64,000 nt of DNA from Polyangium jinanense (lineage in GTDB: Bacteria > Myxococcota_A > Polyangia > Polyangiales > Polyangiaceae). Positions 1-64,000 of the stretch are shown piece after piece. The translations under genes were made by a program, and so were the position numbers. Where the stretch lies: contig NZ_JAGTJK010000012.1 in assembly GCF_028435265.1 (NCBI RefSeq), positions 166,900-230,899 of the forward strand, in the 5' to 3' direction. Under the pieces are notes generated by a model. That model was not told the origin of the DNA, ran no database searches, and saw only the letters and a list, made by a program, of their open reading frames with translations. Each line of letters begins with the position of its first letter. Positions within the stretch are counted from its first letter, which is position 1.

Positions 1-279
1 CGAGGCTTTGAGCGGCGCGAGCAGGATGTGCGCGCGGCTATCCGGCGACGTGAGCATCTCGAATCCGTCCTGCGCCGTCGTCGTCCACGTCGTCGGGGCG
101 CGGTACTCCACGAGGCCACACGAGGCCGGTTTGCCGAGCGGCGACTCCGCCAGGGCCTGCGAAAGCGCGGCCACGGCCCCCTCGTCGTCCGCCTCGGGCT
201 CCCGCGCGCAGCCCACGCCGTGGAGCGTCCCGATCGCCACGAACCCGAGTGCCCAGCGAATACCCGTCCCGCGCATCAT
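1..279 (-). CDS. partial CDS running off the window start; N-terminus MMRGTGIRWALGFVAIGTLHGVGCAREPE looks like a lipoprotein signal peptide
   Basis: minus-strand frame is open from tandem ATG at 279/276 to position 1; hydrophobic h-region plus Cys; absent from the ORF table because there is no stop in the window. Confidence 0.35.
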   Translation of the reverse strand, partial: MMRGTGIRWALGFVAIGTLHGVGCAREPEADDEGAVAALSQALAESPLGKPASCGLVEYRAPTTWTTTAQDGFEMLTSPDSRAHILLAPLKAS

Positions 280-305
280 CGATTGTCTCCTGGCCCGGCG
301 CCGCA

Positions 306-1346
306 TCACCATTGCACTTCGACCGAGCCGCTCATGGGCCCGAGCCCCACGCGCACCTGCGTCCCCGGCCCGAGCTTGCCGAAATTGGAGGGAGGCGGCT
401 CCGTGAAATAAAGCGCGATCCCGGTGCCGAGCAACGCGACCCCGACGGGCAGCGCGACATTGCTCATCATCCCCGTGATGGCCGCCGTCTGCTTGGCGCC
501 CACGCCCGTCGTGTTGCAGATTTTGGGGTTCGTGGGGAGGCAATTCTTTTCGATCGGCTCCTTTTGCGCCCACGTGATGATGCCCATCACGAGTCCCCCC
601 GCGATGCCCACCGCGCCGAGCCCCCCGAGCGTGTAGGCCGCGACGCGACGGCCCGAGATCCCACTATCGAGCTTGGGGAACCTCGAGGGCACCGGCTGCA
701 GGGCCGTCGCCGTCTTCGTGGGCTCGCCGGTCTCCGTCGCCGGCGGCATCACGACGTCGATGACCTGGTTTTCCCCCTCCTTCAGTCGGAACTTCGTGAA
801 CACGGAGGGGCGGCCCGGGATCTCGGTCGTGAGCACGTGCTCGCCCGGATCGATCGGGAGCGGGACGCCAATCCTCACCTCCAAGGGCGGACCCCCCTCG
901 AGCGACTTGCGGAGCACGCGCGTCGTCGCCGGGGCGTTGCGCGGGACGCGGAGGATGACCTTGGGGATCTTCGCCTCGAGCGCATGGCGCCGCGCCGAAG
1001 CGGCCTCCTCGTTGTCGCGCTCGGCCTTCTGTTCGAGGTCCGAGAGCTGTTCGAACGCCGTGAGGTATTCGTCGTAGTGCACGGCCGCCGTGGCGATGCG
1101 GCCCCACTTGTCGTAACACGTGGCGAGCCAGAAGAGCGTGGACGGGCGCGGTTCCTCGCGGTAGGCGACCTTGAACGCGGGGCAGGCCGTCACGAAGTTT
1201 CCGGCCTCCATCTCGACGCGCGCCGCCTGGACCGCCGCCGCCTGCGACCCATCGGCCTGCCGCGTGCCCGCGGGCTCGTCCGCCGAGGCACGCGCGGTCA
1301 CCGTGCAAAGAGCGATGCCCGCGAGAAGGAGCGATACCGGACGCAT
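306..1346 (-). CDS. secreted helical (TPR-like) protein with a C-terminal TM-Cx7C-TM membrane module; paralog of 55149..56162
   Basis: ATG at 1346 gives MRPVSLLLAGIALCTVTARA signal peptide (first 57 aa of the ORF are an Arg-rich extension); C-terminus has two hydrophobic helices flanking NCLPTNPKICNTTG; same architecture as the product of 55149..56162. Confidence 0.65.
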   Translation of the reverse strand: MRPVSLLLAGIALCTVTARASADEPAGTRQADGSQAAAVQAARVEMEAGNFVTACPAFKVAYREEPRPSTLFWLATCYDKWGRIATAAVHYDEYLTAFEQLSDLEQKAERDNEEAASARRHALEAKIPKVILRVPRNAPATTRVLRKSLEGGPPLEVRIGVPLPIDPGEHVLTTEIPGRPSVFTKFRLKEGENQVIDVVMPPATETGEPTKTATALQPVPSRFPKLDSGISGRRVAAYTLGGLGAVGIAGGLVMGIITWAQKEPIEKNCLPTNPKICNTTGVGAKQTAAITGMMSNVALPVGVALLGTGIALYFTEPPPSNFGKLGPGTQVRVGLGPMSGSVEVQW

Positions 1347-1543
1347 CGTTTTCGATGTTACAGGCTGATCCGACGGCGGATCAAGAACAATACAAGCGCG
1401 CGGCGGAGGCCCTCGGCGCGGCCGTGGCGGTCGGTCCCGGCGCGTCAGCTTGTCTCGAGCGCGAAACTCTGAGAACGTGGCGCGCGCAGGAGGGCGCGAA
1501 CGTTCATGCCGCGGCAAGCCGGGTGAGGAGGCGCGAGGAAGGT

Positions 1544-2281
1544 ATGGGCAGGGGCATTTCGAGGTTCGGCTGGCTCTCGTTCGTGTTCATGGCGGGATGC
1601 GCGGGGAGCGGGGACGTCGTGCGTCAGGGGGCGCTGCCCACCATGGGCTTCGAGGCCGAGGCCGATCCCGCGCCCGTAGACGCGGAGTCCACGCCACCCG
1701 CGCTGGCGCCCGCGCCGCCCGCGCAGAAAGTGCCGCCCGCGCCGAAAGACCCGCCGTCATTTCGCGCGCCGACGGTTCCATACAGCCTCGGCGTCCTCGG
1801 CCTCGGCGCGGCGTTCATCGTGGCCGGCGGCGTCATGATGGGCGTCGCGGAGACGGCCGACGAGCGGTGCGGCGTCGCCGGTTGTTATGGCGTCCTCGAC
1901 CCGAACCTCGATTTCGCGGGCAGGCTCTTCCTGGCGAACGGCATCGGCATCGGCATCGCCTCCGTCACGGCCACGCTCGTCGGGCTCGGGACCGACGGAA
2001 CACCCACCCCGCGGAAGAGCGACGCATTCACGGAGCGGGGCATCTTCGCGACGGCCCTCGGCGTGGGCCTCGCGTGCACGGGCCTCGCGGCCGCCAGGGG
2101 GGACGATTTCCAGCTCGAAGGTTTGCCGAGCGCGGTGGCCACCGGGGCCTACCTCGGCGCGCTCGCGGTTACGGGCCTGGGCCTCGGTTTCTGGATCTAC
2201 GGCGCGCGCAACGCGCAGGCCCCCGCCGCCGCGTCTTTGCGCGTGGGTCCGACTTCGGCGCAATTCACGGTACGCTACTGA
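1544..2281 (+). CDS. membrane lipoprotein, hypothetical
   Basis: ATG at 1544 preceded by GAGGAAGG RBS; MGRGISRFGWLSFVFMAGCAGSG lipobox; several Gly/Ala-rich hydrophobic segments. Confidence 0.55.
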   Translation: MGRGISRFGWLSFVFMAGCAGSGDVVRQGALPTMGFEAEADPAPVDAESTPPALAPAPPAQKVPPAPKDPPSFRAPTVPYSLGVLGLGAAFIVAGGVMMGVAETADERCGVAGCYGVLDPNLDFAGRLFLANGIGIGIASVTATLVGLGTDGTPTPRKSDAFTERGIFATALGVGLACTGLAAARGDDFQLEGLPSAVATGAYLGALAVTGLGLGFWIYGARNAQAPAAASLRVGPTSAQFTVRY

Positions 2282-2286
2282 TCGCC

Positions 2287-4215
2287 ATGGCCTCGTCCTC
2301 GCCCACCGCGCCTCTCCTCGTCGCTTCCCTGTCCGCGCTCGCGCTCGTCGCTTGCCGCGGCGAGGTGGGCAGCCTGCAGGTCGATTTCCTGAACCCCGAG
2401 GTCGAGCTCTCCACGCGCGAAGATGGCCGCGTGGAGCTCGACGGCGCCTTCGACCTCACGGCGAACCTCGCCCTAGGGAGCGGAGAGGACGAGGCCGAGA
2501 TCTGGCTCGACAAACTCGACGTGACCACGACCGGCGCCCCGTTCACGCCCGTGGTCACCGACCTCCGCGTGCCGAACGGCGATTCGTTGTTCCCGCTCGA
2601 GGCCGAGTTGTATGACGAGACGAAGGTCCGCGTCCCGTTCACGGGCGTGAGCCTGAAGGCGCCCGGTGACGAGCTCGCCTGGCTCTGCTCGATCGGCCAG
2701 CCCATGGAGCTCCAGGGCGCGGTGTACGAGGCCGAAACCGCCACCCTGCAGTCCTATTACGACTCGGCGGCGCAGCTCGAGCGGCTGCCGAACGAGATCA
2801 CGTTTTCCCGCAAGGACGCCGCCGCAAAACCGCTCCCGCCGCGCTTCGTCTCGATCCCCGCGCAGGGCCCGGCCGGCTTCCTCCCAGCGTTCGAGGTCGA
2901 GAACGCGTGGGGCGGGTTCGTCTTCGGCGCCCACGTCGCCAACAATCTGAACCTCGGCGAACGGGTGGTCCTGGCGGACGGCGCCGGCCAAGCGGTGCTC
3001 GTCCGTTTCGATGCGCACGGGAAGGTCGTTTGGGATCGTACGTTCGGCGATGAAGGCGTGGACGGGATCTCGTCGCTTTCGGCGCAGGAAGGCGGCGATC
3101 TCTACGTGGCGGGCCATTTCACGACGCAGATCGATCTCGGCGCGGGCGCGCTCCTGAACACCCCAGGGCAACGCGGGTATTTCGTGGCCCGTATGTCGGA
3201 CGCGGGCGCCGCCGCGTGGAGCGTCGGGCTCGTCGAGGACGCGTTTTTCCCGCTCGAAAATTGTTTGCCGCCCGGTCCGCACATCGCGGCGCGCCCCGAT
3301 GGCGGCGTGAGCTTCGTGAAGAGCCTCTACGGCACGATCCCGTTCCCCGGCGGCCCGGTCGAGGCAACGCCGCCCGCGGACTACTGCTCCGCGGACCTGC
3401 TCATCACCGGATACGACGCCGCGGGCGAGCTGCTTTACGTGCGCCGCTACGGCGACGAGTACGATCAGCAGGTGCTCGACGCCGTGGCCGACGCCGAGGG
3501 CAATACCTGGATCGTGGGTTTGTCCAACGGCGCGCTCGATCTCGGCAATGGTCTGCCGCTCATCGTGGGGCCCATGTCGTCCATGCCGGTGGCGTCGCAG
3601 CTCTTCGTCGCGGCGTTCGATCCACAAGGCACGCCGATCGTCGCGCGGGAGCTCGGGCAGGTCCACGCTCGCCTGGGCTATGAGGTGCACCTCGCGGCGC
3701 GGCCCGGGGGCGGGGTCGTGGTGGCGGGGCCTTTCGCCGGCTTCATCGACCTCGGCTTGGAGGTCGTCACGACGACGGGCGTGGGGGAGGACGGGTTCGT
3801 CGTGGCGCTCGACGGGGCCGGCAAGCAGATCTGGGGGCAGTACTTCGACCAGTCGGCGAGCCCCTTCGCGGAGGCGTTCACGCTCGGCGACGTGGATGTC
3901 GCCGAGGATGGGCGCGTGGTCCTCGCAGGCCGCGCCATGTCGGGCTTCAACGTAAGCGGTCAGCCGCTCCCGGGCGGCACGCCGACGTTTGGCGCAGGCA
4001 TCGGCAGCGCGCTCTTCACGTTCGCCCTCGACCCCGCAGGCGCGCCCCTCGGATATCGGATCCTGTCGTGCAACGCGGGGCTCATGAGCCTCGCCGTGGG
4101 GGCGGGCGAGGTGACGCTCGTGAGCGCAGTCCTCGGGTTCTCCGAGGGCGAACACGGCCTCCTTCCTCGCAACGAGGGCGCCCTCTGGATGGGCCGGCTC
4201 GCGCTTGACCCCTGA
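2287..4215 (+). CDS. secreted lipoprotein with SBBP-type beta-propeller repeats
   Basis: internal ATG at 2287 (MASSSPTAPLLVASLSALALVACRGE lipobox); repeated units such as DAHGKVVWDRTFGDEGVDGISSLSAQEGGDLYVAGHFTT and YDAAGELLYVRRYGDEYDQQVLDAVADAEGNTWIVG match the SBBP beta-propeller repeat common in myxobacteria. Confidence 0.75.
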   Translation: MASSSPTAPLLVASLSALALVACRGEVGSLQVDFLNPEVELSTREDGRVELDGAFDLTANLALGSGEDEAEIWLDKLDVTTTGAPFTPVVTDLRVPNGDSLFPLEAELYDETKVRVPFTGVSLKAPGDELAWLCSIGQPMELQGAVYEAETATLQSYYDSAAQLERLPNEITFSRKDAAAKPLPPRFVSIPAQGPAGFLPAFEVENAWGGFVFGAHVANNLNLGERVVLADGAGQAVLVRFDAHGKVVWDRTFGDEGVDGISSLSAQEGGDLYVAGHFTTQIDLGAGALLNTPGQRGYFVARMSDAGAAAWSVGLVEDAFFPLENCLPPGPHIAARPDGGVSFVKSLYGTIPFPGGPVEATPPADYCSADLLITGYDAAGELLYVRRYGDEYDQQVLDAVADAEGNTWIVGLSNGALDLGNGLPLIVGPMSSMPVASQLFVAAFDPQGTPIVARELGQVHARLGYEVHLAARPGGGVVVAGPFAGFIDLGLEVVTTTGVGEDGFVVALDGAGKQIWGQYFDQSASPFAEAFTLGDVDVAEDGRVVLAGRAMSGFNVSGQPLPGGTPTFGAGIGSALFTFALDPAGAPLGYRILSCNAGLMSLAVGAGEVTLVSAVLGFSEGEHGLLPRNEGALWMGRLALDP

Positions 4216-4244
4216 CGAGACGCGGGGCTTTGCCCCGCACCCCA

Positions 4245-4267
4245 GAAGGGGGCTGTCCGCCCCCTTC
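4245..4267. terminator. perfect 9-bp stem hairpin (GAAGGGGGC-tgtcc-GCCCCCTTC) 30 bp after the stop of 2287..4215
   Basis: inverted repeat read directly; lies between convergent genes; no T-tract. Confidence 0.4.
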
Positions 4268-4298
4268 ACCCCGGACCAGGCACGGCCTGGACCGAAGG

Positions 4299-4323
4299 CG
4301 GAAAAACCGCGCGATGCGCGGTT
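4299..4323. terminator. bidirectional intrinsic-terminator-like hairpin (AAAAACCGCGC-gat-GCGCGGTTTTT)
   Basis: 11-bp perfect stem with A-run on one side and T-run on the other, between the convergent genes ending at 4215 and 4528. Confidence 0.5.
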
Positions 4324-4527
4324 TTTCCGACGGACCAGGGGCAAGACCAGCGACCGGCTTGCCAACCAAGACAGCAGCGCTGCCCGATGTGCTGGGAACG
4401 TCTCCCCTGTCGACAGCGCGCATCGCGCGCTGTCGCCCCGCGTCCAGGGCTTGCCCTGGTCCGGGTCCAGGGGTGGACAACCCCTGGTCGGGGTCCGGGG
4501 TGAAACCCCGGCGCTACGCTCGGCGAT

Positions 4528-5532
<1,005 letters not shown>

Positions 5533-5902
5533 GGTCCGCCCCTGTAACGCGGAGGCGCGTCCGCGTCGAGGGTGGATGGCGGGTTTTTCTTCACACCGTG
5601 CCCTCCGTTCAGGGGGCGCCCCCTCCGCGGTCCGTTCCCGCGGGATGCGAGGGTGCGTAGGTGGTTGTCCTGCTCGCGGGGCCGTGAGCGTGGGCCGGAG
5701 GCCATGACGTCCACCAACGAGGTGGTACGTCCATCTCGCTCCGTGCTCACGATGCGAGGCTCGACGGAGACCTTGCGCCCGTCGACCAGGCTGCACAAAA
5801 ACCATGGAGCGAGCGGCCACAAGGTTCGACAAGCGGCGGGACGAACCCGTTCTTTCTGCATTGTCGTGCTTCCAGAAACCTGGCGCGATCAAAGGAGCTA
5901 CG

Positions 5903-7912
5903 ATGGCAGCCGTTGAACCGATGGCATTGCCCCCGGATTTTAATCCCGAAACCCTCATGCGCAGCACGAGCACCGAGGTGGGGACCTTCCACGAAACTCG
6001 GCTGGCGGCCCGGCTGGCGGCCCAACTGCTTGCCCATGGTGCGGTCCAGGATATCGAGCTTTCGGAACGTATCCTGGTGGCTGTGCTGCGCTGTCAGGAA
6101 CGGGATGAGCGCGACCCCCACTACGGAAACTTCTACTGGATGCGGGAGGATGAGGTCGTCGAGGACCTGAATGCGGTCGAGTTCGTGCTGGAGGCTCTCA
6201 TTCCCATGATGCTCCAACATGGCGACCGGCTCTCGTCTGTGATGCATGACCGGGTGCTGGAGAGCGTTCGGCTGGGTCTGGAAGAGATCCGGCGGCTGGA
6301 TGTGCTGGTGGCTTATACGAACATTGCCGTTCTGGACATTCTCAATACCTGCCTGGGCGGCGAGTTGCTGGGCGAGACGGCGATCGCCGAACGGGGTTAT
6401 GACAAGCTGGTTTACTGGATCGCCTTTACCAACCGTTCAGGCCATCCTTTTGAGTACAACAGCCCGACCTATACCTCCATCACCCTGCGGGCGCTCAAAC
6501 AGTTGGCAGACCTGGTTCAGCACCGGGACACTCGCGTGCGGGCCAGGGCCATGGCTGCCCGGCTGGCGCTGAGCGTGGCCCTGCACCTTCACGCCGGCAC
6601 CGGCCGTTGGGCCGGTCCCCATAGCCGGGCCTACCATTCCACGGTGGTCTGTGAAACGCCGCCGGAGATCGAGCTGGTCCAGAGTTGGATCGCCGAGGGC
6701 ATTGTTCCTCCCTGGATCCAGGCGGTCCTGGAAGGTTTGCCCGCGGTCTTTCAGGTGAGCGAAACCGCGGAGCGCGATCGTGGATTCAGCTTCACCACCT
6801 ATCAGACCCCGACGTTTGCCCTGGGCGTGGCCAGCCAGCTCTACCAGGTTCAATCCAATGTCTGTTTGCTCCATTATCAGCGGCCGGGCGCAACCCGGCC
6901 CGGGGTTCTCTATACCCGTTATATCCTGGATGATAAGTGGTTCGGCGACTTCTACCATGCGACCGACCGGACCAAGCGTCGCAACCTGCTGGATGAAGGT
7001 CTCTTTTGGGGTGTCCAGCGCGAAAATCAGGCCATCGGTCTTTACACGCCGGCCAATATGACCGAAGGCAAGAGCGCCAAAGCCTGCCTGATCTGGTTGG
7101 ACCGGGCGCAGGTCGACGAGCTGTGGGTCGGCGAGCAGCGGGTCGAAAGCCTCCCCGTGCTCGTGTCGCCAGGGCAGGTGATCGTCGTTGGGAGTGGCGA
7201 TGTATATATGGCGGTGCGTCCTTTGACCCAGACCCCTCTGGGCCGGGAAACTCCCCTCGAACTCGTGGAACGGGACGGGGACTTGGTGCTCGAGTCGTAC
7301 AACTACCGGGGGCCATTCAAGCAATTCTGGGAGATGCACTGGCCCGGCTTCTTTTACGAGGGCCGACCCATTTGTTGTTTTTACCTGGAAGTCGCCGAGC
7401 GCCATGCCTATCCGGATGGCCGCGCCTTTGGACGGCAGGTGTTGCGTGGAACCGTGGAGGAGACGCTCGGGCCTCCCTTTACCTACGCAGCGGCAGGCGA
7501 ACGCGTCTATCGGGTTGCCTACCAGCGTGACGGCCAAGCGTTGGGCCTGGAGGTCGAGCTGATGGCCTGGAAACTCAAACGCCGCTGGACAGAAGCCGGT
7601 GAAATCGGCTGGCCCATGCTGGAAGCGCCTTCGGCCAGGCAGACGAATACCGGGCGGGTGGAGCTCGGTGAAGCCAGCCTGGTTTGTGGCCCTGAAGCAG
7701 CCTGGTTATGGGCGAGCCCGGAAAGCGGCCGCTGGGTTGCCGGCTATCTGGGCCTCACCCCGGCCCCCCTCACCCTGACGACGCCCCAGGGGCAGGTCGA
7801 GGTCACGGAGATGGGCACAGGTACCGTGGTCTGGGATCAGGGCCAGGTGACGGTGGAGGCTACCGGAGAGCCGGTGGTCAAGGTGTCCCTCCACCGCGAC
7901 GACCGTCAGTAA
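5903..7912 (+). CDS. hypothetical cytoplasmic protein (669 aa) on a lower-GC segment
   Basis: ATG at 5903 preceded by AAAGGAG RBS; no signal peptide; coding sequence is visibly less GC-rich (many A/T-ending codons) than its flanks; no motif I can name with confidence. Confidence 0.6.
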   Translation: MAAVEPMALPPDFNPETLMRSTSTEVGTFHETRLAARLAAQLLAHGAVQDIELSERILVAVLRCQERDERDPHYGNFYWMREDEVVEDLNAVEFVLEALIPMMLQHGDRLSSVMHDRVLESVRLGLEEIRRLDVLVAYTNIAVLDILNTCLGGELLGETAIAERGYDKLVYWIAFTNRSGHPFEYNSPTYTSITLRALKQLADLVQHRDTRVRARAMAARLALSVALHLHAGTGRWAGPHSRAYHSTVVCETPPEIELVQSWIAEGIVPPWIQAVLEGLPAVFQVSETAERDRGFSFTTYQTPTFALGVASQLYQVQSNVCLLHYQRPGATRPGVLYTRYILDDKWFGDFYHATDRTKRRNLLDEGLFWGVQRENQAIGLYTPANMTEGKSAKACLIWLDRAQVDELWVGEQRVESLPVLVSPGQVIVVGSGDVYMAVRPLTQTPLGRETPLELVERDGDLVLESYNYRGPFKQFWEMHWPGFFYEGRPICCFYLEVAERHAYPDGRAFGRQVLRGTVEETLGPPFTYAAAGERVYRVAYQRDGQALGLEVELMAWKLKRRWTEAGEIGWPMLEAPSARQTNTGRVELGEASLVCGPEAAWLWASPESGRWVAGYLGLTPAPLTLTTPQGQVEVTEMGTGTVVWDQGQVTVEATGEPVVKVSLHRDDRQ

Positions 7913-8520
7913 AAGAATGCCGCGCAGCAACCCTCTTGATTGTCACATTGGCCCGAAGGCTCCGTGCACGTCCCGAGCAGGGAGGTATTCGAGCGGCAGG
8001 CGCACTGCCACGTCCCGTCGGCGAGCCGCGCGCACGACGCGCGTAACTCGCCGACCCCGGCGCAGGTTGTCGCGCTCGTACATGCGTCGGGGGCGTCCGT
8101 GCCGCTTTGCCCCGTGCACGCGGCCGTATCGCTCCGCGTTTGTCCCTGCGCGCAGGCCCGGAACGCGTCCTCTTGGGCCTTGCAGCCGGCCGGCGGCACG
8201 ACCTGCGACGGCATACACGTGAAATCCGCTTTCTGATCCGCCCAGCAGCCGAGCAGGGTTTCGAACGCGCTTTCGCACGCCTCGCCCGCGTCGAGGTAGG
8301 CCGCGCAATCCTCCGCGCAGTCCGCCCACACGAAGCAGTTGATCTGCGAGACGTGATCGCACATCTCGCCGCACCGCGCCGGGGGCAGCTTCGGCTCGCC
8401 GCCGCCGCTGCCGCCCGTGCCGCTCGTCGTGTTGTTGGGAGGGGGCTCCTCCATGCTGCACGCGACGAGCCCCAAGAACGTCCCGAGGACGAGCATTTTC
8501 CAGCCGATACCGATTCGCAT
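7906..8520 (-). CDS. Cys-rich secreted lipoprotein, hypothetical
   Basis: MLVLGTFLGLVACS lipobox, Gly/Ser linker, then a domain with more than 20 Cys; 3' end overlaps the convergent 5903..7912 by 7 nt. Confidence 0.6.
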   Translation of the reverse strand: MRIGIGWKMLVLGTFLGLVACSMEEPPPNNTTSGTGGSGGGEPKLPPARCGEMCDHVSQINCFVWADCAEDCAAYLDAGEACESAFETLLGCWADQKADFTCMPSQVVPPAGCKAQEDAFRACAQGQTRSDTAACTGQSGTDAPDACTSATTCAGVGELRASCARLADGTWQCACRSNTSLLGTCTEPSGQCDNQEGCCAAFFY

Positions 8521-8565
8521 CGGGCGACTATAGGCCGGCGCGGTCGCCCTCGAAAAGCGCGTAGT

Positions 8566-10071
8566 TCAGCGCTTTCGCAGCTCTTCCGGCACGCGGGCGA
8601 ACGTCTCCTCCGCGTCGGCAGCCGCCCATGCAACCGTGGCCACGGCCCCGACGACTTGATCGAGATCCTCCTTCGTGACCTTGTCGAGCGTGTCGTTCGC
8701 CGTGTGGTGCACGTCGAAGTACTTCGTCGCGTCCTGGTGCAGATCCACGATCGGCACGGCCGCGGCGTGCAGTGGGATGAGGTCGGCGCCGCCGTGCGCC
8801 GGGCCCTTGTCGTACTGGATCCCGAGCGGCGAGAGGAGGCTCGCGATCCGCTCGGTCACGGGCCGTGCGCCTTCCGCGACGAGGAACCGCGTCATGTGCA
8901 CGCGGCCCGCGCCGAGATCGATCTCGAGGGCGAGCTGGTGTTTGTCGAGCTCGGCCGCGTGGTCCTTGGCGTACGCGACCGCGCCGCGCAGGCCGTTCTC
9001 CTCGTTGGCGAAGAGCACCACGCGGATCGTGCGCCGCGGCCGCGCGCCGAGGCCGAGCACGAGCCGCGCGGCCTCGACGACGGCCGCGCATCCGGCGCCG
9101 TCGTCGATCGCGCCTTGCCCGAGGTCCCATGCGTCGAGGTGCGCGCCGAGCAGGACGATCTCGTCGGGCTTCTCGCGCCCCTTCACCTCGCCGATCACGT
9201 TCGCGCTCTCGGCGTCGGGCAAGAGCTTCGCGCCGAGCGAGAAGCTCACGCGCACGGGTTTGCCCTGACCGACCAGCCGCGCGATGAGCTCCGCGTCGGG
9301 CACGGAGACCGCGGCGGCCGGGATCTTGGGGACGTCCTTGTCGTAGACCATGCCGCCCGTGTGGGGAAGCCGGTCGTGGTCTGTGCCGATCGAGCGGAGG
9401 AGCACGCCGATCGCGCCTTTCCTCGCGGCGGCGATCGCGCCGCGGTACCGGATCCCGGCGACCTTGCCGTAGCCCGAGCCGTCTTTCGTGCGGGTCGTGG
9501 GGGCCGAGTAGAAGACGATCTTGCCCTTGACCTTGGCCTCGTCCATGGCGGCCATGGCGTCGAGCGACTCGACCATGACGATCTCGCCTTCGAGGCCCTT
9601 CGCGGGCGTCCCGATGCTCCCGCCGAGCGCGGCGATCGCGAGGGTGTGGGCGTACGGCGCGACGATCCGCCCGCTCTCGGCACCACGCTCCCAATGCGGG
9701 ACCATGACCTTTTCGGCGCGCACGTTTTCGAGCCCTTTTTCCTTCATGGTCCGGAGGGCCCAGGCGACGGCGGCCTTGTCCCCGAGCGACCCCGCGAGCC
9801 GCGGCCCGACCTCGTCGACGAGCGAACGAACCATGTCGTACGCATGCGAGTCGACCTGCGCGGCGAGCTGGAGTTTGTCCACGTTCGGATCGCGTGGGAC
9901 GGGGGCAGGCGCGGGAGCGGCAGCGGAGGCGGTCGCGGGCGCGGCGGCGGCAGCGGAGGCGGTCGCGGTCGCGGCGGCGGGCGCGGGGATGCGCTCGGGG
10001 GCCGGGGTTTCCGCGGCCGAGCAGGCCGCGAGCGAGAGCGTGGCGAGGAGGAGTGCGCTTCGGGCGTACAT
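8566..10071 (-). CDS. M28-family peptidase with PA domain (aminopeptidase), lipoprotein
   Basis: LLLATLSLAACSA lipobox; HLDAWDLGQGAIDDGAG and FANEENGLRGA metal-ligand and catalytic regions typical of M28 aminopeptidases. Confidence 0.85.
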   Translation of the reverse strand: MYARSALLLATLSLAACSAAETPAPERIPAPAAATATASAAAAAPATASAAAPAPAPVPRDPNVDKLQLAAQVDSHAYDMVRSLVDEVGPRLAGSLGDKAAVAWALRTMKEKGLENVRAEKVMVPHWERGAESGRIVAPYAHTLAIAALGGSIGTPAKGLEGEIVMVESLDAMAAMDEAKVKGKIVFYSAPTTRTKDGSGYGKVAGIRYRGAIAAARKGAIGVLLRSIGTDHDRLPHTGGMVYDKDVPKIPAAAVSVPDAELIARLVGQGKPVRVSFSLGAKLLPDAESANVIGEVKGREKPDEIVLLGAHLDAWDLGQGAIDDGAGCAAVVEAARLVLGLGARPRRTIRVVLFANEENGLRGAVAYAKDHAAELDKHQLALEIDLGAGRVHMTRFLVAEGARPVTERIASLLSPLGIQYDKGPAHGGADLIPLHAAAVPIVDLHQDATKYFDVHHTANDTLDKVTKEDLDQVVGAVATVAWAAADAEETFARVPEELRKR

Positions 10072-10234
10072 CGCGGGGCGCGAGTTTGGCGCAAGTTGGC
10101 CGCGATGAAAATGGCCGGATCACGCGAGGCGAAAGCCTGCCCCGCGGAGCATCCGGCTTGCCGCGATTCTCGGGAGCATCGCGTTGACCCGGCAAGGACG
10201 TGAGGGTACCCTCGAATCGTCCCAGGACTCGGCC

Positions 10235-11050
10235 ATGCAGACCTCCCACGAACGCCCCGCCATCAAGCCTCGTGATCCCGGTCTCGACTTCGACGAGACC
10301 GTCCCGCGCCACTGGTTCGGGGGCAACGCGCTCGCGACCCACATCGCGAACGGCGTCAATCTGCTGTTCCCGGCGGGCGAGCGTTTTTTCGTGCGCAGCG
10401 TCCACCATTACCTCGACAAACTCGAAGACCCCGCGCTCCGCGCCCAGGTGAAAGGCTTCTTCGCCCAGGAGGGCCGCCACGCCCGCACGCACGAGCGCTT
10501 CTTCGAGCGTCTCGAAGAGCAGGGCTACGAGATCAAGCCGTTCCTCCGTGTCTACGAGAAGATCGCGTACGGCATCCTCGAGCCTGCGTTCCCGCCCGCG
10601 TTCCGCCTCGCCGTCACCGCGGCGGCCGAACATTTCACGGCCATCATGGCCGAGAACGCGCTCCGCGAGCGCTTCCTCGAGCGGGCCCACCCGGCGCTGC
10701 GCGACCTGCTCTTCTGGCACGCGGCTGAGGAGATCGAGCACCGCGCCGTCGCGTTCGACGTGCTCGGCACGGTGGCGCCGAGTTATGCCCTGCGCGTCGC
10801 CGGGATGGCCCTCGCCGCTTCCACGCTGGCGGCCTTCTGGATCGCCGGGACGCTCGTGCTCCTCGAACAGGACCGCCGCCGCGGCAACGTCGATCTTCGG
10901 GCCGAGTTGCGCAAGCTCCGCGAGCATCCGATCGGCCAGCGCGTGTTTTTGCGGGGCATCAAGTCCTATCTCCGTCGCGATTTCCATCCGCTCGAAGCCG
11001 AGATCGACGGCCTCGCGCGGCAATGGCTCGAAGCGAAGGGCATGGCATGA
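10235..11050 (+). CDS. ferritin-like diiron / predicted metal-dependent hydrolase family protein
   Basis: two ExxH motifs (QEGRHARTHE and AEEIEHRAV) plus additional conserved Glu on predicted helices; first gene of an overlap-coupled operon. Confidence 0.55.
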   Translation: MQTSHERPAIKPRDPGLDFDETVPRHWFGGNALATHIANGVNLLFPAGERFFVRSVHHYLDKLEDPALRAQVKGFFAQEGRHARTHERFFERLEEQGYEIKPFLRVYEKIAYGILEPAFPPAFRLAVTAAAEHFTAIMAENALRERFLERAHPALRDLLFWHAAEEIEHRAVAFDVLGTVAPSYALRVAGMALAASTLAAFWIAGTLVLLEQDRRRGNVDLRAELRKLREHPIGQRVFLRGIKSYLRRDFHPLEAEIDGLARQWLEAKGMA

Positions 11051-11694
11051 CGGTGCCCGTAGAATCCGGCCCGCGGATCGAACGCCGCGTCCTCTCGATC
11101 GACAGCGCGTACGACGAGGATACGGTCGAGATTCAGCGGATGCGGGATTCGCTGTATGCGGGCCTCGGCGGCCGCGTCGTGCGCTTCGGGCGCACGCTCA
11201 CCGAGCGCAGCACCGTCCTCGCCGCGCTTCGCGCCGCCGCGGAAGAGGGGCGACCTTATGCGGCGATCCTCGTGACCTCGCACGGCGAGCCGAGCCGGGT
11301 CCTCGACACGAATTCGCCCAAAGGCCTCCTCCTCGCCGACGATTTCCCCGCGGACGAGCTCAGGCTCTGGGCGGAGAACCGCGCCTTGCATTTCATGTGC
11401 TGCGATACGGGCGCGGGACCGCTTTTTTCGCGGCTCGCGGGGCTCGGGGCGCGTCTCGTCGTCGGGTTCGAGGGCAAACCGCGCTGGCATTCGCCGGAGG
11501 GGCGGCAGCGGTGGCGCGAGTTCGACGCCGAGACCGTGCGCGCGGTCGTCGAGACGCCCGATCCGAAGGTCGTAGGCGAGATTCGTACGCGCTGGCTCGG
11601 ACGCGTCGAGCAATGGCTGGTGACGGCGCCGCCGGGGTATGCGCAGGACCTGCGAGACATGCGGCAGACGCTCGGGACGATGGTGATTCTCTGA
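11047..11694 (+). CDS. caspase/CHAT-like protein (putative His-Cys dyad protease fold)
   Basis: ATGA overlap with upstream stop; hydrophobic strand plus His (AAILVTSHG), then about 40 aa later hydrophobic strand plus Cys plus small residues (LHFMCCDTGAG), the caspase-fold His/Cys dyad pattern. Confidence 0.5.
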   Translation: MTVPVESGPRIERRVLSIDSAYDEDTVEIQRMRDSLYAGLGGRVVRFGRTLTERSTVLAALRAAAEEGRPYAAILVTSHGEPSRVLDTNSPKGLLLADDFPADELRLWAENRALHFMCCDTGAGPLFSRLAGLGARLVVGFEGKPRWHSPEGRQRWREFDAETVRAVVETPDPKVVGEIRTRWLGRVEQWLVTAPPGYAQDLRDMRQTLGTMVIL

Positions 11695-13316
11695 TGCGAA
11701 TCGATGAGGCGACACGCGCGGCACGGTTTTTCGTCCTCGCAGCGGCGCTCGCAGCCCTGCCCGCCTTCGGCTGCGGGGGCACGCGTATGATCGGGAGCGG
11801 CCCGCACGCGTACGGGGAAGCCGCGCCCGAGGGGATCCGGTATCACCTGCCGAAGACGCTGATCGAGGTCAGCGTCCGGACCACGCTGACGTCGCGGAGG
11901 AGCGTTTCGTACGAGAAAAACGACGCGGGGCTGTACGAATTCAAGGTGAAGAGCCTGCCGTTCGACGTGGAGCAGAGCGCGGCGACGGTCACGGTCCTGC
12001 ACGTGCCGGACACGCGGGAGTTTTATGCGCTCCACCTCGAACCGGGCCGCACGTCCGACGATTCGCTGGCCGTCGAGACGTATGGCAATGGCTTGCTCAA
12101 GTCGATCAACATGGAGAGCGCGGGGCGCGAGGGGCAGGTCGTCGCCGATACGCTGGAAGCGGCGGCCACCATTGCGGGCTTTTTGGTCGGGCTCGCGGAT
12201 CGCGGGACCGAGGCCGCGCGGACGTTCGTTTGTGGAAAGCTCCGCGCCGATCCCTCCGCTGCAAAGTTCCCGTGCGAGGACCTCGAAGGTTTGCCCATGC
12301 AGACCTTGTATTTCCTCGCCGCGAATGCGGAGGGCCGAAAGCTCTTCTTGCGCGGACACGAGCTCGACGCCATCACGAGCGAGCGCCGGAAAACGAAGAA
12401 GGAGGTCGAGGACAAGATCGGCGCCGCGGACGCGAAGGAGCTCGCCGCGCTCGAATCGAAGCGCGCCTTGCTCGACGCCTCGCTCCGCGCGGCCCTCGAA
12501 GAACGCAAGGAGGTGACCTCCGCGTTCGAGGCCCGGCTCCAGGCGTTCGCGGAGGAGCAACGGTTCGCGCCGGAGTCGATCACGCGGGACGTCGTGCGGG
12601 TTTTCGACGTCGCGGAGATCCCCGAAGAAGCCACGCTCCCCGAGGGGACGAAATCGGCCGACGTGCCGGCGAAGCTCGCGAAGCACCCGGCCATGCTGGA
12701 GCTGTGGAACGCGACCCGTATCGCGATCGCCTTGACTCCGGACCGGGGCGCGCCGCCGAAAAAACCGACGAGCGCGGCGCCGGTCGAGGAGGAAGTCGCG
12801 GAAGGGCGCGTGTTTTATCGTCCGTCACGCGCGGCCACGCTGCGGCTGCTTTCGCAAGGGAAGATCGCGGATCCGGACGAAGGGCGGATCGGCGAATCGT
12901 ACGAGGGGATTCGTATCGTGGACGCGCGGATCATCGATGTGATGGATCCACGCGAGTCTCCGGCGACGGTCTCTTTTGATCCGGCTGCCTTTGCCAAGCG
13001 TAGGCTCGCGCTCGGGTTCGACACGAAAGGCCGCCTCGTCCGGCTGGAGCAGAGCAGCGCCTCGACCTTCCCGAGCGCGACCGGCGCGGTCGCGGACGGG
13101 CTCGCCAGCGCGAGCAGCGCGCTCGGGGTCGCGAGCATGGTCGACACCGCCGCGAAGGAGCCGGACCTCGCCACGGTCGATACGCTCGCCCAAATCGAGC
13201 GGCTGCGCAGGCAGCGGCAGACGCTCGATGCGCAGATTCAGGCGCTCGAGACGGTGAAAGATATTGAAAGGCAGAAACGCGTCCCATCGGTTGAACGGCC
13301 CGCGCCGTCGCGATAA
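11694..13316 (+). CDS. lipoprotein with central coiled-coil, hypothetical (540 aa)
   Basis: TGATG overlap with the upstream gene; MRIDEATRAARFFVLAAALAALPAFGCGG lipobox; the upstream 382 aa of the six-frame ORF is Arg/Ser-rich. Confidence 0.6.
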   Translation: MRIDEATRAARFFVLAAALAALPAFGCGGTRMIGSGPHAYGEAAPEGIRYHLPKTLIEVSVRTTLTSRRSVSYEKNDAGLYEFKVKSLPFDVEQSAATVTVLHVPDTREFYALHLEPGRTSDDSLAVETYGNGLLKSINMESAGREGQVVADTLEAAATIAGFLVGLADRGTEAARTFVCGKLRADPSAAKFPCEDLEGLPMQTLYFLAANAEGRKLFLRGHELDAITSERRKTKKEVEDKIGAADAKELAALESKRALLDASLRAALEERKEVTSAFEARLQAFAEEQRFAPESITRDVVRVFDVAEIPEEATLPEGTKSADVPAKLAKHPAMLELWNATRIAIALTPDRGAPPKKPTSAAPVEEEVAEGRVFYRPSRAATLRLLSQGKIADPDEGRIGESYEGIRIVDARIIDVMDPRESPATVSFDPAAFAKRRLALGFDTKGRLVRLEQSSASTFPSATGAVADGLASASSALGVASMVDTAAKEPDLATVDTLAQIERLRRQRQTLDAQIQALETVKDIERQKRVPSVERPAPSR

Positions 13317-13326
13317 GGGATGCCGG

Positions 13327-13824
13327 GTGAAGCCCTTCGTGATCATCCTGGCCGCCGTCACCTTTCTTGGATGCGGAGGCTCGGCCGAGCCCGAGCCCGC
13401 GACGCCCGAATCAACGTTGCCCTCCACGCCGCCGGTCGACGACGCGCCGGTGGAGCAATCCGAGTGGACGGGCGGCACCATCACCGGCCTCGTTCGTCTG
13501 GCCGAGAATGCAAAGCCGATCGAATCCCCCGATTTCGAGCTCATCCTGACGCTCTCCGGCGGCAACATCCGCAAGACGGAGCGCGTGGAGCTCGGGAAGA
13601 TCAAAAAGAAGCTCTCGGGGCCGGCGCCCTACGCGTTCGAGATTCAGGCCGATCAATCCAAGTTCGACCCGTTCGACAATTACACGATCAGCGGCTTCAT
13701 CGCCGCGCCGGACGGGAACTTCTGGTATTCGGTCAAGGATCTGCCGCGGGTCTACGTCAAAGGGCAAAAACCCGGCCCCGTCGAGGTCGAGGTGATCCCC
13801 GTGGATCCGAGGGCCGGCAAATAA
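13327..13824 (+). CDS. small lipoprotein, hypothetical (GTG start)
   Basis: GTG at 13327 gives (M)KPFVIILAAVTFLGCGGS lipobox; ATG-initiated N-terminus in the table is Arg-rich and overlaps the upstream gene. Confidence 0.5.
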   Translation: MKPFVIILAAVTFLGCGGSAEPEPATPESTLPSTPPVDDAPVEQSEWTGGTITGLVRLAENAKPIESPDFELILTLSGGNIRKTERVELGKIKKKLSGPAPYAFEIQADQSKFDPFDNYTISGFIAAPDGNFWYSVKDLPRVYVKGQKPGPVEVEVIPVDPRAGK

Positions 13825-13849
13825 GCGCGTCGCGCACCGAGCCCGAAGC

Positions 13850-15151
13850 TCACCGCTTCTTTTTCTTCTTTTTCTTCGGCGGAGGCGGCGGTCGCGTCTT
13901 GCCCGGCGCGGCGGGGACCCACGGGGCGCTCCGATCCACGGGCAGCGGCGTATCCGCGGGCAAGGCTTGCTCTCCGGCGCGCTTGATCGTGAACGACGAG
14001 CTCACGACGTTGTACATGTGGGCGCCGAAATTCGAAAGGTCGCCCCCGCCGGCGATGCCGATCGGAATGCAAAAGAGGCGCTTGCGTTCCTCGTCGAGGT
14101 CGCTGTACGGGATGAACCGGCCCTGATCGTCGCGCACGCCGCGCGTGTAGCCACCGCCGCCGCCCTGCGACATCCCGTCCTGGATCGCCTGCGCGAGCTG
14201 CTCGATGACCTCGTTCGCGCAGAGCGGCTTGATCTCGCCCTTCACCTTGCTGCCGGCCGGATACTGGACCTTCGATTCGATCTTGACGACGACCGTGACG
14301 CCCTGTTTGTCCGGGCCCATTTGCAAGGACCGCGCGGCAAGGCCGCTCTTCACGGCCTCCACGACGCCGGTCCAGTGGTTCGCATTGGCGTCCGTGGTGC
14401 TGACGAGGCGAACGCCCTCGACCTTGCCTTGCGCGTCGAGTTTGACCTCGAACGTGGCGCGGGCGTCCTTGACCGCCGAGCCGCGGACGGCGTTAGCAAT
14501 GGTGGAGGCGACCACGCCGGCCGCGGGGACGTCGATGCCGGTGGATTTGTCCTTGTTGTGGAGGGTGCCGGCGATGACGCGGCTCGCGATGTCGGAATCG
14601 ACGGGGCGCGGCGCCTCGATGGTGGTGGGCGCGGGCCGCGCCGCCGGCGCGCCGGGGACAACGCCCGGGACGGCCCAGACCGGCGAGCCCAGACCGGGAA
14701 GGGCGCCGACGACGGGCGCGGGCGCGGGCGCGCCGCCGTATTCGTCGACGGGAGGGCTCGGCGCGGCGGGCGTGGGCGCGGGAGCGGATTCGGGCGCGGG
14801 CGCGGAGGCGGATTCGGGAGCGGGAGCGGATTCGGGAGCGGGAGCGGATTCAGGGGCGGGAGCGGGCGCGGATTCGGGCGCCGGCGCAGGCACGGGCGCA
14901 GGTGCACGCACGGCCGCGCGGGCCGGTTCGGGCGTGGGCGCCTGCTCGAGCGCGGGAGCCGGCGCGCGCGTCACCGTGCCGGGCGGGCCTTCCTCCTCGA
15001 TATCGACCGTCGTATCTGCCGACGGCTCGACGCGGGGCGCGAGCACCTCGGCCCCCGGCGCCGGGCCACGCGGGGCGACGGCGAGGAAAAGCACGTGCGC
15101 GACGATCGCGACCGCGATCGCCCCAAGTTCGCGCCCCCGTTCCTTCGCCAC
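13850..15151 (-). CDS. membrane-anchored Pro/Ala-rich protein with a TonB-C-like C-terminal domain
   Basis: N-terminal TM (AIAVAIVAHVLFLAV), PAPESAPAP repeats, C-terminal globular region, poly-Lys tail. Confidence 0.55.
   Translation of the reverse strand: MAKERGRELGAIAVAIVAHVLFLAVAPRGPAPGAEVLAPRVEPSADTTVDIEEEGPPGTVTRAPAPALEQAPTPEPARAAVRAPAPVPAPAPESAPAPAPESAPAPESAPAPESASAPAPESAPAPTPAAPSPPVDEYGGAPAPAPVVGALPGLGSPVWAVPGVVPGAPAARPAPTTIEAPRPVDSDIASRVIAGTLHNKDKSTGIDVPAAGVVASTIANAVRGSAVKDARATFEVKLDAQGKVEGVRLVSTTDANANHWTGVVEAVKSGLAARSLQMGPDKQGVTVVVKIESKVQYPAGSKVKGEIKPLCANEVIEQLAQAIQDGMSQGGGGGYTRGVRDDQGRFIPYSDLDEERKRLFCIPIGIAGGGDLSNFGAHMYNVVSSSFTIKRAGEQALPADTPLPVDRSAPWVPAAPGKTRPPPPPKKKKKKKR
14800..14900. 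repeat. tandem repeat (GGAGCGGATTCGGGAGCG-like) encoding the APESAPAP repeats
   Basis: direct tandem units visible in the sequence inside 13850..15151. Confidence 0.7.
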
Positions 15152-15287
15152 GCGCCGAGACTAGCACATCCCCCGGCGCGGTTGCACCTCGGCGCATGAA
15201 GTGGACCTGCGACGAAGCCTCGGGTGTGCCCGTCGAGACATGGTCCTCGAGCACCATTTCGGAAAAAAATCACGCACCGATGAAACG

Positions 15288-16061
15288 TCAGCGGCTGCCG
15301 AGGAAAGCGAGCGCCTTTTCGACCTGCTCGTCCGTCATCGCGTGGCCCGCGCGGGGACGCCCGATCTCGAGGTGCGGCCAGCGCATCCGCTTCAGCATCT
15401 TCGCGAGCGCCTGCTGCTTGTCGTGCGAAGGATCCCCCGCGCCCCACGCGACCACGATCGGCGCCCGTTTCTTCGTCCCCTTCGCCTCCGTCTCGTGATA
15501 CGGCGCGCCCGAGCCGCCCGCGAAGAGCGCATACCCCGCGACGTCGAGCCGGCCGCGCATCGCGAGCGAGGTCGCGTAATACGCGCCGTTCGAGAATCCG
15601 AAGACGTAAACGCGCTCGAAAGGTTTGCCCGCGGCTTGCTCCAGCGCTTGCCGCGCAGCCGTCCATTCCGCGACGAGCGCGTCCTCGTGGATCCGGCGCG
15701 CGTCCATGCTCGTCGGCCAGGCCCACCACGACTCCATCGTCTTCGGGCCGATCCCGCGGCGCCCGCGCGGCATGATCACGGTATGGCCGTACGTCGCGCC
15801 CACCCGCGCGGCGTTGCGCTGCGAGTTCCATTGATCGTTCGTGTCGGGCTGGACGACGCCGTGCAGGTGAATGATGAGCGTGCGCGGCCCGGGCGCGGGT
15901 TTTTCCGGGACGAAGTAGCAGACCTCGTTCGGTAGCGCGGGAAGCTCGGCCGCGCACCAGCGGCGCTTGTCGGTGACGGTCTCCGAGGGCGCCTCGGCCG
16001 ACGCCGGACGCGGGCTGCCCGCGAAGAGGGCGAGGACGAACACGAGGGGCGAAAGGCGCAC
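15288..16061 (-). CDS. secreted alpha/beta hydrolase (esterase/depolymerase-like)
   Basis: signal peptide MRLSPLVFVLALFAGSPRPASA; GFSNGA nucleophile elbow (GxSxG); HLHG oxyanion-like region. Confidence 0.8.
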   Translation of the reverse strand: MRLSPLVFVLALFAGSPRPASAEAPSETVTDKRRWCAAELPALPNEVCYFVPEKPAPGPRTLIIHLHGVVQPDTNDQWNSQRNAARVGATYGHTVIMPRGRRGIGPKTMESWWAWPTSMDARRIHEDALVAEWTAARQALEQAAGKPFERVYVFGFSNGAYYATSLAMRGRLDVAGYALFAGGSGAPYHETEAKGTKKRAPIVVAWGAGDPSHDKQQALAKMLKRMRWPHLEIGRPRAGHAMTDEQVEKALAFLGSR

Positions 16062-16117
16062 GGCCCGACCCTACCACGGGATGCGCGCCGCGGGCACGTT
16101 CGTGTATCGTAGGCCCG

Positions 16118-16600
16118 ATGAAAGAAAAGCGCGGAGACAAGGACGTACGGGCCGCACAGGCAGAGGTGCTCGCGGCGCTCGCGAGGCGGCTCTCGAAAGG
16201 GGACACGCCGCTCCCCGCGGATCTCATGGCCAAGATCACCGCGGAGCTCGAGCTGCGCATCGACGACGAGGCGATCTCCGCGGCCTGGGCCGAGCAAGGC
16301 AACGAGGAGCCGACGTCCTGGCGAGGCAACGCAGCGCGCGCGAGCCGGCGCGGGCGGGGGAGGGACGTTCGCGACATCGAGCTCTTCGCGCGCGCAGCGC
16401 GAGACCTCGAAGCACTCGAGGCAGCCGAGCGGGAGGAAGTGTCGCTGGAGATCGACGCGCTCGCCTTCGATCCGGTGCCGCGCGGGGTGATGGCGCTTCA
16501 CGGTCGAAAGGATGGACACCTGCAAAACCGCATGGGCATGCGGCGCTTGCTTTACAAGGTGCAGGGGATGGTGGTGACCGTCGTGGCGATCACTGGCTAG
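16118..16600 (+). CDS. protein with RelE/ParE-like C-terminal toxin fold and a roughly 90-aa N-terminal extension
   Basis: C-terminus FDPVPRGVMALHGRKDGHLQNRMGMRRLLYKVQGMVVTVVAI fits the RelE/ParE pattern; GC3-rich codon usage; no separate antitoxin ORF upstream. Confidence 0.3.
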   Translation: MKEKRGDKDVRAAQAEVLAALARRLSKGDTPLPADLMAKITAELELRIDDEAISAAWAEQGNEEPTSWRGNAARASRRGRGRDVRDIELFARAARDLEALEAAEREEVSLEIDALAFDPVPRGVMALHGRKDGHLQNRMGMRRLLYKVQGMVVTVVAITG

Positions 16601-17891
16601 CCCGCCAGCACTCCTCCTCTAGCATCCACGCTTCGAGGAGCCCGGGCTGTTCGCCGAAACCCCGATAGTACTCGTCATTCAGGCATTTCACCAGGGCTTT
16701 TCGCTCGGACACGGAGAGGTCGGTCACGCCGAGCGGCATCTTCTGGTGGTTCACGACATAAAAGCTCACCAGCGTCCCGCCCTGGGGCTGCAAACGGATC
16801 CCGCTCGGATAATTCAGCTCCCCGCGTAGAAGGCCATCGTGGCAATGGGCGCATTGCATGGCCTCTCCGAGCCGTGCGAGCCGCTCCGGTTCGACGAGTC
16901 CGGCGGAGCAGGCGGCGAGGAATTCCGGTGTTCGCAGCGGCGAGGTCCGGGGACCCATCGGCGGCCCGTAGTCCGAGCGCGTGAATCCGTCGAGGTCGAT
17001 GGCGCCATGACTCGCCATCCGCGCGTTCACCGCCCTGAGCTTCTCGCCGAAGCGAGTTTCGTCGAATTGGAGGGGATCGGGCGTGATGGGAAGGGTGGCC
17101 TGCTTGTGACAAGCGTAGCAGTTCTCGGCGATGCCGGTTTCGTCGAGTCGTGTGCCGATCTCGATCCTGCCGCCGTCTCGCTTTCGCCAGAAATCCTTCA
17201 ATCTCGCGCGCGGCGTTTTCAGCGTCATGCCCGTTCCCGCCTCCGTTTTCTGGACGGCCACGACCGAGACGCCCTTGGGCAGCTCGCCGGCGGGATCCTG
17301 CTGGAGCCCGAACTGGATGTACTGGTCGAAGTCTTTGCGCGGAACGTAGACGAAAAACCGGCCGAGCGAACGCGTGCCGTCGGGGGTGGGCAGATGTTGT
17401 GACGTGTAGATGAAAGCGATCCATTCGAGTCGTGGGTCGGAGATCGTCTTGTTGATCCCATCGATGTACTGGAGCGCGCTCGTGAGGGATGCGTCGTCGT
17501 TCTTGTCGAGCCACCGTAGAAATGGCTGGTCCTTCAGCTCCGCCGGTAGCTCCAGCATCTCGGGGTACGGCATTTCGGAGAAGTATTGTTCGTCCGGAAT
17601 CGATGCGCCCATCTTATGGCCGTTCATCTGTTTGTCCTGCGTCACCGCTTCGAAGAAGCTCGAAAAGTTGCTCATGCATGTTCGGGCGGTGGGAAGGGCC
17701 TCGAGCTGCCGTTTGCAGCGCCTGAGCGTCGCGCCGATGTCGTCGAGGATCTCGCCTTCGAGATCACTGGCAAAGAAGGCGTGCGTCGTTCGCACGTGCC
17801 AGTCGCGAAAGCCGGGAAGGTCGGTGGGGCAGGGCGGGACCACCAGAGGGCTCGCCGCCAGGTAGAGGATTCCCCAGGGTCGCGCGCGCAT
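16590..17891 (-). CDS. secreted di-heme c-type cytochrome family protein
   Basis: ATG at 17891 (MRARPWGILYLAASPLVVP signal peptide); two CxxCH motifs (CYACH, CAHCH); upstream 135 aa of the ORF is Arg-rich; 3' end overlaps convergent 16118..16600 by 11 nt. Confidence 0.7.
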   Translation of the reverse strand: MRARPWGILYLAASPLVVPPCPTDLPGFRDWHVRTTHAFFASDLEGEILDDIGATLRRCKRQLEALPTARTCMSNFSSFFEAVTQDKQMNGHKMGASIPDEQYFSEMPYPEMLELPAELKDQPFLRWLDKNDDASLTSALQYIDGINKTISDPRLEWIAFIYTSQHLPTPDGTRSLGRFFVYVPRKDFDQYIQFGLQQDPAGELPKGVSVVAVQKTEAGTGMTLKTPRARLKDFWRKRDGGRIEIGTRLDETGIAENCYACHKQATLPITPDPLQFDETRFGEKLRAVNARMASHGAIDLDGFTRSDYGPPMGPRTSPLRTPEFLAACSAGLVEPERLARLGEAMQCAHCHDGLLRGELNYPSGIRLQPQGGTLVSFYVVNHQKMPLGVTDLSVSERKALVKCLNDEYYRGFGEQPGLLEAWMLEEECWRASQ

Positions 17892-18003
17892 CGTCTGCCC
17901 TCCGCGTGTCTCGAGGGCGAAAGGAGGCAAGAGACGTGCGATGGCACGCGCAGGCGCGCGCCGAGCACGGATTTCGCAGATTGGGAGGGAGGGGAGGGAG
18001 CCG

Positions 18004-19356
18004 TTACGACGAAGGCTTGCGGGGCGTGAGACGCGCCGTCCCTTCGAGCCCCTGCGCGCGTGCTGCCTCGACGACAGCCTCACACACGGCCTCGTGCACA
18101 TGCGGCAAGAGCGGCGAGGGAACGACCTCGCCCTTCTCCGCACACGACGCGATCGCGCGCGCCGCCGCGATACGCATCTCCGGCGTGATGGCGCGGCTCT
18201 CCACGGCGAGCGCGCCGCGGAACAGGCCCGGGAATGCGAGCGCATTGTTGATGCTGCGCCCGTCGCTGCAGTATGCAGCGCCCGCCGCGAGCGCATCGAC
18301 CGGCTCGATCTCGGGGTCCGGGTTCGACAGCGGGAAGATGACCTGCCCCGGCCGGATCCATTTCGGATCGATGAGCCCCGGCCTCCCGGTCGCCGCGATC
18401 ACGATATCGGCCTCGCGCATGAGCGTCGGCAGATCGACCGGGTGCGCGCCGAGGCTCTTGAGCCACGCCATCGCCTCCTCCGACCGATCCGTCACGAGCA
18501 CGTCGCGCGCCCCGTGCGCCATCATGAGCCGGGCGATCGCGCTTCCGGCCGCGCCGAGCCCGATCTGCCCGACGCGCGCCTTTTCCAGCGAGACGCCCGT
18601 CATTTTACACGCATTGAGCACCGCGGCGAGCGCGACCGTGGCCGTGCCGTGCTGGTCGTCGTGCATGACGGGTTTGTCGAGGCGCTCGATGAGCTCTTCC
18701 TCGATCTTGTAACAATCCGGGATGCGGATGTCCTCGAGGTGAATGCCGCCGAACGTGAGCGAGAGGCGCAGGACCGTGTCCACGAACTCCCGCGGATCGA
18801 GCGTGTCGACGAGGATCGGCGAGGCGCTGATCCCGACGAACTTGTCGTAAAGGACGGCCTTTCCTTCCATGACCGGCAGCGAGGCGAGCGGCCCGACATT
18901 GCCGAGGCCGAGGACACGCGTGCCGTTCGTGAAGATGCCGACCGAGTTCCCGATCCCCGTGAGGTGCCGCGCGCGCTCGGGCTCCCGTTCGATCGCACGC
19001 GCAACGCGGGCCACGCCCGGCGTGTAGATGTAACGCAAATCGCGCTGATGACGGAGCTCGATCCGGCTCGTCATGTGGAGCTTGCCGCCCTTGTGCAGGT
19101 CGAAGACGCGGTCGATCGTGTCGATCAGCTCGACGCCGTCGATGGCGCGCACGGCCTCGATGACGCGGTCGCGCTGCTCCTCGTCCTGGGTCTCGACGGT
19201 GATCTCGCGCAGGGTATCGCTCTCCACGATGCGCAAGGTGGTGATGTCACCAAGCAAACCGCCCTGCTCGGCCACGACCGTGGCAAGACGGGCAAGCTGG
19301 CCCACGCGGTGTTTGCATTTGACGCGAAGTACGGTGTCGAGGCTCGTCTTCCTCAT
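18004..19356 (-). CDS. NAD(P)-dependent malic enzyme with N-terminal ACT domain
   Basis: ACT-like N-terminus, malic-enzyme core (VLGLGNVGP, GTATVALAAVLNA), NAD-binding GLGAAGSAIA. Confidence 0.85.
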   Translation of the reverse strand: MRKTSLDTVLRVKCKHRVGQLARLATVVAEQGGLLGDITTLRIVESDTLREITVETQDEEQRDRVIEAVRAIDGVELIDTIDRVFDLHKGGKLHMTSRIELRHQRDLRYIYTPGVARVARAIEREPERARHLTGIGNSVGIFTNGTRVLGLGNVGPLASLPVMEGKAVLYDKFVGISASPILVDTLDPREFVDTVLRLSLTFGGIHLEDIRIPDCYKIEEELIERLDKPVMHDDQHGTATVALAAVLNACKMTGVSLEKARVGQIGLGAAGSAIARLMMAHGARDVLVTDRSEEAMAWLKSLGAHPVDLPTLMREADIVIAATGRPGLIDPKWIRPGQVIFPLSNPDPEIEPVDALAAGAAYCSDGRSINNALAFPGLFRGALAVESRAITPEMRIAAARAIASCAEKGEVVPSPLLPHVHEAVCEAVVEAARAQGLEGTARLTPRKPSS

Positions 19357-19476
19357 GGGGGCGCGGACCATACCACGAAGAAGGCCGAGTGGGAGCAAGT
19401 TGGGGAAGGAGGAGATTCCGTCTCGTCGGATCTTCCCTTATCATCCGCGCGTAGCGTTGCCCGAGGAGAGACGAGC

Positions 19477-21450
19477 ATGGTGATGTTCTCGCCCACGGAG
19501 GCCTTGCGGCCCAACTTGCACGTGGAGGTCGCGTCGGGGGACACGCTCGATGTGCGCAAGTTCCAGGTCACGGAGCGCGTGTCGGATCTCTTCGAGGTCC
19601 GCCTCGTGGCGCTCTCGCCGAACCCCGAGATCGACTTCGAGGCCGTGCTCGGGCGGGAGGCGACGTTCACGCTCTCCCGCGACCGGCTCCTCGCCTCCGC
19701 GTACCGCACCTGGGGCGGGATCTGCCATCACATCCAGCAGATCGAGTCGGAGGAGGCCGGGCTCTCCACGTACGAGCTCGTGATCGTGCCGAAGCTCTGG
19801 TTCCTCACGCAGCGGCGCAACCACCGCATGTTCCAGCAGCTTTCGGACCTCGACGTCGTGCTGCAGGTCCTCCGCGAGTGGGGCATCGAGCCCGTGCAGA
19901 AGGTCGACGCGGCCGCCTACAAGAAACGCAAATATCGGGTGCAGTACGGCGAGAGCGATTACGCTTTCGTCTGCCGGCTGCTCGAGGATGCGGGGATCAC
20001 ATTTTACTTCGACCAGCAGGGCGAGGACACGGTGCTCGTCCTTCATGACGCACCGCAGGACAATCCGCCGCGTGAGCCCGCCGTCCGGTTCGTGGACAAA
20101 CCGATGGTGGACAAGGATCTCGAGTTCGTGACCGAGGTGCGTGTCGGGCAACGCACGCGGCCGGGCAAGTACACGATCTTCGACCACGATTACCGGCGGC
20201 CGGCGAACTACAAGCTCATGGGCACGCACGCCGAGGGCGAGGCCTTCGAGCAGCAGATGGAGCGGTTTCATTACGTGCCGGGCGCGTTCCTCTTCCGCAC
20301 CGACGGGCGCGAGCCGACGCCGAGCGCCGACGACAAAGGCGCGGCGCGTCACGACGAGTCGGAGGCCAAGCGCATCGCGCGGATCCGCCTGGAGGCGAAG
20401 CGCGTCGAGGCCCGCAAGGCCACGTTCCGCACGAACCTCGTCGAGCTCCGGCCCGGGACCGTGATGCGTGTCGTCGATCATCCGCGGCGCGAGTTGTCGA
20501 ATCGGCTGCTCGTGGTGCATTCGACCTACGAGGGCACGTCGTTCGGCGAGTGGGTCCACAAGCTCGAGACGCGCAGCGCCGAGATCCACTACCGCCCGCC
20601 GCTCGTCACGCCGAAGCCAAAGGTGAGCGGCGTGGAGAGCGCGACGGTCGTCGGGCCCGCGGGCGAGGAGATTCATACCGACGAGTTCGGCCGCGTGCGG
20701 GTCCATTTCCACTGGGACCGCGAGAGCCAGATGAACCAGGATAGCTCATGCTGGATCCACGTGAGCCAATCGTGGGGCGGCGCGGGCTACGGCGGCGTGC
20801 AGCTTCCGCGCATCGGCCAGGAGGTGATCGTCGATTTCCTCGGCGGTGATCCGGACCGGCCCATCATCGTGGGGCGCGTGTTCACGAATCTGCAAAAGGT
20901 GCCGTATCCGCTGCCGGCGAACAAGACGCAGAGCGGGCTCCGATCGGCGTCGTCGCCGGCGACGGGCGGGTACAACGAGCTCATGTTCGAGGACGCCGCG
21001 GGCCGCGAGCTCATGCGGCTCCAGGCCGAGCGCGACTTCACGGGCCTCGTGAAGCACGATATGCGGTTCAACATCCAGAACGACCGCACGCACAACGTCG
21101 GCAACAACGACACGGAGTCCGTGGTCGGCGAGCAGTCGGTGAAGGTCGCGAAAAAACGCACGGTGCGGGTCAAGCTCGATCAGCAGCACCAGGTCGGGGA
21201 AAACATCCTCACGCAGGCGGTGAACGGCACGGCGACGCACATGTCGAACAAGGCGCTCACGCTCTTCAGCCCGGAGAAGATCGTGCTCTCCACGGCGCCG
21301 AACTCGTTCATCCTGATCACGCCGGGCAAGATCACGATCGAGGCCCCGCTCGTGCACATCAACCCGGGCGATACGTCCGTTCCCAATCCGCCGCAGCCCG
21401 ACGCGATCGGGGACGCCACGACCATCACCGGATACATCGGAGCGCCATGA
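19477..21450 (+). CDS. vgrG: type VI secretion spike protein VgrG (TssI), short form without a C-terminal effector extension
   Basis: ATG at 19477 with GAGGAGAG RBS (upstream 512 aa of the six-frame ORF is Arg-rich and antisense to the malic enzyme gene); gp27-like N-terminus; gp5 OB/spike motifs [11 protein letters not shown] and [24 protein letters not shown]. Confidence 0.9.
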   Translation: [657 protein letters not shown]

Positions 21451-22403
21451 GGGTTCGCAAAGTACGCGTCGACGGATTCCGGGGTTTGCCGGACCAGGAG
21501 TTTTCCCTGACCGATCCGCGCACGGACAGCGCCCACGAGCTCGTGGTCGTGACCGGCCCGCGCGCGAGCGGCAAGACGAGCTTCCTCGAAGCGATCGTCG
21601 CGGCGAAGGAGCAGGTTGGCCCGTATGGCCCCGCCGCGCCGCCGTCGAGTTTCCTGCGCCCCGGCGTGAGCACGGCGAAGGTGCGCGTCGAATGGGAGCT
21701 CTCGAATGGGGAGCGAGATCGGTACGGCACGGGCAAACGCGCATTCGTGAGCGAGTCGATCTTCGGCGACCTCGTGGTCGATCCGCCGGAGCCGGATCCG
21801 GCGCTCGCGGCGTTGCTCTCGGAGTACATCCCGGAGCCGGCGTTCGGGAAGGTCGAGTATTTCCACGCCTCGCGGAGGCTGCCCCTCGGGTCGACGATCG
21901 ATCTGTCGAAATCGGCCGGAGACAGCCTCGATCGTATGGTGAGGCTCGGCCGCGACGACACGAAGTACGCGGGGCTCGTGCGGTTCATCGTGGAGGCGGG
22001 GCTCGGGCTCGACGTGGACGCCGAGGGCAAACCAAAGCCAAAGGGACGCATCAAAAAGGCGTTCGAGGCGCTTTGCCCGACGAAGGAACTCGGAGGGCTC
22101 TACAAGGCGGGGGACGCGATGCTGCCGGTGTTCCTCGACGGACGGCGCAGGGCGTACAGCATCGCGCAGCTCTCGGACAGCGAGCTCGACGCGCTGCTCT
22201 TCGCGACGACATTCGTGCGGGCGGGCATCGGTCAATCGATCGTGCTCGTCGACACGCCGGAGAAGCACCTCGGCGACGTGGAAGCGCGCGAGTTCGTGAA
22301 GGCGCTCGCGACGCTCGGCGCGGACAACCAGCTCATCGTGGCGACGCAATCGGCGGCGCTCGTGTCGAGCGTGCAGGCGGATCAAGTGATCCGGCTCGGG
22401 TGA
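21447..22403 (+). CDS. ABC-class (AAA_21/AAA_15-like) ATPase coupled to vgrG
   Basis: ATGA overlap with the vgrG stop; Walker A VVTGPRASGKTSFLEAI; signature-like LSDSELDALLFA; Walker B/D-loop SIVLVDTPEKHLGD resembling the LIDEPENHLHP motif; 318 aa, no fused nuclease domain. Confidence 0.7.
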   Translation: MRVRKVRVDGFRGLPDQEFSLTDPRTDSAHELVVVTGPRASGKTSFLEAIVAAKEQVGPYGPAAPPSSFLRPGVSTAKVRVEWELSNGERDRYGTGKRAFVSESIFGDLVVDPPEPDPALAALLSEYIPEPAFGKVEYFHASRRLPLGSTIDLSKSAGDSLDRMVRLGRDDTKYAGLVRFIVEAGLGLDVDAEGKPKPKGRIKKAFEALCPTKELGGLYKAGDAMLPVFLDGRRRAYSIAQLSDSELDALLFATTFVRAGIGQSIVLVDTPEKHLGDVEAREFVKALATLGADNQLIVATQSAALVSSVQADQVIRLG

Positions 22404-22407
22404 GGTG

Positions 22408-22836
22408 ATGGCGGTCTACGAGGTCGACGAGTTTTCGTTCGAGGTGCCCGACGGGTACGTCGATCGCAGCATGAACCTGTTCACGCCGCCTGCGGGGCTC
22501 ATGCAGGCGACGCGGCAGAGCCTGCTCGTGACGCGGGAGCCGCGCACGGAGGAGACGGTGTCGCAGCAGGCCTCGCGGCTCGTGAAGGAGCTCGCGGCGA
22601 AGGTGCCGGGGATGAAGGTCCTCGGGCAGCGGGATCGTGCCCTCGGCGCGCTGCCCGGCCGGGAGGCGCGGATCCACGCGGTGCAGGGCACCGTGCCGGT
22701 CTATCAGCGATGTTTTTTCGTGGGCCATTACGGCACGTTGCTCACGGTCATCGCGACGTCGATGCGGTCGCAGAGCGCGCAATGCGATGCGCTCGTCGAG
22801 CGATTCATCTCGAGCTTGCGCCTGAAGAAGCGTTGA
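22408..22836 (+). CDS. DUF1795/DcrB-fold Eag-like T6SS effector chaperone (copy 1)
   Basis: about 143 aa; N-terminal YEVDEFSFEVPDGYVDRSMNLF pattern; sits between vgrG and a TMD-bearing prePAAR protein; the identical-length paralog follows. Confidence 0.5.
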   Translation: MAVYEVDEFSFEVPDGYVDRSMNLFTPPAGLMQATRQSLLVTREPRTEETVSQQASRLVKELAAKVPGMKVLGQRDRALGALPGREARIHAVQGTVPVYQRCFFVGHYGTLLTVIATSMRSQSAQCDALVERFISSLRLKKR

Positions 22837-22851
22837 GGCGGAGGAGGAGCT

Positions 22852-23283
22852 TTGGGCTTTTATCAGACGCAGGAAGCGGGCTTCGAGCTGCCGGCGAACT
22901 GGACCGACGCGAGCATCAACATGCTCGAGTATCCGCGCCCGGAGGGTTTGATCCGGGTGGGTTTGTCGCGGGCCGAGCGCGGGAACCGGGACCTCGCGGC
23001 GAGCCTGGAGGAGGTGATCGTGGAGCAGCGGCGGAAGCTGCCGTTCTTCGAGCTCCTCGGGCGCGTGGATCGCGTCTGCGGGGGTTTGCCCGGGATCGAC
23101 ACGAGGGTCACGTACGAGGAGTCGTCGCGCAAGGTGTATCAGCGGGCGCTCTCGTTTGTGATCGGGGGGCGGTTCTTCGTGCTGGGCGTCAAGGGAACGG
23201 CGACGCAGGAGGCCGAGGTCGACGCGATGTTCGAGCGGGCGGCGTCCACGTTCACGTTACGCGCGCGGCCCTCGGGGGCCTGA
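22852..23283 (+). CDS. DUF1795/DcrB-fold Eag-like T6SS effector chaperone (copy 2, TTG start)
   Basis: TTG at 22852 after GGAGGAGGAG RBS; 143 aa, collinear similarity to copy 1 (YQTQEAGFELPANWTDASINMLEY). Confidence 0.5.
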   Translation: MGFYQTQEAGFELPANWTDASINMLEYPRPEGLIRVGLSRAERGNRDLAASLEEVIVEQRRKLPFFELLGRVDRVCGGLPGIDTRVTYEESSRKVYQRALSFVIGGRFFVLGVKGTATQEAEVDAMFERAASTFTLRARPSGA

Positions 23284-23296
23284 GGAGGGTAGGGCG

Positions 23297-24442
<1,146 letters not shown>

Positions 24443-24444
24443 CC

Positions 24445-26715
24445 CTACCGCCCGCCGCGCCCCGCGGGCTGCGATTGCACCACGCGACCCAGTGCAAGCA
24501 CCCGCAGCGTGATCGGCTCATTGTCCGCCGGATCCTGCTGCGGGTGCGGCTCGGCAATGGCGCGGACGCGGAACTTCGGGAAGAGCGGCAGCTTCTCGGC
24601 GAGCGCCTCCGGCATGTACGTCGGCAAAGGCGATCCGCTGCCCAGAGAGAGTATTCCCCCGATGTGCTCCCCGCCGAAGAGCTTGCGCCTGAGGTAATGC
24701 CGCTCCTCGATCAGAATGCGCTGCGCCGTCGTTTCGAGGTAATCCGACGCGAGCGACCGATTGGCCTGGGCAAACGCCTGCCGCACGCGTGACAGCGCGC
24801 CCTCGAGCAGAGGCACCGCCGCGCTCCGCGGCCCCCGGCAAAGCTCCTCCGCCGCGTCGAGCGCCTCCTTCAGCCGCTTGTCCACCCCCGCGAGCTGCGA
24901 GGCCACGGCGATCGTCGTTTTCAGCGTCTCCAGCGGGTCGCAGGTCATCACGAGCTCGCCATTCACGAGGACGAGCGGCTGTTCGAAGATCCCATCCTCG
25001 TCGATGGCCTCCTCCATCACGCGGGCAATGCCGACCGCGTCGAGCGGAGGCACGCGGCCGAGCGCGCGCCGAATGTCGCGCCGATCGGTCATGGCCTGCG
25101 TCGGTTCCTCCGGTTCCTCGCCCGTGAGCCACTCCGTCGGGCGCTGCGGATCCCGCACGTACGAGGCCCACGCCGATTGCTGACGCACGCGTTGGGGGGC
25201 GCGCTCGTCGAACCAGATCAGATCGACGTATTCCGAGGTCGGCGCGCGGCGCCGCGCAGGTGCGCTCGTCGATATCGCGGGCGCGGCCGGTTCGGGGCGC
25301 GGCGCGGCGACGGCCGCCGCATCGGAGGCCGCCGCGAGGCCGCCGAGCGTCGCCTGGGCATCGTGCACGGGCGGCGCGACGGGCGCGGGCGGCACGGGCG
25401 CCGCGATGGGCACGGGCGCGGGCGGCGCGACGGGCGCGGGCGGGGGCGTATACATCGGCGGCGCAGCCGGGGGCGCGGGGGCCGGCGCGCTCAGCGACGA
25501 GGCCGGCGCACTCAGGAAGGGAAGGCGCCCGCCGGACGCGGGGGGCCGGGCCGCAGGCGCCTCGGGCGCGGGGCTGGGCGTCGACTGGAACGGCAAGACA
25601 CGCCCCGCGGCGGCGGCCTGCGCGAGGCTCGGATCGGCGATCGTCTGGGCCCGCGGCGGCACGGGTTTCGCGGATTTCGCCTCCGCGTCGTCGTTCGGGG
25701 GAATCGATTTTTGCGGGCGCGGCGGCGCCTCGGGCGCGGCCGCGGACTTCGAGGGCGGCGCGTTGTCGAGCCAGATTCGCACCTCGCCCGGTTCGTCGCG
25801 CTGGCGCATGGGGATCTGCGCGCGGAACGTCAGCGTGCAGAGCAGCCGATCGGTATCGATCCACAAGGTATCGGCGCGCATCGGCTGCGCGGCCGCGCCG
25901 CGGCCCTCGATCAGGAACACCGGCTGGAGGCCCGGCAGGTTCGTGACGAGCCGCGGCACGCTCGGGTGTAAGTTTTCGAGGATGATCCGCGCGTTCGGGG
26001 GCAGGAAATCGGTCTGCTGATCCGGCGGCGCCGCATTGAAATAGCGGAAATCGAAGCCGTCGGGGACGTGTGATTCGTACCAGCGCTCGGGCAAGCTGCT
26101 CCGGGCGAGCGCGCCGAGCCGCTCGCGCCGGGAGGGCCACGCGGGCGCGAGCGGGCCGAACCCGACGGGCTCGACGTAATCGGCGGGGGCGCGGACCGTG
26201 ACGCCCGGCCACGTGAGGTTCGGCACGCGCACGCGCCCCATTCCGTCGGCCCATCCCGCGCGCACGCCGACCGGATTCGCCGTGTCCGGACCACCGCCGG
26301 ACCGCTCGTAGACGAGCGGCATGCGCGCGAAGCGTTGCCCCTCGGCGAGGGATCCGTCGGGCTGGAACCAGCGATCCAGGGTGACCTCGATCGACTTGTC
26401 GACCTCGCCGACGATGAGCCGCGCGACGACCGAGCGCGCGGGGACCTGCTGCGGCGCGTGCGCGGAGCCCACGAGGAGCACGTCCGCGCGAGGCTTGAAG
26501 GGCACGAGGTCGCCGGGCGCGCGCAGGCTTCGGTTCGTGTCGTCGTCCCAGTGCTCGTCGGCGGAGGTGATGTCTTCTTGCGCCTCGGCGAGCTGGGACG
26601 TGCCCGGCGCGAGGGAAAACGTCGCCTTGCAGACGAGCGTGAACACCCACCCCTGCGAGCGGTTCGGCCAGACCAAAGGCGCACAGGGGAACGGGATGTT
26701 CGAGACGATTTTCAT
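24445..26715 (-). CDS. extended DUF2169-like protein (T6SS cargo adaptor family), 756 aa, with Pro/Ala-rich linker and extra C-terminal helical domain
   Basis: N-terminus MKIVSNIPFPCAPLVWPNRSQGWVFTLVCKATFSLAPG is the characteristic DUF2169 start as I recall it; T6SS island context; convergent, 2 bp from the PAAR-protein stop. Confidence 0.5.
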   Translation of the reverse strand: MKIVSNIPFPCAPLVWPNRSQGWVFTLVCKATFSLAPGTSQLAEAQEDITSADEHWDDDTNRSLRAPGDLVPFKPRADVLLVGSAHAPQQVPARSVVARLIVGEVDKSIEVTLDRWFQPDGSLAEGQRFARMPLVYERSGGGPDTANPVGVRAGWADGMGRVRVPNLTWPGVTVRAPADYVEPVGFGPLAPAWPSRRERLGALARSSLPERWYESHVPDGFDFRYFNAAPPDQQTDFLPPNARIILENLHPSVPRLVTNLPGLQPVFLIEGRGAAAQPMRADTLWIDTDRLLCTLTFRAQIPMRQRDEPGEVRIWLDNAPPSKSAAAPEAPPRPQKSIPPNDDAEAKSAKPVPPRAQTIADPSLAQAAAAGRVLPFQSTPSPAPEAPAARPPASGGRLPFLSAPASSLSAPAPAPPAAPPMYTPPPAPVAPPAPVPIAAPVPPAPVAPPVHDAQATLGGLAAASDAAAVAAPRPEPAAPAISTSAPARRRAPTSEYVDLIWFDERAPQRVRQQSAWASYVRDPQRPTEWLTGEEPEEPTQAMTDRRDIRRALGRVPPLDAVGIARVMEEAIDEDGIFEQPLVLVNGELVMTCDPLETLKTTIAVASQLAGVDKRLKEALDAAEELCRGPRSAAVPLLEGALSRVRQAFAQANRSLASDYLETTAQRILIEERHYLRRKLFGGEHIGGILSLGSGSPLPTYMPEALAEKLPLFPKFRVRAIAEPHPQQDPADNEPITLRVLALGRVVQSQPAGRGGR

Positions 26716-26819
26716 TGGTCCCCCAAAAGATCTAGGCGGGGTGGGGGGCCCCTGTCAACACCCGCGCTCGGTCGGGGAAGGCGAGCGCGGGCTCTTGGTG
26801 CGGGCGCCTCTTGGTGGTC

Positions 26820-28109
26820 TCAATGGCAGCAGGTATTGCTGGCCCAGGCCACGCCGCCGCCGGACCGGTAGATCACGACGTTGCCGTCGTTCTGTACGGC
26901 GAGATTGGCGTAGTAATTCGACGAGCCGGCCGTGCCCGAGGCCCAGACGGGCTGGCCCGTGGACTTGTAGATCACGAGGTTGCCGTCCTCCTGCATGATG
27001 GCGCGGTCGCCGCCCTTGCCGTTCGTGCCGGAGGCCCAGAGCGGCGAGCCGCCCTGGTAAAGCACGAGGTTGCCGTCGCCCTGGAACTTGAGCTGGAAGC
27101 GGCCGTCACACGACCAGACCGATTGCTCCGCCCCGAGCCCCTGGCCGGAAGAAAGCCAGCCGCAGCCCGACGGCGACGCATACGCGGCGTAACGCGACCA
27201 GATGCCCGCGCGATCGTCGTCCGCGAGCGAGGTGTCGTTGCCGGTGTAATACGCATACATGGTCGCGGCCGAGTCGGTCGAATGGCCGAGGCCGAGGGCG
27301 TGACCGACCTCGTGCAGGGCGACGGTCTCGAGGTAGGCCGAGGACCAGCCCTCCGCGTCGTCGAAATGCACGTCGCCTCCGAGGCCGCCGCCCGGCGAAT
27401 AGGCGTGGGCGAGGACGCCGGACGAGCCGTCGAATGCACTGCTGCAGCCATGGCTGCCCGTGTAGAACCCGAACGAGATGTTCTCGCCCGAGCTCACCTC
27501 GGAGAAGCTCAAGGACGAGGAGGATCGCCACGAGAAGAGCGCGTTCTCGATCGCGGAGCGAACGGAGGCCTGGGCGAAGTCCGAGGTGTAATTCGCGAAC
27601 CGATAGGTCAGCGCCGTGGACGACCAGGTCCCGCCGAAGTGCGTGTAGGGGTCGATGTCGAGGGTCGGCACGACGCTCGGCGGATCGTAATAATCGGGGT
27701 GGCTGCAGCGCGGCATCTGCATGATTCGCTGCGTCGCGGCGTCGACGACGCCGGTCACGGGCAGGCCGTGCTGGGCCTGGTAGAGGCGCACGCCCTCTTC
27801 GAGGGCCTCGTCGAAGAGCTCCGGATCGGCCGGCTCGCGTGAGACGGCGGGCGTCCAGTCGGCGTAATGCTCGGCGAGCTCCTCGTTCTGGTAATACCCA
27901 TAGCGACGCAGATACTCGTACACGCCGCGCACCTCCGCGCCCCGCGCGCCGAGCCCGAGGCCCGCGGCGCTCTCGGCATCCACGGAAGCCTCGTCGCCGA
28001 GCGTCGAGACGTCGTCGCCCGCGCATCCCACGAGGGTCGTCGAGGCGGCCAGGGCGAGAGGCGCGAGAAACAGTGCGAAGCGGGAGTCGAAAAGGTTCGT
28101 CGAGGCCAT
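26820..28109 (-). CDS. secreted M10 matrixin-type zinc metalloprotease with N-terminal peptidoglycan-binding domain and C-terminal bulb-type (B-)lectin repeats
   Basis: ATG at 28109 (MASTNLFDSRFALFLAPLALAASTTLVGCAGDD lipobox; upstream 118 aa of the ORF is Arg/Pro-rich); HEVGHALGLGHS zincin motif; PG_binding_1-like YLRRYGYY; three QxDGNxVxY repeats. Confidence 0.85.
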   Translation of the reverse strand: MASTNLFDSRFALFLAPLALAASTTLVGCAGDDVSTLGDEASVDAESAAGLGLGARGAEVRGVYEYLRRYGYYQNEELAEHYADWTPAVSREPADPELFDEALEEGVRLYQAQHGLPVTGVVDAATQRIMQMPRCSHPDYYDPPSVVPTLDIDPYTHFGGTWSSTALTYRFANYTSDFAQASVRSAIENALFSWRSSSSLSFSEVSSGENISFGFYTGSHGCSSAFDGSSGVLAHAYSPGGGLGGDVHFDDAEGWSSAYLETVALHEVGHALGLGHSTDSAATMYAYYTGNDTSLADDDRAGIWSRYAAYASPSGCGWLSSGQGLGAEQSVWSCDGRFQLKFQGDGNLVLYQGGSPLWASGTNGKGGDRAIMQEDGNLVIYKSTGQPVWASGTAGSSNYYANLAVQNDGNVVIYRSGGGVAWASNTCCH

Positions 28110-28465
28110 GGGATTGATTCTCCGTATGCGAGGGATGAAAGCCCCTATCGCAACGGACATGCCACCTCGGCGGGGCGCGGGGCCCTTGGGGCGATCCTGT
28201 CGAAAGGAATGGTGTTTTCGGGGACGGGACGGGGGGCGCGAGGGCGGGGCGTGTCGAGGGTTGGAGGTGCCAGCCTCCAGGCATGGAGGTGGGAACCGCC
28301 AACGCGCGCCCGGCGGACGGGCATGGCGCCGGGGCGGATACGCTTGCCGGAGGAGCGCTCGGTCCGAGGGGAGATCCGTGCACACGGCACCTCGTGGCTC
28401 GAGGATTGCTGCGCGGGACGCGGAATCGCGAGCCAAGCGCTCGCGCGCAGCCATTGGGGGCAATC

Positions 28466-28900
28466 ATGAGGAAGCTGATGATGGGAGCGGCGGCTGCGCT
28501 GCTTCTCGCGGCATGTGAGACGGAGCAAGGTGGAGGGAAGGCGCTCGGGACCGACCGCAGCCCACAAGGGGCCGGGCAACAGGGCACCGAGCAGCAACAA
28601 GGCGCGGGGCAACAAGGCGCCGGGCAACAACAACAAGGCGCCGGGCAACAACAACAAGGCGCCGGACAACAACAAGGCTCCGAATACCCGCGAGGCCCCG
28701 AGGACCAGGTGAGGCCCGATCAAGGCCAAGGAACCGGGCAGCAAGGGGCCGGGCAGCAGGGCGGTCAGCAGCAGCAAGGCGGCCAGCAGCAAGGTGGGCA
28801 GTGGCAAGGTGGCCAGCAGCAAGGCGGCCAGCAGCAAGGCGGCCAGCAGCAGCGGCCTGGGCAGCAGGGCGGCGGCACGCAGGGAGGTGGAACGCGCTGA
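28466..28900 (+). CDS. Gln/Gly-rich low-complexity lipoprotein
   Basis: MRKLMMGAAAALLLAACETEQGGGK lipobox, then GAGQQ/GGQQQ repeats encoded by tandem DNA repeats at about 28560-28880. Confidence 0.45.
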   Translation: MRKLMMGAAAALLLAACETEQGGGKALGTDRSPQGAGQQGTEQQQGAGQQGAGQQQQGAGQQQQGAGQQQGSEYPRGPEDQVRPDQGQGTGQQGAGQQGGQQQQGGQQQGGQWQGGQQQGGQQQGGQQQRPGQQGGGTQGGGTR

Positions 28901-29157
28901 TGGCCTGGAACAAGACAAGCGCGGGTGAGCCAGGGACGAAGGAGCCGCCCCCCGGAGGGGAGCTGCCGTCCATGCCCGGGAAGAGCAATCTTCCCGCGAG
29001 CGACGCTTCGATCCCGCTGCGCCCGAGCAATACCGAGCCTGTCCCACCCCGTCCCGGCGGCGGTCCCGAGCGGGCACGAGAAGGCGAGCACGATCCTACG
29101 TTGCCCGCTGCGCCGGATCCGTCGACGGTGCCGTCGCCGTCACGATCGAGCGGGTGA
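28900..29157 (+). CDS. small Pro-rich protein, doubtful
   Basis: TGATG overlap with the upstream stop suggests coupling; composition is low complexity. Confidence 0.2.
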   Translation: MAWNKTSAGEPGTKEPPPGGELPSMPGKSNLPASDASIPLRPSNTEPVPPRPGGGPERAREGEHDPTLPAAPDPSTVPSPSRSSG

Positions 29158-29399
29158 GAGGCGAGCTCTCGAGGCGCTTTTCGGATCCCCGCCGGACCTT
29201 TCCTCCGTTCCCCTCCAGGTGCGTCGATCGCCGCAAAATCGCGCGTCTGGGCGTCGATAGGGCCAGCTCACGCGGTGTCGCCAACGAGACCGAGGCGCCG
29301 AGGACGCGGCCGAGCCCGAGGTCGCCGCGCCCAACGGCTGAATTCCCCCACCCCCGACACCAGGAGGCTTTTGCCGGAGCAAAAGCCTCCCGGCCTTTG

Positions 29400-30581
29400 T
29401 TACTGGCACTCGCCGAAGTCCATGTAGTCGGGGATGTTGTACGAGAAGCAGGACTTCCCACCGGAGCAGGGGTGTGCGTCGTCGCAATACGCGAGGCAGC
29501 GTTTGTTGTTGTCACCCGCGGAAAACTCGACGCCGCACCGGGCATTCACGCCGCAATCGGCGTCCCACAGGCAGATCTCGCCGACGGGCACGGGGCCGGC
29601 GTGGCCGCACGCGAAGCCGCCGGCGCCGGAGATGTCCACGATTCCGTCGTTCGTGAGGGAGTTGCGGTCGCGACACGTCGAGCCCGCCTCGCAACCATTG
29701 CTGAAGGGTGTACAGGTCGGGATGCAGACACCGGCCAGGGGCGAACCGGTCCAGTAGGCGAGGCACAGCTCGCCCGCGTCGCAATCACTCGCCTTGGCGC
29801 AGTACTCCCGGCAGGCGAAGTTGTTCGGCGCCTTGGCGTCGTCGGTGCAGAGCAGGCCCGGGGCGCAGTTGTCTTCGCCGAAGGCGGTCCGCGTACACGC
29901 AGCGCCCTCCGCGACGGCGCCGCCCACGGCCTCGCACACCGAGAAGTAGGTCTTCTTTTCCCCCGCGGGGTCGACCAGCGTGCATTCGCTGCCGGCGCCG
30001 CAGTTCTGTCCCACGAGGTCGCAGCAGGCGCTCGTGGCGCTGGCCGGGAGGGCCTGCTCGGGGAGCGCCATGGCGCAGGTCGTGCCCGTCGTGGTGACGG
30101 TGCAATTCAGCGCCAGATTGCCGTTCTCGAGCTTGGCGGTGCATTCGTAGGGAGACTTCGTGGAGAGGTGGGAGAGCTCGCCCGAGAAGGTCGCGACATC
30201 CCCGTCCACGGTGCCGGTCATCACGCCCATGTTGGTGGAGACGGTGAGTGTGCAGTCGTTTTGCGCGACGCATGCGCTCTTGAGCAGCCCCCCCATGGGG
30301 CACGGGGCCGGCTCCGTCACGACGTAGGTGCCGTTGAAATTGGCGCAGGCCGGGCCACCGCCGCCCGTACCACCGGAACCACCGGAGCCGCCCGCGCCAC
30401 CGGAACCACCGGAGCCGCCCGCGCCACCGGAACCACCGGAGCCGCCGACGCCGCCGACGCCGCCAGCGCCGCCGGAGCCGCCAGCGCCGCCGCTGCCGCC
30501 GTTGTTGGTCTCCGTGCAGCCAAAGGCCACGAGGGATGTGAGGAGAAGACTGGCGAGAAGAACGCGATTGCGAGATTGCAT
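29400..30581 (-). CDS. Cys-rich secreted lipoprotein with Gly/Ser linker, hypothetical
   Basis: ATG at 30581: MQSRNRVLLASLLLTSLVAFGC lipobox, (GGSGGAGG)n linker, more than 40 Cys. Confidence 0.65.
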   Translation of the reverse strand: MQSRNRVLLASLLLTSLVAFGCTETNNGGSGGAGGSGGAGGVGGVGGSGGSGGAGGSGGSGGAGGSGGSGGTGGGGPACANFNGTYVVTEPAPCPMGGLLKSACVAQNDCTLTVSTNMGVMTGTVDGDVATFSGELSHLSTKSPYECTAKLENGNLALNCTVTTTGTTCAMALPEQALPASATSACCDLVGQNCGAGSECTLVDPAGEKKTYFSVCEAVGGAVAEGAACTRTAFGEDNCAPGLLCTDDAKAPNNFACREYCAKASDCDAGELCLAYWTGSPLAGVCIPTCTPFSNGCEAGSTCRDRNSLTNDGIVDISGAGGFACGHAGPVPVGEICLWDADCGVNARCGVEFSAGDNNKRCLAYCDDAHPCSGGKSCFSYNIPDYMDFGECQ

Positions 30582-30883
30582 GTTGTCGATGAGCTCCGAG
30601 GTTTGCCCCGCCGTCGGCACCTAGGGCCGACCCTGGGGCGTCGTGCGGCGTGCCCTTGGCAAGCTCCGCACCACCGCGGAATCACAGCAACTTTTCGTCG
30701 GGAGCCATCGCGGAAACGTAAGGATCGGGCGGCTCGGCAGGGGAACGGGGGCGTCCCCGGAATCTCCAATGCTTGCGCCAACCTGCGCCGGAGGATGTGC
30801 CGGACGGACAGGCCCGTCGTGGCATGTGTCGAGCCCACCCCAGCCGCCCGCCGAAGCAGGTCATGCCGGCCAGCGTTCCCCGA

Positions 30884-31339
30884 TTAGAACCGACCCAACA
30901 CCACGATTCCCCGCTGCTCCCCGCTCAGGAGGGGTGCAATGGAGACCTGCGGCTGCGTCGGGCTCGAATGCGGCTCGGGATTGATCCACGCGAGCACCAA
31001 TCCAAGAAAGACCCCCGCCGCGCCCACGCCGAGCGCCGTGGTCGCGATCCGCCCGTCGACCGTCGCCTTGTCGCGGAGCGCATATCCCTCCGCGTCGCAC
31101 TTGTCCGGATCCGACGTGAGGCAATGCTGCTTCGTCGCCGCATTCGCCTCGTCCGAGCGCGCCGCATACACCGCGCCCGCCACGATCCCACCGATGCCCG
31201 CACCCACGACGAACGACGCCGCAATGCGGGGACCGGTCCAGAACGGCGTCGGCGGGGGTTCCGGCGGCGCTGCCGGGGGTTCGGCCCAGGCGATCGCGGG
31301 GAGCAGGAGCGTGACCAGGAAAAAGGGCAGGGACCGCAT
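30884..31339 (-). CDS. small secreted/membrane protein made up only of the TM-Cx7C-TM module
   Basis: ATG at 31339, 1 nt downstream of the STAND NTPase stop; signal peptide MRSLPFFLVTLLLPAIAWA; two hydrophobic helices flanking HCLTSDPDKCDAEG; C-terminal GIVVLGRF. Confidence 0.55.
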   Translation of the reverse strand: MRSLPFFLVTLLLPAIAWAEPPAAPPEPPPTPFWTGPRIAASFVVGAGIGGIVAGAVYAARSDEANAATKQHCLTSDPDKCDAEGYALRDKATVDGRIATTALGVGAAGVFLGLVLAWINPEPHSSPTQPQVSIAPLLSGEQRGIVVLGRF

Positions 31340-31340
31340 G

Positions 31341-34300
31341 TCAGAGATCGAAGAGCTCGTCGTCCTGGCCCGCGTCTTCCTCGGCGAGGAGGGCCTCCGC
31401 GTGCTTGGCGACCGATTCGAAGAATTTTTGCTCGGGGGATTTCGGGGGCAATCGAGCAGCGGCTTCCCGGGCCTGCGAGCGGAGGAGCGTTTCGCTGCGC
31501 TCTGCCCGGGCGCCCGAGCGCGGTCGCGCCTGGCCCGTGACGACCGAGAAGAGCGCGCTCCGGACCCGCTCGAAGCAGCCCTCGCCGGTCGTGTGCGCGC
31601 GCCGGAGGAGCGTCGCGACGAGCTCGAGGTGCGCGAAGAGGAAGGTGGGCGGCGCCTCTTCGAGGAGCGCGGAGATCGCTTCGAGCTCGCTCTCGCCGCC
31701 GTCCTGCACCCACTCGGAGAGGACCTCGACCGTCGGTAACGCAAACGAGCGCGAGGCGTCGTGGAAGAGGCGCGCGGCATGGAAGCGGACCCAGCCAATG
31801 CGGGCCCGCGCGAGGTGGCGGACACGGCGCAGGAGCGGGAGCCACTCCGGCGAGCGCGCGAGGCCCGTGAGGATCGCAGACAAGCCCTCGGGCGGGAGCG
31901 GCTCGTACTCCTCGGCGCCCGCGACGATGCCGGACGCGGCGCGCGCGATGCGCTCGATGAAGAGGCCCGTGACGTCCTCGGGCATGCGCTTGCCGGCGTG
32001 GTGGAGGAAGCGCATCGTGGAGTGGCCGTCGAGGCTGCGGGCCGCGCCGAGGCGCGTGAGGAAGAGGATGATCTCCTCCTCGGAGAGCGCGCCTTCGGAG
32101 AAGAGGCCGCCCGCGTCGAGGGCGCCGAAGAGGGCCTCGGCGACCTCGGGGCCCTCGGAGAGGTCCACGCCGACCGCGAGCTCGACCGCGTCGCGTGGAG
32201 AGGACTTGGCCAGCGTGCGGAGCGCGCCGAGCGCCGCGCGTCGGACGAAGCCGTCGCGGTGCCCGAGGAGGTGCCGGAGCGCTTCGCGATCGCCCGGCAG
32301 GGGCTTTTCGACCCAGCGATGGAAGACCTGCGCGAGCGAGGCGCAAAGCGTGGCGTTGCCGCCCCCGACGATGCTGCCGACGAGGGCCTCGGCGCGCTCG
32401 GGCGAGGCTTCGCGGAGCGCGTGGAGCAAGGAGGCGACGTGCGGGCCGAGTGGGCTCTCGGGCGCGCCCATGACGGCCTCGCAAATGGTCACCGCCGCCG
32501 CCGGGTGCTTGCGGGAGAGGACGTGCAGGAGGAGCCGCGGCGAGCCGGATTTGCCCGCGAGCGCGAGGGCTTCGAGCGCCGCGCCGAGCCCCTCGGCCGT
32601 CTGCGCAGGCGCGCGGCCCTCGGCGAGCATCTCGTCGACGACGGCGCGACAGGCGTCCGCCGAGCGGCGCTCCGTGCCACGATCGATCTCGCCCGAGCCC
32701 GGGATCTCGCTCGGCGGCATGTCGATCAAGCCGCGCTGCGCGGGTGAGCGTTGCGTGAGGGCCTCGTAGAGCCTGCGCTCCGTCGAGGTCGGGACGTTGC
32801 CGAGGGCCGTCTCGGCCGCGGCGCGGACGTCCGGAGAGCTCGCACGCCGGGCCGCGCGGCGAAGCGCGTCGGCGACGGCGAAATGGACGAGCGGGTCGCC
32901 GGAGTTCGACGCGGCGGCGCCGAGCATCGCGAGGATCTCGAGCCGCTCCTCGTCGCGCCACCCAGGCTCCATCCGCTCGCCGAGCGAAGAACCACCGGAG
33001 CCGTCGGAGAGGACACGCTCGAGGCCGTTGACCCCCGAGAGAGCCGCGCGTCGTTTCGGCGATTGCGCGCAGCCGGAGAGCGCGGCGAGGGCTTGCTTCC
33101 GCAGGGCGCGGCGGCGCTCGTCGGAGGGGCCGGCGAAGGCGGCGCCCTCGGAGAGGAAGGTGTCGATCACGTCGAGCGGTGAGTGCTTGTGATCGTGCGC
33201 GTCGTCCGCGACGAGCCATCGATCGACGGCGTCGAGCAAGGACTCGTGGACGCCGGCAGGGCGCGCCGACGAGCGCGAGGCGAGCTCGCGGAGGACACGC
33301 ATGGGGTGATCGGGGTGCGGGCTCTGGAGACGGAGATCGTCGCGGCCGAGCTCCCAGAGGAGGTCGGCGGCGCGGGGCAAGTGCGCGAGGTGCAGGCCCA
33401 CGCGGCGCAGGATCGCGGGGAGCTCGTAGAGGACGGACACGGCGGAGAAGAGGGCGCTGGGGCCCCGCGCGGCCTCGGTCTGCGCAGGAGAACGGAGGAC
33501 CGCCGCGGCGAGGTCGAGCATCGCGGCGGGATGATCCGAGGAGAGCTCACGCAGGCCGGCGAGGAGGCGGCATCGATCCGCCGCCGAGGCCGCGTCGATG
33601 CCCGCGCGGACGTGGCGGAAGAGGGCGGTCGTGATCTCGTCGGAAGCGCCGCTCGGGAGGGAGGGGCCGTCGAGCTCGCCGGCGTTGCGGATGAGCGGGA
33701 CGATGGCGTGGGCGCCGAAGCGCTCTTCCAGCGCGCGCACGCGATCGTCGAGCGAGCCCGCGAGGCTGCCCGCGGTCAAGGGGCCGACGAGCGCGCGGTA
33801 GAGCGCGTGATCCGAGAGCGCGCCGGGGACGACACGCGCGCCGTGTGGGCCCCGATCGACGACGCCCGCGGCTTCGAGCGCGCGGAGCGCCGACACGAGA
33901 TCACGACGGCGACACCCGAGCAGATCCCCCGCGCCCTGAAGGAAGCGCTCGTCCGAGGTGCGCACCGGCGCGAGGAGCGCGACGAGCGCGAGCACGCCGG
34001 CGAGGAGTTTTGGATCCCCCGCGGCGGAGGAGCGGAGCAGGAGCAGCTCGTGGCCCCGATCGAGCGCGCATGCCGCGAGCTCGCCCTTGCCGAGCAAGAC
34101 GGGATGAATGGCCTCTTCCCGCACGAGCCGGCCGGCCAGCGCGATCACGAAGGGATGCCCCTCGGCGTGCTTGGCGAGGGCGGCAGCGAACTCGCCGGGC
34201 GCATCGCCGAGCACATGCTGCGCGGCCGCTTCCGCCTCGCTCGGCGAGAGCGCGCCGAGCTCGGGCAGGATGCGCACCAGGTCCGACGAGAGCCCGACCT

Positions 34301-34787
34301 GCGCGAGGAGCGCCGAGAGGCGCGGCAGGCCCGCGGGGCGCGTCGTCAGCACGAAGCGCACGTCGCGGCGATCGATCGCCATGGGCAGGAGCATCGCGGG
34401 CGCGGCTTTGCGGCCCGCGTCGTCGATCACGATCAGGCACGGGCCGGGCGGCAGGCGTGTCGGGGTCGGCGCGCTGGTGATGTCGGTCGCGAAGCGCAGC
34501 ATGGTGCCGACCCGCTGCGCGGCGAGGGCGTCGGCGAGCGCGGAGAGCAGGCTCGTCTTGCCGGAGCCGGAGCGCCCGGGGAGCACGGCGACGCGCGCCG
34601 GGCCGCGTGCGCTTGCGAAGTCGACGAGGGCCGCGAGGATTTCGGCGCGCCCGCCGAAGGGCAGCGCTTCCTGGAAGGGGCGGCCTGCGGCGAGCGCGCC
34701 GCCTTCGAACTCGCTCGGGCCAAAGAGCGCCACACCGTGCTCGATGTGGGCGTCCGGAGGAGTGGGGAAGCCGAGGGTCGTCTCCAT
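31341..34787 (-). CDS. STAND-type P-loop NTPase with a large alpha-helical repeat C-terminal domain (1149 aa)
   Basis: ATG at 34787; FGGRAEILAALVDF, then Walker A LPGRSGSGKTSLLSALA and Walker B PCLIVIDDAG; more than 800 aa of Ala/Leu-rich helical repeats; upstream 76 aa of the ORF is Arg-rich. Confidence 0.75.
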   Translation of the reverse strand: METTLGFPTPPDAHIEHGVALFGPSEFEGGALAAGRPFQEALPFGGRAEILAALVDFASARGPARVAVLPGRSGSGKTSLLSALADALAAQRVGTMLRFATDITSAPTPTRLPPGPCLIVIDDAGRKAAPAMLLPMAIDRRDVRFVLTTRPAGLPRLSALLAQVGLSSDLVRILPELGALSPSEAEAAAQHVLGDAPGEFAAALAKHAEGHPFVIALAGRLVREEAIHPVLLGKGELAACALDRGHELLLLRSSAAGDPKLLAGVLALVALLAPVRTSDERFLQGAGDLLGCRRRDLVSALRALEAAGVVDRGPHGARVVPGALSDHALYRALVGPLTAGSLAGSLDDRVRALEERFGAHAIVPLIRNAGELDGPSLPSGASDEITTALFRHVRAGIDAASAADRCRLLAGLRELSSDHPAAMLDLAAAVLRSPAQTEAARGPSALFSAVSVLYELPAILRRVGLHLAHLPRAADLLWELGRDDLRLQSPHPDHPMRVLRELASRSSARPAGVHESLLDAVDRWLVADDAHDHKHSPLDVIDTFLSEGAAFAGPSDERRRALRKQALAALSGCAQSPKRRAALSGVNGLERVLSDGSGGSSLGERMEPGWRDEERLEILAMLGAAASNSGDPLVHFAVADALRRAARRASSPDVRAAAETALGNVPTSTERRLYEALTQRSPAQRGLIDMPPSEIPGSGEIDRGTERRSADACRAVVDEMLAEGRAPAQTAEGLGAALEALALAGKSGSPRLLLHVLSRKHPAAAVTICEAVMGAPESPLGPHVASLLHALREASPERAEALVGSIVGGGNATLCASLAQVFHRWVEKPLPGDREALRHLLGHRDGFVRRAALGALRTLAKSSPRDAVELAVGVDLSEGPEVAEALFGALDAGGLFSEGALSEEEIILFLTRLGAARSLDGHSTMRFLHHAGKRMPEDVTGLFIERIARAASGIVAGAEEYEPLPPEGLSAILTGLARSPEWLPLLRRVRHLARARIGWVRFHAARLFHDASRSFALPTVEVLSEWVQDGGESELEAISALLEEAPPTFLFAHLELVATLLRRAHTTGEGCFERVRSALFSVVTGQARPRSGARAERSETLLRSQAREAAARLPPKSPEQKFFESVAKHAEALLAEEDAGQDDELFDL

Positions 34788-35040
34788 GGAGTATCGAGCG
34801 CGCCGCGGGGCGAGCGCGCAAAGCCTACCACGGGGGGCGCCTCGCCCGGCGAGGGTTTGGAGGCGATTCAGCTCCCGAGACAAAACTCTCGGGGGGAGAG
34901 GGGGGGCCTCACCCCCGCGACCGTTCCCCGCTGGGCCGTGAGCCGGACAGACAACATCCGCGCTCTTTGTCTTTTGTCTTGCCCGACCCGTTCGTCCTCC
35001 TGATAGATGGGCCACAGCTCATCGCAGGAGGGGTTTCCAG

Positions 35041-36486
35041 ATGAGGCGAGGGGATTACCTCGTCGCGGCGCTCGTCGTCGCGGCGCCGGGCGTCGTGTTG
35101 CCTGGGTGTTTGGGGTCGTTCGGGGAGGACGAAGGGCACGGCCGTATTTGCGCATCGCCTGTGGCAGGCGGCGAGTATTGCGTCTCGTCGAGCGAGGGGC
35201 CCGCGAGCGCGTGGAACCAAGCGGCGGCGCATGGATCTCGGCCCATCCAGATGTGGGCCGAGCGGCCAGAGGGGATGACCCTCGACACGCTGGTGACGAG
35301 CCCGCGCGATATGAATCGGTGGCTCGGGGATATCGATCAGGCCCTCGGGTATGTGCGCGACGAGGAGCGGTGCGCGGAGTCCTACAAAGCAAGCATGGCG
35401 CCGGGGCCGCTGAGGAACGCGCTCGGGTCGGCGCGAATCCGGCAAAATGAAATCCTCGCGGAAGAGCCGATTGACGCTGTGGGGGGGTTCAAGGAGGCCC
35501 TCGCGTCAAAGGGCGCAGCCGAGAAGGACCCGCTCGTCGCGGAGATCGCCGCGGATAAGCTTTCGATGGGCGCCGTGCAGGGCGTGCTCGATCAAGTGTC
35601 GCTCGATGTCGGGCCGCTGTCGGCGGCCTATGCGGATCTCGCAGCGGACTTCGCGGCATATCGGAAGACGGAGTCCGGGGAGCTTACTACGTACACGAAG
35701 CTCGCGGCGAAGGCGTCGACGGCGACCGTGACCGAGCTCGACGCGATCGAGACGGCGATCCTCGAAGCGGCGCATGACGCGAGCGCGGGGCCGCAGGAAA
35801 TGGCCCTCCGGGCGATGAAGCTCTCTGCGGAAATCACCCAATTCGAGGTCACGTCGCAGGAGGCGCTCGCGCCGCACGCGGATTTCATGGTCACGCATGG
35901 CGCGCAGAGCCCGGACATGACCTCCGGGGCGCAGCGCTCGATCCACGCGATGCTCGGGTATGTCGATCGGCGTATTGCCAGGAGCGACCGGGCGGCGATG
36001 TCGCTCCTGTTCGGGATCACGATGCGGAGGCAAGCGCTGCAATTGCTCGACGAAAGCCAATCCGTGCGGGACACGGTGGCGGAGGTGAAGATCGCGAAGG
36101 CGGAGGCGACCTTCAAAGAGAGCGCGGAGGCGCAGGTGCTCGCGGTCGAGCAGGCGCCGCCCCTGGGCGTGAAGCTATCGCTGCCTTACCTGGCGAAGCG
36201 GTATGACGAGGTCACGGCCTTCTTGCAGATGCGCCCGCTCTGCGAGCTGCCTTCATCATCTTGGCGCGAGGCCGGCTGCGCGGAGATGCGTCCGCATTTC
36301 AAGACGGCGGCGACGTACCGCGCGACGACGTTGCCGGGGCTCATCCAGACCGGGCTCTCGACGATGAAAGCGCAAGGGGTAGGAGGCGCGTTGCTCGATG
36401 CGGCGGCGGCAAAGCTTGCAGCGGGCGATGTGAAGGGGGCTGCCGTTTTGCATGATGCCGCTTTGCACGGCGCGGAGGGGGCATGA
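35041..36486 (+). CDS. alpha-helical lipoprotein, hypothetical; first gene of a three-gene coupled cassette
   Basis: LVVAAPGVVLPGCLGS lipobox; ATGA overlap with the downstream gene. Confidence 0.6.
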   Translation: MRRGDYLVAALVVAAPGVVLPGCLGSFGEDEGHGRICASPVAGGEYCVSSSEGPASAWNQAAAHGSRPIQMWAERPEGMTLDTLVTSPRDMNRWLGDIDQALGYVRDEERCAESYKASMAPGPLRNALGSARIRQNEILAEEPIDAVGGFKEALASKGAAEKDPLVAEIAADKLSMGAVQGVLDQVSLDVGPLSAAYADLAADFAAYRKTESGELTTYTKLAAKASTATVTELDAIETAILEAAHDASAGPQEMALRAMKLSAEITQFEVTSQEALAPHADFMVTHGAQSPDMTSGAQRSIHAMLGYVDRRIARSDRAAMSLLFGITMRRQALQLLDESQSVRDTVAEVKIAKAEATFKESAEAQVLAVEQAPPLGVKLSLPYLAKRYDEVTAFLQMRPLCELPSSSWREAGCAEMRPHFKTAATYRATTLPGLIQTGLSTMKAQGVGGALLDAAAAKLAAGDVKGAAVLHDAALHGAEGA

Positions 36487-38660
36487 ACCGTTTGCTTGTT
36501 TTCTGGATGGTCGTGCTCGTGCTGATCACGCCTGCGCATGCGCGGGCAGGCACGCCGTACAGCGTTCACTGGGAGATGCTCCAGGAGAGCAACTCTTGCG
36601 AGGATGCTCGGCTCAACGTCCCCGGCGGTGCCTATTTCCACGCGAACCGGATGCCGCTCGCGACCTTCGAGGTTCCGGGGGCCTACGTTTCGATTCCGAA
36701 CGGCCCGAAGAGCAACGTGGCGGAGGCCCCGTTCGACTCCGTGCTCCTCCGCATGGGCACGAACGAATTCACCTTCGGCACCCAGAACGCCATGGGCAAC
36801 GATACCTGCGTTCACCAGCAGAACTTCGTGACCCTCGTCTCAATCCCGCTCGGGATCCAAAAGCCGCTGTTCAACATCCGGCGTGACGGGACGGCCTTCA
36901 GCGGCAGTACGCAGGTCGGTCTCTCGCTTTCGGAGATCAATCCGCCCCTCGCGCGAGACATCGCGAACCTGGAGGTCGAGATCGCGGCGGAGCGGAAATG
37001 GCTCATCGAGCACGCATCCGAGGCCGCGAACCTCGCGGAGCGGCTCGACCTACTCCAGCAGCTCGATACGGAGCTGCACGATCTCGTGTCGCGACCGCTC
37101 GACGAGATCAGCGAGGTGGATCTCGACGCGATTCTGGAGCGGTATGGAGACGTGGTCGACGAGGCTACGCGGGCCGCGCTGGAGCAGCTTCTCGCCGATC
37201 TGAAGAAGAGCGTCCAGGATTTGAAGGACGAGCTCGCGAGCCTGCTCGAGCATTTCGGCGCGCAGGCGGACGCGGTGGCGGATCTCGTGACGGGCGAGGC
37301 GCGGGCGGGCGGGTTTTCGCCGGACGATCCGTTCGAGTATTCGCTGACGTCGTCGGAGGTGCCGTGGGTCGAGGTGCCCGACGTCTCGGGGTCGGCGGGG
37401 GCGTTCGAGCCGGGGAAGGATCCTTATGCGGCGTATGCGGACGCGGTGATCGAGGCGCTGTCGCAGGACGTGCAGGGCGGCAAGGTGATCCTGCGCGGGG
37501 ACTTCGTGACGAACGTCCGGGCGTGGCGGTCGAATACGGCGGCGATCGAGAAGGCGTTGGCCGCGCGGGTGAGTGTTTCCCAGGCGGAGACGAGCGCGTT
37601 CTTGCAGGCGCAGATCCGCGTCACGGATTTCGTGCGGCAGTACATGGATGCGTCGGATTGGTTTCTGGATTCGCCGATCCCCGCGGATGTCCGGGCGCAG
37701 GTGGATGGCGTCTTGAAGAATGCTTTCGCCGACATGGCGGAGCAGATGAAGGAGAGCCTCAATGTGTGGGAGGCGATCGTGCTCGGGCCGGAGCAGGGTT
37801 CCTTCATCGAGACGGTGCGGGCATTCGCGGGGGCGATGTCGTTCGTCGAGGAAGGGGCGGCGGCGTATGCGGAGGTGATGCAGACGCTGGTGCATGCATC
37901 GTCGCGGATTGCGATTGGGTTCGTGCCGCATGCGGGGCCGGCGCTCGACCTCTGCGAGGCGGTGACGGGCAAGTTGTTCTGTTTGCCCGGGGGGAAGGAT
38001 CTGTCCACGGAGGAGCGGATCTTCTCGGGGGTGGGGTTCGGGTTCGGGCAGATCACGAAGGCTTGGGCGGGGATCAAGGCGGCCGGGGTCAAGCCGGGGG
38101 CGAAGATTGTCGCGGCTGGCGTGCTGAACCTCGGGGAGGAGTTTGCCCAGGCGCTCCGGGCGAGTAAGATCAACGAGTACAAGAACCTCGCGACGCGGGG
38201 TTCCGTGTCGACCGGTCTGATCAACGACTTTGAGAAGAAGGCCGGTCTCTACTTGATGAAGGACAAGGGACACCAGATGCTAGGCGTGGGGGACGATGGG
38301 GTGCGAGACGTACTGAAGATCCCGAAGAACTCCAAGCCTTATAGCAAAGACGGGCTGGCCCCAGACTTCGTGTCGGTGACCAAAGAAAAAAGGCTGGTGT
38401 TGAGCGAGGCTAAAGGGGTCGTATCCGTGGACGGTGCGGTGGACGCGAAACACGCCGTTGATCAGTTGGAGAACGCCATGAAGAAGGTGTCGGAGTACAA
38501 CTTGGCTCACGACGTGGAACGGGTCCAGATCATCAAGCCATCAGGCGCGAAGCTCAAGGATAACTTCAGTGTGAAGGATGGCTACTTGCGGAATGGTGAC
38601 GGGCAGACCGTCACCATGCCCGGCAGGCCGAACCTCTTCGTTCGAGTGGTGGAGATATGA
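36483..38660 (+). CDS. secreted polymorphic-toxin-like protein with a C-terminal PD-(D/E)xK-like (restriction-endonuclease-fold) tip
   Basis: type I signal peptide MNRLLVFWMVVLVLITPAHA; long helical middle; C-terminal GLAPDFVSVTKEKRLVLSEAKG has PD ... ExK spacing typical of REase-fold nucleases; last roughly 400 bp visibly lower GC. Confidence 0.45.
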   Translation: MNRLLVFWMVVLVLITPAHARAGTPYSVHWEMLQESNSCEDARLNVPGGAYFHANRMPLATFEVPGAYVSIPNGPKSNVAEAPFDSVLLRMGTNEFTFGTQNAMGNDTCVHQQNFVTLVSIPLGIQKPLFNIRRDGTAFSGSTQVGLSLSEINPPLARDIANLEVEIAAERKWLIEHASEAANLAERLDLLQQLDTELHDLVSRPLDEISEVDLDAILERYGDVVDEATRAALEQLLADLKKSVQDLKDELASLLEHFGAQADAVADLVTGEARAGGFSPDDPFEYSLTSSEVPWVEVPDVSGSAGAFEPGKDPYAAYADAVIEALSQDVQGGKVILRGDFVTNVRAWRSNTAAIEKALAARVSVSQAETSAFLQAQIRVTDFVRQYMDASDWFLDSPIPADVRAQVDGVLKNAFADMAEQMKESLNVWEAIVLGPEQGSFIETVRAFAGAMSFVEEGAAAYAEVMQTLVHASSRIAIGFVPHAGPALDLCEAVTGKLFCLPGGKDLSTEERIFSGVGFGFGQITKAWAGIKAAGVKPGAKIVAAGVLNLGEEFAQALRASKINEYKNLATRGSVSTGLINDFEKKAGLYLMKDKGHQMLGVGDDGVRDVLKIPKNSKPYSKDGLAPDFVSVTKEKRLVLSEAKGVVSVDGAVDAKHAVDQLENAMKKVSEYNLAHDVERVQIIKPSGAKLKDNFSVKDGYLRNGDGQTVTMPGRPNLFVRVVEI

Positions 38661-39808
38661 GCGAGGTGGCGTTTCACGCATGGTGCGAGGAGTCTGCCAA
38701 GGTGGACGCCTTCATTGCGGCAGTCCTTGCGCTCATGGGGGCGGATGCGTATTGCCGCCCGGAGCCACCGACGCCAGGTCGTCCCCGCTGGACCGGCTGG
38801 GATGATGTCCCTGTAGCGGAGGTCGTGGAGATCCTTCGGGAGAAGTTCACTCGAAAATCGGCAGCGTTGCTGTGGGGTACGGGGCGCGGCGCGTCGGGCG
38901 AGCAGTTTTGGCTGCGCATGCAGTGTCACGGGGTTGACTACAACGTCGGGAGGTGGAAACCCGAGGTGCTCCTGGGTGGAGACTGGCAAGATTTCCCATC
39001 CCCCGAAGAGATGCGTTGCTTCGAGTTCGTCCTCCCAGACGGGGAGCGTTCGCCGGCTGCCGAGGCCGCGTACGTCGCCATGTACCATCAACGGATGTGC
39101 GAACACGCCCTCCTCTGCGTGTGCTCGCCGGACGAGAGCAAACGCGTGACAACCGGGGGCATCTCCTCCGGACGCTGGTATGCCCCCCTGGAGATCGCTG
39201 GGACGTACCACCTCGATGGTAACGTTGCCCGTGATCTCGTGCTTTCGTGGATGTACATCCATGAAGGTGAACGAATCGAGTACATCGCGGGGCTCCCCAT
39301 GGATGCGCTCGCGGCGCGCATCGAGGCGACGCCTAAGGGGACGCGCATCGGCATCGCGACCAACGCCAAGCATCGGGGCGAGCATATCGTCCTAGACATG
39401 GAAGCGACGAACACGAAGCTCGGTTGGCCCCTGCATCCGGGGGCAGTTCGTCGCGGGGCGCGGAAGAGGCTGCCGACGGACGTTGAGCTGAGCCGCGAAG
39501 AGGTCCTCGCGGCGCTCCAGCTGCCGCCGGTCGTGCTCCTGGAAGCGCTGGAGGCTTCAGCGGTCCCCGATCAGGACTGGCGCGACGCGGAAGCCATTGC
39601 GCGCGCGATGACCGAAGCCAAAGAAAAAGGCGGGGCTACGAGCGAGATTTATTGGCCCGACGGGACGCACGTGCAGTTCCTCAAGCACCATGCGCCTTAT
39701 CACGTCCGCAGGCTGCCGAATGGGGGCGTCCTCCTCGCGACCCACCCTTACCGCACGCTCTGGCAACTCTGGGCAGATGCGCTGAATCTGCTGGGGATCC
39801 GGAGGTAG
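38657..39808 (+). CDS. cytoplasmic protein, candidate cognate immunity protein
   Basis: ATGA overlap with the upstream stop; no signal peptide; position immediately 3' of the toxin-like tip. Confidence 0.4.
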   Translation: MSEVAFHAWCEESAKVDAFIAAVLALMGADAYCRPEPPTPGRPRWTGWDDVPVAEVVEILREKFTRKSAALLWGTGRGASGEQFWLRMQCHGVDYNVGRWKPEVLLGGDWQDFPSPEEMRCFEFVLPDGERSPAAEAAYVAMYHQRMCEHALLCVCSPDESKRVTTGGISSGRWYAPLEIAGTYHLDGNVARDLVLSWMYIHEGERIEYIAGLPMDALAARIEATPKGTRIGIATNAKHRGEHIVLDMEATNTKLGWPLHPGAVRRGARKRLPTDVELSREEVLAALQLPPVVLLEALEASAVPDQDWRDAEAIARAMTEAKEKGGATSEIYWPDGTHVQFLKHHAPYHVRRLPNGGVLLATHPYRTLWQLWADALNLLGIRR

Positions 39809-39903
39809 AGGAACAGAGCCGCAGGATCGGTTGGAAGAATCACACAGCAGAGCACGAAAGGCCCGTCCACCCCTCGCCCTCGTCCTCACCCATGACCCCA
39901 AGG

Positions 39904-39988
39904 CCCCCCAAACCCCTCGCGCCCCTCATGCCGGATGACCCGCGTGCCCCCCGAACCCCTCGCGCCCCTCATGCCGGATGACCCGCGT
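39904..39988. repeat. 43-bp direct tandem repeat x2 (CCCCC(C)RAACCCCTCGCGCCCCTCATGCCGGATGACCCGCGTG)
   Basis: two near-identical adjacent copies about 95 bp downstream of the 38657..39808 stop. Confidence 0.85.
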
Positions 39989-40145
39989 GACCTCTTCCCC
40001 CGCCGTCCCCCTCCTCCCCGATGAACCCCACGCGGCCCCAACCCCCCGAGCGCGTCCTCGCCCATCACCGACAGGCACCCTTCCGATGTGCTCCCGCTCA
40101 TATCCCTTGACGGCTCCGACCTCCCGACCCGATCCTGCGCTCCTC

Positions 40146-40880
40146 ATGCGAAACCTGACCCTCGGCGACCTCGATATCGGCCTGCGCGATCTCCTCACCG
40201 ACCGCAAGCCGAACCTCACGCTGCTCGTTTGCAGCCAGGTCTACCTCCCTCAGATCCTGATCCAATATGCCGCCATCGAGGCCCTCGCGCCGGCCCTCGC
40301 GGGCCGCGCGCTCGCCGACGAGCTCGCCGAGGCCGATTCCCTTCACGACGGCTTCGGCGGCGCCCTCTGGGATTATACCGAGGCCCTCCTCCACGCGCCC
40401 GACGTCTCCGAGGCGACCCGCGCCGCCGCCAGGCGCATCCGCGAGGCATTGCTGCCGAGACGCAGCCTCCTCGCCGATTCTTATGCCGAAGAAGCCGCCG
40501 CCGCGAAAAAGAACCGACCCAAGCTCGCCGACCTCGAGCCCGATCTGCAATCGCTCCCGCTGCCGGATGGCAAGACGCTCCATGACTGGGCCACAGGGTT
40601 CGTCGGCGCGGGCGATACGATCGGAAAGCTCCTCTCCGCGCGCGCTTCCGCGGAGGCGGACGCCCAGAACGACGGGAAGAACAACCAGCTCCGCAAATCG
40701 ACGATCAAGCTCCTCCATCGGTTCCGCGAAGCCGCGCGCGACGAAATCGAGCTCCACGCGAGCCTGCCGCGCGACCTCGAAAGCCGGGTGTTCGGGCTCT
40801 TCGACGAGCTCTCCGCGCGGCGCGCCAAAAGGAAGACTGGCGGAGAAGAGCCCCCGAAGGGACAAGGCGGAACGGGCTGA
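40146..40880 (+). CDS. hypothetical protein
   Basis: internal ATG at 40146 (MRNLTLGDLDIGLRDL); upstream part of the ORF is Pro/Arg-rich and spans the tandem repeat. Confidence 0.4.
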   Translation: MRNLTLGDLDIGLRDLLTDRKPNLTLLVCSQVYLPQILIQYAAIEALAPALAGRALADELAEADSLHDGFGGALWDYTEALLHAPDVSEATRAAARRIREALLPRRSLLADSYAEEAAAAKKNRPKLADLEPDLQSLPLPDGKTLHDWATGFVGAGDTIGKLLSARASAEADAQNDGKNNQLRKSTIKLLHRFREAARDEIELHASLPRDLESRVFGLFDELSARRAKRKTGGEEPPKGQGGTG

Positions 40881-40894
40881 GCGCCCGAACACCG

Positions 40895-40909
40895 TGGCAT
40901 GAGCCTCGC
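40895..40909 (+). promoter_or_regulatory. possible sigma-54-type -24/-12 element (TGGCAT-N5-TCGC)
   Basis: GG and GC dinucleotides at the canonical 10-bp spacing, about 44 bp upstream of the 40953 start; weak match. Confidence 0.2.
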
Positions 40910-40952
40910 TGCCGTGGCGCCGCGGCCTGGCAAAAGGTAAAAGTAAGCTGCC

Positions 40953-42803
40953 ATGAGCAAGCGCCCGCCTTCCCCCACGGATCGCTCCTTCCGCGACGCG
41001 TTCCGGCGTTTTTCCGGTCGCGTGCGGCGGCGGCTCGCGCTCGAACGGATGCTTTCGGGCGCGGCGATCGGCCTCGTGCTCGGCGCAGGCGCGGCCGCGG
41101 CGGCTTGGCAGACGCGGCACGGGGCGTTCCGGCCGTGGATGGCCGCGGGCGGCGCGCTCGGCGCGGCGGCCGGCGCGATCGTGGCCCGCCGGAGGCGCTG
41201 GCGGGATGAAGACGTCGCGCTGTACCTGGACGGGCGCCTCGGCGGCAAGGAGTCGATCTCCACGGCGATCGAGCTCGACCGCGAGGACGAGCGCGACGAT
41301 CCGGCGCGCGCGGTCGTGCTCTCGCAAGCCACGACGGTGCTCGAAAAGGCCAACCCGAAGGATGCGCGCCCGCGGTTCGTTCGGGCGCATCACCTCGCGA
41401 TTCCGCTCGGGCTCGCGGCGATCGGCTACATGTCGCTGCTCCCGCTGCCCGCGCTCCCGCCGCCGCCCGCGCCGCCGCCGGGCGCCGAGCAGGTCAAGCT
41501 CGCGGACATCAAGGGGCTCGACAAGATCATCGACCTCGCGAACGCGAACGCGCGCGACGACGCCCAGAGGAAGCGCCTCGACAAGATCGCCGAGGACGCG
41601 AAGAAGCTGCGCGAAAAACTCCGGGAGGGCATGGAGAAGCGCGAGGCGCAGGCCGAGATCGGAAAGCTCAAGGACGCGATCACGGCCGAGCGGCTCTCGC
41701 TCGGCGACGGCGAGCAGCGTCAGGGCTTGGAGAGCGCGCTCGGCAAGCTCGCGGAGAACCCCGACCTCAAGGACGCGGCGAAGGCGCTCGGCGATCGTGA
41801 TCTCGTCTCGTTCGACGACGCGATGGAGAACCTCGCGAACAAGCTCGAAAAAGAGGACCGCGATCGCGCGAAGAAGACACTCGAAGAGGCCGCCGAGGCC
41901 GCGCGCAAGCAAAACGCGCCGGACGTGGCGAAGGCGCTCGAGGAGCAGAAGAAGCGCCTCGAAGAGATGGCCAAGAAGAACGAGAAGCTGAAGGAGCTCG
42001 GCAAGGCCCTCGGCGAGGGGTTGTCCGAGGACGCGAAGGAAGCGCTGAAGGATCTCGACAGCGGCAAGGCCGGCGGCAAGGAGCAGCAGAAGCTCGCGGA
42101 GAAGCTCGAAGAGGCGCTGGGCAAGCTCACGCCCGAGGAGCGCAAGCGGCTCGCCGAGAACATGAAGAAGCGCGCCGCCGAGATGAACGGCGAAGAGGCG
42201 CCGGGCGAGGGGCCGAGCAAGGAGCAACTGCAAGAGCTCGCCGAGGAGCTCGAATCCGAGGAGGGCCAGAAGCGGCTCGCCGAGGAGCTCAAGAAGATGG
42301 CCGAGCCCGAGCCCGAGGGCAGCGAAGAGGGCGAGCGGCAGAAGCGGCTGGAGGACGCGCAGAAGGGCCTGGGCGAGGCCGAGGGGCAACTCGGCGCGCC
42401 GATGCCGGTGCCCGTGCCGGGGCAAGGGCCGGGGAACAAGCCCGGGAACAAGGCCGGCGAGAAGCCCGGCGGGAACAACGGGAGCCCCGGATCCGGCGGC
42501 AAGGACGAGGGGCAGCCGTTCGCCGGTCACAGCGAGGGCGGCGGGCCGGGCGATCACAAGGGCCAGACCGGCGTGGTCGACGGTCCCGGCATGAAGGCCC
42601 GCGCAACCGGCCCGATCAACAAGGGCAAGCCCATGCCGGGGCTCGTCATGGGACGGACTTCGGGGCGAGCGGGTGAATCGGCGAACATCCAGGGGACGGG
42701 CGCGCTCGGGCAGGCCGCGGCAGGGGAGCTCGGGGCGATCGAGCGGAGCGACGTGCCCGAGGAGTACCGCGAGCAGGTCGGGCGCTATTTCCAGCCCAAG
42801 TAA
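40953..42803 (+). CDS. membrane-anchored K/E-rich coiled-coil protein, hypothetical; first gene of the MoxR/ABC operon
   Basis: two N-terminal hydrophobic segments; about 300 aa of charged coiled-coil (KLREKLREGMEKREAQAEIGKLK...); Gly/Pro-rich tail. Confidence 0.65.
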   Translation: MSKRPPSPTDRSFRDAFRRFSGRVRRRLALERMLSGAAIGLVLGAGAAAAAWQTRHGAFRPWMAAGGALGAAAGAIVARRRRWRDEDVALYLDGRLGGKESISTAIELDREDERDDPARAVVLSQATTVLEKANPKDARPRFVRAHHLAIPLGLAAIGYMSLLPLPALPPPPAPPPGAEQVKLADIKGLDKIIDLANANARDDAQRKRLDKIAEDAKKLREKLREGMEKREAQAEIGKLKDAITAERLSLGDGEQRQGLESALGKLAENPDLKDAAKALGDRDLVSFDDAMENLANKLEKEDRDRAKKTLEEAAEAARKQNAPDVAKALEEQKKRLEEMAKKNEKLKELGKALGEGLSEDAKEALKDLDSGKAGGKEQQKLAEKLEEALGKLTPEERKRLAENMKKRAAEMNGEEAPGEGPSKEQLQELAEELESEEGQKRLAEELKKMAEPEPEGSEEGERQKRLEDAQKGLGEAEGQLGAPMPVPVPGQGPGNKPGNKAGEKPGGNNGSPGSGGKDEGQPFAGHSEGGGPGDHKGQTGVVDGPGMKARATGPINKGKPMPGLVMGRTSGRAGESANIQGTGALGQAAAGELGAIERSDVPEEYREQVGRYFQPK

Positions 42804-42833
42804 CGGCAGAGCGCGAGTACGCTGCGCGCTGGC

Positions 42834-43859
42834 ATGACGACGACGGGCGACTTTCAAAAAAGGCTCGAGCGGGCCCGCGAGGCGAGCGCGCGCCTCAAGG
42901 ACGCGATCGGGCAGGTGATCGTGGGCCAGGGCGAGGTCGTGGAGCAGGCGCTCTGGGGCCTCGTGGCCGGCGGGCACGTGCTGCTCGAAGGCGCGCCCGG
43001 GCTCGGCAAGACGCTGCTCGTGCGCACGATCGCGAGCTGTCTCGACCTGAAGTTCTCGCGCATCCAGTTCACGCCCGACCTCATGCCGAGCGACGTGACG
43101 GGCACGAACATCCTCGTGACGTCGGCCGACGGATCGAGGCACTTCGCCCTGCACAAGGGGCCGATCTTCGGCCAGGTCGTGCTCGCGGACGAGATCAACC
43201 GCGCGACGCCGAAGACGCAGAGCTCGCTGCTCGAAGCGATGCAGGAGCACGCGTGCACGATCGGCGGCGTGCGGCACGCGATGGAAGAGCCGTTCTTCGT
43301 GCTCGCCACGGAGAACCCGATCGAGATGGAAGGGACGTACCCGCTGCCGGAAGCGCAGCTCGATCGATTTCTGCTCAAGGTGATCGTGCCGAGCCCGACC
43401 GAGGACGAGATGACCGAGATCCTCGCGCGCACGACGGGACAACCGAAGGACGCGCCGCCGCGCGTGCTCGATCGCGACGAGGTGCTCGCGATCCGCTCAG
43501 CATGCCGCGACGTCGCCGTGGCCGAGCCGATCATGCGCTTCGCCTCGCGCCTCGTCCGCGCGAGTGATCCGACGACACAAGGCGCGCCCGATCTCGTGCG
43601 GCGCGCGATCCGCTACGGCGCGGGCGTGCGCGGCGCGCAGTCGCTCGTGCTCGCGGCCAAGGCCGTGAGCGTGCTCGAAGGCCGCGCGCACGTCTCGTTC
43701 GGCGACGTGCAGCGCGTCGCCAAGCCCGTCCTGCGCCACCGCCTGATCCGATCCTTCGAGGGCGAGGCCGACGGGATCACGACCGATCAGGTGGTCGACG
43801 CGCTCGTCGAGAGCGTGCCCGCCCGGCCGGAGAACGTGGAGCAGGCGATCCGTCGATGA
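42834..43859 (+). CDS. MoxR-family AAA+ ATPase
   Basis: Walker A GAPGLGKTLLVRTIA; Walker B/sensor VLADEINRATPKTQSSLLEAMQE; typical MoxR length. Confidence 0.9.
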   Translation: MTTTGDFQKRLERAREASARLKDAIGQVIVGQGEVVEQALWGLVAGGHVLLEGAPGLGKTLLVRTIASCLDLKFSRIQFTPDLMPSDVTGTNILVTSADGSRHFALHKGPIFGQVVLADEINRATPKTQSSLLEAMQEHACTIGGVRHAMEEPFFVLATENPIEMEGTYPLPEAQLDRFLLKVIVPSPTEDEMTEILARTTGQPKDAPPRVLDRDEVLAIRSACRDVAVAEPIMRFASRLVRASDPTTQGAPDLVRRAIRYGAGVRGAQSLVLAAKAVSVLEGRAHVSFGDVQRVAKPVLRHRLIRSFEGEADGITTDQVVDALVESVPARPENVEQAIRR

Positions 43860-45958
43860 GGCTCCGCGCGCTCTCTCTGGTCCCGATCCTCGCGCTCGCG
43901 CCGGTCGCGACGCACGCCGAGCCCGCGCCGACGATCGCCGCGACGTCCATCGCAGAGGTGCCCCCGCCGGGGCGTGCGAACGTGTCCTTCGAGGTCGCGC
44001 CGCTGCTCGGCTCGACCTCGCCGACGCCCGCGGGCTGGAGCGGGTTCCTCGTGCGGGTGCAGAACAACGAGGCGAAGCCGCTGCGCGGCGAGGTCGAGGT
44101 TCTGAGCCGGCTGCACTCGGACCAGATGCGCTTTCGCGCGACGGCGCCGTTCGTCGTCGGCGCGGGGACGAGCGTGGTCGTCCGGCTGCCGACGCACGGA
44201 GCCGTGTACGGCGAGACCAACGTCGTCGCACGGGACGACGCGGGCGTGGTGCTCGGCAGCCACACGGCGGCCGTGACGAACATGCAGGAGGTCTTCCTGC
44301 TCGACGTGAGCGAGACGTCGCGGCTCAAAGGCGCGCTCCATGACGCCTCGATCTCGCCGCTGTTCTCGCCGTGGGGCGGCTACGGCGCGTACGGCACGGG
44401 GCCGCAGCTCAAGGTGGGCGCGCCGCGCTTCGATCCGGCGACGGGTGATCCGATCCTGCCCGATCGCGCCGCGCTCTACGCGCCCGCCTCCGCCGTGCTT
44501 TTGCGCTCGGACACGCTCGTGAAGATCGGCGCGGCCGAGCTCGAAGCGCTGAGCGGATACGTCCTCGCCGGCGGCACGCTCGCGGTCGCGCTCGCGCGCC
44601 CCGAGGACCTCCGGAGCCCCCTCCTCGCCGCGTTCGCGGGCGGCGAGATCGCGCAGACGTCGGTGCACTCCGAGACGCTGCGGGAGCTCGTCCTGCCTTC
44701 GGCGCCCTCGAACGCCACGAAGTCGATCCCCTTCGCCGAAGCGGCGAACGAGGAGGTCGCAAAGACGCTCGTCGGCTTCTCCGGCGGCAACCTGCACGGG
44801 AGCCGCTACGGGGCCTCGGCAACGTACGGACTCGGCGAGTTTCACCTGCTCGCCTTTGATCCCACGCGCAAGCCCGCGGTCGACGACCCTTGGGCACAGG
44901 CGCGCGTGCTCGATCTCACGCGCAGGGCCTTCGATCGGAAGAGTTCGATCGTCTACCGCCAGGGCGGCTCGCCCGGCACCGTGGATCTCGATCGCGTGCG
45001 GCAGGAGCTCGATCCGAACGAGAGCTCGCGCTGGGGGATCGCGGTCGCCGCGCTCCTGCTCATCGTCTACGCGGTCCTCGCGGGACCGGTGAACTTCACG
45101 ATGCACGGGAGCAAGGGCAAACCCCTGCGCGCGCTCGTGTGGCTGCCGATCCTCTCGGCGATCGCGTTCTTCGCGGTCGTGCTCATCGGCCTCGCCGCGA
45201 AGGGCCTCTCGGGTCGGTCGCGCCACCTCACGCTCGTCGAGGCAGGCGCGGGCATGACGAAGGGCACGGCGCGGCGGTGGCGTGGCTTCTTCACGCCGCG
45301 ATCGAAGGATCTCACCGTTCGCACGAGCGACGGGTCGAGCGTGGTCACCACCGCGGTCGTGGCCGCGCCCGCGACGATCGACGATCACATGCTCGTCGAT
45401 CGCGACGGCGCGCGCCTCGTCGATCTCGCGCTCTTGCCCTGGCAAACCGTGGTCGTCCGCGAGGACGGGTTCGCCGATGTCGGCGAGGGGATCTCGATCG
45501 TGCGCGAGGGCGAGAAGGACACGGCCGTGACGAACCGGAGCGGCCACGATCTGCGGGCCGCGGTGCTCGTCTTGCCGGGCCTAGAGCCGCGGTATTTCCC
45601 GATGATCAAGGACGGCGAGCGGGTGCTCGCGAGCGCGGGCAAGGACGTGAAGGCGTCGCCCCAAGGGACGACCTGGGTCCGGCAGATCGGCGGCACGCGG
45701 CGCGCGGGATCGTTGGATCTTCATCCGCTCGCCGGGCACTACCTGGGCACCTTGATCAACGCCGACGCGCCCGGGCTCGGCGAGGCGTGGCTCGCCGTCG
45801 AGGGCAGCTCGGGCGGGCTCGTGGACTGGTTCCCCGAGGACGTGCCGGTGCTTCTCGGTCAGCTCGACGGCGGTGAGGGCAAGACCTCGGATGCGGGCCT
45901 CAAGCTCGAACGGGATCGGCTGCTCGTGCGGGTCGTCGGATACGGAGGTCGGCCGTGA
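43856..45958 (+). CDS. membrane protein (signal peptide plus C-terminal TM helices), hypothetical
   Basis: ATGA overlap with the MoxR stop; MRLRALSLVPILALAPVATHA; TM segments WGIAVAALLLIVYAVLAG and LVWLPILSAIAFFAVVLIGLA. Confidence 0.6.
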   Translation: MRLRALSLVPILALAPVATHAEPAPTIAATSIAEVPPPGRANVSFEVAPLLGSTSPTPAGWSGFLVRVQNNEAKPLRGEVEVLSRLHSDQMRFRATAPFVVGAGTSVVVRLPTHGAVYGETNVVARDDAGVVLGSHTAAVTNMQEVFLLDVSETSRLKGALHDASISPLFSPWGGYGAYGTGPQLKVGAPRFDPATGDPILPDRAALYAPASAVLLRSDTLVKIGAAELEALSGYVLAGGTLAVALARPEDLRSPLLAAFAGGEIAQTSVHSETLRELVLPSAPSNATKSIPFAEAANEEVAKTLVGFSGGNLHGSRYGASATYGLGEFHLLAFDPTRKPAVDDPWAQARVLDLTRRAFDRKSSIVYRQGGSPGTVDLDRVRQELDPNESSRWGIAVAALLLIVYAVLAGPVNFTMHGSKGKPLRALVWLPILSAIAFFAVVLIGLAAKGLSGRSRHLTLVEAGAGMTKGTARRWRGFFTPRSKDLTVRTSDGSSVVTTAVVAAPATIDDHMLVDRDGARLVDLALLPWQTVVVREDGFADVGEGISIVREGEKDTAVTNRSGHDLRAAVLVLPGLEPRYFPMIKDGERVLASAGKDVKASPQGTTWVRQIGGTRRAGSLDLHPLAGHYLGTLINADAPGLGEAWLAVEGSSGGLVDWFPEDVPVLLGQLDGGEGKTSDAGLKLERDRLLVRVVGYGGRP

Positions 45959-47184
45959 GCGAGCCCGTCGCAACGCCCGAGACCTGGGAGCGATCACCCG
46001 CGACCGCGGTCGAGCCGCCTGCGCTCGTCACGCCCGCGCCGCCGACGATCCGCGTGCGCCACCTCTGGCACCGCTTCGCGAACCGCGACGTCCTGCGCGA
46101 CGTGACCTTCGACGTCGGCGCGGGCGAGATCTTCGGCTTCATCGGGCCGAACGGCGCCGGAAAAACCACGACGATCCGCGTGATGGCCACGCTGCTCGAG
46201 CCGATGGCCGGGCGCGTGGAGATCGACGGGATCGACGTCACGCTCGACCCCGACGCCGTGCGCAAGGTGATCGGCTACATGCCGGATCACGCGGGCGTCT
46301 ACGATCGCATCACGGTGCGCGAGTACCTCGAGTTCTTCGCGGACTCGTTCCGCGTGCCCTCGATCAGCGTGGTCGACGCGGTCCTCGAGCTGACGGACCT
46401 CGGCAAGCTGCAGGATCGGCTCGTCGCCGAGATGTCGAAGGGCATGAAGCAACGGCTTCAGCTCGCGCGCATCCTCCTGCACGACCCGAAGGTGCTCATC
46501 CTCGACGAACCGGCGAGTGATCTCGATCCGCGCGCCCGCATCGAGATCCGTGATCTCTTGCTGGAGCTGCGTGGCCTCGGCAAGACGATCTTCCTCTCGT
46601 CGCACATCCTCACGGAGCTCAGCGACGTCTGCACCTCGATCGGCATCCTCGAGCGCGGCCGTCTCGTCGTCGCAGGTCCCATCCACGAGATCTCGGCGCG
46701 GCTCGAAGCGATCCGCGCGGCCGAGGCGCACGGTCACGCGCCGCCGCCGCGGTACGTGCCGCCGGGCGTGCGCGCGCTCGTGCCCGCGCAAGGCGCGCCC
46801 GCTTCGCCCGTGATGGCAGGCGCGCCGCAGCACGCACCCGCGATCAGCGCCCCCGTGCCCGCGATGGATCCGAGCGCACCCGTGGCCCCGCCGCAGCCGC
46901 ACGTGCCGGCGCCGATCCCGCCCACGCCAAACGTTCGTCGGGTGAAACTGCGTGTCCTCGGCAATCCCGAGGCGGCCGCGTACTTCCTGCGCGGCGGGCC
47001 CGGGATCGTCGAGGTCAGCGTCATCGGGGGCGTCGTGCACGTGGGCTACCAGGGCACGGAGACGAAGATCGCGGAGATGGTGACCCACCTCGTGCACCGC
47101 AACATCGGCATCGTGGGCGTGGAGCCGGAGAGGAACGAGCTCGAGCGCATCTTCCTCGAGGTCACGCGCGGAGACGTCCAATGA
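45955..47184 (+). CDS. ABC transporter ATP-binding protein with a Pro-rich C-terminal extension (GTG start)
   Basis: GTGA overlap with the upstream stop; Walker A GPNGAGKTTT; signature LSKGMKQRL; Walker B LILDEP. Confidence 0.85.
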   Translation: MSEPVATPETWERSPATAVEPPALVTPAPPTIRVRHLWHRFANRDVLRDVTFDVGAGEIFGFIGPNGAGKTTTIRVMATLLEPMAGRVEIDGIDVTLDPDAVRKVIGYMPDHAGVYDRITVREYLEFFADSFRVPSISVVDAVLELTDLGKLQDRLVAEMSKGMKQRLQLARILLHDPKVLILDEPASDLDPRARIEIRDLLLELRGLGKTIFLSSHILTELSDVCTSIGILERGRLVVAGPIHEISARLEAIRAAEAHGHAPPPRYVPPGVRALVPAQGAPASPVMAGAPQHAPAISAPVPAMDPSAPVAPPQPHVPAPIPPTPNVRRVKLRVLGNPEAAAYFLRGGPGIVEVSVIGGVVHVGYQGTETKIAEMVTHLVHRNIGIVGVEPERNELERIFLEVTRGDVQ

Positions 47185-48899
47185 GCGCGCAGACCGGAAC
47201 CGCAACGGCCGCGGGCACCTCGCGCCTGCGCCGCCTGCTCGACGATCCGAACCCCATCTGGATCCGCGAGCTCCGCCAGTCCGCGCGGCTCGTCCGCACA
47301 CCGATCATCCTCTGCGTGCTGTCGATCCTGGCCACGCTGGCGATCGCCTCGATCGGCGGCCTCGTCTCGATCAACGAGAGCCCAGCGACCACGGGGTACG
47401 TCCTCTTCCAGGTCTTCTTCTCGCTCGCGTACTTCGTGGTCACGTTCGTCGGGCCCGCGGTCGCGGCGAACGCGATCGCCTCGGAGCGCGAGGGGCGCAC
47501 CTGGGAAGCCGTGATCCTCACGGGCCTGCGCCCCGAGGTGATCGCGCGCGGAAAGTTCCTCGCCGCGTACACGTCGATCAGCATGTACGTGGTGATGCTC
47601 GCGCCCGTCGGCGCGCTGCCGTTCCTGTTCGGCGGCGTCACCGCGACGGAGACGATCGTCGCGTTCGGCTTCTTGTTCCTCATCGCGGGCCTCGCGGTCG
47701 CCTTCGGGCTCGCGGTGAGCTCGAAGATGAACAGCCTGCGCGCCGCGCTCGTGGTCACGTTGATCTGCGCGGTGATCGTCTCGCTCAACGTCTACGGCTG
47801 GCTCGGTGTGGGGCTTTCGATCCCCGCGCATCACGCCTGGTCGGGCGTGCCGGACGGCCCGCCGATCTGGCTGCCGACGGCGTACGCGCGTGCGCCCTTT
47901 GATCTCACGTACGTCCTCTGCTTGATCCTCCTTCCGATCGTGGCGACGGCGCTGCCTGCGTGGTTCCTCTACGAGGTCACGATTGCGAACCTCACGAGCA
48001 TCACGGACGATCGCTCGACGGGCCTCAAGCGTTGGTTCCTCGTGTCCGCGCCGGTCTTCGCGCTCTGCACGGCTGCGCCGGTCGCCGCGGTCGACGCGTA
48101 CGACGAGCTCGAGGCCGCGGTCGCGGGCATCTGCGTGCTGCTCGTCTTCCTGATGATCTCGGTCTACCTCTTCCTCGGCGACTCGCTCGGGCCCTCGCGG
48201 CGCGTGCGATTGCACTGGGATCGGCAGGGCGCGGGCCGGCTGCGGAGGCTGCTCGGGCCGGGCATCCTCGGCACATCGGTGATGCAGCTCGGCGGGGCCG
48301 CGGTTGCGTTTTTGATGCCGGTCGCGGCCGGGATCGTCGCGCTGATGAACAACGCGAGCCCCAAGCTGAAGATCCTGCAGATCCTCATCGTCGTGCTCTA
48401 CGCGGGCTCGTTTTACCTGTTCTCCGTGGGGTTCGGCGCGTTTTTGCGGGCGCGGTCGAGCACCGCGCTGCTCTCGCGTGTCTTGCTCCTCGCGGTGCAT
48501 TTCCTCGTCGCCGTGGGGCCGTGGATCGTCGCGGCGATCGCGGGCATCTTCGCGTCGCCCTCGGGTCGCAGCGCGCTCATCGTGGCCGCGCCGTCGCCGC
48601 TCTACGTTTTCGTCGCGCTCGGCGCGATGGAGACGAGCGGTGAGGAAATGCTCGTCGTGGCCTCGGTGGTCGCGTCGGCGGTGTGGGGCCTGCTCGGGAT
48701 CATGTTCCTCACGCTCGCGCGGAGCCGCGTGATGCGCGTCATCGCCGCGCACGAGGCCGCGCTCGGCGAGAGCGATCGGATCCTCGCCGAGGAGGACGCC
48801 GCGGCGGTGCGCGTGATGGAGGACGCTGCGGCCGCGGCGGCAGCGCAACCGGCGGCCGCCGTGCCCCCGGCCGAGCCCGAGCCCGCGGTTGCGGGCTGA
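47181..48899 (+). CDS. ABC-2-type transporter permease (multi-TM)
   Basis: ATGA overlap with the upstream stop; at least 10 hydrophobic helices. Confidence 0.75.
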   Translation: MSAQTGTATAAGTSRLRRLLDDPNPIWIRELRQSARLVRTPIILCVLSILATLAIASIGGLVSINESPATTGYVLFQVFFSLAYFVVTFVGPAVAANAIASEREGRTWEAVILTGLRPEVIARGKFLAAYTSISMYVVMLAPVGALPFLFGGVTATETIVAFGFLFLIAGLAVAFGLAVSSKMNSLRAALVVTLICAVIVSLNVYGWLGVGLSIPAHHAWSGVPDGPPIWLPTAYARAPFDLTYVLCLILLPIVATALPAWFLYEVTIANLTSITDDRSTGLKRWFLVSAPVFALCTAAPVAAVDAYDELEAAVAGICVLLVFLMISVYLFLGDSLGPSRRVRLHWDRQGAGRLRRLLGPGILGTSVMQLGGAAVAFLMPVAAGIVALMNNASPKLKILQILIVVLYAGSFYLFSVGFGAFLRARSSTALLSRVLLLAVHFLVAVGPWIVAAIAGIFASPSGRSALIVAAPSPLYVFVALGAMETSGEEMLVVASVVASAVWGLLGIMFLTLARSRVMRVIAAHEAALGESDRILAEEDAAAVRVMEDAAAAAAAQPAAAVPPAEPEPAVAG

Positions 48900-48917
48900 G
48901 CCAGGGCGCCGGACGGA

Positions 48918-50921
48918 TCAAAGCTCACTGCAGAGGGGATCCCCGGGGGCGCATCCCTTTCGCGGCGGCGCGGAGCCCTGCGGGCGGGGCGCCAGGCCGG
49001 GGGTGAACTCCGCGAGCTCGAGCAGGTTCACGAAGCGGGCCCTGTGCCCGCCGGGATCCGTGCCGAGGTTTTTCTTGGCCATCGCCGCGATGTCCGCGAC
49101 CGTCAGGTTCCCCTTGAATGGCGAATCTCGTAGCAGCAGGCCAAACGCCGCCACCGACGCGGCGAAGTAGAAATCCGTGCTCCCCCCCCGATGCCATTCG
49201 TCCCGGAGCGGCACTTCGATCTCCTGGCTCGTTTGTCCCGACATGTCCTTGTAATGGACCCGCAGCGTGAGCAGGTACGGCACGCGCGGCGCCTCCGAGC
49301 CCCCCGAGGTATCGGGCCTGGGTTCGAGCTCGTAGAGCGCGGTCACCCCTTGCCCGGCGTACAGATCGACCGGGCCTTTCCAGGCATCCAAAAACTCGCG
49401 CTCCGGTCCCGTCCGATCCTCGTTCCCGATCAGCCGGAACGACCGCACGTACAGCGGATCGAAATCGACCTCGACCCGCACGTCCCTCGCGATCGGCGTG
49501 CGCGTCCCCATGGCCTCGTCGACCAGCTCCTTGCGCGCGTCGTCCGGGCTCGTGATCTCCGCGAAGCTCCCCTTGCCCTCCTCGGCCAGGCGCTTCAAGG
49601 TTTGTCCGGCCGGACCATCCATCGGACCGAACCCGAGCGCCGACAGCGAAATGCCCGTAGCCGCCTTCTCGCGGACGAGCGCCGTGAGCCGGCCCTCCTC
49701 GGAATTCGCCACGAAATGGGCGTCCGTCGCCAGAAAGACCCGGTTCACGCCGCCCGCGACGAAATGCGCCTGCGCCTCCTTGAAGGCTCGCGCGAGGGAA
49801 TCGCCGGAAGGGGCCGTCACGCTCGGCTCGAACTTGTCGATGGCGGTGAGGAGCCGAGGTTTGTCGTCGCCCGGCGTCGGCGGCAGATGAGGCTCCTCGG
49901 AGGGGTCTCCGTACGCGAGGAGCGTCAGCCGATCCCGCTCGTCGAGCCGCGAGACCAGCCTGCGCAGGGCGGCCTGGAGCAGCGGCAGTTTGTCCGGATC
50001 CTTGGCGAAGCCGGGCGATTTGTCGATCACGAAGACCAGGTTTGTCTGGGGGCGGATCGACGGATCGAACGGCGCTGTTTTCAGCGCGAGGCGCACGAGC
50101 CTGTGCGAACGGTTCCACGGCGCCGCGTCGACCTCGGCCCGGACGGCGAGCGGCGCGTCTCCGATCGGGGGCGGGTCTTCGTAGGGGAACGCATTGACGA
50201 GCTCGTCGACGCGCACCAGGCCCGGCGTCGGCCTGCGCGCGGCCTCGCGGATGTACCGCTCGACGAGCGAATACGAGGCCGTGTCCATGTCGAGTGGGAA
50301 CGTCGAACGTGCGATGCTCGTCGTGTAGATGAACGGGTTCTCGTCGGCCCTCGGCTTCGATCGCGCGGTCAGCCTGCGGGGCTTCGGGATCCTCTCCGCA
50401 ACCTCGCCACCCTGACGTGCCCGGTCCTCCTGGAGCATTCTCAGGATCTCTCGCCGCGTCGCCTCGTCGATCTTCGTGTCGTCTTTCGGGGGCGGCGCCG
50501 TCGTCTTTTCCTTCTCCTTCTGCGGAGCCTCGAACGCCGCCAAGTCTTTCATCGCTTGCTCCGCCGCGAGCAGGGTTTTTCGGCGTTGAACCATCACGCC
50601 GAGCGGAATCGCGACGAGCGCGACCGCGGCGGCCGCGAGCAACATCGGCTGGAGAAAACGCCTTCGGAGCGGCATCACCTTGGGGGTTTCCGTCTCGCGC
50701 GTGGCCTCCTCCAGCACCTTTCGTTGCTTTGCCGGAAGCGCCTTCGGCGCGCGCTCCGCGAGCCCTTCGCGCAGCATCTCCGCCGTCATCCGCAGGGCGT
50801 CGATCTCCGCGCGGATGTCCGGATCACCGTCGATCGCCGCCTCGATTTCGCGCGATTCGGCCTCGTCGAGCTCGCCGAGCACGTACGAAAGCAGGCGCGG
50901 ATCGTCCTTCGAGAGCGTCAT
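48918..50921 (-). CDS. anti-sigma factor with periplasmic vWA domain (YfbK-like, DUF3520-type C-terminus)
   Basis: ATG at 50921 (MTLSKDDPRLLSYVLGELDEAE anti-sigma N-domain); TM LLAAAAVALVAIPLGVMV; NLVFVIDKS vWA-like; FRLIGNEDR; upstream 517 aa of the 1184-aa ORF is Arg-rich. Confidence 0.7.
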   Translation of the reverse strand: MTLSKDDPRLLSYVLGELDEAESREIEAAIDGDPDIRAEIDALRMTAEMLREGLAERAPKALPAKQRKVLEEATRETETPKVMPLRRRFLQPMLLAAAAVALVAIPLGVMVQRRKTLLAAEQAMKDLAAFEAPQKEKEKTTAPPPKDDTKIDEATRREILRMLQEDRARQGGEVAERIPKPRRLTARSKPRADENPFIYTTSIARSTFPLDMDTASYSLVERYIREAARRPTPGLVRVDELVNAFPYEDPPPIGDAPLAVRAEVDAAPWNRSHRLVRLALKTAPFDPSIRPQTNLVFVIDKSPGFAKDPDKLPLLQAALRRLVSRLDERDRLTLLAYGDPSEEPHLPPTPGDDKPRLLTAIDKFEPSVTAPSGDSLARAFKEAQAHFVAGGVNRVFLATDAHFVANSEEGRLTALVREKAATGISLSALGFGPMDGPAGQTLKRLAEEGKGSFAEITSPDDARKELVDEAMGTRTPIARDVRVEVDFDPLYVRSFRLIGNEDRTGPEREFLDAWKGPVDLYAGQGVTALYELEPRPDTSGGSEAPRVPYLLTLRVHYKDMSGQTSQEIEVPLRDEWHRGGSTDFYFAASVAAFGLLLRDSPFKGNLTVADIAAMAKKNLGTDPGGHRARFVNLLELAEFTPGLAPRPQGSAPPRKGCAPGDPLCSEL

Positions 50922-51445
50922 CGGGTCCTCCTCGCGGCTTCGCGGTCCTTCTTCTCCACCTGCTCGCGCAGCGCGCGCAGCGCCGTATGCAAGAGGAATC
51001 CCACGTTCGACACGCTCGTCCCGAGCACCTCCGCGATCTCCTGGTAGCTCAGGTCGCCGCTGAATTTGAGCAGGACCGCCTCGCGTTGTCGTTCCGGCAG
51101 GGTATCGAGCGCGCCGAGCACGCGGCGCATCGCCTCCCGGCGCTCGAGGGCCTCCGAGGGCCCGGGTTGATTGTCCGCCATGACCTCGTCCACCTCCGCC
51201 ACGGGCTCGACCTGTCGTTTGTCGCGCCGAACATCGAGGGCCCGGTTCCGGCAGACCGTGAAGAGCCAGGCCCGAAGGTGCGGCTCCACGGCCGCTCGGT
51301 CCTGGTTGCACAAGCGCAGGAACGTGTCCTGCACCACGTCGGCCGCCTGGGCGGATCCCACGATCGCCGAGGCGTAACGGAGCAAAGGGGCCTCGTAGCG
51401 CGAGAGCGCGAGAAGGACCCAGTGGCTCGTCGGTTCGCTCGGCAT
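50918..51445 (-). CDS. ECF-family RNA polymerase sigma factor
   Basis: ATG at 51445; region 2 (LRAWLFTVCRNRALDVRR) and region 4 HTH (LSYQEIAEVLGTSVSNVGFLLHTALRALR); ATGA overlap with the anti-sigma start. Confidence 0.8.
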   Translation of the reverse strand: MPSEPTSHWVLLALSRYEAPLLRYASAIVGSAQAADVVQDTFLRLCNQDRAAVEPHLRAWLFTVCRNRALDVRRDKRQVEPVAEVDEVMADNQPGPSEALERREAMRRVLGALDTLPERQREAVLLKFSGDLSYQEIAEVLGTSVSNVGFLLHTALRALREQVEKKDREAARRTR

Positions 51446-51572
51446 GGGCGCGATCGGAAGTCGTTCTCTCGAAGAACGAGGGGGCGGGAGGTTTCTTAGA
51501 GAAAAAAGTACGGGGGCGGCGCGGCGTCTCGGGCGGCTTCTCGCCGGGTGCGGATCGGGGTAGGGGCCCAAC

Positions 51573-52370
51573 ATGTCCGACTCCTCCCCGGCCCGCCACG
51601 AGGCGGCCCGCAAGAAGCGCTCGGCGCTCTTGGCTTATGTGATCCTGGGCCTCCTCGTCGCGACCTTCGTCGTGCTCCGCGTGATGGTCAAGGTGTACAA
51701 GGTCCCGTCCGGGGCGATGGTACCCACGCTCGTGCCCGGCGACTACGTCTCCGCGCTGCGGGGCGGCGAGGTGCATCGCGGCGACGTGATCGTCTTCCCG
51801 TTCCCCGAGAACCCGGATCAGCTCTTCATGAAGCGGGTGATCGGGATGCCGGGGGACAGGATCGAGTTCGTGGACGGGCGGCCCATCATCAACGGCTTTC
51901 GTGTCCCGCAATGCCGCGTGGGCCGCTACGATTGGGAGGGGCGGACGTACGAGCTTTTCATCGAATGGCTCGACGAACACGCTTACGGCGTTCTGCTCGA
52001 CGGGCCCGTCTTCGGGGAGACGTGCGAGAAGGACAGTGATTGCAGCGCGATGCAATCGTGCCGGGGCGGGATTTGCGGGACCGTGCAGGGGCCCTGGGTC
52101 GTGCCCGCGGGCGAGGCGTTCGTCATCGGCGACAACCGAATGAACAGCCACGACTCGCGGAGCTGGAAAGGTGGAATCGGACGCGGCATGCCGATCTCCA
52201 CGGTCGTCGGGCGCGTGGCGATGATCATGCTCGGCGGTTTTTCCGGCCGGAGCGCGACGCCCGTGGACGGGCCGCCCATTCTCCCGGCGGGCGCGGCGTC
52301 GCTCGGGCCTGCGATGGAAAAGTGCTTGAAGGAAAAAACCGCCGCGACGCCGCCGCCGCCCGCGCGTTAA
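51573..52370 (+). CDS. lepB: signal peptidase I
   Basis: SPase I boxes PSGAMVPTL, KRVIGMPGDRIE, GDNRMNSHDSR; N-terminal TM anchor. Confidence 0.85.
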   Translation: MSDSSPARHEAARKKRSALLAYVILGLLVATFVVLRVMVKVYKVPSGAMVPTLVPGDYVSALRGGEVHRGDVIVFPFPENPDQLFMKRVIGMPGDRIEFVDGRPIINGFRVPQCRVGRYDWEGRTYELFIEWLDEHAYGVLLDGPVFGETCEKDSDCSAMQSCRGGICGTVQGPWVVPAGEAFVIGDNRMNSHDSRSWKGGIGRGMPISTVVGRVAMIMLGGFSGRSATPVDGPPILPAGAASLGPAMEKCLKEKTAATPPPPAR

Positions 52371-52924
52371 CGCGCCCGCCGCCTTCGCGCCGCGGCGATC
52401 CCCGTGCCCACGGCGACCATGGCGAGCCCGAGCCACGGCGCGGCGCGGTCGCCGACCGCGCTGCACGCGCATCCCGTCACCGCGATGTCGTCGTCGCCGC
52501 TATCGCCATTCCCTGCGCCCGCGCCGCTCCCGGCGCCGCTGCCCGCGCCTGCGCCGCTGCCCGAGCCCGCGCCCGAGCCGCCGACGCAGACCTTGAGGGG
52601 TGAACATGTGCCGCCGAGCGGGCAGGCGCTGGCCGCGTCGCAGGCGCCGAGCACGTTGATCTCGAGCGGGGGCGCGCCGTCGCCGATCCACCCGCCCGAG
52701 CAGCCGATCTCCTCGATACAGAGCTCGGTTTCGACGCACGTCGCGCCGTCCTTGCAATCGACGTTGGTCTCGCAGAACAGGGGCGCGCACTGCGGGGGTC
52801 CGTGGCAGAACTCGCCCACGCTGCCCTCGGGGCAGTCGGACGGCGGATCCGAGAGGACGTCCGCGGACGCGGGGGCCGCAAAAAGCATCGCGGCGGCTGC
52901 AAAAAGGAAGAAGCGGGTGCGCAT
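52367..52924 (-). CDS. Cys-rich secreted protein with MYXO-CTERM sorting tail
   Basis: signal peptide MRTRFFLFAAAAMLFAAPASA; C-terminus GCACSAVGDRAAPWLGLAMVAVGTGIAAARRRRAR (Gly-Cys, hydrophobic helix, Arg cluster); 4-nt convergent overlap with lepB. Confidence 0.7.
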   Translation of the reverse strand: MRTRFFLFAAAAMLFAAPASADVLSDPPSDCPEGSVGEFCHGPPQCAPLFCETNVDCKDGATCVETELCIEEIGCSGGWIGDGAPPLEINVLGACDAASACPLGGTCSPLKVCVGGSGAGSGSGAGAGSGAGSGAGAGNGDSGDDDIAVTGCACSAVGDRAAPWLGLAMVAVGTGIAAARRRRAR

Positions 52925-53052
52925 GAAGAAGCCTCCTCCGACGATGTCGTTCGCCGGTCTGCGGGATACGCTACCGCCACGGCGGGCCGCGGAAAAGGGG
53001 GAGATGGTGTCGAGGCTTCCCTGCCGGCGATGGGTTGGGCTAGAATCCCGCC

Positions 53053-53610
53053 ATGGACGTCGCCACCCTGATCGCGCGGCAAGAACGCGGCGAGTCGCTC
53101 GAATTCCTGTTCTTCTGGGGCCATACGCCGAGCGAGGAAGGGACGCTTGGACCTTTCATTTTGAGCCAATGGTATCCCGCGCCGTTCGTCGTGCGCGGGC
53201 AGAGGTACGCGGCCGCCGAGCATTTCATGATGGCCGAGAAGGCGCGGCTGTTCGGGGACGAAGTGACGCGCGCGAAGATCCTGGCGACGGAGGATCCGGG
53301 CAAGGCGAAGGCGCTCGGGCGCGAGGTGCGTGATTTCGACGAGGCGCGGTGGCGCGAGCACCGGTTCGGGATCGTGGTGGAGGCGAGCCTCGCGAAGTTC
53401 GGCCAGAATCCGGCCCTCGGCGAATGGTTGCTTCGCACCGGATCGAAGATCCTCGTCGAGGCGAGCCCGCGGGACACGATCTGGGGGATCGGGCTCGGCG
53501 CGTCGAATCCGCGAGCGACGGACCCTCGGGCGTGGCGAGGGCTGAATTTGCTGGGATTTGCGCTCATGGAGGCGCGCGAAGGGCTTGCCGGCGCGGCGCC
53601 TCCTCGATAG
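53053..53610 (+). CDS. NADAR (YbiA-like, DUF1768) family protein
   Basis: FLFFWGH, SQWYPAPFVVRGQRYAAAEHFMMAEKARLFGD, TIWGIGLG: conserved NADAR core motifs. Confidence 0.8.
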   Translation: MDVATLIARQERGESLEFLFFWGHTPSEEGTLGPFILSQWYPAPFVVRGQRYAAAEHFMMAEKARLFGDEVTRAKILATEDPGKAKALGREVRDFDEARWREHRFGIVVEASLAKFGQNPALGEWLLRTGSKILVEASPRDTIWGIGLGASNPRATDPRAWRGLNLLGFALMEAREGLAGAAPPR

Positions 53611-53640
53611 GCTCGGCCCCCGAGACGACGTGCGCGGCCG

Positions 53641-55152
53641 ATGAGTAGCGACAGCGAGATGGAGCTTCCGGTCAGGGCGGGCGACGTGATCGCCGGGAAA
53701 TACCGTGTCGATCGGGTGCTCGGCGTGGGCGGCATGGGCGCCGTCGTCGCCGCCGAGCACACGGATCTCGAGCAGCGGGTGGCCATCAAGTTCATGCTCG
53801 AGGCCGCGGCCAAGAACGAGGTCGGCAAGAAGCGCTTTTTGCGTGAGGCGCAGGCCGCGACGAAGCTCCGGAGCGAGCACGTCACGCGGATGCTCGACTT
53901 CGGCACGCTCGACGACGGCGTGCCGTACCTCGTGATGGAGCTGCTCGAAGGCAAGGACCTCGACGAGATGATCCGCGCCGCCGGCAAGCTGCCGATCGAG
54001 GAGGCGTGCGAGGTCGTGCTGCAGACGTGCGAGGCGCTCGCCGAGGCGCACGGGCGCGGCATCGTGCATCGAGACATCAAGCCGGCGAACCTGTTCGTGA
54101 CCCGGCGCGCGGATGGAAGCCCCGCGGTGAAGGTGCTCGATTTCGGAATCGCGAAGCACCAGGATCCCGCGGCGCTCGACGGCACGGCGCTCACGCGTAG
54201 CAACGCGCTACTCGGCTCGCCGATGTACATGTCGCTCGAGCAGTTCCGGGCGGCGCGTGAGGTCGACGCGCGCAGCGACATCTGGTCGATTGGCGTGGTG
54301 CTGTACAAGGCGCTCACCGGGACGATGCCGTTTGTCGCCGATTCGCTCGGCGCGCTCATCATGGTGCTGATGACCGAGGATCCCGAGCCGCCGGGGCAAC
54401 GCCGGGAGGACCTGCCGGCCGAGCTTGGCGAGGTCGTGCTGCGTTGCTTGCAAAAAGACCCGGCCGATCGCTTCCAGAGCGTGGCCGAGCTCGCGGATGC
54501 CCTCGCCCCGTTCGTGCCCGAGCGGTCGAGGGCGCTGCTCGATCGCATTCACGCGCACCTCGCCGGGCCGCGCGCGCCGCAGAGCTTGCCGCCCGAGGCG
54601 CCGGCCGGGAAAACGGGTCATCCATCGCCCGGACAAACGACGGGTGCGTCGCTCGGGAAAAAGGAACGTTCGTCCGGAGGAACGACGGGCGAAGGGGCGC
54701 GGCCGAGCGGGGGAGGCGAGCGGCTGTCGACGCAGGCGATGGGGAAGACGGCCTCGACGTGGTCGCAGACCCAGATGGGCGCGCCTCATCGGTCGGGAAA
54801 ATGGTTCGTCCTGACAGGCGCGGTTGCTTTGCTCCTGGGAATCGTGGGGACGCGGCTGCTCGGGGGCCGCGAGGAGAAAACCATGACCGCGGAGCCGCCG
54901 CGGCCGCCGGCCATCGAGACGCCTGCGCCGGCCGTGACCCTGGCGCCTGCGCCCAGCGCGACCGTCGCGCCCCCGCAGACCGCGGAGACGGCCGCCGCGC
55001 CCCCGAGCACGTCCGCGGCGCCTTCCGCGAGCGTGGCGGCGCCCAAGGTCGCGGCGCCCGTGAAGACCGGCACGACGAAGCCTGCGGCGACCGAGACGCC
55101 GAGCGCGGCCCCCACGACCGGACTGGTCCCCGATTTCGGAGGCCGGAAGTGA
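53641..55152 (+). CDS. eukaryotic-like Ser/Thr protein kinase with C-terminal TM and Pro/Ala-rich tail
   Basis: GVGGMGAVV glycine loop, AIKFM lysine, HRDIKPANLFV catalytic loop, DFGIAK, SPMYMSLEQ. Confidence 0.9.
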   Translation: MSSDSEMELPVRAGDVIAGKYRVDRVLGVGGMGAVVAAEHTDLEQRVAIKFMLEAAAKNEVGKKRFLREAQAATKLRSEHVTRMLDFGTLDDGVPYLVMELLEGKDLDEMIRAAGKLPIEEACEVVLQTCEALAEAHGRGIVHRDIKPANLFVTRRADGSPAVKVLDFGIAKHQDPAALDGTALTRSNALLGSPMYMSLEQFRAAREVDARSDIWSIGVVLYKALTGTMPFVADSLGALIMVLMTEDPEPPGQRREDLPAELGEVVLRCLQKDPADRFQSVAELADALAPFVPERSRALLDRIHAHLAGPRAPQSLPPEAPAGKTGHPSPGQTTGASLGKKERSSGGTTGEGARPSGGGERLSTQAMGKTASTWSQTQMGAPHRSGKWFVLTGAVALLLGIVGTRLLGGREEKTMTAEPPRPPAIETPAPAVTLAPAPSATVAPPQTAETAAAPPSTSAAPSASVAAPKVAAPVKTGTTKPAATETPSAAPTTGLVPDFGGRK

Positions 55153-56162
55153 AACGCGCCGCCGGGTTTTTCCTCGCCGTGGCGCTCTTCGGCGGGGCGC
55201 GCCCCGGGGTTGCCCAGCAGGGCGACGTGGCCGCGGCCGAACACCTCTTCAAGGAGGCGCTCGCCCTCATGGAGAAGGGCGATTACGAGCACGCGTGTCC
55301 ACGGCTGGCCGAGAGCCACAAGCTCGATTCGGGCATCGGCACGTTGCTTTATCTGGGTGATTGTCAAGAAAAACTAGGTAAGTTCGCGACCGCGTGGGCT
55401 ACGTTCCGCGAGGCGGCCGACGCGGCGCGCCGGGCGGGCCAACCGGACCGGGAGAAGATCGGGCGGACGCGGGCCGACGCGCTCGAAGCGAAGCTCTCGC
55501 GCCTCGTCATCGAGGTGCCGGATTCGATTTTGCGTGATGGGTTCGTCGTGCGTCGTGATGGGCTGGAGGTAGGGTCCGTCCTGTGGAACACCGGCGTGCC
55601 CATCGATCCGGGCACGTACAAGATCGAGGCGACCGCGCCGGGGAAAGTGCCGTATTCGACATCCGTGGTGATCGAGCGTGGATCCGCGACGACGACCGTG
55701 ATGTTGCCGCCGCTCGAAGACGCGAAGGTCGAGCCGCCGCCGGCGAAGCCCTTGCTCGAGCCCGTGAAATTGCCGCCGCCTCCGCCGCCCCCGCCGCCTC
55801 GGCCGAAGCCCAAAGGGATCGGGCCGCTCGGGATCGTGGGCATTGCGGCGGGTGGGGCGGGCCTGCTCACGATGGGCGCGTCCCTCGGCGTGGGGCTCGC
55901 GGCGCGCGCGCGGTTCGACGAGGCGGCGCCTTTCTGCGACGCCACGTATTGTGATCGGGAAGGCGTTGCCATTCGGAAGGACGCCAAGGATCTCGCGGGC
56001 GTCGGGACGGCGATCTTCGTGCCTGGCGCGGTCCTCACGGCCGCGGGCGCCGCGCTTTTCGTCGTCTCGCTCGCGACGCGGGGGCCGTCGGATGCGGCGC
56101 CCAAGGCGAGCGTGACCTTGACGCTCGGACCCGGGGGGATCTTCGCGCGAGGGAGCTTTTGA
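55149..56162 (+). CDS. secreted helical (TPR-like) protein with Pro-rich linker and C-terminal TM-Cx6C-TM module (GTG start); paralog of 306..1346
   Basis: GTGA overlap with the kinase stop; MKRAAGFFLAVALFGGARPGVAQQ signal peptide; PPPPPPPPPRPKPK linker; two TM helices flanking FCDATYCDREG. Confidence 0.65.
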   Translation: MKRAAGFFLAVALFGGARPGVAQQGDVAAAEHLFKEALALMEKGDYEHACPRLAESHKLDSGIGTLLYLGDCQEKLGKFATAWATFREAADAARRAGQPDREKIGRTRADALEAKLSRLVIEVPDSILRDGFVVRRDGLEVGSVLWNTGVPIDPGTYKIEATAPGKVPYSTSVVIERGSATTTVMLPPLEDAKVEPPPAKPLLEPVKLPPPPPPPPPRPKPKGIGPLGIVGIAAGGAGLLTMGASLGVGLAARARFDEAAPFCDATYCDREGVAIRKDAKDLAGVGTAIFVPGAVLTAAGAALFVVSLATRGPSDAAPKASVTLTLGPGGIFARGSF

Positions 56163-57454
56163 TGCGCGTTCGTCCTGCCAACCTTGTTCTCGTCCTCGGG
56201 GCGCTCGCGGGCGCGACGGGTTGCGCCTCGGTTTTTGGCATCGAGGAGGGCGTGTTGCGCCCGAGCATCGAGGTCTCCGGCTCGATTCGCAAGGATACGA
56301 CGTGGTATGCGGATCAGACCACGATCCTGACGGGATACGTGGTGGTCGAGTCGGGCACGACGCTCACGATCGAGCCGGGCACGCGGATCCTCGCCCACAC
56401 GGAGGGCGGGATCCTCGTGAGGCCAGGCGCGCGGATCGTCGCGCGCGGCACGAAGGAGGCGCCGATCGTGTTCACGAGCGCGGCGACCGAGCGCTCCGAC
56501 GGGGATTGGCGCGGCGTCATCCTCTGTGGGCGCGCCCCGATCAATGGCGCGCCCAGCGGCCGAAAGCTCGATGTCCTTCCTCCCGGCATCAATGCCACCT
56601 GCGGCGGGACGGCGGAGGACGATAGCAGCGGCGAGCTCCAGTTCGTGCGGATCGAGTTTGCGGGCCGGAACGACGGCCTTTCTGGCTCGCCGGGCGGGTT
56701 CCGCCTGGAGGGCGTCGGGAGCGGCACGGTCGTCGAGCACGTGCAGGTGCACCGCACCGAAGACGACGCCATCGATCTGCGGGGCGGGACGGTGTCGGTG
56801 AAGCACATCCTCGTCACGGGGTACGAGGACGACGGCTTCGACTGGGCGCTCGGCTGGCGTGGCAAGGGTCAATTCATCGGCGTCGTGATGGGCGACATGC
56901 AGGGCGACACGGGCATCCAGGCCGGTCAGGGCACGAGCGATTCCGAGGTCGACGGCGCGGGATCGGCGCCTTCGGATCCTTTGCTGTACAACGTGACGCT
57001 CGTGGGAATGGCCGACCAGTTCGGGCCGAACGTGAAGCTGCGGGGCGGGACGCGCGGGCGGATGTTCGACATGCTCGTGGCGAACGCGGGGGACACGGGC
57101 CTGGCCATCGACGAGACGCCGACGCACGAGAATGCGAACGCGGGGCTGCTCGACATTCGCCATTCGATCTTCGCGAACGACGACAATTTCGAGGACGGCG
57201 AGGCTGAGTTCGCGGAGTCGGACTGGGCCACGGAGCCGGTGCGGAACAATCGCGCTCTGACGCCGGACGAGAGTGGTTTGCCGCTGTTCACGAACGGCCC
57301 GGTGTATCTGTCGCTCGTGAGCGGGGCGAAGGGGCTTTCGGGAGCGATTGCGCCGCCGGACGACGGGTTTTTCGATCCGACCGCGCTCTTCGTGGGCGCC
57401 TGCGGCGAGGTGTGCCCGGATTTCGAGGGGTGGACGGCCTTTCCGGATCGGTGA
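56159..57454 (+). CDS. lipoprotein with right-handed beta-helix-like repeats, hypothetical
   Basis: ATGA overlap with the upstream stop; LVLVLGALAGATGCAS lipobox; repeated Gly/Asp/Thr-rich short beta-strand units. Confidence 0.55.
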   Translation: MMRVRPANLVLVLGALAGATGCASVFGIEEGVLRPSIEVSGSIRKDTTWYADQTTILTGYVVVESGTTLTIEPGTRILAHTEGGILVRPGARIVARGTKEAPIVFTSAATERSDGDWRGVILCGRAPINGAPSGRKLDVLPPGINATCGGTAEDDSSGELQFVRIEFAGRNDGLSGSPGGFRLEGVGSGTVVEHVQVHRTEDDAIDLRGGTVSVKHILVTGYEDDGFDWALGWRGKGQFIGVVMGDMQGDTGIQAGQGTSDSEVDGAGSAPSDPLLYNVTLVGMADQFGPNVKLRGGTRGRMFDMLVANAGDTGLAIDETPTHENANAGLLDIRHSIFANDDNFEDGEAEFAESDWATEPVRNNRALTPDESGLPLFTNGPVYLSLVSGAKGLSGAIAPPDDGFFDPTALFVGACGEVCPDFEGWTAFPDR

Positions 57455-57473
57455 GACGTGGTAGAATGCGGGC

Positions 57474-58055
57474 ATGTCGGATCCGGCTCGCGCGTCGAAA
57501 CGTCCGAAGACCTGGGAAGACCTGGCGGATTTGCCCGAGGGGGTTGTCGGGGAGATCGTTGGGGGGGAGATCGTCCTCCTGCCTCGCCCGAGCCCGCCGC
57601 ACGGGCGGGCGCAGGCGAAGCTGCATGCGAAGATTGGCGGCGCCTTCGACCTGGGCGAAGGGGGGCCAGGCGGGTGGGAGATTCGCCCGGAGCCCCGTAT
57701 CCGGTTCGGGGAAGAGATCCGCGTACCCGATCTGGCAGGCTGGCGGATCGAGCGCTTCGAGGAGCCGCACGAGGGCCCGTTCCTCGTGGCCCCGGACTGG
57801 GTTTGCGAGATTCTCTCGCCGAGCACGGCTCGCTCCGATCGGACAGCAAAGCTCAGGCTTTACGCTCACCACGGCGTCCGCCATTATTGGATCATCGACC
57901 CAGAGTTGCAGACGCTCGAGGTCTACCGGCTCGAAGGCAAGTTATGGGTTGTCGCGGCGACATTTGACGGGGATGTGCGCGTCCGCGCCGAGCCGTTCGA
58001 AGCGATTGAAATCGATCTTTCCCTGCTCTGGACGCCTCGTCCGCCCACCCCTTGA
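57474..58055 (+). CDS. Uma2-family (DUF820) putative restriction-endonuclease-fold protein
   Basis: VPDLAGW ... PDWVCEILSPST ... YAHHGVRHYWIIDP conserved Uma2 core. Confidence 0.8.
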   Translation: MSDPARASKRPKTWEDLADLPEGVVGEIVGGEIVLLPRPSPPHGRAQAKLHAKIGGAFDLGEGGPGGWEIRPEPRIRFGEEIRVPDLAGWRIERFEEPHEGPFLVAPDWVCEILSPSTARSDRTAKLRLYAHHGVRHYWIIDPELQTLEVYRLEGKLWVVAATFDGDVRVRAEPFEAIEIDLSLLWTPRPPTP

Positions 58056-58058
58056 CCC

Positions 58059-58649
58059 TCACCCCCGCCGATACATCACATCCGTCCGGAGCACGTATTT
58101 CGTCCCCTCGATCACCGGCGCTCCTCGGTGGTACAGCGAGTGCGAGAACACGAGCGCCATTCCGCGCCGCGGCTCCACGCGGATCTCGTCGTCGGTCACG
58201 TACATGAAATCGGTCGTCCCGCCGACGCAGTCTTCATTGAGGTAAAATATCAACGTCAAGAGGCTCTGCTCCTCCGGCGTGCGGAGGAACGCGCCGTCCC
58301 GGTGCCAGTCGAATTGCTGGCCCGGCGTGTAGCGGTAATACCGGAATCGCTCGTTGAGCCCCACGGGGCGATACGCGCCGAGCTCTGCCGGCACGTGCGC
58401 CGCGACCCGCGGCCAGAGCTCGGCCGCGAGGGCCGGGTCGTCCTGCATCACGCGCCGGTTGTTGCGGACGTCCTTCGCCATCACGAACTTGTTCGGGCCC
58501 ACCGTGATCGGCGCGTCCGTGAAGCCGTGGGCCTCGGCGCGCCGGATGAGGTCGTCGCACTCGGCGGGGGCGAGGACGTTCGAGAGCGTGAAGAGCTCCT
58601 TGCCGGTCGCGAGCCGGCGTTTCTCGATGGCGTTCATGCCGGACACCAT
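58059..58649 (-). CDS. 2OG-Fe(II) oxygenase (prolyl-4-hydroxylase-like)
   Basis: HxD...H facial triad (WHRDGAF, FSHSLYHRG) with RxS-like 2OG contact. Confidence 0.8.
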   Translation of the reverse strand: MVSGMNAIEKRRLATGKELFTLSNVLAPAECDDLIRRAEAHGFTDAPITVGPNKFVMAKDVRNNRRVMQDDPALAAELWPRVAAHVPAELGAYRPVGLNERFRYYRYTPGQQFDWHRDGAFLRTPEEQSLLTLIFYLNEDCVGGTTDFMYVTDDEIRVEPRRGMALVFSHSLYHRGAPVIEGTKYVLRTDVMYRRG

Positions 58650-58753
58650 GCGGCCGCGCCGGGCGGCTGAACAGGGCAGAACCGGGCAGGAACCGGGCGG
58701 GGCCGGCGGTGGACAGGACGGCCCGCCGGAAGGATGATGCGCAGGCGAATCGA

Positions 58754-61342
58754 ATGGCGCAGCGGTTCAACCACGAGGCCTTGCTGCGGGCACGCCTCGA
58801 GCTCGAGCTCACCCAGGAGGAGCTCGCTGCCTCGGTCGGCGTGGACGTGCGCACGTACCGCCGGTACGAATCCGGCGAGGTCAACGAGGGCGGCTTTTCC
58901 ATCCGGCAACCCGCCCGGCGAAAGCTCATCGAACGGCTCTCCGCCGAGCTCGGGATCGCCGCCGCGGACCTGGTGATCGACGCCGCGCCCGAGCCTCCCG
59001 CGCCCGCGCCGAAGCTTTTTCCGCCCGAGCACGTGCACACGCTCCAGCGCGCGCCGCATTTCGTGGGGCGCGAGGAGATCCTCGACGAGCTGTGGGCATG
59101 GGCTTCGGCGCCCGAGAAAGGCCAGACGCCGGGCGTGGTCGCGCTCGTGGGCGTGGGCGGCGCGGGGAAGACGGCCATCGCCGAGCGGCTCGTGACGCGG
59201 ATCGGTGATGCGCCGCGGCACGGCGGGCTCTTCGTATGGAGTTTTTACGATGACGAGCGCACGGAGGCATTTCTGGCCCACGCCGTGCGGTATTTCGCGG
59301 GGGCGGAGGCGCAGGCCGGGGAGCGGCTGGAGAAGCTGCTCCTCGCGCTCGGGAGCGGGCCGCCGCATTTGCTCGTGCTCGATGGGCTGGAGACGGTGCA
59401 AGCCTCGGGCGGGGCCTCGCGCGCGCACGGCGAGCTCGAAGATCCGCTGGTGCGGCGCCTGCTCGTCGCGCTCGCTCGAGGGCTCGGGGCGGCGCGGGCG
59501 CTCGTCACATCGCGGTTTTTGCTGGGGGACCTCGCGCCCTGGGCAGACGCGGGCGCGCGCACCGTGCAGCTCGGGCCGCTCCCGCCGACCGACGCCGCGC
59601 GTTTGCTCCGGTCGTGGGGCGCGGACGCGGATGGCGAGGCGCTCGCGCGGGTCGTTCGTGCCTCGGGCGGGCATGCGCTCTCGCTCGCGGTGGCGGGCTC
59701 GTATGCGGGGGCGTTTCTCGGCGGCGATTTGCGCCCGCTCGATCCGCTCGATCTCGCCGAGGCCGCGCGCGACGATCCGCTGGCGCGGCGCCTCGCCCGG
59801 GTCCTCTCGGCGTATGCGGCCGCGTTGCCCGATGCCGAGCGGGATCTCCTCGCGCGCCTCTCCGTGCTGTCGGCCGGCGCCGACGAGGACGCGCTCCTCG
59901 CGCTCGCCTCCGCTTCCCCCCGTGTCGCGGGCGCGCTCGCAGGAGCCTCCGCCGAGAGCCTTCGCCGCGCGCTCGCCCGTCTCGAACGGCTCGGGCTCGT
60001 GTTCCGCGCCGGCGGTGAGCCGCCGCGTTGGTCGTCGCACCCGTTCGTCCGGGACCATTTCCGCGGATTGCTCCCGGTCTCGCCCTCGGCCGTGCAGGCG
60101 GCGATGAGCCCGCCTTCCGAGGGCACCTTGATCTTCGCGCCCCGGCAAAAACCCCGGGACCGCGGCCGCCTCGACGCCATCGAAGACGTTCTCCGGACCC
60201 TCCTTGCTGCGGGCCAGCCGACCGAGGCATACAGGGTGTATTCGCAAACGCTAGGCGGTTTCTCGCACCTCGGACTTGTGCTCGGAGAAATGAGTCGTGG
60301 TGCACGAATTTTACGAATGTTTGGCGAGACAACCAATCCGGGATCACCCGCCGCCTCGCTTGCATGGAGCTATCGTCTCGCGTTGCTCTACGAGCGCGGG
60401 CTGTATGCGGGAGCGCTCGGGGATCTCGCGTTCGCCAGGCGTTCCTACGAGGAGCACAACACGCTGATCGAAGGGGCGTCCGAGCTATCACACCTCGTTA
60501 CAGGTATGCGCACGTTGGCATACACGGAGCGGCTCGCCGGAACGCTTTCGGCGGCGCGGGCGCATGCGTCGCGGTCGCTCGTTATCGCGGAGTCGGCCGG
60601 CCTCGGCGCGCACATGGCCCGAGGAATCGCGCTTTACGCGTCGATCGCGCACGACCTCGGGGACATCGAAGCCGCGCGCGCGGGTTTTTCGCGGCTCGCG
60701 GCGATGGGGGATGCGCGTGTGGCGCGGCGAGGGCTCTGGGAGGCGGAGCACCTCTTCGCGCTCGGGCAGCGGGCGGAGGCCGTGCAGATGACCGAGGCGA
60801 ACGTCGCCGCCTGCGAGCGCCTCGGCTGGGCCGGGCACGCGGCGCAGGGGCACGTGCTGCTCGGGCTCGCCGTGGTGGACGAGGATCCGGCGGAGGCGTC
60901 GCGTCGGCTCGCGGCGGCGCGGGCGTGGGTCGCCGTCTCCGGGGAAGTGGAAATGGCAGCGCGCGTGCACGAGCTGACGGCGCGGCTCGCGCTCGCGCGA
61001 GGGGCGTTGTTCGAGGCGGCGCGGGAGGCGCTCGCGGGGGAGCAACTCGCGGAGGCATGTGGGCTCGGTTTGTTCCGGGCGCGGCTCCTCGCGCTCGGGC
61101 TCGAAATCGCGCTCGCGCGGGGTGACGACGGGATGACGGTGCGGGCCAAGGACGCGCCCGACCGGGTGCTTGTCGAGGACGCCTGGGGGCGCGCGGACGT
61201 TTTGCATTGGGCTGGGCTCTGTCTTTCGAGCGTGGGCGTAGCGGAGATTGGCAAGCGGTATCTCGAAGAGGCGCTCGTTTTGCGGGAGCGGATCGGTCAT
61301 CCCGGGTGCGATGCGACACGCGAGGAGGTGTGTCGACGTTGA
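58754..61342 (+). CDS. XRE-family HTH fused to a STAND/NB-ARC-type NTPase and TPR-like C-terminal domain (signal-transduction regulator)
   Basis: HTH LTQEELAASVGVDVRTYRRYESGE; FVGREEILDELWAW followed by Walker A VVALVGVGGAGKTAIA and Walker B HLLVLDGLE; long Ala/Leu-rich helical repeats; GTG at 58709 is an alternative start. Confidence 0.75.
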   Translation: MAQRFNHEALLRARLELELTQEELAASVGVDVRTYRRYESGEVNEGGFSIRQPARRKLIERLSAELGIAAADLVIDAAPEPPAPAPKLFPPEHVHTLQRAPHFVGREEILDELWAWASAPEKGQTPGVVALVGVGGAGKTAIAERLVTRIGDAPRHGGLFVWSFYDDERTEAFLAHAVRYFAGAEAQAGERLEKLLLALGSGPPHLLVLDGLETVQASGGASRAHGELEDPLVRRLLVALARGLGAARALVTSRFLLGDLAPWADAGARTVQLGPLPPTDAARLLRSWGADADGEALARVVRASGGHALSLAVAGSYAGAFLGGDLRPLDPLDLAEAARDDPLARRLARVLSAYAAALPDAERDLLARLSVLSAGADEDALLALASASPRVAGALAGASAESLRRALARLERLGLVFRAGGEPPRWSSHPFVRDHFRGLLPVSPSAVQAAMSPPSEGTLIFAPRQKPRDRGRLDAIEDVLRTLLAAGQPTEAYRVYSQTLGGFSHLGLVLGEMSRGARILRMFGETTNPGSPAASLAWSYRLALLYERGLYAGALGDLAFARRSYEEHNTLIEGASELSHLVTGMRTLAYTERLAGTLSAARAHASRSLVIAESAGLGAHMARGIALYASIAHDLGDIEAARAGFSRLAAMGDARVARRGLWEAEHLFALGQRAEAVQMTEANVAACERLGWAGHAAQGHVLLGLAVVDEDPAEASRRLAAARAWVAVSGEVEMAARVHELTARLALARGALFEAAREALAGEQLAEACGLGLFRARLLALGLEIALARGDDGMTVRAKDAPDRVLVEDAWGRADVLHWAGLCLSSVGVAEIGKRYLEEALVLRERIGHPGCDATREEVCRR

Positions 61343-61607
61343 TGTCGTTTTGTCTCGTACGGAGGCAAATCGTGGCGTATCGGAGCGTGCCAGGATTCAC
61401 AAGCATCCAGAAAGGCAACTATTCTTGTAAGGCCCCCGGATTGTCGACGAGTGCCCGTAACGAGCGGTGTACCCACGCCGAGCCTTTTGGACACGACGAG
61501 CGCGCCCGGCGCGGCGTCGGCCCTGAACCCACGAAACGCCCAGCGCCGCCACGATCCGAAAAATCACCGGGGCTCACCAAGTCCTTTCTCCATCGATGGA
61601 GGAACCC

Positions 61608-63032
61608 ATGAGACGTCTCGCTTTCGCGGCGCTTTTGACTTCGATCGTCGTGGCACCGGCCCTCGCTTCCGCGAACCCTTCCAGCGCCACACGCCCCTAC
61701 AGCTTGCAATACGCCACGTCGCCGTCCCAGGTCTGCATGGACGCGACCTACCTCTCGCAGGCCTCCGCGCACGTGCAGAGCGCGGTGAACGCCGGAACGA
61801 TCGATGGGGCCGTGCTGCTCGTCGCGCGTCACGGCAAGGTCGTGCTCCACAAGGCGTTCGGCAAACGCGACGGAAACTTCGCCGGCCCTGTCGCGCAAAA
61901 CCCGTCGATGCCCAAGGACGGCATCTTCGATCTGCAGTCGATCACCAAGATCTTCACAGCGTTTGTCGCGATCGATCTGTACGATGACGGCAGCCTCGAT
62001 CTCTCCGATCCCGTAGCGAATTACCTGCCGGAGTTCGCCACGCCCGAGAAATCAGGCGTGCTCGTGGCCGACCTCGTGCGGTTCACCTCGGGCCATTCGA
62101 TCGACGCCGCCGCGTCGCTTTTGGGTGATGCCGATCCCTGGAGCACGATGCTCGCCGAGAGCCTCGCGTACACACCGAGCACGGCGGTGCTCTACAGCGA
62201 CATCGCGTATCGCCTGCTCGGTCGCGTCGCCGAGGCGGCCGGCGGCGCGCCGCTCGACGTGCTCGTGAAGAACCGGATCACGAGCCCACTCGGGATGAAG
62301 GACACGGCGTGGCAGCCGCTCGTGAACATGCCGTCGAAGTCGAGCCGCTTCGTCGGCACGGGCTACTCGACGCTGCGCGAGCCAAACGGCGCGCCCCGGT
62401 ACATGCGCGGCGAGGTGGCCGACGAGCAGGACTACTGGATCGAGGCGGACGGGCACGGCGTGACCGGCTGTGACGGCGCCTTTTCCACGGCGTGGGACCT
62501 CGCGCTCCTCGGGCAGATGTTTCTGAACCGCGGCGCGCGCGTCGTGGGCAATACGAGTTACGGCTACTGCACGCCGTGGATGTGGACCTGCGGCATCGAC
62601 TTGCTCGCGTCGCCGACGCTCGTCGAGGGCACGATGTTGGTCCAGTCGACGGACGCCTACGGCGCGCCGCTCGGCATCTACGGCGTGACGTCGAGCTGGC
62701 TCGACGATCTGCTCTTCGCGAACAAGGGCCACGGCTGGGAGCTCGCGGACACCGTGCCGGGGGCGCACGTCGTGACGGGTCTCTACTCGTCCCCGTACGC
62801 CGCTTCGAAGATCGGCGCCGCGGGCACGTTCCTCACGGTGGACCCGGATCCTTCGCGTGACCTCGTGATCGTTCTCCTGACGAACTACGGCCTTCCGCCG
62901 CTCGCCGGGCCGGACGGCATTCAGGTCGACGCGAGCGGGAACCTCATCTGGCCGGGCTACGAGGGCATGCTGAACGGCATCGCGCCGGACGTCGTGAACG
63001 ACCTCGTGCAGCTCTCGATCACGGGGCCGTGA
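61608..63032 (+). CDS. secreted serine hydrolase of the beta-lactamase/PBP4-like (class C) family
   Basis: GGAGGA RBS 5 nt before ATG at 61608; signal peptide MRRLAFAALLTSIVVAPALASA; SxxK motif FDLQSITKIF; YSD and HGW-type downstream motifs. Confidence 0.8.
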   Translation: MRRLAFAALLTSIVVAPALASANPSSATRPYSLQYATSPSQVCMDATYLSQASAHVQSAVNAGTIDGAVLLVARHGKVVLHKAFGKRDGNFAGPVAQNPSMPKDGIFDLQSITKIFTAFVAIDLYDDGSLDLSDPVANYLPEFATPEKSGVLVADLVRFTSGHSIDAAASLLGDADPWSTMLAESLAYTPSTAVLYSDIAYRLLGRVAEAAGGAPLDVLVKNRITSPLGMKDTAWQPLVNMPSKSSRFVGTGYSTLREPNGAPRYMRGEVADEQDYWIEADGHGVTGCDGAFSTAWDLALLGQMFLNRGARVVGNTSYGYCTPWMWTCGIDLLASPTLVEGTMLVQSTDAYGAPLGIYGVTSSWLDDLLFANKGHGWELADTVPGAHVVTGLYSSPYAASKIGAAGTFLTVDPDPSRDLVIVLLTNYGLPPLAGPDGIQVDASGNLIWPGYEGMLNGIAPDVVNDLVQLSITGP

Positions 63033-63096
63033 CAAACGCCCGAGGGGGCGAGCGCCGCGATTTCGGCGCCTCGCCCCCTCGTTTCGTCTCAGGGTT

Positions 63097-64000
63097 TCAC
63101 TGCGGAACGGGGTAGCAGCACCCGGTGATGCAGGTCTCGCCGGCCGGGCAGGGGTCCTGGCCGGGCTGACCGCACTTCTCCACGCCGGCCGGGCAGAATT
63201 GCTCGACGCAGCCGGGCGGAAGGTTCGGCTTGCCGATGCAGACCTCGCAGACCTCGCACGTGTTGAGGCACGCTGCGACCTGCGTGCAGGGCTTGCACTT
63301 CGACGGGTCGTTCAGCGTGTTCGCGTTGCAGCTTCCCGTGCCGGCCGGGTTCTCCGAGCCGAGCCAGACCTTGTAATTCAGGCCGGGCAGGGCGCAGCAG
63401 CCGAAGCAGTCGCAGCCGTTCGGCGTGAGCGGGCCGCAGTAATCGTGGCAGACCTGCGATTGCGACTGGTTGGCCTGGGAGCACGACCCGCTGTAGCCCG
63501 GGATGCTCGCGTTCGGGTTGTACGCGCACTGGCTGCCCTCCGGCGGGTAGTTCGGCGCGACCTCGAGCGGATCGCACTTGTGGCTCCAGTAGCAATCGTC
63601 GTTGCCCTGGCCAGTATCCTGATCGAAATAACAATCGGACTTGCAGGGCGAGTTGTTCTGGCCGGGGATGCCGCCGTAGAAGCTGTCCTCGGTGTTGTCG
63701 CAGGGGCCGAGGCACTGGTCGTCGGCCGAGTCGGTCTTGCAGTCGCCGTCGTTGTCGATGCAGTCGCCGCAGGCGTACGTCTTGCCCTGGCAGGTCGCGA
63801 CCTGGCAGAAGTTGCCGCAGCCGCCCTGCGCGGGATTGCACGTCTCGCCGCAGCCGCAGAGGTTGTTGTTCGGCACGCCCTTGCAGGCGTCGAGGATCGG
63901 GTCGCAGACGTCGTCCGTGCAGTTGACGCCGTCGTTGCAGACGGGCGGCGCCGAGGCCGGGTTGCAGCCTGTGGCCGAGCAGGTTTCGGCACCATTGCAG
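63097..64000 (-). CDS. Cys-rich secreted protein with thrombospondin-type-3-like Asp-rich Ca-binding motif; 5' end beyond the window
   Basis: minus-strand frame stays open and Cys-rich to the window edge; CIDNDGDCKTDSADDQC motif; more than 40 Cys. Confidence 0.6.
   Translation of the reverse strand, partial: CNGAETCSATGCNPASAPPVCNDGVNCTDDVCDPILDACKGVPNNNLCGCGETCNPAQGGCGNFCQVATCQGKTYACGDCIDNDGDCKTDSADDQCLGPCDNTEDSFYGGIPGQNNSPCKSDCYFDQDTGQGNDDCYWSHKCDPLEVAPNYPPEGSQCAYNPNASIPGYSGSCSQANQSQSQVCHDYCGPLTPNGCDCFGCCALPGLNYKVWLGSENPAGTGSCNANTLNDPSKCKPCTQVAACLNTCEVCEVCIGKPNLPPGCVEQFCPAGVEKCGQPGQDPCPAGETCITGCCYPVPQ

Follow-up and report, generated by a model that had tools for sequence, protein, structure and literature searches.

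No bacteria have larger kinomes than the myxobacteria, most of whose Ser/Thr kinases have no established input signal or partner. Among the described systems close to the one considered here are membrane-anchored accessory proteins encoded in the operon of a sensor kinase, for example YycH and YycI with WalK in Bacillus. The proteins described below share with YycH and YycI a gene placed directly downstream of that for a kinase, often with translational coupling, a folded and apparently extracytoplasmic domain tethered by TM helices, and a proposed TM to TM action on a kinase that itself has a minimal outer part. They differ from them in that the kinase is Hanks-type (Ser/Thr) and not a histidine kinase, in that their anchor lies at the C-terminus and is made of two helices, with Cys capping the presumed cytoplasmic tip and a beta-hairpin as tail, in place of an N-terminal single TM helix, and in that the ectodomain is TPR plus PEGA-like. 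The comparison is a functional one, and no kinship of sequence or fold is expected.

Other described structures resemble parts of these proteins. Rad50 in its zinc hook and CD4/CD8 with Lck in the zinc clasp use Cys pairs to join two chains through Zn; here too, as in the hook, two antiparallel helices form a hairpin with a Cys pair at its apex, and the tail of a co-receptor could tether a kinase, as in the clasp. The F/V-ATPase c-subunit likewise folds as a membrane hairpin of two helices, the first of them Gly-rich, although the module described here lacks both the ion-binding carboxylate and any sequence similarity to it, and has a beta tail and a Cys loop besides. Full-text literature searches yielded no account of this module or of the pairing of kinases with TPR-PEGA proteins.

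Three copies of one C-terminal module

The window, a stretch of 64,000 nucleotides of Polyangium jinanense DNA, encodes three proteins (A, B and C, Table 1) that a sequence-only reading had taken to end with the same module. These ORFs are also genes in the NCBI assembly of this species (346, 337 and 151 aa), and they share a C-terminal module of about 115 aa whose homology is borne out by pairwise BLASTP and by a non-circular HMM. A and B match each other over 307 aa (24% identity, E=3.8e-16) and so are full-length paralogues, A and C match over the last 73 aa (27%, E=3.4e-8), and the B to C comparison has no significance by pairwise BLASTP alone. The non-circular HMM was made from the C-termini of A's database relatives only, with all window proteins and the C family left out, and gives 49.1 bits to B and 73.3 bits to C. 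Both scores exceed anything seen in 500 shuffles made within the segments (flank, TM1, loop, TM2 and tail) so that each kept its own composition, where B reached 2.3+/-6.5 bits with a maximum of 22.2 and C 9.0+/-7.2 bits with a maximum of 30.2, and the likeness is therefore not one of mere composition. A chance similarity of Gly/Ala-rich hydrophobic tails, for which the non-significant B to C comparison and the richness of the tails in G, A and V might speak, was thereby rejected and has in our view a negligible probability, given also the conservation of the Cys pair, of the STxxF and TEP motifs and of the W/F at the end, and the score of just 1.9 bits that the neighbouring gene D, equal to these genes in composition and design, has against the module HMM. 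With an hhalign probability of 11% and no BLAST match, D was also rejected as a fourth copy in the window. A scan of the six-frame ORFs of the window with a 62-sequence profile finds exactly these three copies (E-values of 1e-34, 1e-31 and 3e-21, the next best match having E=0.19).

Table 1. Positions of the module-bearing genes, their parts and their neighbours in the window
Feature	Position	Strand	Remarks
Gene A, 346 aa	306..1346	-	signal peptide (aa 1-22), TPR-like helical domain (aa 29-124), PEGA-like beta-sandwich (aa 129-197), disordered Pro/Thr linker (aa 198-230), C-terminal module (aa 231-346)
Module copy 1 (A aa 231-346)	309..656	-	HMM envelope
Module copy 1, TM1	~570-644	-	
Module copy 1, Cys-bracketed loop	483-569	-	Cys codons 540-542 and 516-518
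Module copy 1, TM2	~414-482	-	
Module copy 1, TEP exit and beta-hairpin tail	309-413	-	final W
Gene D	1544..2281	+	TM, CxxxxC, TM design; C-terminal VRY
Gene C, 151 aa	30884..31339	-	signal peptide (aa 1-19), short Pro-rich segment, module
Module copy 3 (C aa 35-151)	30887..31237	-	HMM match; AF2 model of pLDDT 83.6; last residues GRF
Module copy 3, Cys codons	31121-31123 and 31097-31099	-	C-x7-C
STAND-like P-loop NTPase, 1148 aa	31341..34787	-	HEAT-like repeats; sub-threshold Pfam matches
Partner Hanks-type Ser/Thr kinase, 503 aa	53641..55152	+	Pfam Pkinase E=2.9e-44
Gene B, 337 aa	55149..56162	+	signal peptide, TPR, PEGA-like domain, module
Module copy 2 (B aa 226-337)	55824..56159	+	HMM match; last residues GSF
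Module copy 2, Cys codons	55935-55937 and 55950-55952	+	C-x4-C
Secreted protein, 430 aa	56162..57454	+	precomputed Beta_helix_4 match

N-terminal domains and extent of the family

All three proteins begin with a signal peptide. The secreted TPR-like domain that had been read from the sequences of A and B stands, and between it and the module a PEGA-like beta-sandwich intervenes that had been overlooked. In the AF2 model of full-length A the TPR domain and the sandwich, the latter of five strands at residues 129-197, are predicted with pLDDT above 94, and the N-domain of A and B is modelled as a helix-turn-helix repeat fold that can be superposed on solved TPR domains. Pfam gives no TPR match for A and for B a best match to TPR_12, whose 21.3 bits fall short of the cut-off (30.1), and neither protein matches PEGA (PF08308), B having a weak CarboxypepD_reg match (E 0.094). 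Some of their relatives do match models of PEGA and TPR proteins, a class that includes receptor kinases of myxobacteria in which the PEGA or TPR part is extracellular: 37 of 148 relatives match TPR_2 at E<=1e-3, 11 match PEGA (best 1e-18) and five CarboxypepD_reg. Such Pfam families, for which A and B remain below threshold, describe the ectodomain only and leave the C-terminal module uncovered. B matches the N-domain HMM at E=2.9e-52, and judged by their sequences A and B are one TPR-PEGA-module family by descent and not two independent fusions. Within this family a PVDPGEH motif of the PEGA-like domain is nearly invariant, and a second conserved Cys pair (C55/C77) lies inside the TPR domain, which like the signal peptides speaks for a periplasmic N-domain.

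The family is myxobacterial and very large, the module profile matching 39,136 cluster representatives, from which the best 150 were inspected. The same N-terminal domain is found in 117 of 148 best representatives, the remainder being mostly gene fragments, so that the module is chiefly the tail of one family, with a stand-alone offshoot. C is a genuine stand-alone copy, and every one of the thirteen C orthologues found comes from Polyangium or from metagenomes. Some family members are mis-annotated as kinases though they have no kinase domain.

That the module is apparently unnamed, as had been proposed, holds up for Pfam-A (2025), NCBIfam r20, PADLOC and the PDB, where it has no match even at E<=1. 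A PDB sequence search and Foldseek against the PDB gave nothing significant, the top Foldseek neighbours being ATP-synthase c-ring hairpins (E>=2, TM 0.35-0.39, non-significant). The position of the module, almost always at the extreme C-terminus of secreted proteins of one lineage with many paralogues, is what would be seen if it were a signal for sorting or processing, recognised and cut off by machinery of its own in the manner of MYXO-CTERM, PEP-CTERM or the T9SS CTD. However the modules of A, B and C have no NCBIfam match to MYXO-CTERM or other sorting models at E<=1, and the module, whose roughly 115 aa comprise two TM helices and a W/F-ending beta-hairpin as folded tail but no basic cluster, far exceeds in size the tripartite signals of motif, TM and basic residues. 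Tandem copies and a gene that encodes the module alone exist too, and in the neighbourhoods examined there is no conserved sortase-like gene, all of which makes a sorting signal highly improbable.

Anatomy, predicted fold and topology of the module

The module is made of an uncharged Gly-zipper helix (TM1, with GxxxGxxxG-type spacing), a Cys-bracketed loop, a second uncharged helix (TM2), a TEP exit and a beta-hairpin ending in W or F. Across 311 aligned copies two spans of 22-23 residues, at profile positions 5-26 and 59-81, are free of charge, with K/R or D/E at no more than 0.01 at 44 of their 45 positions (the exception is position 63, with D/E at 0.06), and TM2 has no conserved acidic residue. 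An AF2 model of the module (pLDDT 83.6) places one helix at residues 2-38, the Cys loop at 39-48, a second helix at 49-85 and a beta-hairpin at 97-116, with the two Cys adjacent at the tip of the helical hairpin, and the same fold is predicted within full-length A (helices 232-268 and 279-315, strands 330-335 and 340-345). The Cys pair proposed for all three copies is there, but the Cx6-7C spacing given for it fits only A and C, both with C-x7-C, B having C-x4-C. Both Cys are kept in 129 of 130 sequences of A's family, with spacings from x3 to x14 across the family. Likewise the aromatic end stands (of the sequences of A's family 79 end in W, 48 in F and three in L), whereas the part described as a Gly-rich C-terminus is predicted to be a beta-hairpin.

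Signal peptides and hydrophobic spans together suggest a topology in which the Cys loop would be cytoplasmic and both ends of the module periplasmic. Long uncharged spans that follow a signal peptide are released by Sec and YidC into the inner membrane as stop-transfer or re-insertion segments. In favour of this topology the loop of the aligned copies has more K/R (about 4.1) than either flank (1.4 and 2.3). Against it, the positive-inside bias is weak: adding up the per-position values close to the membrane gives about 3.2 K/R for the loop side and 2.7 for the outer side. Tandem proteins with two or three detected hairpin units and a single tail fit a unit that crosses the membrane an even number of times.

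In another arrangement the Cys loop would be extracytoplasmic and disulfide-bonded, the module forming either a re-entrant, non-spanning hairpin or part of an outer-membrane protein whose terminal aromatic beta-hairpin serves as beta-signal. An invariant Cys pair with spacing as variable as x3-x14 is expected of a disulfide-closed loop, which it resembles more than a metal site, and the two Cys are side by side in the AF2 model. The W/F end after an alternating pattern is reminiscent of the OMP C-terminal signal, and the weak positive-inside signal with a conserved RR before TM1, on the presumed periplasmic side, points the same way. Even so we think an extracytoplasmic loop very unlikely, because charge-free spans of this length after a Sec signal peptide should enter the inner membrane and because tandem units retain the same pattern. 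Although 127 of 130 sequences end in W/F, the predicted fold is a two-strand hairpin with two long helices and no barrel, and there is no Pfam OMP family match.

Pairing with Ser/Thr kinases

B is the copy that had been seen directly downstream of a Ser/Thr kinase gene, and the two genes in fact overlap, the GTG start of B sharing GTGA with the kinase stop codon. This kinase has its catalytic domain followed by a low-complexity linker of ~95 aa, one TM helix (aa ~386-404) and a 100-aa tail, presumably periplasmic, that is rich in P/A/G/S/T and has no globular domain. The adjacency is conserved across the family. Among 40 loci retrieved with a module-only motif from a narrow nine-sequence module alignment, which represent one motif-defined subfamily from Polyangia only, 28 have a kinase ORF on the strand of the module-protein gene that ends at the start of this gene, and the kinase lies immediately downstream in a further three and divergently in one. 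With loci clustered at 70% identity, an adjacent kinase is present in 17 of 20 assessable lineages. Retrieval by motif is biased to one subfamily, and this bias is partly offset by four extra look-ups among remote relatives, which, independently sampled, have an adjacent kinase in five of seven cases. Such co-directional adjacency to kinases, conserved across lineages, is what would be looked for in kinase accessory proteins. A has no kinase nearby, and neither has its Minicystis relative.

The partner kinases resemble each other in build. Of 39 distinct kinase ORFs in the loci, in 35 a single TM helix is followed by 63-173 aa of tail with 46-82% P/A/G/S/T, the other four lacking a TM helix or being truncated, and the tail of one kinase (locus L027) itself includes a part that resembles PEGA. 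The tails end in short lineage-conserved peptides such as VPLLGRD, SLFGRY, TD[ILVM]GF and KKLE[DE]IE, and there is no evident covariation of these kinase C-terminal peptides with the C-terminus of the module itself. A zinc clasp shared between module and kinase was considered and rejected, as juxtamembrane regions of the kinases have no conserved Cys (the linker has none in 18 of 19 partner kinases and a single one in the other); the module spacing of x3-x14 also differs from the fixed CxxC or CxC of hook and clasp. Downstream of B, the ATG of a gene for a 430-aa protein overlaps the B stop codon, giving the local operon a third gene, though this beta-helix protein was rejected as a conserved third member, with no homologue found beside the relatives.

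Proposed role

A membrane-anchoring or signalling function, as suggested by the sequence-only reading, is supported by the two charge-free spans, the helical hairpin model and the conserved links to kinases and NTPases, and on balance we think it fairly probable that the module is a hairpin which anchors in the inner membrane one subunit of a split receptor kinase, namely its accessory or co-sensor protein. A cleavable signal peptide would send the N-terminal part to the periplasm, this being the TPR domain and PEGA-like sandwich in A and B and almost nothing in C. TM1, the glycine-zipper helix, would then cross inward, both helices would run on for approximately 15 residues into the cytoplasm where the short loop between the two invariant Cys closes the tip, and TM2 would cross back, so placing the TEP motif, a short linker and the W/F-ending beta-hairpin on the periplasmic face. 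The adjacent Hanks kinase would contribute a cytoplasmic catalytic domain, one TM helix and merely a disordered periplasmic tail, and the TPR-PEGA protein would supply it with a folded periplasmic domain. The hairpin may hold the TPR-PEGA protein in the membrane of the kinase, where it would probably pack on the TM helix of the kinase, offer its own cytoplasmic tip to the kinase, or both, in a putative physical interaction with a putative role in signalling. C would be a lone hairpin, translationally coupled to a cytoplasmic STAND-like NTPase whose membrane partner it may be, and A may work with a kinase encoded elsewhere, or alone. Some observations sit uneasily with an inner-membrane anchor, in that the invariant Cys pair would lie in the reducing cytoplasm, for which such an anchor offers no explanation, and in that A, the central gene, lacks a nearby kinase and the positive-inside bias is weak.

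A bolder version of this receptor kinase scheme can be drawn. TPR clamps capture C-terminal peptides, as with MEEVD of Hsp90 and PTS1. The periplasmic part of the kinase might then be a disordered tether whose conserved C-terminal peptide is captured by the TPR domain of its neighbour, the Cys-capped TM hairpin of the partner might transmit the capture event across the membrane, and the invariant cytoplasmic Cys pair might be a redox- or metal-sensitive switch, the hairpin being reused alone as the membrane arm of the STAND NTPase. As a complete account of a two-gene split receptor kinase in Polyangia we regard it as speculative and rather unlikely.

What is gained is the definition of a large unnamed domain family, of tens of thousands of cluster representatives with no Pfam, NCBIfam or PDB entry, and a rule by which, in Polyangia, many membrane kinases without a sensor domain are accompanied by a dedicated periplasmic TPR-PEGA partner, presumably hairpin-held, together with concrete predictions on interaction, C-terminal peptide motif and topology. 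If the anchor model is right, an entire class of proteins now labelled 'hypothetical' or 'TPR' would gain a role, mis-annotations as kinases would be corrected, and bacterial Hanks kinases could be seen to be built as receptor and co-receptor pairs. Were the pairing only regulatory or structural, the domain definition would still be useful and new, if biologically ordinary.

The NTPase and stand-alone module pair

The stand-alone copy does lie downstream of a STAND-like NTPase gene, as had been described, with the NTPase stop 1 nt before the C start. The Pfam matches of the NTPase are all sub-threshold (nSTAND_NTPase5 2.4e-6, AAA_16, NACHT). SLATT proteins are 2-TM effectors of conflict systems based on NTPases or nucleotide signalling (PMC7159879), and C resembles them as a small 2-TM protein encoded beside a large regulatory NTPase. 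The module could accordingly be an oligomerising channel or pore unit, with the Gly-zipper helices forming a ring and the beta-hairpins a small barrel, and C with its NTPase could make up a STAND-type system of conflict or defence in which C, as effector, damages the membrane; the spacing in TM1, the non-significant c-ring neighbours, the translational coupling of C to the NTPase and a T6SS-type island nearby would all suit such a pore. But neither C nor its family has a Pfam or PADLOC match to SLATT, a Sec signal peptide is present on all copies including C, the STAND assignment itself is sub-threshold, and most members are tails of secreted TPR-PEGA proteins in kinase operons, a context atypical of suicide effectors. 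We consider a pore quite unlikely, and for C too favour the hairpin anchor. The NTPase-C gene pair is kept in P. mundeleinium, where the flanks are different.

Shared module and its family

The C-terminal module common to genes A, B and C is an unnamed, very abundant membrane hairpin of a TPR-PEGA protein family of the Polyangia, with one stand-alone offshoot, C, paired with a STAND-like NTPase. The window is DNA of Polyangium jinanense, an NCBI protein of this species matching the product of A at 100% identity. That three proteins share such a module had been proposed by a sequence-only reading, and pairwise BLASTP, a non-circular HMM and a profile scan of the window all confirm it. Homology between A and B extends over the full length (24% identity across 307 aa, E=3.8e-16) and that between A and C over the C-terminal 73 aa (E=3.4e-8), with no significant BLASTP match between B and C as a pair. 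An HMM built from C-terminal segments of database relatives of A only, with the C family and all proteins of the window left out, gave scores of 49.1 bits for B and 73.3 bits for C, as against 2.3±6.5 (maximum 22.2) and 9.0±7.2 (maximum 30.2) for 500 shuffles of B and C in which each segment (flank, TM1, loop, TM2, tail) kept its own composition. Since both proteins score above all of these shuffles, a purely compositional likeness of the three tails, the outcome that the sequence-only reading had set against its own claim, is rejected. A 62-sequence profile (alignment A1) run over all six-frame ORFs finds exactly three copies in the window, the next-best match having E=0.19.

The module has no Pfam-A (2025 copy) match even at E<=1, no covering family in NCBIfam r20, PADLOC, PDB sequences or a Foldseek search of the PDB (best E=2, to ATP-synthase c-subunit and WXG100 hairpins), and no description was found in full-text literature searches. 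Searched with the profile, 1.84 billion cluster representatives gave 39,136 hits at E<=1e-3, of which 17,488 reach E<=1e-10. Wherever a hit of any of the searches carries a named source, that source is Polyangium, Sorangium, Minicystis, Byssovorax, Polyangiaceae or an unclassified Myxococcota/'Deltaproteobacteria' MAG. Among the best 150 of the 39,136 hits the match nearly always reaches the protein's last residue, and a sorting signal might come to mind; this is very improbable, as that reading fails the NCBIfam test and the size of the module and its tandem and stand-alone forms speak against it. The same TPR-PEGA N-domain is present in 117 of 148 relatives fetched from these 150, and most of the other 31 are truncated gene calls, so the module is mainly found as the tail of a single large family. 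In the relatives, Pfam matches fall in the N-terminal part alone (TPR_2 in 37, PEGA in 11 and CarboxypepD_reg in 5 of the 148). What had been taken for two fusions to a TPR-like domain is thus refined: the domain stands, and A and B are, on sequence grounds, two paralogues within this family. C is a true stand-alone form, as had been proposed, consisting only of a signal peptide, a Pro-rich stub and the module; among its 13 relatives, each one with an organism name is from Polyangium. Evidently the module family is highly paralogous inside genomes, the window alone holding three module genes in 64 kb. Two JGI/IMG records, P0137 and P0284, are labelled 'serine/threonine-protein kinase' yet contain only TPR, PEGA and module and no kinase domain, probably because the label was carried over from receptor kinases whose ectodomains are PEGA or TPR.

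Features of the window and their positions
Feature	Position	Strand	Remarks
Gene A	306..1346	-	346 aa; real ORF, also called in the public assembly
Gene B	55149..56162	+	337 aa; real ORF, also called in the public assembly
Gene C	30884..31339	-	151 aa; real ORF, also called in the public assembly
Gene D	1544..2281	+	245 aa; divergent from A
VgrG-like gene (Phage_GPD/Gp5)	ends near 21450	+	T6SS-type island
AAA_21 gene	within about 17.9-28.1 kb		T6SS-type island
Two DcrB-domain genes	22390..23283	+	T6SS-type island
DUF2169 gene	24445..26715	-	T6SS-type island
PG_binding + Peptidase_M10 protein gene	26820..28109	-	T6SS-type island
Secreted protein gene	29400..30581	-	393 aa; directly downstream of C
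vWF_A/VWA/YfbK_C membrane protein gene	48915..50918	-	5' of kinase-B operon
ECF sigma factor gene	50915..51442	-	5' of kinase-B operon
Signal peptidase S26 gene	51570..52367	+	5' of kinase-B operon
NADAR-domain gene	53050..53607	+	directly before the window kinase
Pkinase gene	53641..55152	+	window kinase

Anatomy and proposed topology

In 130 C-termini of A's family both Cys are kept in 129, with a spacing anywhere between x3 and x14 (x4 and x7 are commonest), and the chain ends in W (79), F (48) or L (3). The Cx6-7C spacing first proposed therefore holds for A and C (both x7) and fails for B (x4). Across 311 aligned copies, profile positions 5-26 and 59-81 are near charge-free (K/R or D/E <=0.01 at 44 of 45 positions), TM1 follows the pattern GGxGxxGxxxGxxxG, and TM2 has a conserved S-T-x-x-F at its start and T-E/A-P at its end. 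An AlphaFold2 model of the module alignment (pLDDT 83.6) predicts two helices, 2-38 and 49-85, joined by a tip loop (39-48) that the two Cys bracket, and a beta-hairpin over 97-116; the terminal aromatic of the original description stands, and its Gly-rich C-terminus becomes a two-strand hairpin. In some relatives two or three hairpin units are detected in tandem, with only one beta tail behind them, and so the repeating unit is helix, Cys loop, helix.

Each of A, B and C opens with a signal peptide of the Sec type (MRPVSLLLAGIALCTVTARASA, MRSLPFFLVTLLLPAIAWA and the like), and the TPR domain holds a conserved Cys pair of its own, so the N-terminal part should be periplasmic. TM1 would then run out-to-in, a helical extension of about 32 aa with the Cys-bracketed tip would lie in the cytoplasm, and TM2 would return to place the TEP motif and beta-hairpin on the periplasmic face. 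The K/R content of the loop (about 4.1, against 1.4 and 2.3 in the flanks) is consistent with a cytoplasmic loop; the positive bias is weak close to the membrane, and a conserved RR precedes TM1. An invariant Cys pair at variable spacing points to a loop closed by a disulfide, yet this topology puts the pair in the cytoplasm. Both the Cys pair and the terminal aromatic would be accounted for by a disulfide-bonded loop in the periplasm or by an outer-membrane location, but this is quite unlikely given two 22-residue hydrophobic spans behind a Sec signal. A metal site shared with the kinase is unsupported, as the juxtamembrane region of the partner kinases shows no conserved Cys.

Partner kinases

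The pairing of TPR-PEGA module proteins with a neighbouring sensor-less Hanks kinase is conserved. The GTG start of B overlaps the stop codon of the window Pkinase gene, bearing out the position directly downstream of a Ser/Thr kinase noted from the sequence. A module-only motif retrieved forty loci from the GTDB species genomes, and these were searched with the window kinase catalytic domain: in 28 a same-strand kinase ORF ends where the module-protein gene (about 340 aa) starts, in three the kinase is immediately downstream and in one divergent, and five loci are truncated contigs. Many Sorangium loci being orthologous, the module proteins were clustered at 70% identity into 24 lineages, of which 14 have the kinase upstream, 2 downstream, 1 divergent and 3 none, with 4 not assessable. 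Roughly 3% of Sorangium genes encode kinases, and chance adjacency is therefore expected at a few percent. Because the motif selects one subfamily, seven remote relatives (26-40% identical to A), taken from the first homology search, were looked up in addition; five have an adjacent kinase, P0051, P0104, P0112 and P0084 upstream and P0061 downstream, and two (P0039, P0174) have none. Several loci hold two TPR-PEGA(-module) genes around a single kinase; such is the case in L037 (587..1576) and, at two module genes per 8 kb, in L025/L026.

The partner kinases are strikingly uniform and consist of a catalytic domain, a 57-166-aa low-complexity linker, one TM helix and a tail without a globular domain (63-173 aa, typically about 100, P/A/G/S/T 46-82%), the TM-plus-tail pattern being seen in 35 of the 39 distinct kinase ORFs of the loci and the other four lacking a TM helix or being truncated. 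These kinases lack a sensor of their own, and the adjoining gene provides a folded periplasmic TPR-PEGA domain. The module would be the membrane anchor of a kinase co-sensor, holding that domain beside the kinase, with coupling probably through TM-TM packing and/or the cytoplasmic tip. The disordered kinase tails (L003-L051) end in short peptides conserved within lineages: VPLLGRD, SLFGRY, GLYGRH and RLFGRD in a Sorangium-type clade, TD[ILVM]GF in a second and KKLE[DE]IE in a third, the terminal stretch of the window kinase (55090..55152) ending in VPDFGGRK. TPR domains typically bind terminal peptides of such kind, which suggests a possible capture of the kinase C-terminus by the partner's TPR domain; no covariation of the end peptides with the module's own C-terminus was seen. 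The proposal of a repeated, unnamed membrane-anchoring or signalling module is supported with these refinements, and the module proteins would appear to be membrane-anchored kinase accessory proteins, a known sort of thing and not a new principle, though more significant if the split-receptor and peptide-capture model is true.

The NTPase-C pair and gene D

The ATG of C lies 1 nt past the stop codon of a gene for a 1148-aa P-loop protein with sub-threshold nSTAND/NACHT/AAA_16 matches; the NTPase upstream of C, first read as STAND, is STAND-like. The pair is found again in P. mundeleinium amid different flanking genes and is therefore a unit, in which the bare hairpin of C would serve the NTPase as its partner in the membrane. 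It is for this pair that a pore-forming or effector unit is most plausible; as a reading of the module it is unlikely, PADLOC and SLATT models giving no support and the dominant kinase-operon context fitting it poorly. The secreted protein encoded next to C has a long (GGSGGAGG)n stretch behind its signal peptide, a Cys-rich C-terminal part and no Pfam match. Further downstream of C, toward lower window coordinates, is a T6SS-type cargo island, its positions mapped from the gene table of L002.

Gene D encodes a signal/lipobox-like N-terminus, a Pro-rich linker, a TM helix, ERCGVAGCYG and three further hydrophobic helices, ending 'ASLRVGPTSAQFTVRY'. Its design is module-like (TM, Cys pair, TM, beta-like tail with terminal aromatic); homology to the module is not detectable (1.9 bits, hhalign probability 11%). 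The D family has 11 members, all from Polyangium, and on a 57-kb contig of Polyangium sp. 6x1 it keeps synteny with A and C.

What the first reader, a model, noticed from the sequence alone, without database searches (positions are those of the whole stretch)
10235..13824. Overlap-coupled operon: ferritin-like diiron protein, caspase/CHAT-like protein, two lipoproteins
Genes 10235, 11047, 11694 and 13327 are joined by ATGA and TGATG overlaps (the last gap is 10 bp). The first has two ExxH motifs typical of diiron-carboxylate proteins. The second shows the caspase-fold signature (hydrophobic strand-His-Gly, then hydrophobic strand-Cys-small). The others are a 540-aa coiled-coil lipoprotein and a 165-aa lipoprotein. 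A cytoplasmic caspase-like protease co-translated with a diiron enzyme and exported lipoproteins is not a system I recognise.
Basis: partly seen in the sequence, partly recalled or inferred. Interest (0 to 1): 0.6.

Follow-up and report, generated by a model that had tools for sequence, protein, structure and literature searches.

The report
Caspase-fold protease paired with lipoprotein
The four overlapping genes are real, but the conserved unit is an uncharacterised two-gene cassette, a small caspase/CHAT-like cysteine protease followed by a large lipoprotein, that recurs in distantly related bacteria; the iron-protein gene and the small lipoprotein gene joined it only in Polyangium.

Summary

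The four-gene block is not the conserved unit. Gene 2 followed by gene 3 occurs in every one of about 17 distinct loci with a dyad-bearing gene 2 and readable downstream DNA. These come from Polyangium, other Polyangiaceae, Sorangium, a Planctomycetota MAG, Pseudoalteromonas and metagenomes, in unrelated neighbourhoods. Gene 1 is adjacent only in Polyangium (7 of 7 genomes). Gene 4 is present in 4 of those 7. Both dyad-less homologues lack the lipoprotein partner.

So this is a rare, apparently self-contained protease-lipoprotein cassette inside a lineage-specific operon. Its mechanism is unknown. My best guess (about 0.3) is an effector-immunity-like pair. A membrane-linked intracellular proteolytic switch is nearly as likely. 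It is a new variant of a known kind, of moderate interest.

The parts
10235..11050 (+). g1: 271-aa PF10118 (Metal_hydrol) ferritin-like protein. ExxH motifs lie at 10469-10480 (EGRH) and 10730-10741 (EIEH). It is a Polyangium-specific addition to the operon.
   Evidence: Pfam PF10118 E 4.1e-73, 246.6 bits against a cut-off of 33.2; AurF 8.6e-6 and COQ7 1.6e-3, both below cut-off. Motifs. Adjacent to g2 in 7 of 7 Polyangium loci and in 0 of about 10 non-Polyangium loci.
11047..11694 (+). g2: 215-aa leaderless single-domain clan-CD (caspase/CHAT-fold) cysteine peptidase of a new, rare family. The ATGA overlap with g1 is at 11047-11050.
11281..11286 (+). Codons for His79-Gly80, the predicted catalytic His directly after strand 73-78.
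   Evidence: H79 is present in 40/42 and G80 in 41/42 representatives. The profile aligns SSHG onto the caspase SHG motif. Strand positions.
11401..11403 (+). Codon for Cys119, the predicted catalytic Cys directly after strand 113-118. The neighbouring Cys118 is not conserved.
   Evidence: C119 is present in 40/42, and the two exceptions are the same two sequences that lack His79. C118 is Ala in 21/42. C119 aligns with the Cys of the caspase QACRG motif.
11694..13316 (+). g3: 540-aa lipoprotein and obligate partner of g2. The TGATG overlap is at 11692-11696. The lipobox Cys27 is at 11772-11774. A DUF4831-like N-terminal region covers aa 46-146. A conserved small-residue hydrophobic segment lies at aa 149-167 (12138-12194). 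Coiled-coil-like stretches lie at 12360-12575 and 13143-13286.
   Evidence: Cys27 is invariant in the family alignment. DUF4831 is hit below threshold in 6/10 members, best E 2e-4. Hydropathy. Helical, charged stretches. The only PDB profile hits (all E 0.025 or weaker, not significant) fall in the C-terminal helical stretch, several on coiled-coil proteins. Homologues sit directly downstream of g2 in all loci examined.
13327..13824 (+). g4: 165-aa small lipoprotein (GTG start, lipobox Cys16 at 13372-13374), 10 nt after g3. It is an accessory gene of a Polyangium subclade.
   Evidence: Weak YscW hit, E 0.027, below cut-off. No PDB relative. Present at 90-95% identity in Polyangium spp. 15x6, 6x1 and y55x31. 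Absent from P. fumosum, P. mundeleinium, P. spumosum and all non-Polyangium loci.

Best explanation
SHOWN. The region is one translationally coupled operon of Polyangium jinanense, built around a self-contained two-gene cassette.

The first cassette gene (g2) encodes a minimal, leaderless cysteine peptidase of about 215 aa with the caspase/CHAT (clan CD) fold and a His79-Cys119 dyad. It belongs to a rare, unnamed family that is nearest in structure to CHAT domains and nearest in sequence to DUF4347, the family of the T6SS cargo protease Tce1.

The second cassette gene (g3) encodes a 460-710-aa lipoprotein of a second unnamed family. It has a DUF4831-like N-terminal domain, a conserved small-residue hydrophobic segment and coiled-coil-like regions of variable length.

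The two genes always occur together, in this order and 0-38 nt apart, in at least three phyla and in unrelated neighbourhoods. Their divergence is tightly correlated. g1, a PF10118 ferritin-like diiron-type protein, was joined upstream only in the genus Polyangium. g4, a small lipoprotein, was added downstream only in a subclade. Neither is part of the core.

INFERRED. g2 is an active protease, and g3 is needed only when g2 is active. The most likely logic (about 0.3) is effector-immunity-like. In this model the leaderless protease acts outside the producer's cytoplasm, possibly delivered by a contact-dependent machine as Tce1/Tce2 are. The exported lipoprotein then binds or neutralises it in the producer's own envelope.

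Nearly as likely (about 0.25) is that g2 stays cytoplasmic and g3 is a membrane-linked sensor or substrate of an intracellular proteolytic switch.

For: Dyad: H79 and C119 each follow a beta-strand. Each is present in 40/42 representatives, and both are absent from the same two sequences. The sub-threshold profile-versus-PDB hits are almost all caspases, and the best of them (6pdq_A) aligns SSHG on SHG and C119 on the QACR cysteine.

Family: there are 41 clusters among 1.84 billion representatives, one a false positive; the rest are stand-alone proteins of about 205-225 aa apart from a few shorter, apparently partial sequences and one 278-aa call. Seven of 42 touch DUF4347 just under its cut-off, best 22.7 against 24.6 bits.

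Pairing: g3 homologues, all with a lipobox, lie directly downstream of g2 in every locus checked. These are the window, L001, L002, L013-L016 (Polyangium), L018 (Polyangiaceae MAG), L003, L004 (partial), L005 (Sorangium), L006 (Planctomycetota MAG), L007-9 (Pseudoalteromonas-type), L010, L011, L022 and L023. Flanking genes differ in each lineage.

Co-divergence: the pairwise identity matrices of g2 and g3 correlate at r = 0.97, Mantel p about 2e-4.

Dyad-less homologues: the Sorangium So ce375 homologue (H79L, C119G) has no g3 within 7 kb. P0023 is followed by a non-lipobox ORF.

Tce1 and Tce2 are leaderless putative cysteine-protease cargo of Hcp3 (PMC13323088). A vgrG lies 5.6 kb downstream in the window.

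Against: No catalytic activity has been shown.

Against the effector-immunity reading:
- g3 is far larger and more uniformly conserved than typical immunity proteins.
- No hcp, vgrG or PAAR gene lies within 6-8 kb of the cassette outside Polyangium.
- In Polyangium the vgrG is separated from the cassette by five genes of mixed orientation.
- None of the 41 clusters shows g2 fused to a delivery domain.
- Tce1 and Tce2 have no immunity genes.

The dyad-loss/partner-loss correlation rests on two sequences, one of them from a short and possibly chimeric contig.
Confidence: 0.6

Rival explanations
1. Intracellular proteolytic switch. g2 stays in the cytoplasm, like the other bacterial CHAT and caspase-like proteases of conflict systems. 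g3 is anchored in the inner membrane by its lipid and by the hydrophobic segment at aa 149-167. Its small N-terminal domain faces the periplasm and its coiled-coil C-terminal two-thirds face the cytoplasm. There g3 senses an envelope event and activates g2, or is cleaved by it.
For: The structurally closest proteins are intracellular, signal-activated CHAT proteases: SAVED-CHAT, Craspase and DdvA. A second hydrophobic, small-residue-rich segment is conserved at the same position in all g3 homologues, with KD 1.4-1.7. This would solve the compartment problem. [quoted passage not shown] The cassette has a patchy, mobile-looking distribution. Two distant cassettes have a TM plus coiled-coil protein just upstream.
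Against: The uncharged run in the segment is only 13-20 residues, and it is interrupted by Arg or Lys in two homologues (inspection). The gammaproteobacterial homologue has Ser at +2 after the lipid Cys, which by the Lol sorting rule (general knowledge) suggests outer-membrane targeting. No PADLOC hit. No phage or plasmid copies. No sensor or NTPase partner is consistently present.
Confidence: 0.25
2. One reading: all four genes form one functional system in which the diiron enzyme, the protease and both lipoproteins act on a common substrate or pathway.
For: All four are overlap-coupled or 10 nt apart on one strand. The g1-g2-g3 order and overlaps are kept in all 7 Polyangium genomes. g1 is the most conserved of the genes within the genus, at 90-99% identity.
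Against: g1 is absent next to the cassette in every non-Polyangium locus. g4 is absent from P. fumosum, P. mundeleinium and P. spumosum. PF10118 is a broad family that occurs without g2 or g3 (general knowledge of the Pfam family; not surveyed here).
Confidence: 0.1
3. Envelope-building pair. g3 is a structural, periplasm-spanning lipoprotein. g2 is a dedicated cytoplasmic maturation or quality-control peptidase, or a transpeptidase as in legumain and GPI8, that acts on g3 or on a shared client before export.
Against: The cassette is very rare and patchy (41 clusters), which does not suit a housekeeping envelope function. Sec substrates are exported unfolded, so there is no obvious point at which a cytoplasmic protease could act specifically.
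Confidence: 0.1

Closest known systems
CHAT-domain proteases (Pfam PF12770): SAVED-CHAT (PDB 8tl0), Craspase TPR-CHAT/Csx29 (7y83, 7zoq), the DdvA anti-sigma factor of Myxococcus (8rot) and separase
   Different: No Pfam CHAT hit for any of the 42 family members, even at E <= 10. g2 is a bare protease domain of 215 aa, without SAVED, TPR or other sensor domains. Its partner is a lipoprotein, not a nucleotide-signal or CRISPR component.
DUF4347 (PF14252) / Tce1 (PA0256) and Tce2 (PA2372), putative cysteine-protease cargo effectors of the P. aeruginosa H3-T6SS
   Different: The window protein itself does not hit DUF4347. Tce1 and Tce2 sit in or near T6SS clusters and have no adjacent immunity or lipoprotein gene. 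The g2 cassette is not next to T6SS genes outside Polyangium.
[quoted passage not shown] 2020, PMC7159879)
   Same: A two-gene unit that joins a caspase-superfamily peptidase to a membrane-associated constant partner whose hydrophobic helix is rich in small residues. Its distribution is patchy and favours multicellular bacteria.
   Different: The gene order is reversed, with the partner 5' of the peptidase. EACC1 is a small single-TM protein, not a lipoprotein of about 550 aa. That caspase carries variable C-terminal effector domains, whereas g2 has none. Homology between EACC1 and g3 was not tested.
T6SS effector-immunity pairs with periplasmic or lipoprotein immunity proteins (for example Tae/Tai-type Cys-His amidases; general knowledge, not tested here)
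   Same: A leaderless small Cys-His hydrolase followed immediately by a gene for an exported protein. Accessory and patchy distribution. In the two dyad-less homologues found here the exported partner is also missing.
   Different: Immunity proteins are usually 100-300 aa and fast-evolving. g3 is 460-710 aa, multi-domain and conserved along its whole length. There is no consistent linkage to hcp, vgrG or PAAR.
PF10118 'predicted metal-dependent hydrolase' and the AurF/COQ7 ferritin-like diiron oxygenases (for g1)
   Same: Full-length PF10118 match. The E...ExxH...E...ExxH pattern is typical of diiron carboxylate four-helix bundles.
   Different: AurF and COQ7 score below their cut-offs. No solved relative was detectable by sequence. 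No function is known for PF10118.

Membership tests
Clan CD (caspase-haemoglobinase fold) cysteine peptidases | Alpha/beta/alpha sandwich with the caspase-type central sheet | tested here: met
Clan CD (caspase-haemoglobinase fold) cysteine peptidases | Catalytic His (usually His-Gly) after one strand and catalytic Cys after the next, with His before Cys in the sequence | tested here: met
   H79-G80 follows strand 73-78 and C119 follows strand 113-118. Each is present in 40/42 and both are absent from the same two sequences. They align with the caspase SHG and QACRG motifs.
Clan CD (caspase-haemoglobinase fold) cysteine peptidases | Peptide-bond cleavage dependent on the dyad | not testable with these tools
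   This needs enzyme assays with H79A and C119A controls.
Pfam CHAT (PF12770) | Match to the family HMM at or above the gathering score | tested here: not met
   No CHAT hit for the window protein, nor for any of the 42 family members at E <= 10.
Pfam Peptidase_C14 (caspases, metacaspases) | Match to the family HMM at or above the gathering score | tested here: not met
   No hit. There are only sub-threshold profile hits to caspase chains, E 0.17-1.
Pfam DUF4347 (PF14252; Tce1-like) | Match to the family HMM at or above 24.6 bits | tested here: not met
T6SS cargo effector with immunity protein | Genetic linkage to hcp, vgrG, PAAR or adaptor genes | tested here: not met
   A vgrG lies 5.6 kb away, beyond five genes of mixed orientation, in the window and in P. 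mundeleinium. There is none within 6-8 kb in the Sorangium, Planctomycetota, Pseudoalteromonas, L010 or L011 loci.
T6SS cargo effector with immunity protein | T6SS-dependent secretion of the effector and neutralisation by the downstream gene product | not testable with these tools
   This needs secretome and toxicity-rescue experiments.
Pfam Metal_hydrol (PF10118), for g1 | Full-length HMM match above the gathering score | tested here: met
   E 4.1e-73, 246.6 bits against 33.2, covering profile positions 1-244 of 247.
Ferritin-like diiron carboxylate proteins, for g1 | Two ExxH motifs plus two further carboxylates on a four-helix bundle, and bound diiron | tested here: inconclusive
   ExxH at 79-82 and 166-169, with candidate Glu residues at 49 and 132/140. 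AurF and COQ7 hits are below cut-off. Neither the fold nor the metal content was tested.
Bacterial lipoproteins, for g3 and g4 | Signal peptide ending in a lipobox with an invariant Cys | tested here: met
   g3 Cys27 is invariant across 10 aligned homologues and a lipobox is present in all further homologues. g4 has TFLG-C16. Lipid modification itself cannot be tested here.
Known anti-phage defence systems (PADLOC-DB 2.0) | HMM match of any component | tested here: not met
   No significant hit for g1-g4.

The most novel reading that the evidence does not exclude
The g2-g3 cassette is a previously undescribed, horizontally mobile two-component system. In it, a minimal caspase-fold protease and a lipid-anchored, coiled-coil envelope protein form a trans-envelope switch. 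Either the lipoprotein crosses the inner membrane through its conserved small-residue hydrophobic segment and is the sensor or substrate of the protease, or it is an unusually large dedicated inhibitor of a secreted protease toxin. In both cases this would be a new type of caspase-based conflict system that needs no nucleotide second messenger, NTPase or CRISPR partner.
Probability: 0.3. Interest if true: 0.7.

Novelty: new variant of a known kind. Interest (0 to 1): 0.5.

Why it matters
Bacterial caspase and CHAT proteases have recently emerged as executioners in CBASS, type III CRISPR, gasdermin and Thoeris-type immunity, and as T6SS cargo. Each of these cases has a recognisable sensor or delivery partner.

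Here a bare protease domain is locked to a large lipoprotein of unknown fold, across three phyla. That pairing is not covered by Pfam, NCBIfam or PADLOC, nor by the papers I could find.

If the pair is an antagonism or defence module, it adds a new partner class to caspase-like systems. It would also offer a compact two-gene unit that is easy to test in a heterologous host. If it is merely envelope housekeeping in a few lineages, its significance is small.

The work also gives a practical correction: the diiron gene is a genus-specific neighbour and should not be used to infer the cassette's chemistry.

Tried and rejected
Searches that found nothing or did not help:
- Pfam, NCBIfam and PADLOC on g2 gave nothing.
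- A 5-sequence profile against PDB sequences gave only chance hits.
- The first AF2 run, with 5 close orthologues, gave pLDDT 77 (the other four models 54-59), and its Foldseek result was ambiguous. It was superseded by the 42-sequence model.
- The afdb50 library was unavailable.
- The search for related loci with the g2 alignments failed because no conserved stretch was found.
- The third homologous-protein run, using the alignment, added nothing.
- phmmer of the DUF4347-nearest member against PDB did not recover Tce1.
- Viral contigs and plasmids hold no g2 or g3 relatives.
- The promoter and terminator scan gave nothing above chance.
- Literature searches on DUF4347, PF10118, DUF4831 and caspase-plus-lipoprotein returned no description of this pair.

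Ideas considered and rejected:
- P0049 (1241 aa) is a BNR-repeat/KAP NTPase false positive.
- Tat 'hitch-hiking' of g2 with g3: the g3 signal peptides have no consistent twin-arginine motif (inspection).
- A bacterial gasdermin-protease pair: g3 has a true Sec/lipobox leader and no gasdermin hit.
- A myxobacterial SitA/SitI outer-membrane-exchange toxin pair: the cassette also occurs in Planctomycetota and Gammaproteobacteria, and g2 keeps an enzyme dyad.


Full report

Yes. The window comes from Polyangium jinanense, because g2 is 100% identical to an NCBI protein of that species. On the + strand lie four ORFs:
- g1, 10235-11050, 271 aa.
- g2, 11047-11694, 215 aa.
- g3, 11694-13316, 540 aa.
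- g4, 13327-13824, 165 aa, with a GTG start.

The junctions are ATGA, TGATG and a 10-nt gap. GC3 is 0.84-0.87 in these frames, which marks them as the coding frames among the many spurious ORFs of a 68% GC genome. The gene calls for P. spumosum, P. mundeleinium and Polyangium sp. y55x31 show the same overlaps. The coupling is therefore conserved and not accidental. A consensus scan found no internal promoter or terminator above chance.

**2. What the four genes are**

*g1.* This is a full-length member of PF10118, 'predicted metal-dependent hydrolase' (E 4e-73). It has sub-threshold hits to the diiron oxygenases AurF and COQ7. ExxH motifs lie at residues 79-82 and 166-169.

*g2.* It has no hit in Pfam, NCBIfam or PADLOC. 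A word-indexed search found only five Polyangium orthologues. The exhaustive profile search found 41 clusters among 1.84 billion representatives. One of these is a BNR-repeat false positive. The others are stand-alone proteins of about 205-225 aa without signal peptides, apart from a few shorter, apparently partial sequences and one 278-aa call that probably starts too far upstream.

First, His79-Gly80 and Cys119 sit immediately after consecutive beta-strands, which is the clan-CD arrangement. Each is kept in 40 of 42 representatives, and the two sequences that lack His79 are exactly the two that lack Cys119.

Second, the family profile's sub-threshold PDB hits (E 0.17-1) are almost all caspases. 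The best of them (6pdq_A) places SSHG on the caspase SHG motif and the Cys on the caspase QACR cysteine.

Seven distant members touch Pfam DUF4347 just below its cut-off. None touches CHAT or Peptidase_C14. g2 is thus a new, small family of the clan CD fold. It is closest in structure to CHAT and closest in sequence to DUF4347.

*g3.* This is a lipoprotein. Cys27 is invariant in an alignment that spans 22-91% identity, and every further homologue has a lipobox. Its features are:
- A sub-threshold DUF4831-like N-terminal region (6 of 10 members).
- A conserved hydrophobic segment rich in small residues at aa 149-167.
- Two helix-prone, charged stretches.
- No significant PDB profile hits; the weak ones (E 0.025 or worse) fall in the C-terminal helical stretch, several on coiled-coil proteins.
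- A C-terminal coiled-coil tail that varies from about 40 to more than 200 residues among homologues.

*g4.* This is a small lipoprotein with only a weak YscW-like hit and no PDB relative.

**3. What is conserved**

This is where the interpretation changes. Within Polyangium, g1-g2-g3 is present in all seven genomes seen: P. jinanense, sp. 15x6, sp. 6x1, sp. y55x31, P. fumosum, P. mundeleinium and P. spumosum. g4 is present in only four of them.

Outside the genus, g1 and g4 are never adjacent to the cassette. A g2 homologue is nevertheless always followed, 1-38 nt later, by a g3 homologue. This holds in the following loci:
- A Polyangiaceae MAG (L018).
- Sorangium So ce341 (L005).
- A Planctomycetota MAG (L006).
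- Pseudoalteromonas-type genomes (L007-L009).
- Six metagenome contigs (L003, L004 partial, L010, L011, L022, L023).

The flanking genes are unrelated from lineage to lineage. They include acetyl-CoA hydrolase, an LPG-synthase TM protein, an M23 peptidase, GlmS and a GST. No T6SS gene lies within 6-8 kb.

The pairwise identity matrices of g2 and g3 across 12 loci correlate at r = 0.97 (Mantel p about 2e-4). This is consistent with the two genes being inherited and transferred as a unit.

The two dyad-less homologues lack the partner. The Sorangium So ce375 protein (H79L, C119G) has no g3 relative within 7 kb. P0023 is followed by a secreted ORF without a lipobox. That contig is short and its gene may be chimeric.

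No copies were found in viral contigs or plasmids.

**4. How it most likely works**

What is shown:
- g2 is a clan-CD protease-fold protein with an intact, selectively maintained dyad.
- g3 is an exported, lipid-anchored partner.
- g2 and g3 are strictly co-located and translationally coupled.
- The cassette is rare and phyletically patchy.

What is inferred: g2 is catalytically active, and g3 is needed only alongside an active g2.

The puzzle is the compartment. g2 has no leader, yet its partner is exported. I considered several readings.

(a) Effector-immunity-like pair, about 0.3. A leaderless Cys-His hydrolase followed by a gene for an exported protein is the classic layout for periplasm-acting contact-dependent effectors. 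The nearest sequence family, DUF4347, contains Tce1. Tce1 and the roughly 190-aa Tce2 are leaderless putative cysteine-protease cargo carried inside Hcp3 rings (PMC13323088). Loss of the dyad together with loss of the partner is what a toxin-immunity relationship predicts. A vgrG lies 5.6 kb downstream in the window.

Several points count against this reading. g3 is much larger and more evenly conserved than usual immunity proteins. T6SS genes are not linked to the cassette outside Polyangium. No g2 homologue is fused to a delivery domain. Tce1 and Tce2 have no immunity genes.

(b) Intracellular switch, about 0.25. The structurally closest proteins are cytoplasmic, signal-activated CHAT proteases. 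If the hydrophobic segment at 149-167 is a transmembrane helix, two-thirds of g3 would be cytoplasmic and accessible to g2. This would resemble the membrane-associated EACC1-caspase two-gene systems (PMC7159879). However, the segment is short (13-20 uncharged residues) and is interrupted by charges in two homologues.

Their evidence is given in the rival-explanations section.

**5. Comparison with what is known, and novelty**

g2 passes the structural and dyad tests for clan CD. It fails the HMM membership tests for CHAT, Peptidase_C14 and DUF4347. g1 is a member of PF10118. g3 and g4 belong to no curated family.

I found no description of a protease-lipoprotein cassette of this kind in the libraries or papers searched. 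I therefore rate it a new variant of a known kind: a caspase-fold protease system with a new partner class. It is not categorically new, because the mechanism is unresolved and the fold is familiar.

**6. Limits**

- Both AF2 jobs went to g2, so g3 has no model. Its topology is the main open point.
- There were no model coordinates to measure the His-Cys distance or to inspect the S1 pocket. The suggestion that the invariant Asp160 sets a basic P1 preference is speculation.
- The dyad-loss/partner-loss correlation has n = 2.
- The locus count of about 17 includes seven closely related Polyangium genomes.

**7. Verdict**

The interesting object is the two-gene core at 11047-13316, not the four-gene block. 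Interest is 0.5.

Noticed in passing
window 16593-17750 (- strand): A 386-aa ORF with two CxxCH haem-binding-type motifs (CYACH, CAHCH) and no Pfam hit. It may be a dihaem cytochrome c-like protein.
   Followed up: partly
window 13850-15151 (- strand): A 433-aa Pro/Ala-rich protein with tandem APAPES-type repeats and a C-terminal PPPPPKKKKKKKR tail, with no Pfam hit. It converges on g4 with only 25 nt between the stop codons. The run of T on the + strand that looks like a terminator tail is in fact its poly-Lys codons.
   Followed up: partly
window 19480-22403 (+ strand): An orphan VgrG (Phage_GPD, Phage_base_V and Gp5 C-terminal domains) overlaps the start of an AAA_21/AbiEii-like ATPase gene. 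It lies 5.6 kb downstream of the operon, and the same arrangement occurs in P. mundeleinium (L002 14509-16648).
   Followed up: partly
L019 7001-7645 (Sorangium sp. So ce375): A g2 paralogue that has lost both catalytic residues (H79L, C119G) and stands alone, with no g3-like gene within 7 kb. It may be a pseudo-protease remnant of the cassette.
   Followed up: yes
L010 1679-2377 and L011 527-1564: In two distant cassettes the gene just upstream of g2 encodes a protein with TM helices and a C-terminal coiled coil (232 and 345 aa). In L010 it overlaps g2 by 8 nt. The two are not detectably homologous to each other and have no Pfam family. They may be a third, inner-membrane component in some lineages.
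   Followed up: partly
L007 7730-8008 (Pseudoalteromonas-type genome): A 92-aa ORF overlapping the start of g2 carries a P-loop (GSSGDGKS) and has weak NB-ARC, AAA and Zeta-toxin hits. It looks like a truncated NTPase fragment.
   Followed up: no
window 12138-12194 (g3 aa 149-167): A hydrophobic segment rich in Ala, Gly, Ser and Val is conserved at the same position in every g3 homologue. Whether it is a transmembrane helix, a membrane-inserting element or a buried helix is unresolved.
   Followed up: partly
window 7906-8520 (- strand) and L013 8234-8662: Cys-rich small lipoprotein-like or secreted proteins (204 aa and 142 aa) with no Pfam family flank the operon in Polyangium. The 204-aa gene and an M28 peptidase lipoprotein (8566-10071) are divergent from g1 in all Polyangium loci examined.
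   Followed up: no

Follow-up and report, generated by a model that had tools for sequence, protein, structure and literature searches.

A T6SS spike island of Polyangium jinanense with a PtuA/AriA-like ATPase, an extended DUF2169 protein and a prePAAR protein lacking any recognisable toxin domain

An island of T6SS genes in Polyangium jinanense combines a spike gene with chaperones and an adaptor, with no toxin/immunity pair. The island lies in a 64 kb stretch of DNA (the window), in which a Pfam scan of the 52 predicted ORFs found no T6SS core gene and no Hcp, as an earlier note had stated. The anatomy described in the same note is confirmed: vgrG is accompanied by an ATPase of the ABC class, a pair of Eag proteins and a prePAAR protein in which no toxin domain is recognised, with an extended DUF2169 gene convergent to them. 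All six ORFs were verified at the positions given, each with HMM support in Pfam and NCBIfam searches, including matches to PAAR, DUF1795 and DUF2169. The note had left three readings side by side: an unusual delivery module, a decaying or rewired locus from which the toxin was removed, and a payload residing in the ATPase or the C-terminal domain (CTD) of the DUF2169 protein. Our analysis favours the first at the expense of the other two. The island is probably an intact auxiliary T6SS spike module with a conserved ATPase and CTD, rather than a decayed cargo island, and modules of this type are so far known only from Polyangiaceae-like myxobacteria.

The full-length vgrG (19477–21450, plus strand) encodes 657 residues that match Phage_GPD (239 bits), Phage_base_V and Gp5_trimer_C of Pfam, as well as TIGR03361 (477 bits, cut-off 186), and the tail alignment indicates a Pro-rich C-terminus ending in ...TGYIGAP. 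Its stop codon is overlapped by 4 nt (ATGA) by the start of the ATPase gene (21447–22403, plus strand), which encodes a PtuA/AriA-like ABC-type ATP-binding protein of 318 residues. After a spacing of 1 nt follow the genes of two Eag/DUF1795 chaperone paralogues of 143 residues each (22405–22836 and 22852–23283, both plus strand; Pfam DcrB, 48 and 44 bits, cut-off 27). Spacings of 13–15 nt separate the two from each other and the second from the gene of a small prePAAR-TM-PAAR protein of 381 residues (23297–24442, plus strand; PAAR_motif, 42 bits). The gene for the extended DUF2169 protein of 756 residues (24445–26715, minus strand; Pfam PF09937) lies tail to tail with the latter, with 2 nt between the stop codons. 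By homology, VgrG forms the spike, the 381-residue protein combines a prePAAR motif with a single TM hairpin and a capping PAAR domain, and the remaining partners are the two Eag/DUF1795 paralogues and the adaptor of the DUF2169 family.

Based on the known workings of these families, the prePAAR/PAAR part would cap the VgrG trimer, while the Eag proteins would shield the hydrophobic hairpin in the producer cytoplasm and possibly also cover a weakly hydrophobic segment after the PAAR domain. The DUF2169 domain would stabilise the PAAR-VgrG tip in a TvpA-like manner. The ATPase and the CTD appear to serve this spike module as accessory components that are conserved and evolve slowly. The variable payload would then be the prePAAR protein itself, through its hypervariable post-PAAR region and Pro-rich repeat tail.

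Homologues of the ATPase, with identities down to ~33%, are located within ~2.5 kb of a vgrG in 28 of the 28 loci with a readable flank, the only loci counted, and usually directly downstream. This association is far above chance, and the vgrG link of the island is retained in homologous loci. Fourteen loci, belonging to Polyangium, Chondromyces and uncultured Polyangiaceae, share the order vgrG-ATPase-Eag-Eag-prePAAR; the first-position Eag is kept in 14 loci and the second-position paralogue is also conserved. The ATPase and the CTD occur together in 13 loci, two of which lack DUF2169, and a search seeded with the CTD found the module again. Both recur beside differing effectors, namely prePAAR proteins, a pesticin-like protein and a PAAR-fused 421-residue protein.

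Rates of change were assessed as identity and dN/dS relative to the syntenic locus of Polyangium sp. 15x6. VgrG (92% identity, dN/dS 0.32), the ATPase (89%, 0.20) and the C-terminal part of the DUF2169 protein (97%, 0.08) are well retained, and both Eag proteins are 72% identical to their counterparts. The prePAAR protein is only 49% identical, with a dN/dS of 0.70, and its cassette (23277–24348) has no nucleotide match in that locus. By this comparison, the prePAAR protein is the hypervariable part of the island and a candidate payload.

Its motif AVRLEDKVEH (prePAAR_I, 17.9 bits, under the cut-off) is of the AARxxDxxxH type shared with the Eag-chaperoned prePAAR effectors Tse6/EagT6, Tas1 and RhsA/EagR1 (Ahmad et al. 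2020, PMC7773334), which share further features with the island: a TM hairpin near the N-terminus of the protein, its PAAR domain, neighbouring eag genes and a vgrG located upstream. The family profile matches Tre23, Tas1, Rhs1-NT and Tse6-NT of the PDB over its N-terminal ~150–200 positions only. Unlike these effectors, the island protein contains neither a Rhs cage (class I) nor a recognisable C-terminal toxin (class II), has only one clearly hydrophobic region, ends in a Pro-rich repeat tail and lacks an immunity gene; its island also has two differing eag paralogues instead of one, with an ATPase gene between vgrG and the eag genes. The TM hairpin (residues ~19–57; 23351–23467, plus strand) is the sole strongly hydrophobic region, with a Kyte-Doolittle peak of 2.5 in a 19-residue window compared to 0.8 or less elsewhere. 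The post-PAAR region (residues 147–250; 23735–24046, plus strand) consists of a conserved SGELPEWF motif and a hypervariable stretch of ~80 residues; after the PAAR domain, only S145, R152, G155, E156, Y234 and G245 are near-invariant in the family alignment. Over residues 171–250, identity to the sister species drops to 27% and dN/dS is 1.1, a value close to 1 that would fit relaxed constraint and diversifying selection equally well. A Gly/Ser/Asn low-complexity expansion follows (24047–24346, plus strand), built from 9- and 21-nt tandem repeats (TRF arrays at 24106–24331), with 66 Gly and 27 Ser among the 130 residues from residue 252; it is missing from the Polyangium sp. 15x6 orthologue in the pairwise alignment. 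Nucleotide similarity to a related locus (L010) starts again at 24348, and a conserved C-terminal Pro-rich motif, ...QQLALPAPPPRLALPPPSGG...GGG (24347–24439, plus strand), closes the protein. Family members carry the related repeats LALPAP, LLLPPP, IIIPET and WTPP and a PGG end. The family alignment contains no conserved catalytic residues, and Pfam detected no enzymatic signature or recognisable toxin domain in the window protein. Since the putative payload looks non-enzymatic, it is probably a membrane-active or binding module, which, if true, would account for the absent toxin/immunity pair.

A less probable, though tenable, explanation is that the prePAAR protein is a structural, membrane-anchored spike cap without toxicity and that the true cargo is loaded via the CTD or encoded elsewhere, in which case a peptidoglycan hydrolase would be the cargo in other loci. 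Neither the window nor L001, L004, L007, L010 or L013 shows a toxin domain, conserved catalytic residues or an adjacent immunity gene for its prePAAR protein, and signal-less cell-wall hydrolase genes beside the islands of L002, L006, L003 and L013 are consistent with this explanation. However, a hypervariable cassette between conserved flanks is expected of a polymorphic effector instead, and in the L002/L006 subtype a 106-residue gene directly follows prePAAR, the usual immunity position. The neighbour of the DUF2169 gene in the window encodes an M10 peptidase that bears the LVGC lipobox of a lipoprotein signal, which indicates Sec export rather than T6SS cargo.

The extended DUF2169 protein consists of the TvpA-type adaptor domain (residues 24–298 of 756; 25822–26646, minus strand; PF09937, 236.6 bits), an Ala/Pro-rich linker (residues ~311–484; 25264–25785, minus strand; 47 Ala and 45 Pro among 174 residues) whose length varies across homologues, and the conserved CTD (residues 485–756; 24448–25263, minus strand), comprising helices and a C-terminal OB-like β-barrel. 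The CTD, of ~270 residues, is a novel conserved domain, fused to DUF2169 or free-standing. In five or six ATPase loci (L001, L008, L020, L026, L029 and L033), the flanking sequence available contains no CTD, and in one locus (L012) the CTD gene is located away from any vgrG. DUF2169 in a vgrG-PAAR island, including multi-domain forms, is known from Tvp classes I–III (Bondage 2016; Sachar 2025, PMC11883445; Monlezun 2026, PMC13373197). The extra domain here is α-helical and OB-like rather than a pentapeptide repeat, and no TvpB, TvpC or TvpD was identified. The usual DUF2169 partners are DUF4150/PIPY PAAR-like proteins (PMC11883445; PMC13373197), compared to a canonical PAAR with prePAAR and Eag here; thus, the convergent DUF2169 gene could serve another spike. 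It is rare (<5% of cases) for DUF1795 and DUF2169 adaptors to be neighbours (PMC7714669).

Of the ABC motifs, the ATPase keeps Walker A, the Asp of Walker B and a signature-like LSxSE. The canonical catalytic Glu that should follow this Asp has given way to another residue (Thr in 81 of 115 sequences), and there is no H-loop His. This pattern suggests a clamp or scaffold, dimerising under ATP control, that would hold, check or release the VgrG-PAAR-Eag pre-complex, and in our view the protein is neither a motor nor a toxin. We infer this role from position, conservation and fold only. The ATPase loci L005, L008 and L033 lack Eag, and so the protein is not purely an Eag-release factor; the release mechanism of Eag-bound TM domains has been stated to be open, with an ATPase discussed as an energy source (PMC12881460). 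ClpV/TssH, TssM and TagT (of TagQRST) are likewise nucleotide-binding proteins that act on T6SS. However, ClpV is an AAA+ unfoldase, TssM a membrane-complex NTPase and TagT a core-cluster-encoded, transporter-type ABC subunit with a permease partner, whereas the island ATPase is a soluble SMC/PtuA-type head from auxiliary vgrG islands. A vgrG-linked accessory ATPase of this kind is mentioned neither in the paper on Tvp classes I–III, in which no ATPase appears at all, nor in a T6SS accessory-factor review or keyword literature searches. This PtuA/AriA-like protein, translationally coupled to vgrG, is a new, previously undescribed component.

Cargo effectors often occupy the slot directly after vgrG, and neither the ATPase nor the CTD has an assigned function; nonetheless, it is unlikely that either is the delivered toxin, as the note had proposed. 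Within the island they show the strongest conservation, the effectors beside them differ between loci, neither is followed by an immunity-like gene, the ATPase has lost its catalytic Glu and H-loop His, L003 and L021 carry tandem copies of the ATPase, and structure comparison found no toxin-fold match for the CTD.

Slightly more doubtful still is that the ATPase, perhaps with the CTD protein, forms a Septu- or PARIS-kind anti-phage or conflict system riding in vgrG islands. Its best structural and PADLOC matches are the defence ABC ATPases PtuA (Septu, retron Ec78/Ec83/Eco7) and AriA (PARIS), and variable islands often gather defence genes. However, with 318 residues compared to ~460–550 for deposited PtuA and AriA, the island ATPase is a minimal head without their extensions, and differs from both in its replaced Glu and missing H-loop His. 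Its constant genomic partner is vgrG, usually start/stop-coupled, and no HNH (PtuB) or TOPRIM (AriB) partner was identified in any locus by Pfam annotation or, for some loci, family tblastn only. The CTD, in turn, is fused to DUF2169, a T6SS adaptor.

That the island is a decaying remnant with a recently deleted toxin/immunity pair is highly improbable, for despite the absent pair, the abutting PAAR and DUF2169 genes and the repeat expansion in the prePAAR tail, all ORFs are intact (GC3 0.83–0.91), five of six genes are under purifying selection (dN/dS 0.08–0.45), the tail-to-tail junction is identical in Polyangium sp. 15x6, the architecture is repeated in L013, L007 and L004, a prePAAR gene with neither a toxin domain nor an immunity gene next to it recurs in at least six independent loci, and the prePAAR family across metagenomes stops after a ~250-residue core and variable repeat tail.

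A myxobacterial orphan vgrG island off the core cluster that supplies T6SS cargo is known from Myxococcus xanthus, vgrG2-tsxE-tsxI (Troselj 2018, PMC5801462). Unlike the Polyangium jinanense island, it consists of vgrG, an effector (amidohydrolase-LysM) and an immunity gene, without ATPase, Eag, prePAAR or DUF2169. Among the signal-less cell-wall hydrolase genes beside related islands, L002 and L006 have a LysM-muramidase gene adjoining DUF2169-CTD, a pesticin-like lysozyme lies beside the island in L003, and a phage-lysozyme-like gene is located upstream of vgrG in L013.

The island occupies window positions 19477–26715. Its vgrG gene (19477–21450, plus strand) is followed on the same strand by genes for a 318-residue ABC-type ATPase (21447–22403), two DcrB/DUF1795 (Eag) chaperones of 143 residues each (22405–22836 and 22852–23283) and a 381-residue prePAAR-PAAR protein (23297–24442), with a gene for a 756-residue DUF2169 protein (24445–26715, minus strand) converging on the latter. 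The ATPase start overlaps the vgrG stop (ATGA), the remaining plus-strand junctions measure 1–15 nt, and 2 nt separate the PAAR and DUF2169 stop codons. All island genes have a GC3 of 0.83–0.91, in a window of ~69% G+C. A malic-enzyme gene (18004–19398, minus strand) forms one flank. The stop-free frame of vgrG (17941–21450, plus strand) begins 1.5 kb before the true start, antisense to this gene; the longer frame is a high-GC artefact, from which a naive ORF caller would derive a 1169-residue protein.

The gene families named in the earlier note are all backed by HMMs, that of the ATPase marginally by AAA_21 and clearly by structure. VgrG contains the gp27-like, OB (gp5) and β-prism domains expected of VgrG/TssI, with Pfam scores of 239 bits for Phage_GPD, 49 bits for Phage_base_V and 83 bits for Gp5_trimer_C, and passes TIGR03361 (477 bits, cut-off 186). 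As that note had also stated for TssA–M and Hcp, T6SS core genes (Hcp, Tss or ClpV) are missing by Pfam among the 52 predicted ORFs scanned in the 64-kb window, and the locus is therefore an orphan vgrG island. This is in itself ordinary for Polyangiaceae, given the 54 vgrG, 35 PAAR and 70 adaptor genes reported for Chondromyces apiculatus (PMC8651086, PMC7714669). The VgrG C-terminus (21370–21450) bears a Pro-rich extension, which is shared by five related loci (L001, L007, L010, L011 and L013), lacking in four others (L002, L003, L006 and L008), and ends in (Y/F)(I/F)GxP, YAP or SP; this VgrG subtype is linked to prePAAR proteins with LALP tails.

Both Eag proteins exceed the Pfam gathering score for DcrB/DUF1795 (48.2 and 43.9 bits, compared to 27.2), and the window, like 14 related loci, has eag genes adjoining those for prePAAR and VgrG. 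Residues 7–16 of the prePAAR protein, AVRLEDKVEH, reproduce the AARxxDxxxH motif with one A-to-V change just before the TM region; the family alignment shows no variation at A7, R9, D12 or H16, and the prePAAR_I HMM scores 17.9 bits, under its cut-off of 25. The PAAR domain scores 42 bits with PF05488 (cut-off 27). The hydrophobicity profile contains one strong hairpin (residues 19–57, KD 2.5), and the segment following PAAR reaches at most KD 0.8 in the window protein and 0.7–1.6 in its relatives. Class I prePAAR proteins combine one TM region with Rhs, and class II proteins have two TM regions flanking PAAR; the window protein has one strong TM region and no Rhs.

A full HMMER scan with residues 1–255 as the query (the Gly/Ser tail left out) identified 485 relatives. 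Nine of the best (255–410 residues) can be aligned over ~250 residues, after which variable tails follow. PAAR is succeeded by a conserved SGELPEWF, the weakly hydrophobic segment and a poorly conserved stretch of ~80 residues, in which the family alignment contains no conserved residues of catalytic type. The tails are of low complexity, with repeats such as LALPAP, LLLPPP, IIIPET and WTPP, and often end in PGG. The window protein has an additional Gly/Ser/Asn expansion of ~100 residues, encoded by tandem repeats with units of 9 and 21 nt (24106–24331 and 24400–24436), which is missing from the 312-residue orthologue of the sister species Polyangium sp. 15x6. PDB profile matches of the family (Tre23, Tas1, Rhs1-NT and Tse6-NT) are confined to the N-terminal ~150–200 positions, the post-PAAR profile matches nothing in the PDB, and no toxin domain was found past residue ~200 in Pfam, NCBIfam, PADLOC or the PDB. 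The protein had been described as toxin-less, which holds in that no toxin domain is recognizable; however, the ~250-residue core with variable tails is the design of the family and not the result of truncation. The locus shows that there are prePAAR proteins in which the “cargo” that varies is confined to a short, apparently non-enzymatic stretch bearing Pro-rich repeats.

Polyangium sp. 15x6 has a syntenic locus (L010), which likewise lies near a malic-enzyme gene and has an identical tail-to-tail junction of 2 nt. Identity and dN/dS between the two species are 92% and 0.32 for VgrG, 89% and 0.20 for the ATPase, 72% and 0.45 for the first Eag protein, 72% and 0.39 for the second, 49% and 0.70 for the prePAAR protein, and 97% and 0.08 for the C-terminal part of the DUF2169 protein. 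At the nucleotide level, 19403–23277 matches at 89% and 24348–25414 at 94%, and the interval between them (23277–24348, the prePAAR gene except for the final ~95 nt) has no match to 15x6. Residues 171–250 of the prePAAR protein are 27% identical, with a dN/dS of ~1.1. Such contrasts are those of an effector cassette that is replaced or diversifies, together with chaperones that co-evolve with it, while the machinery on either side is conserved. Three further genes (a 98-residue ORF, a TP_methylase and an acetyltransferase) lie between the malic-enzyme gene and vgrG in 15x6 (L010 4478–6911) and are lacking in the window.

The prePAAR protein may be a non-enzymatic membrane-active effector, or only a cap. 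That it serves as a cap only, a reading with which the missing toxin domain and catalytic residues are compatible, appears unlikely to us, the gene being a hypervariable cassette between conserved flanks. The rates also bear on two proposals of the earlier note. The ATPase or the C-terminal domain of the DUF2169 protein had been suggested as the payload, but both evolve slowly and it is the prePAAR gene that varies; decay of the locus is likewise argued against by the conserved flanks around a replaceable cassette. The earlier observation is confirmed and its interpretation supported in part: we regard the island as an intact, lineage-specific variant of a vgrG auxiliary module, which carries two undescribed conserved accessory parts, of predicted function, and an unusual class of putative effector.

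In the window, the stop codons of the PAAR and DUF2169 genes have no ORF between them, and no small gene follows the prePAAR gene in the window or in L001, L004, L007, L010 and L013. The subtype represented by L002 and L006 has a 106-residue gene in this position and a signal-less LysM-muramidase gene before DUF2169; lysozyme-like genes also lie beside L003 and L013. The other flank of the window island is an M10 matrixin peptidase gene (26820–28463, minus strand), with PG_binding_1 and a weak match to B_lectin. It immediately precedes the DUF2169 gene, and the 100-nt spacer contains a TTGACA-like hexamer. Because related loci carry muramidase or lysozyme genes beside DUF2169, this peptidase was considered as the missing cell-wall cargo. 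Its likely start, MASTNLF..., is followed by a lipobox (LVGC), and the N-terminus, MASTNLFDSRFALFLAPLALAASTTLVGC, is a lipoprotein signal of the classical type; the peptidase is therefore not counted as T6SS cargo.

The AAA_21 score of the ATPase is marginal (29.5 bits, cut-off 27). An AF2 model derived from 30 homologues has high confidence (pLDDT 92.8), and the PADLOC AriAB and PtuA models match with E ~1e-16. The protein has the hallmarks of an ABC-type (AAA_15/AAA_21) head of the SMC/PtuA kind: a Walker A motif (GxxxxGK[ST]), a Walker B aspartate, a signature motif and the overall fold. In a census of 115 homologues, with the register checked against UvrA and Rad50, Walker A residues G37, G42 and K43 are invariant, T44 is present in all but one (114/115), and D269, P271 and E272 of Walker B are conserved; L-S-x-S-E occupies the place of the ABC LSGGQ/E. 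The canonical residues of catalytic competence are lacking: position 270, which should hold the catalytic glutamate after the Walker B aspartate, is Thr in 81 and Glu in 7 of the 115, and none has the H-loop histidine at positions 301/302. E272, which is invariant, and H274, which is frequent, might make up for this loss. The state of the motifs suggests that the protein binds ATP, dimerizes head to head and hydrolyzes poorly, and that it would act as a switch or scaffold rather than a motor, like its relatives in defense systems. In Septu (PtuAB) and PARIS (AriAB), the ATPase gene is accompanied by one for a nuclease, HNH or TOPRIM, whereas no such partner was found in the window or in the Pfam-annotated related loci; the PtuA profile NF041760 gives only 17 bits against a cut-off of 500. 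Two loci encode two tandem paralogues of the ATPase (L003 10001–11841 and L021 7653–9493), which hints at a possible heterodimer.

The ATPase of the window is 100% identical to a Polyangium jinanense protein. Homologues of the ATPase number at least 120 (300–340 residues), those named being from Polyangium, Chondromyces, Minicystis and uncultured Polyangiaceae or Myxococcales. We examined 38 loci, annotated with Pfam tables and tblastn using the parts found in the window; a scan of genome contigs with the ATPase alignment, which includes the generic Walker-A pattern, yielded at least 2 loci, and a Walker-A-free sub-alignment run against metagenome contigs yielded 26. In all 28 loci with a readable flank, vgrG lies within ~2.5 kb of the ATPase gene, down to ~33% ATPase identity, and in ~20 of them it immediately precedes that gene on the same strand. 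The two are separated by a PAAR or eag gene in L008, L032 and L033 and by an uncharacterized gap of 1.5–1.7 kb in L027 and L030, and only in L020 (4202–7215) are they divergent. The complete order vgrG-ATPase-eag-eag-prePAAR was found in 14 loci. Elsewhere, the vgrG-ATPase pair is followed by a second ATPase, one Eag, a pesticin-like lysozyme and DUF2169 (L003), by one Eag, a 421-residue protein with C-terminal PAAR and DUF2169 (L009), or by DUF2169 only (L005). As the pair is kept beside differing downstream genes, the ATPase is a vgrG-linked accessory untied to any one effector. The 421-residue protein (L009 9403–10668), located between the eag gene and the DUF2169 gene, has an Ala/Pro/Lys-rich N-terminus and a PAAR-like motif of 23 bits, below the cut-off; it could be an effector in which the order of the domains is reversed.

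The second accessory part is the C-terminal domain of the DUF2169 protein. The DUF2169 domain proper (residues 24–298; PF09937, 236.6 bits, cut-off 25) is followed by an Ala/Pro-rich linker and a domain (residues ~485–756) with many invariant positions across five loci, which has no sequence match in Pfam, PADLOC or the PDB, including a profile search of the latter. It is present in 13 ATPase loci, convergent or co-directional, fused to DUF2169 or, in two cases, without it (L004 and L007). A search started from a homologue of the domain leads to another vgrG-ATPase-eag-eag-prePAAR locus (L013). Another gene for the domain (L012 9001–9801) encodes it by itself as a 266-residue protein; vgrG is absent for 9 kb around, and the adjoining gene is that of a 2OG-Fe(II) oxygenase, which the window also has (58059–58649, minus strand). 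Known multi-domain DUF2169 (TvpA) proteins carry pentapeptide repeats, and DUF2169 in general usually partners with DUF4150/PIPY proteins, whereas the island protein has neither. DUF4150 does not match any of the six island proteins, whose sole PAAR is canonical, and the class II/III Tvp parts (TvpC DUF6484/DUF3540, TvpB pentapeptide repeats and TvpD) were not found in the island; the sole match to any of these is a sub-threshold one to DUF6484 within the OB domain of VgrG. Binding of the C-terminal domain to the LALPAP tail of the prePAAR protein was considered, but co-occurrence argues against it: L003, L005 and L009 have the domain and no prePAAR protein with such a tail, L001 has the tail and no such domain nearby, and the tail is different in L002 and L006.

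Gene content, order and coupling, conservation, folds, motif states and the contrasts in rate are shown by the results above. From what is known of these families, PAAR would cap VgrG, the Eag proteins would shield the TM hairpin, and DUF2169 would stabilize the PAAR-VgrG tip. We infer a role of the ATPase in loading. A pure role in Eag release is weakened by ATPase loci that lack Eag (L005, L008 and L033), which means that its action cannot be specific to Eag. Together with the C-terminal domain, the ATP-binding protein could form a clamp, gated by nucleotide, for assembly or release of the loaded spike. Tentatively, and with more doubt than confidence, we propose that the two, the domain being fused to DUF2169 or free, are a loading and release device that joins VgrG with the Eag-chaperoned prePAAR protein and triggers hand-over or chaperone release, derived from the same ABC-ATPase stock as the immune scaffolds of Septu and PARIS. 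The idea is attractive because the loading of chaperoned membrane-protein effectors onto the spike, and the release of their TM domains from Eag, is an acknowledged open question, for which energy sources including an ATPase have been discussed (PMC12881460, a 2026 study). Within this compact and conserved set of genes, a soluble ATP-binding protein of ABC type is firmly linked to vgrG, often beside eag, prePAAR and DUF2169 genes, which makes it an obvious candidate. If the proposal is correct, no factor dedicated to ATP-dependent effector loading had been described for a T6SS before. An ABC scaffold of the PtuA/AriA kind, so far known from anti-phage immunity, appears to have been recruited into an interbacterial weapon. 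Neither the Tvp paper nor a 2026 review on accessory factors of the T6SS describes a vgrG-linked ATPase of this kind, and targeted full-text searches yielded no description either, which does not in itself prove novelty. Should the ATPase be irrelevant to secretion, the locus would be just another orphan vgrG island, of which Polyangiaceae typically have dozens.

Other genes of the window include two large STAND-type NTPases, conflict or signaling genes near the island: an nSTAND5/AAA_16 protein of 1148 residues (31341–34787, minus strand) and an HTH-AAA_16/NACHT protein of 877 residues (58709–61342, plus strand). NADAR (53053–53610, plus strand) and Uma2 (57474–58055, plus strand) genes recur beside L003 and L010, respectively, probably by coincidence. 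An operon-like run (40953–50921) encodes a 616-residue protein of unknown function, MoxR (AAA_3), a 700-residue protein of unknown function, an ABC_tran ATPase and an ABC-2-like permease; it is followed by a convergent vWA/YfbK_C gene, with an ECF-type sigma factor gene upstream of the latter on the same strand.
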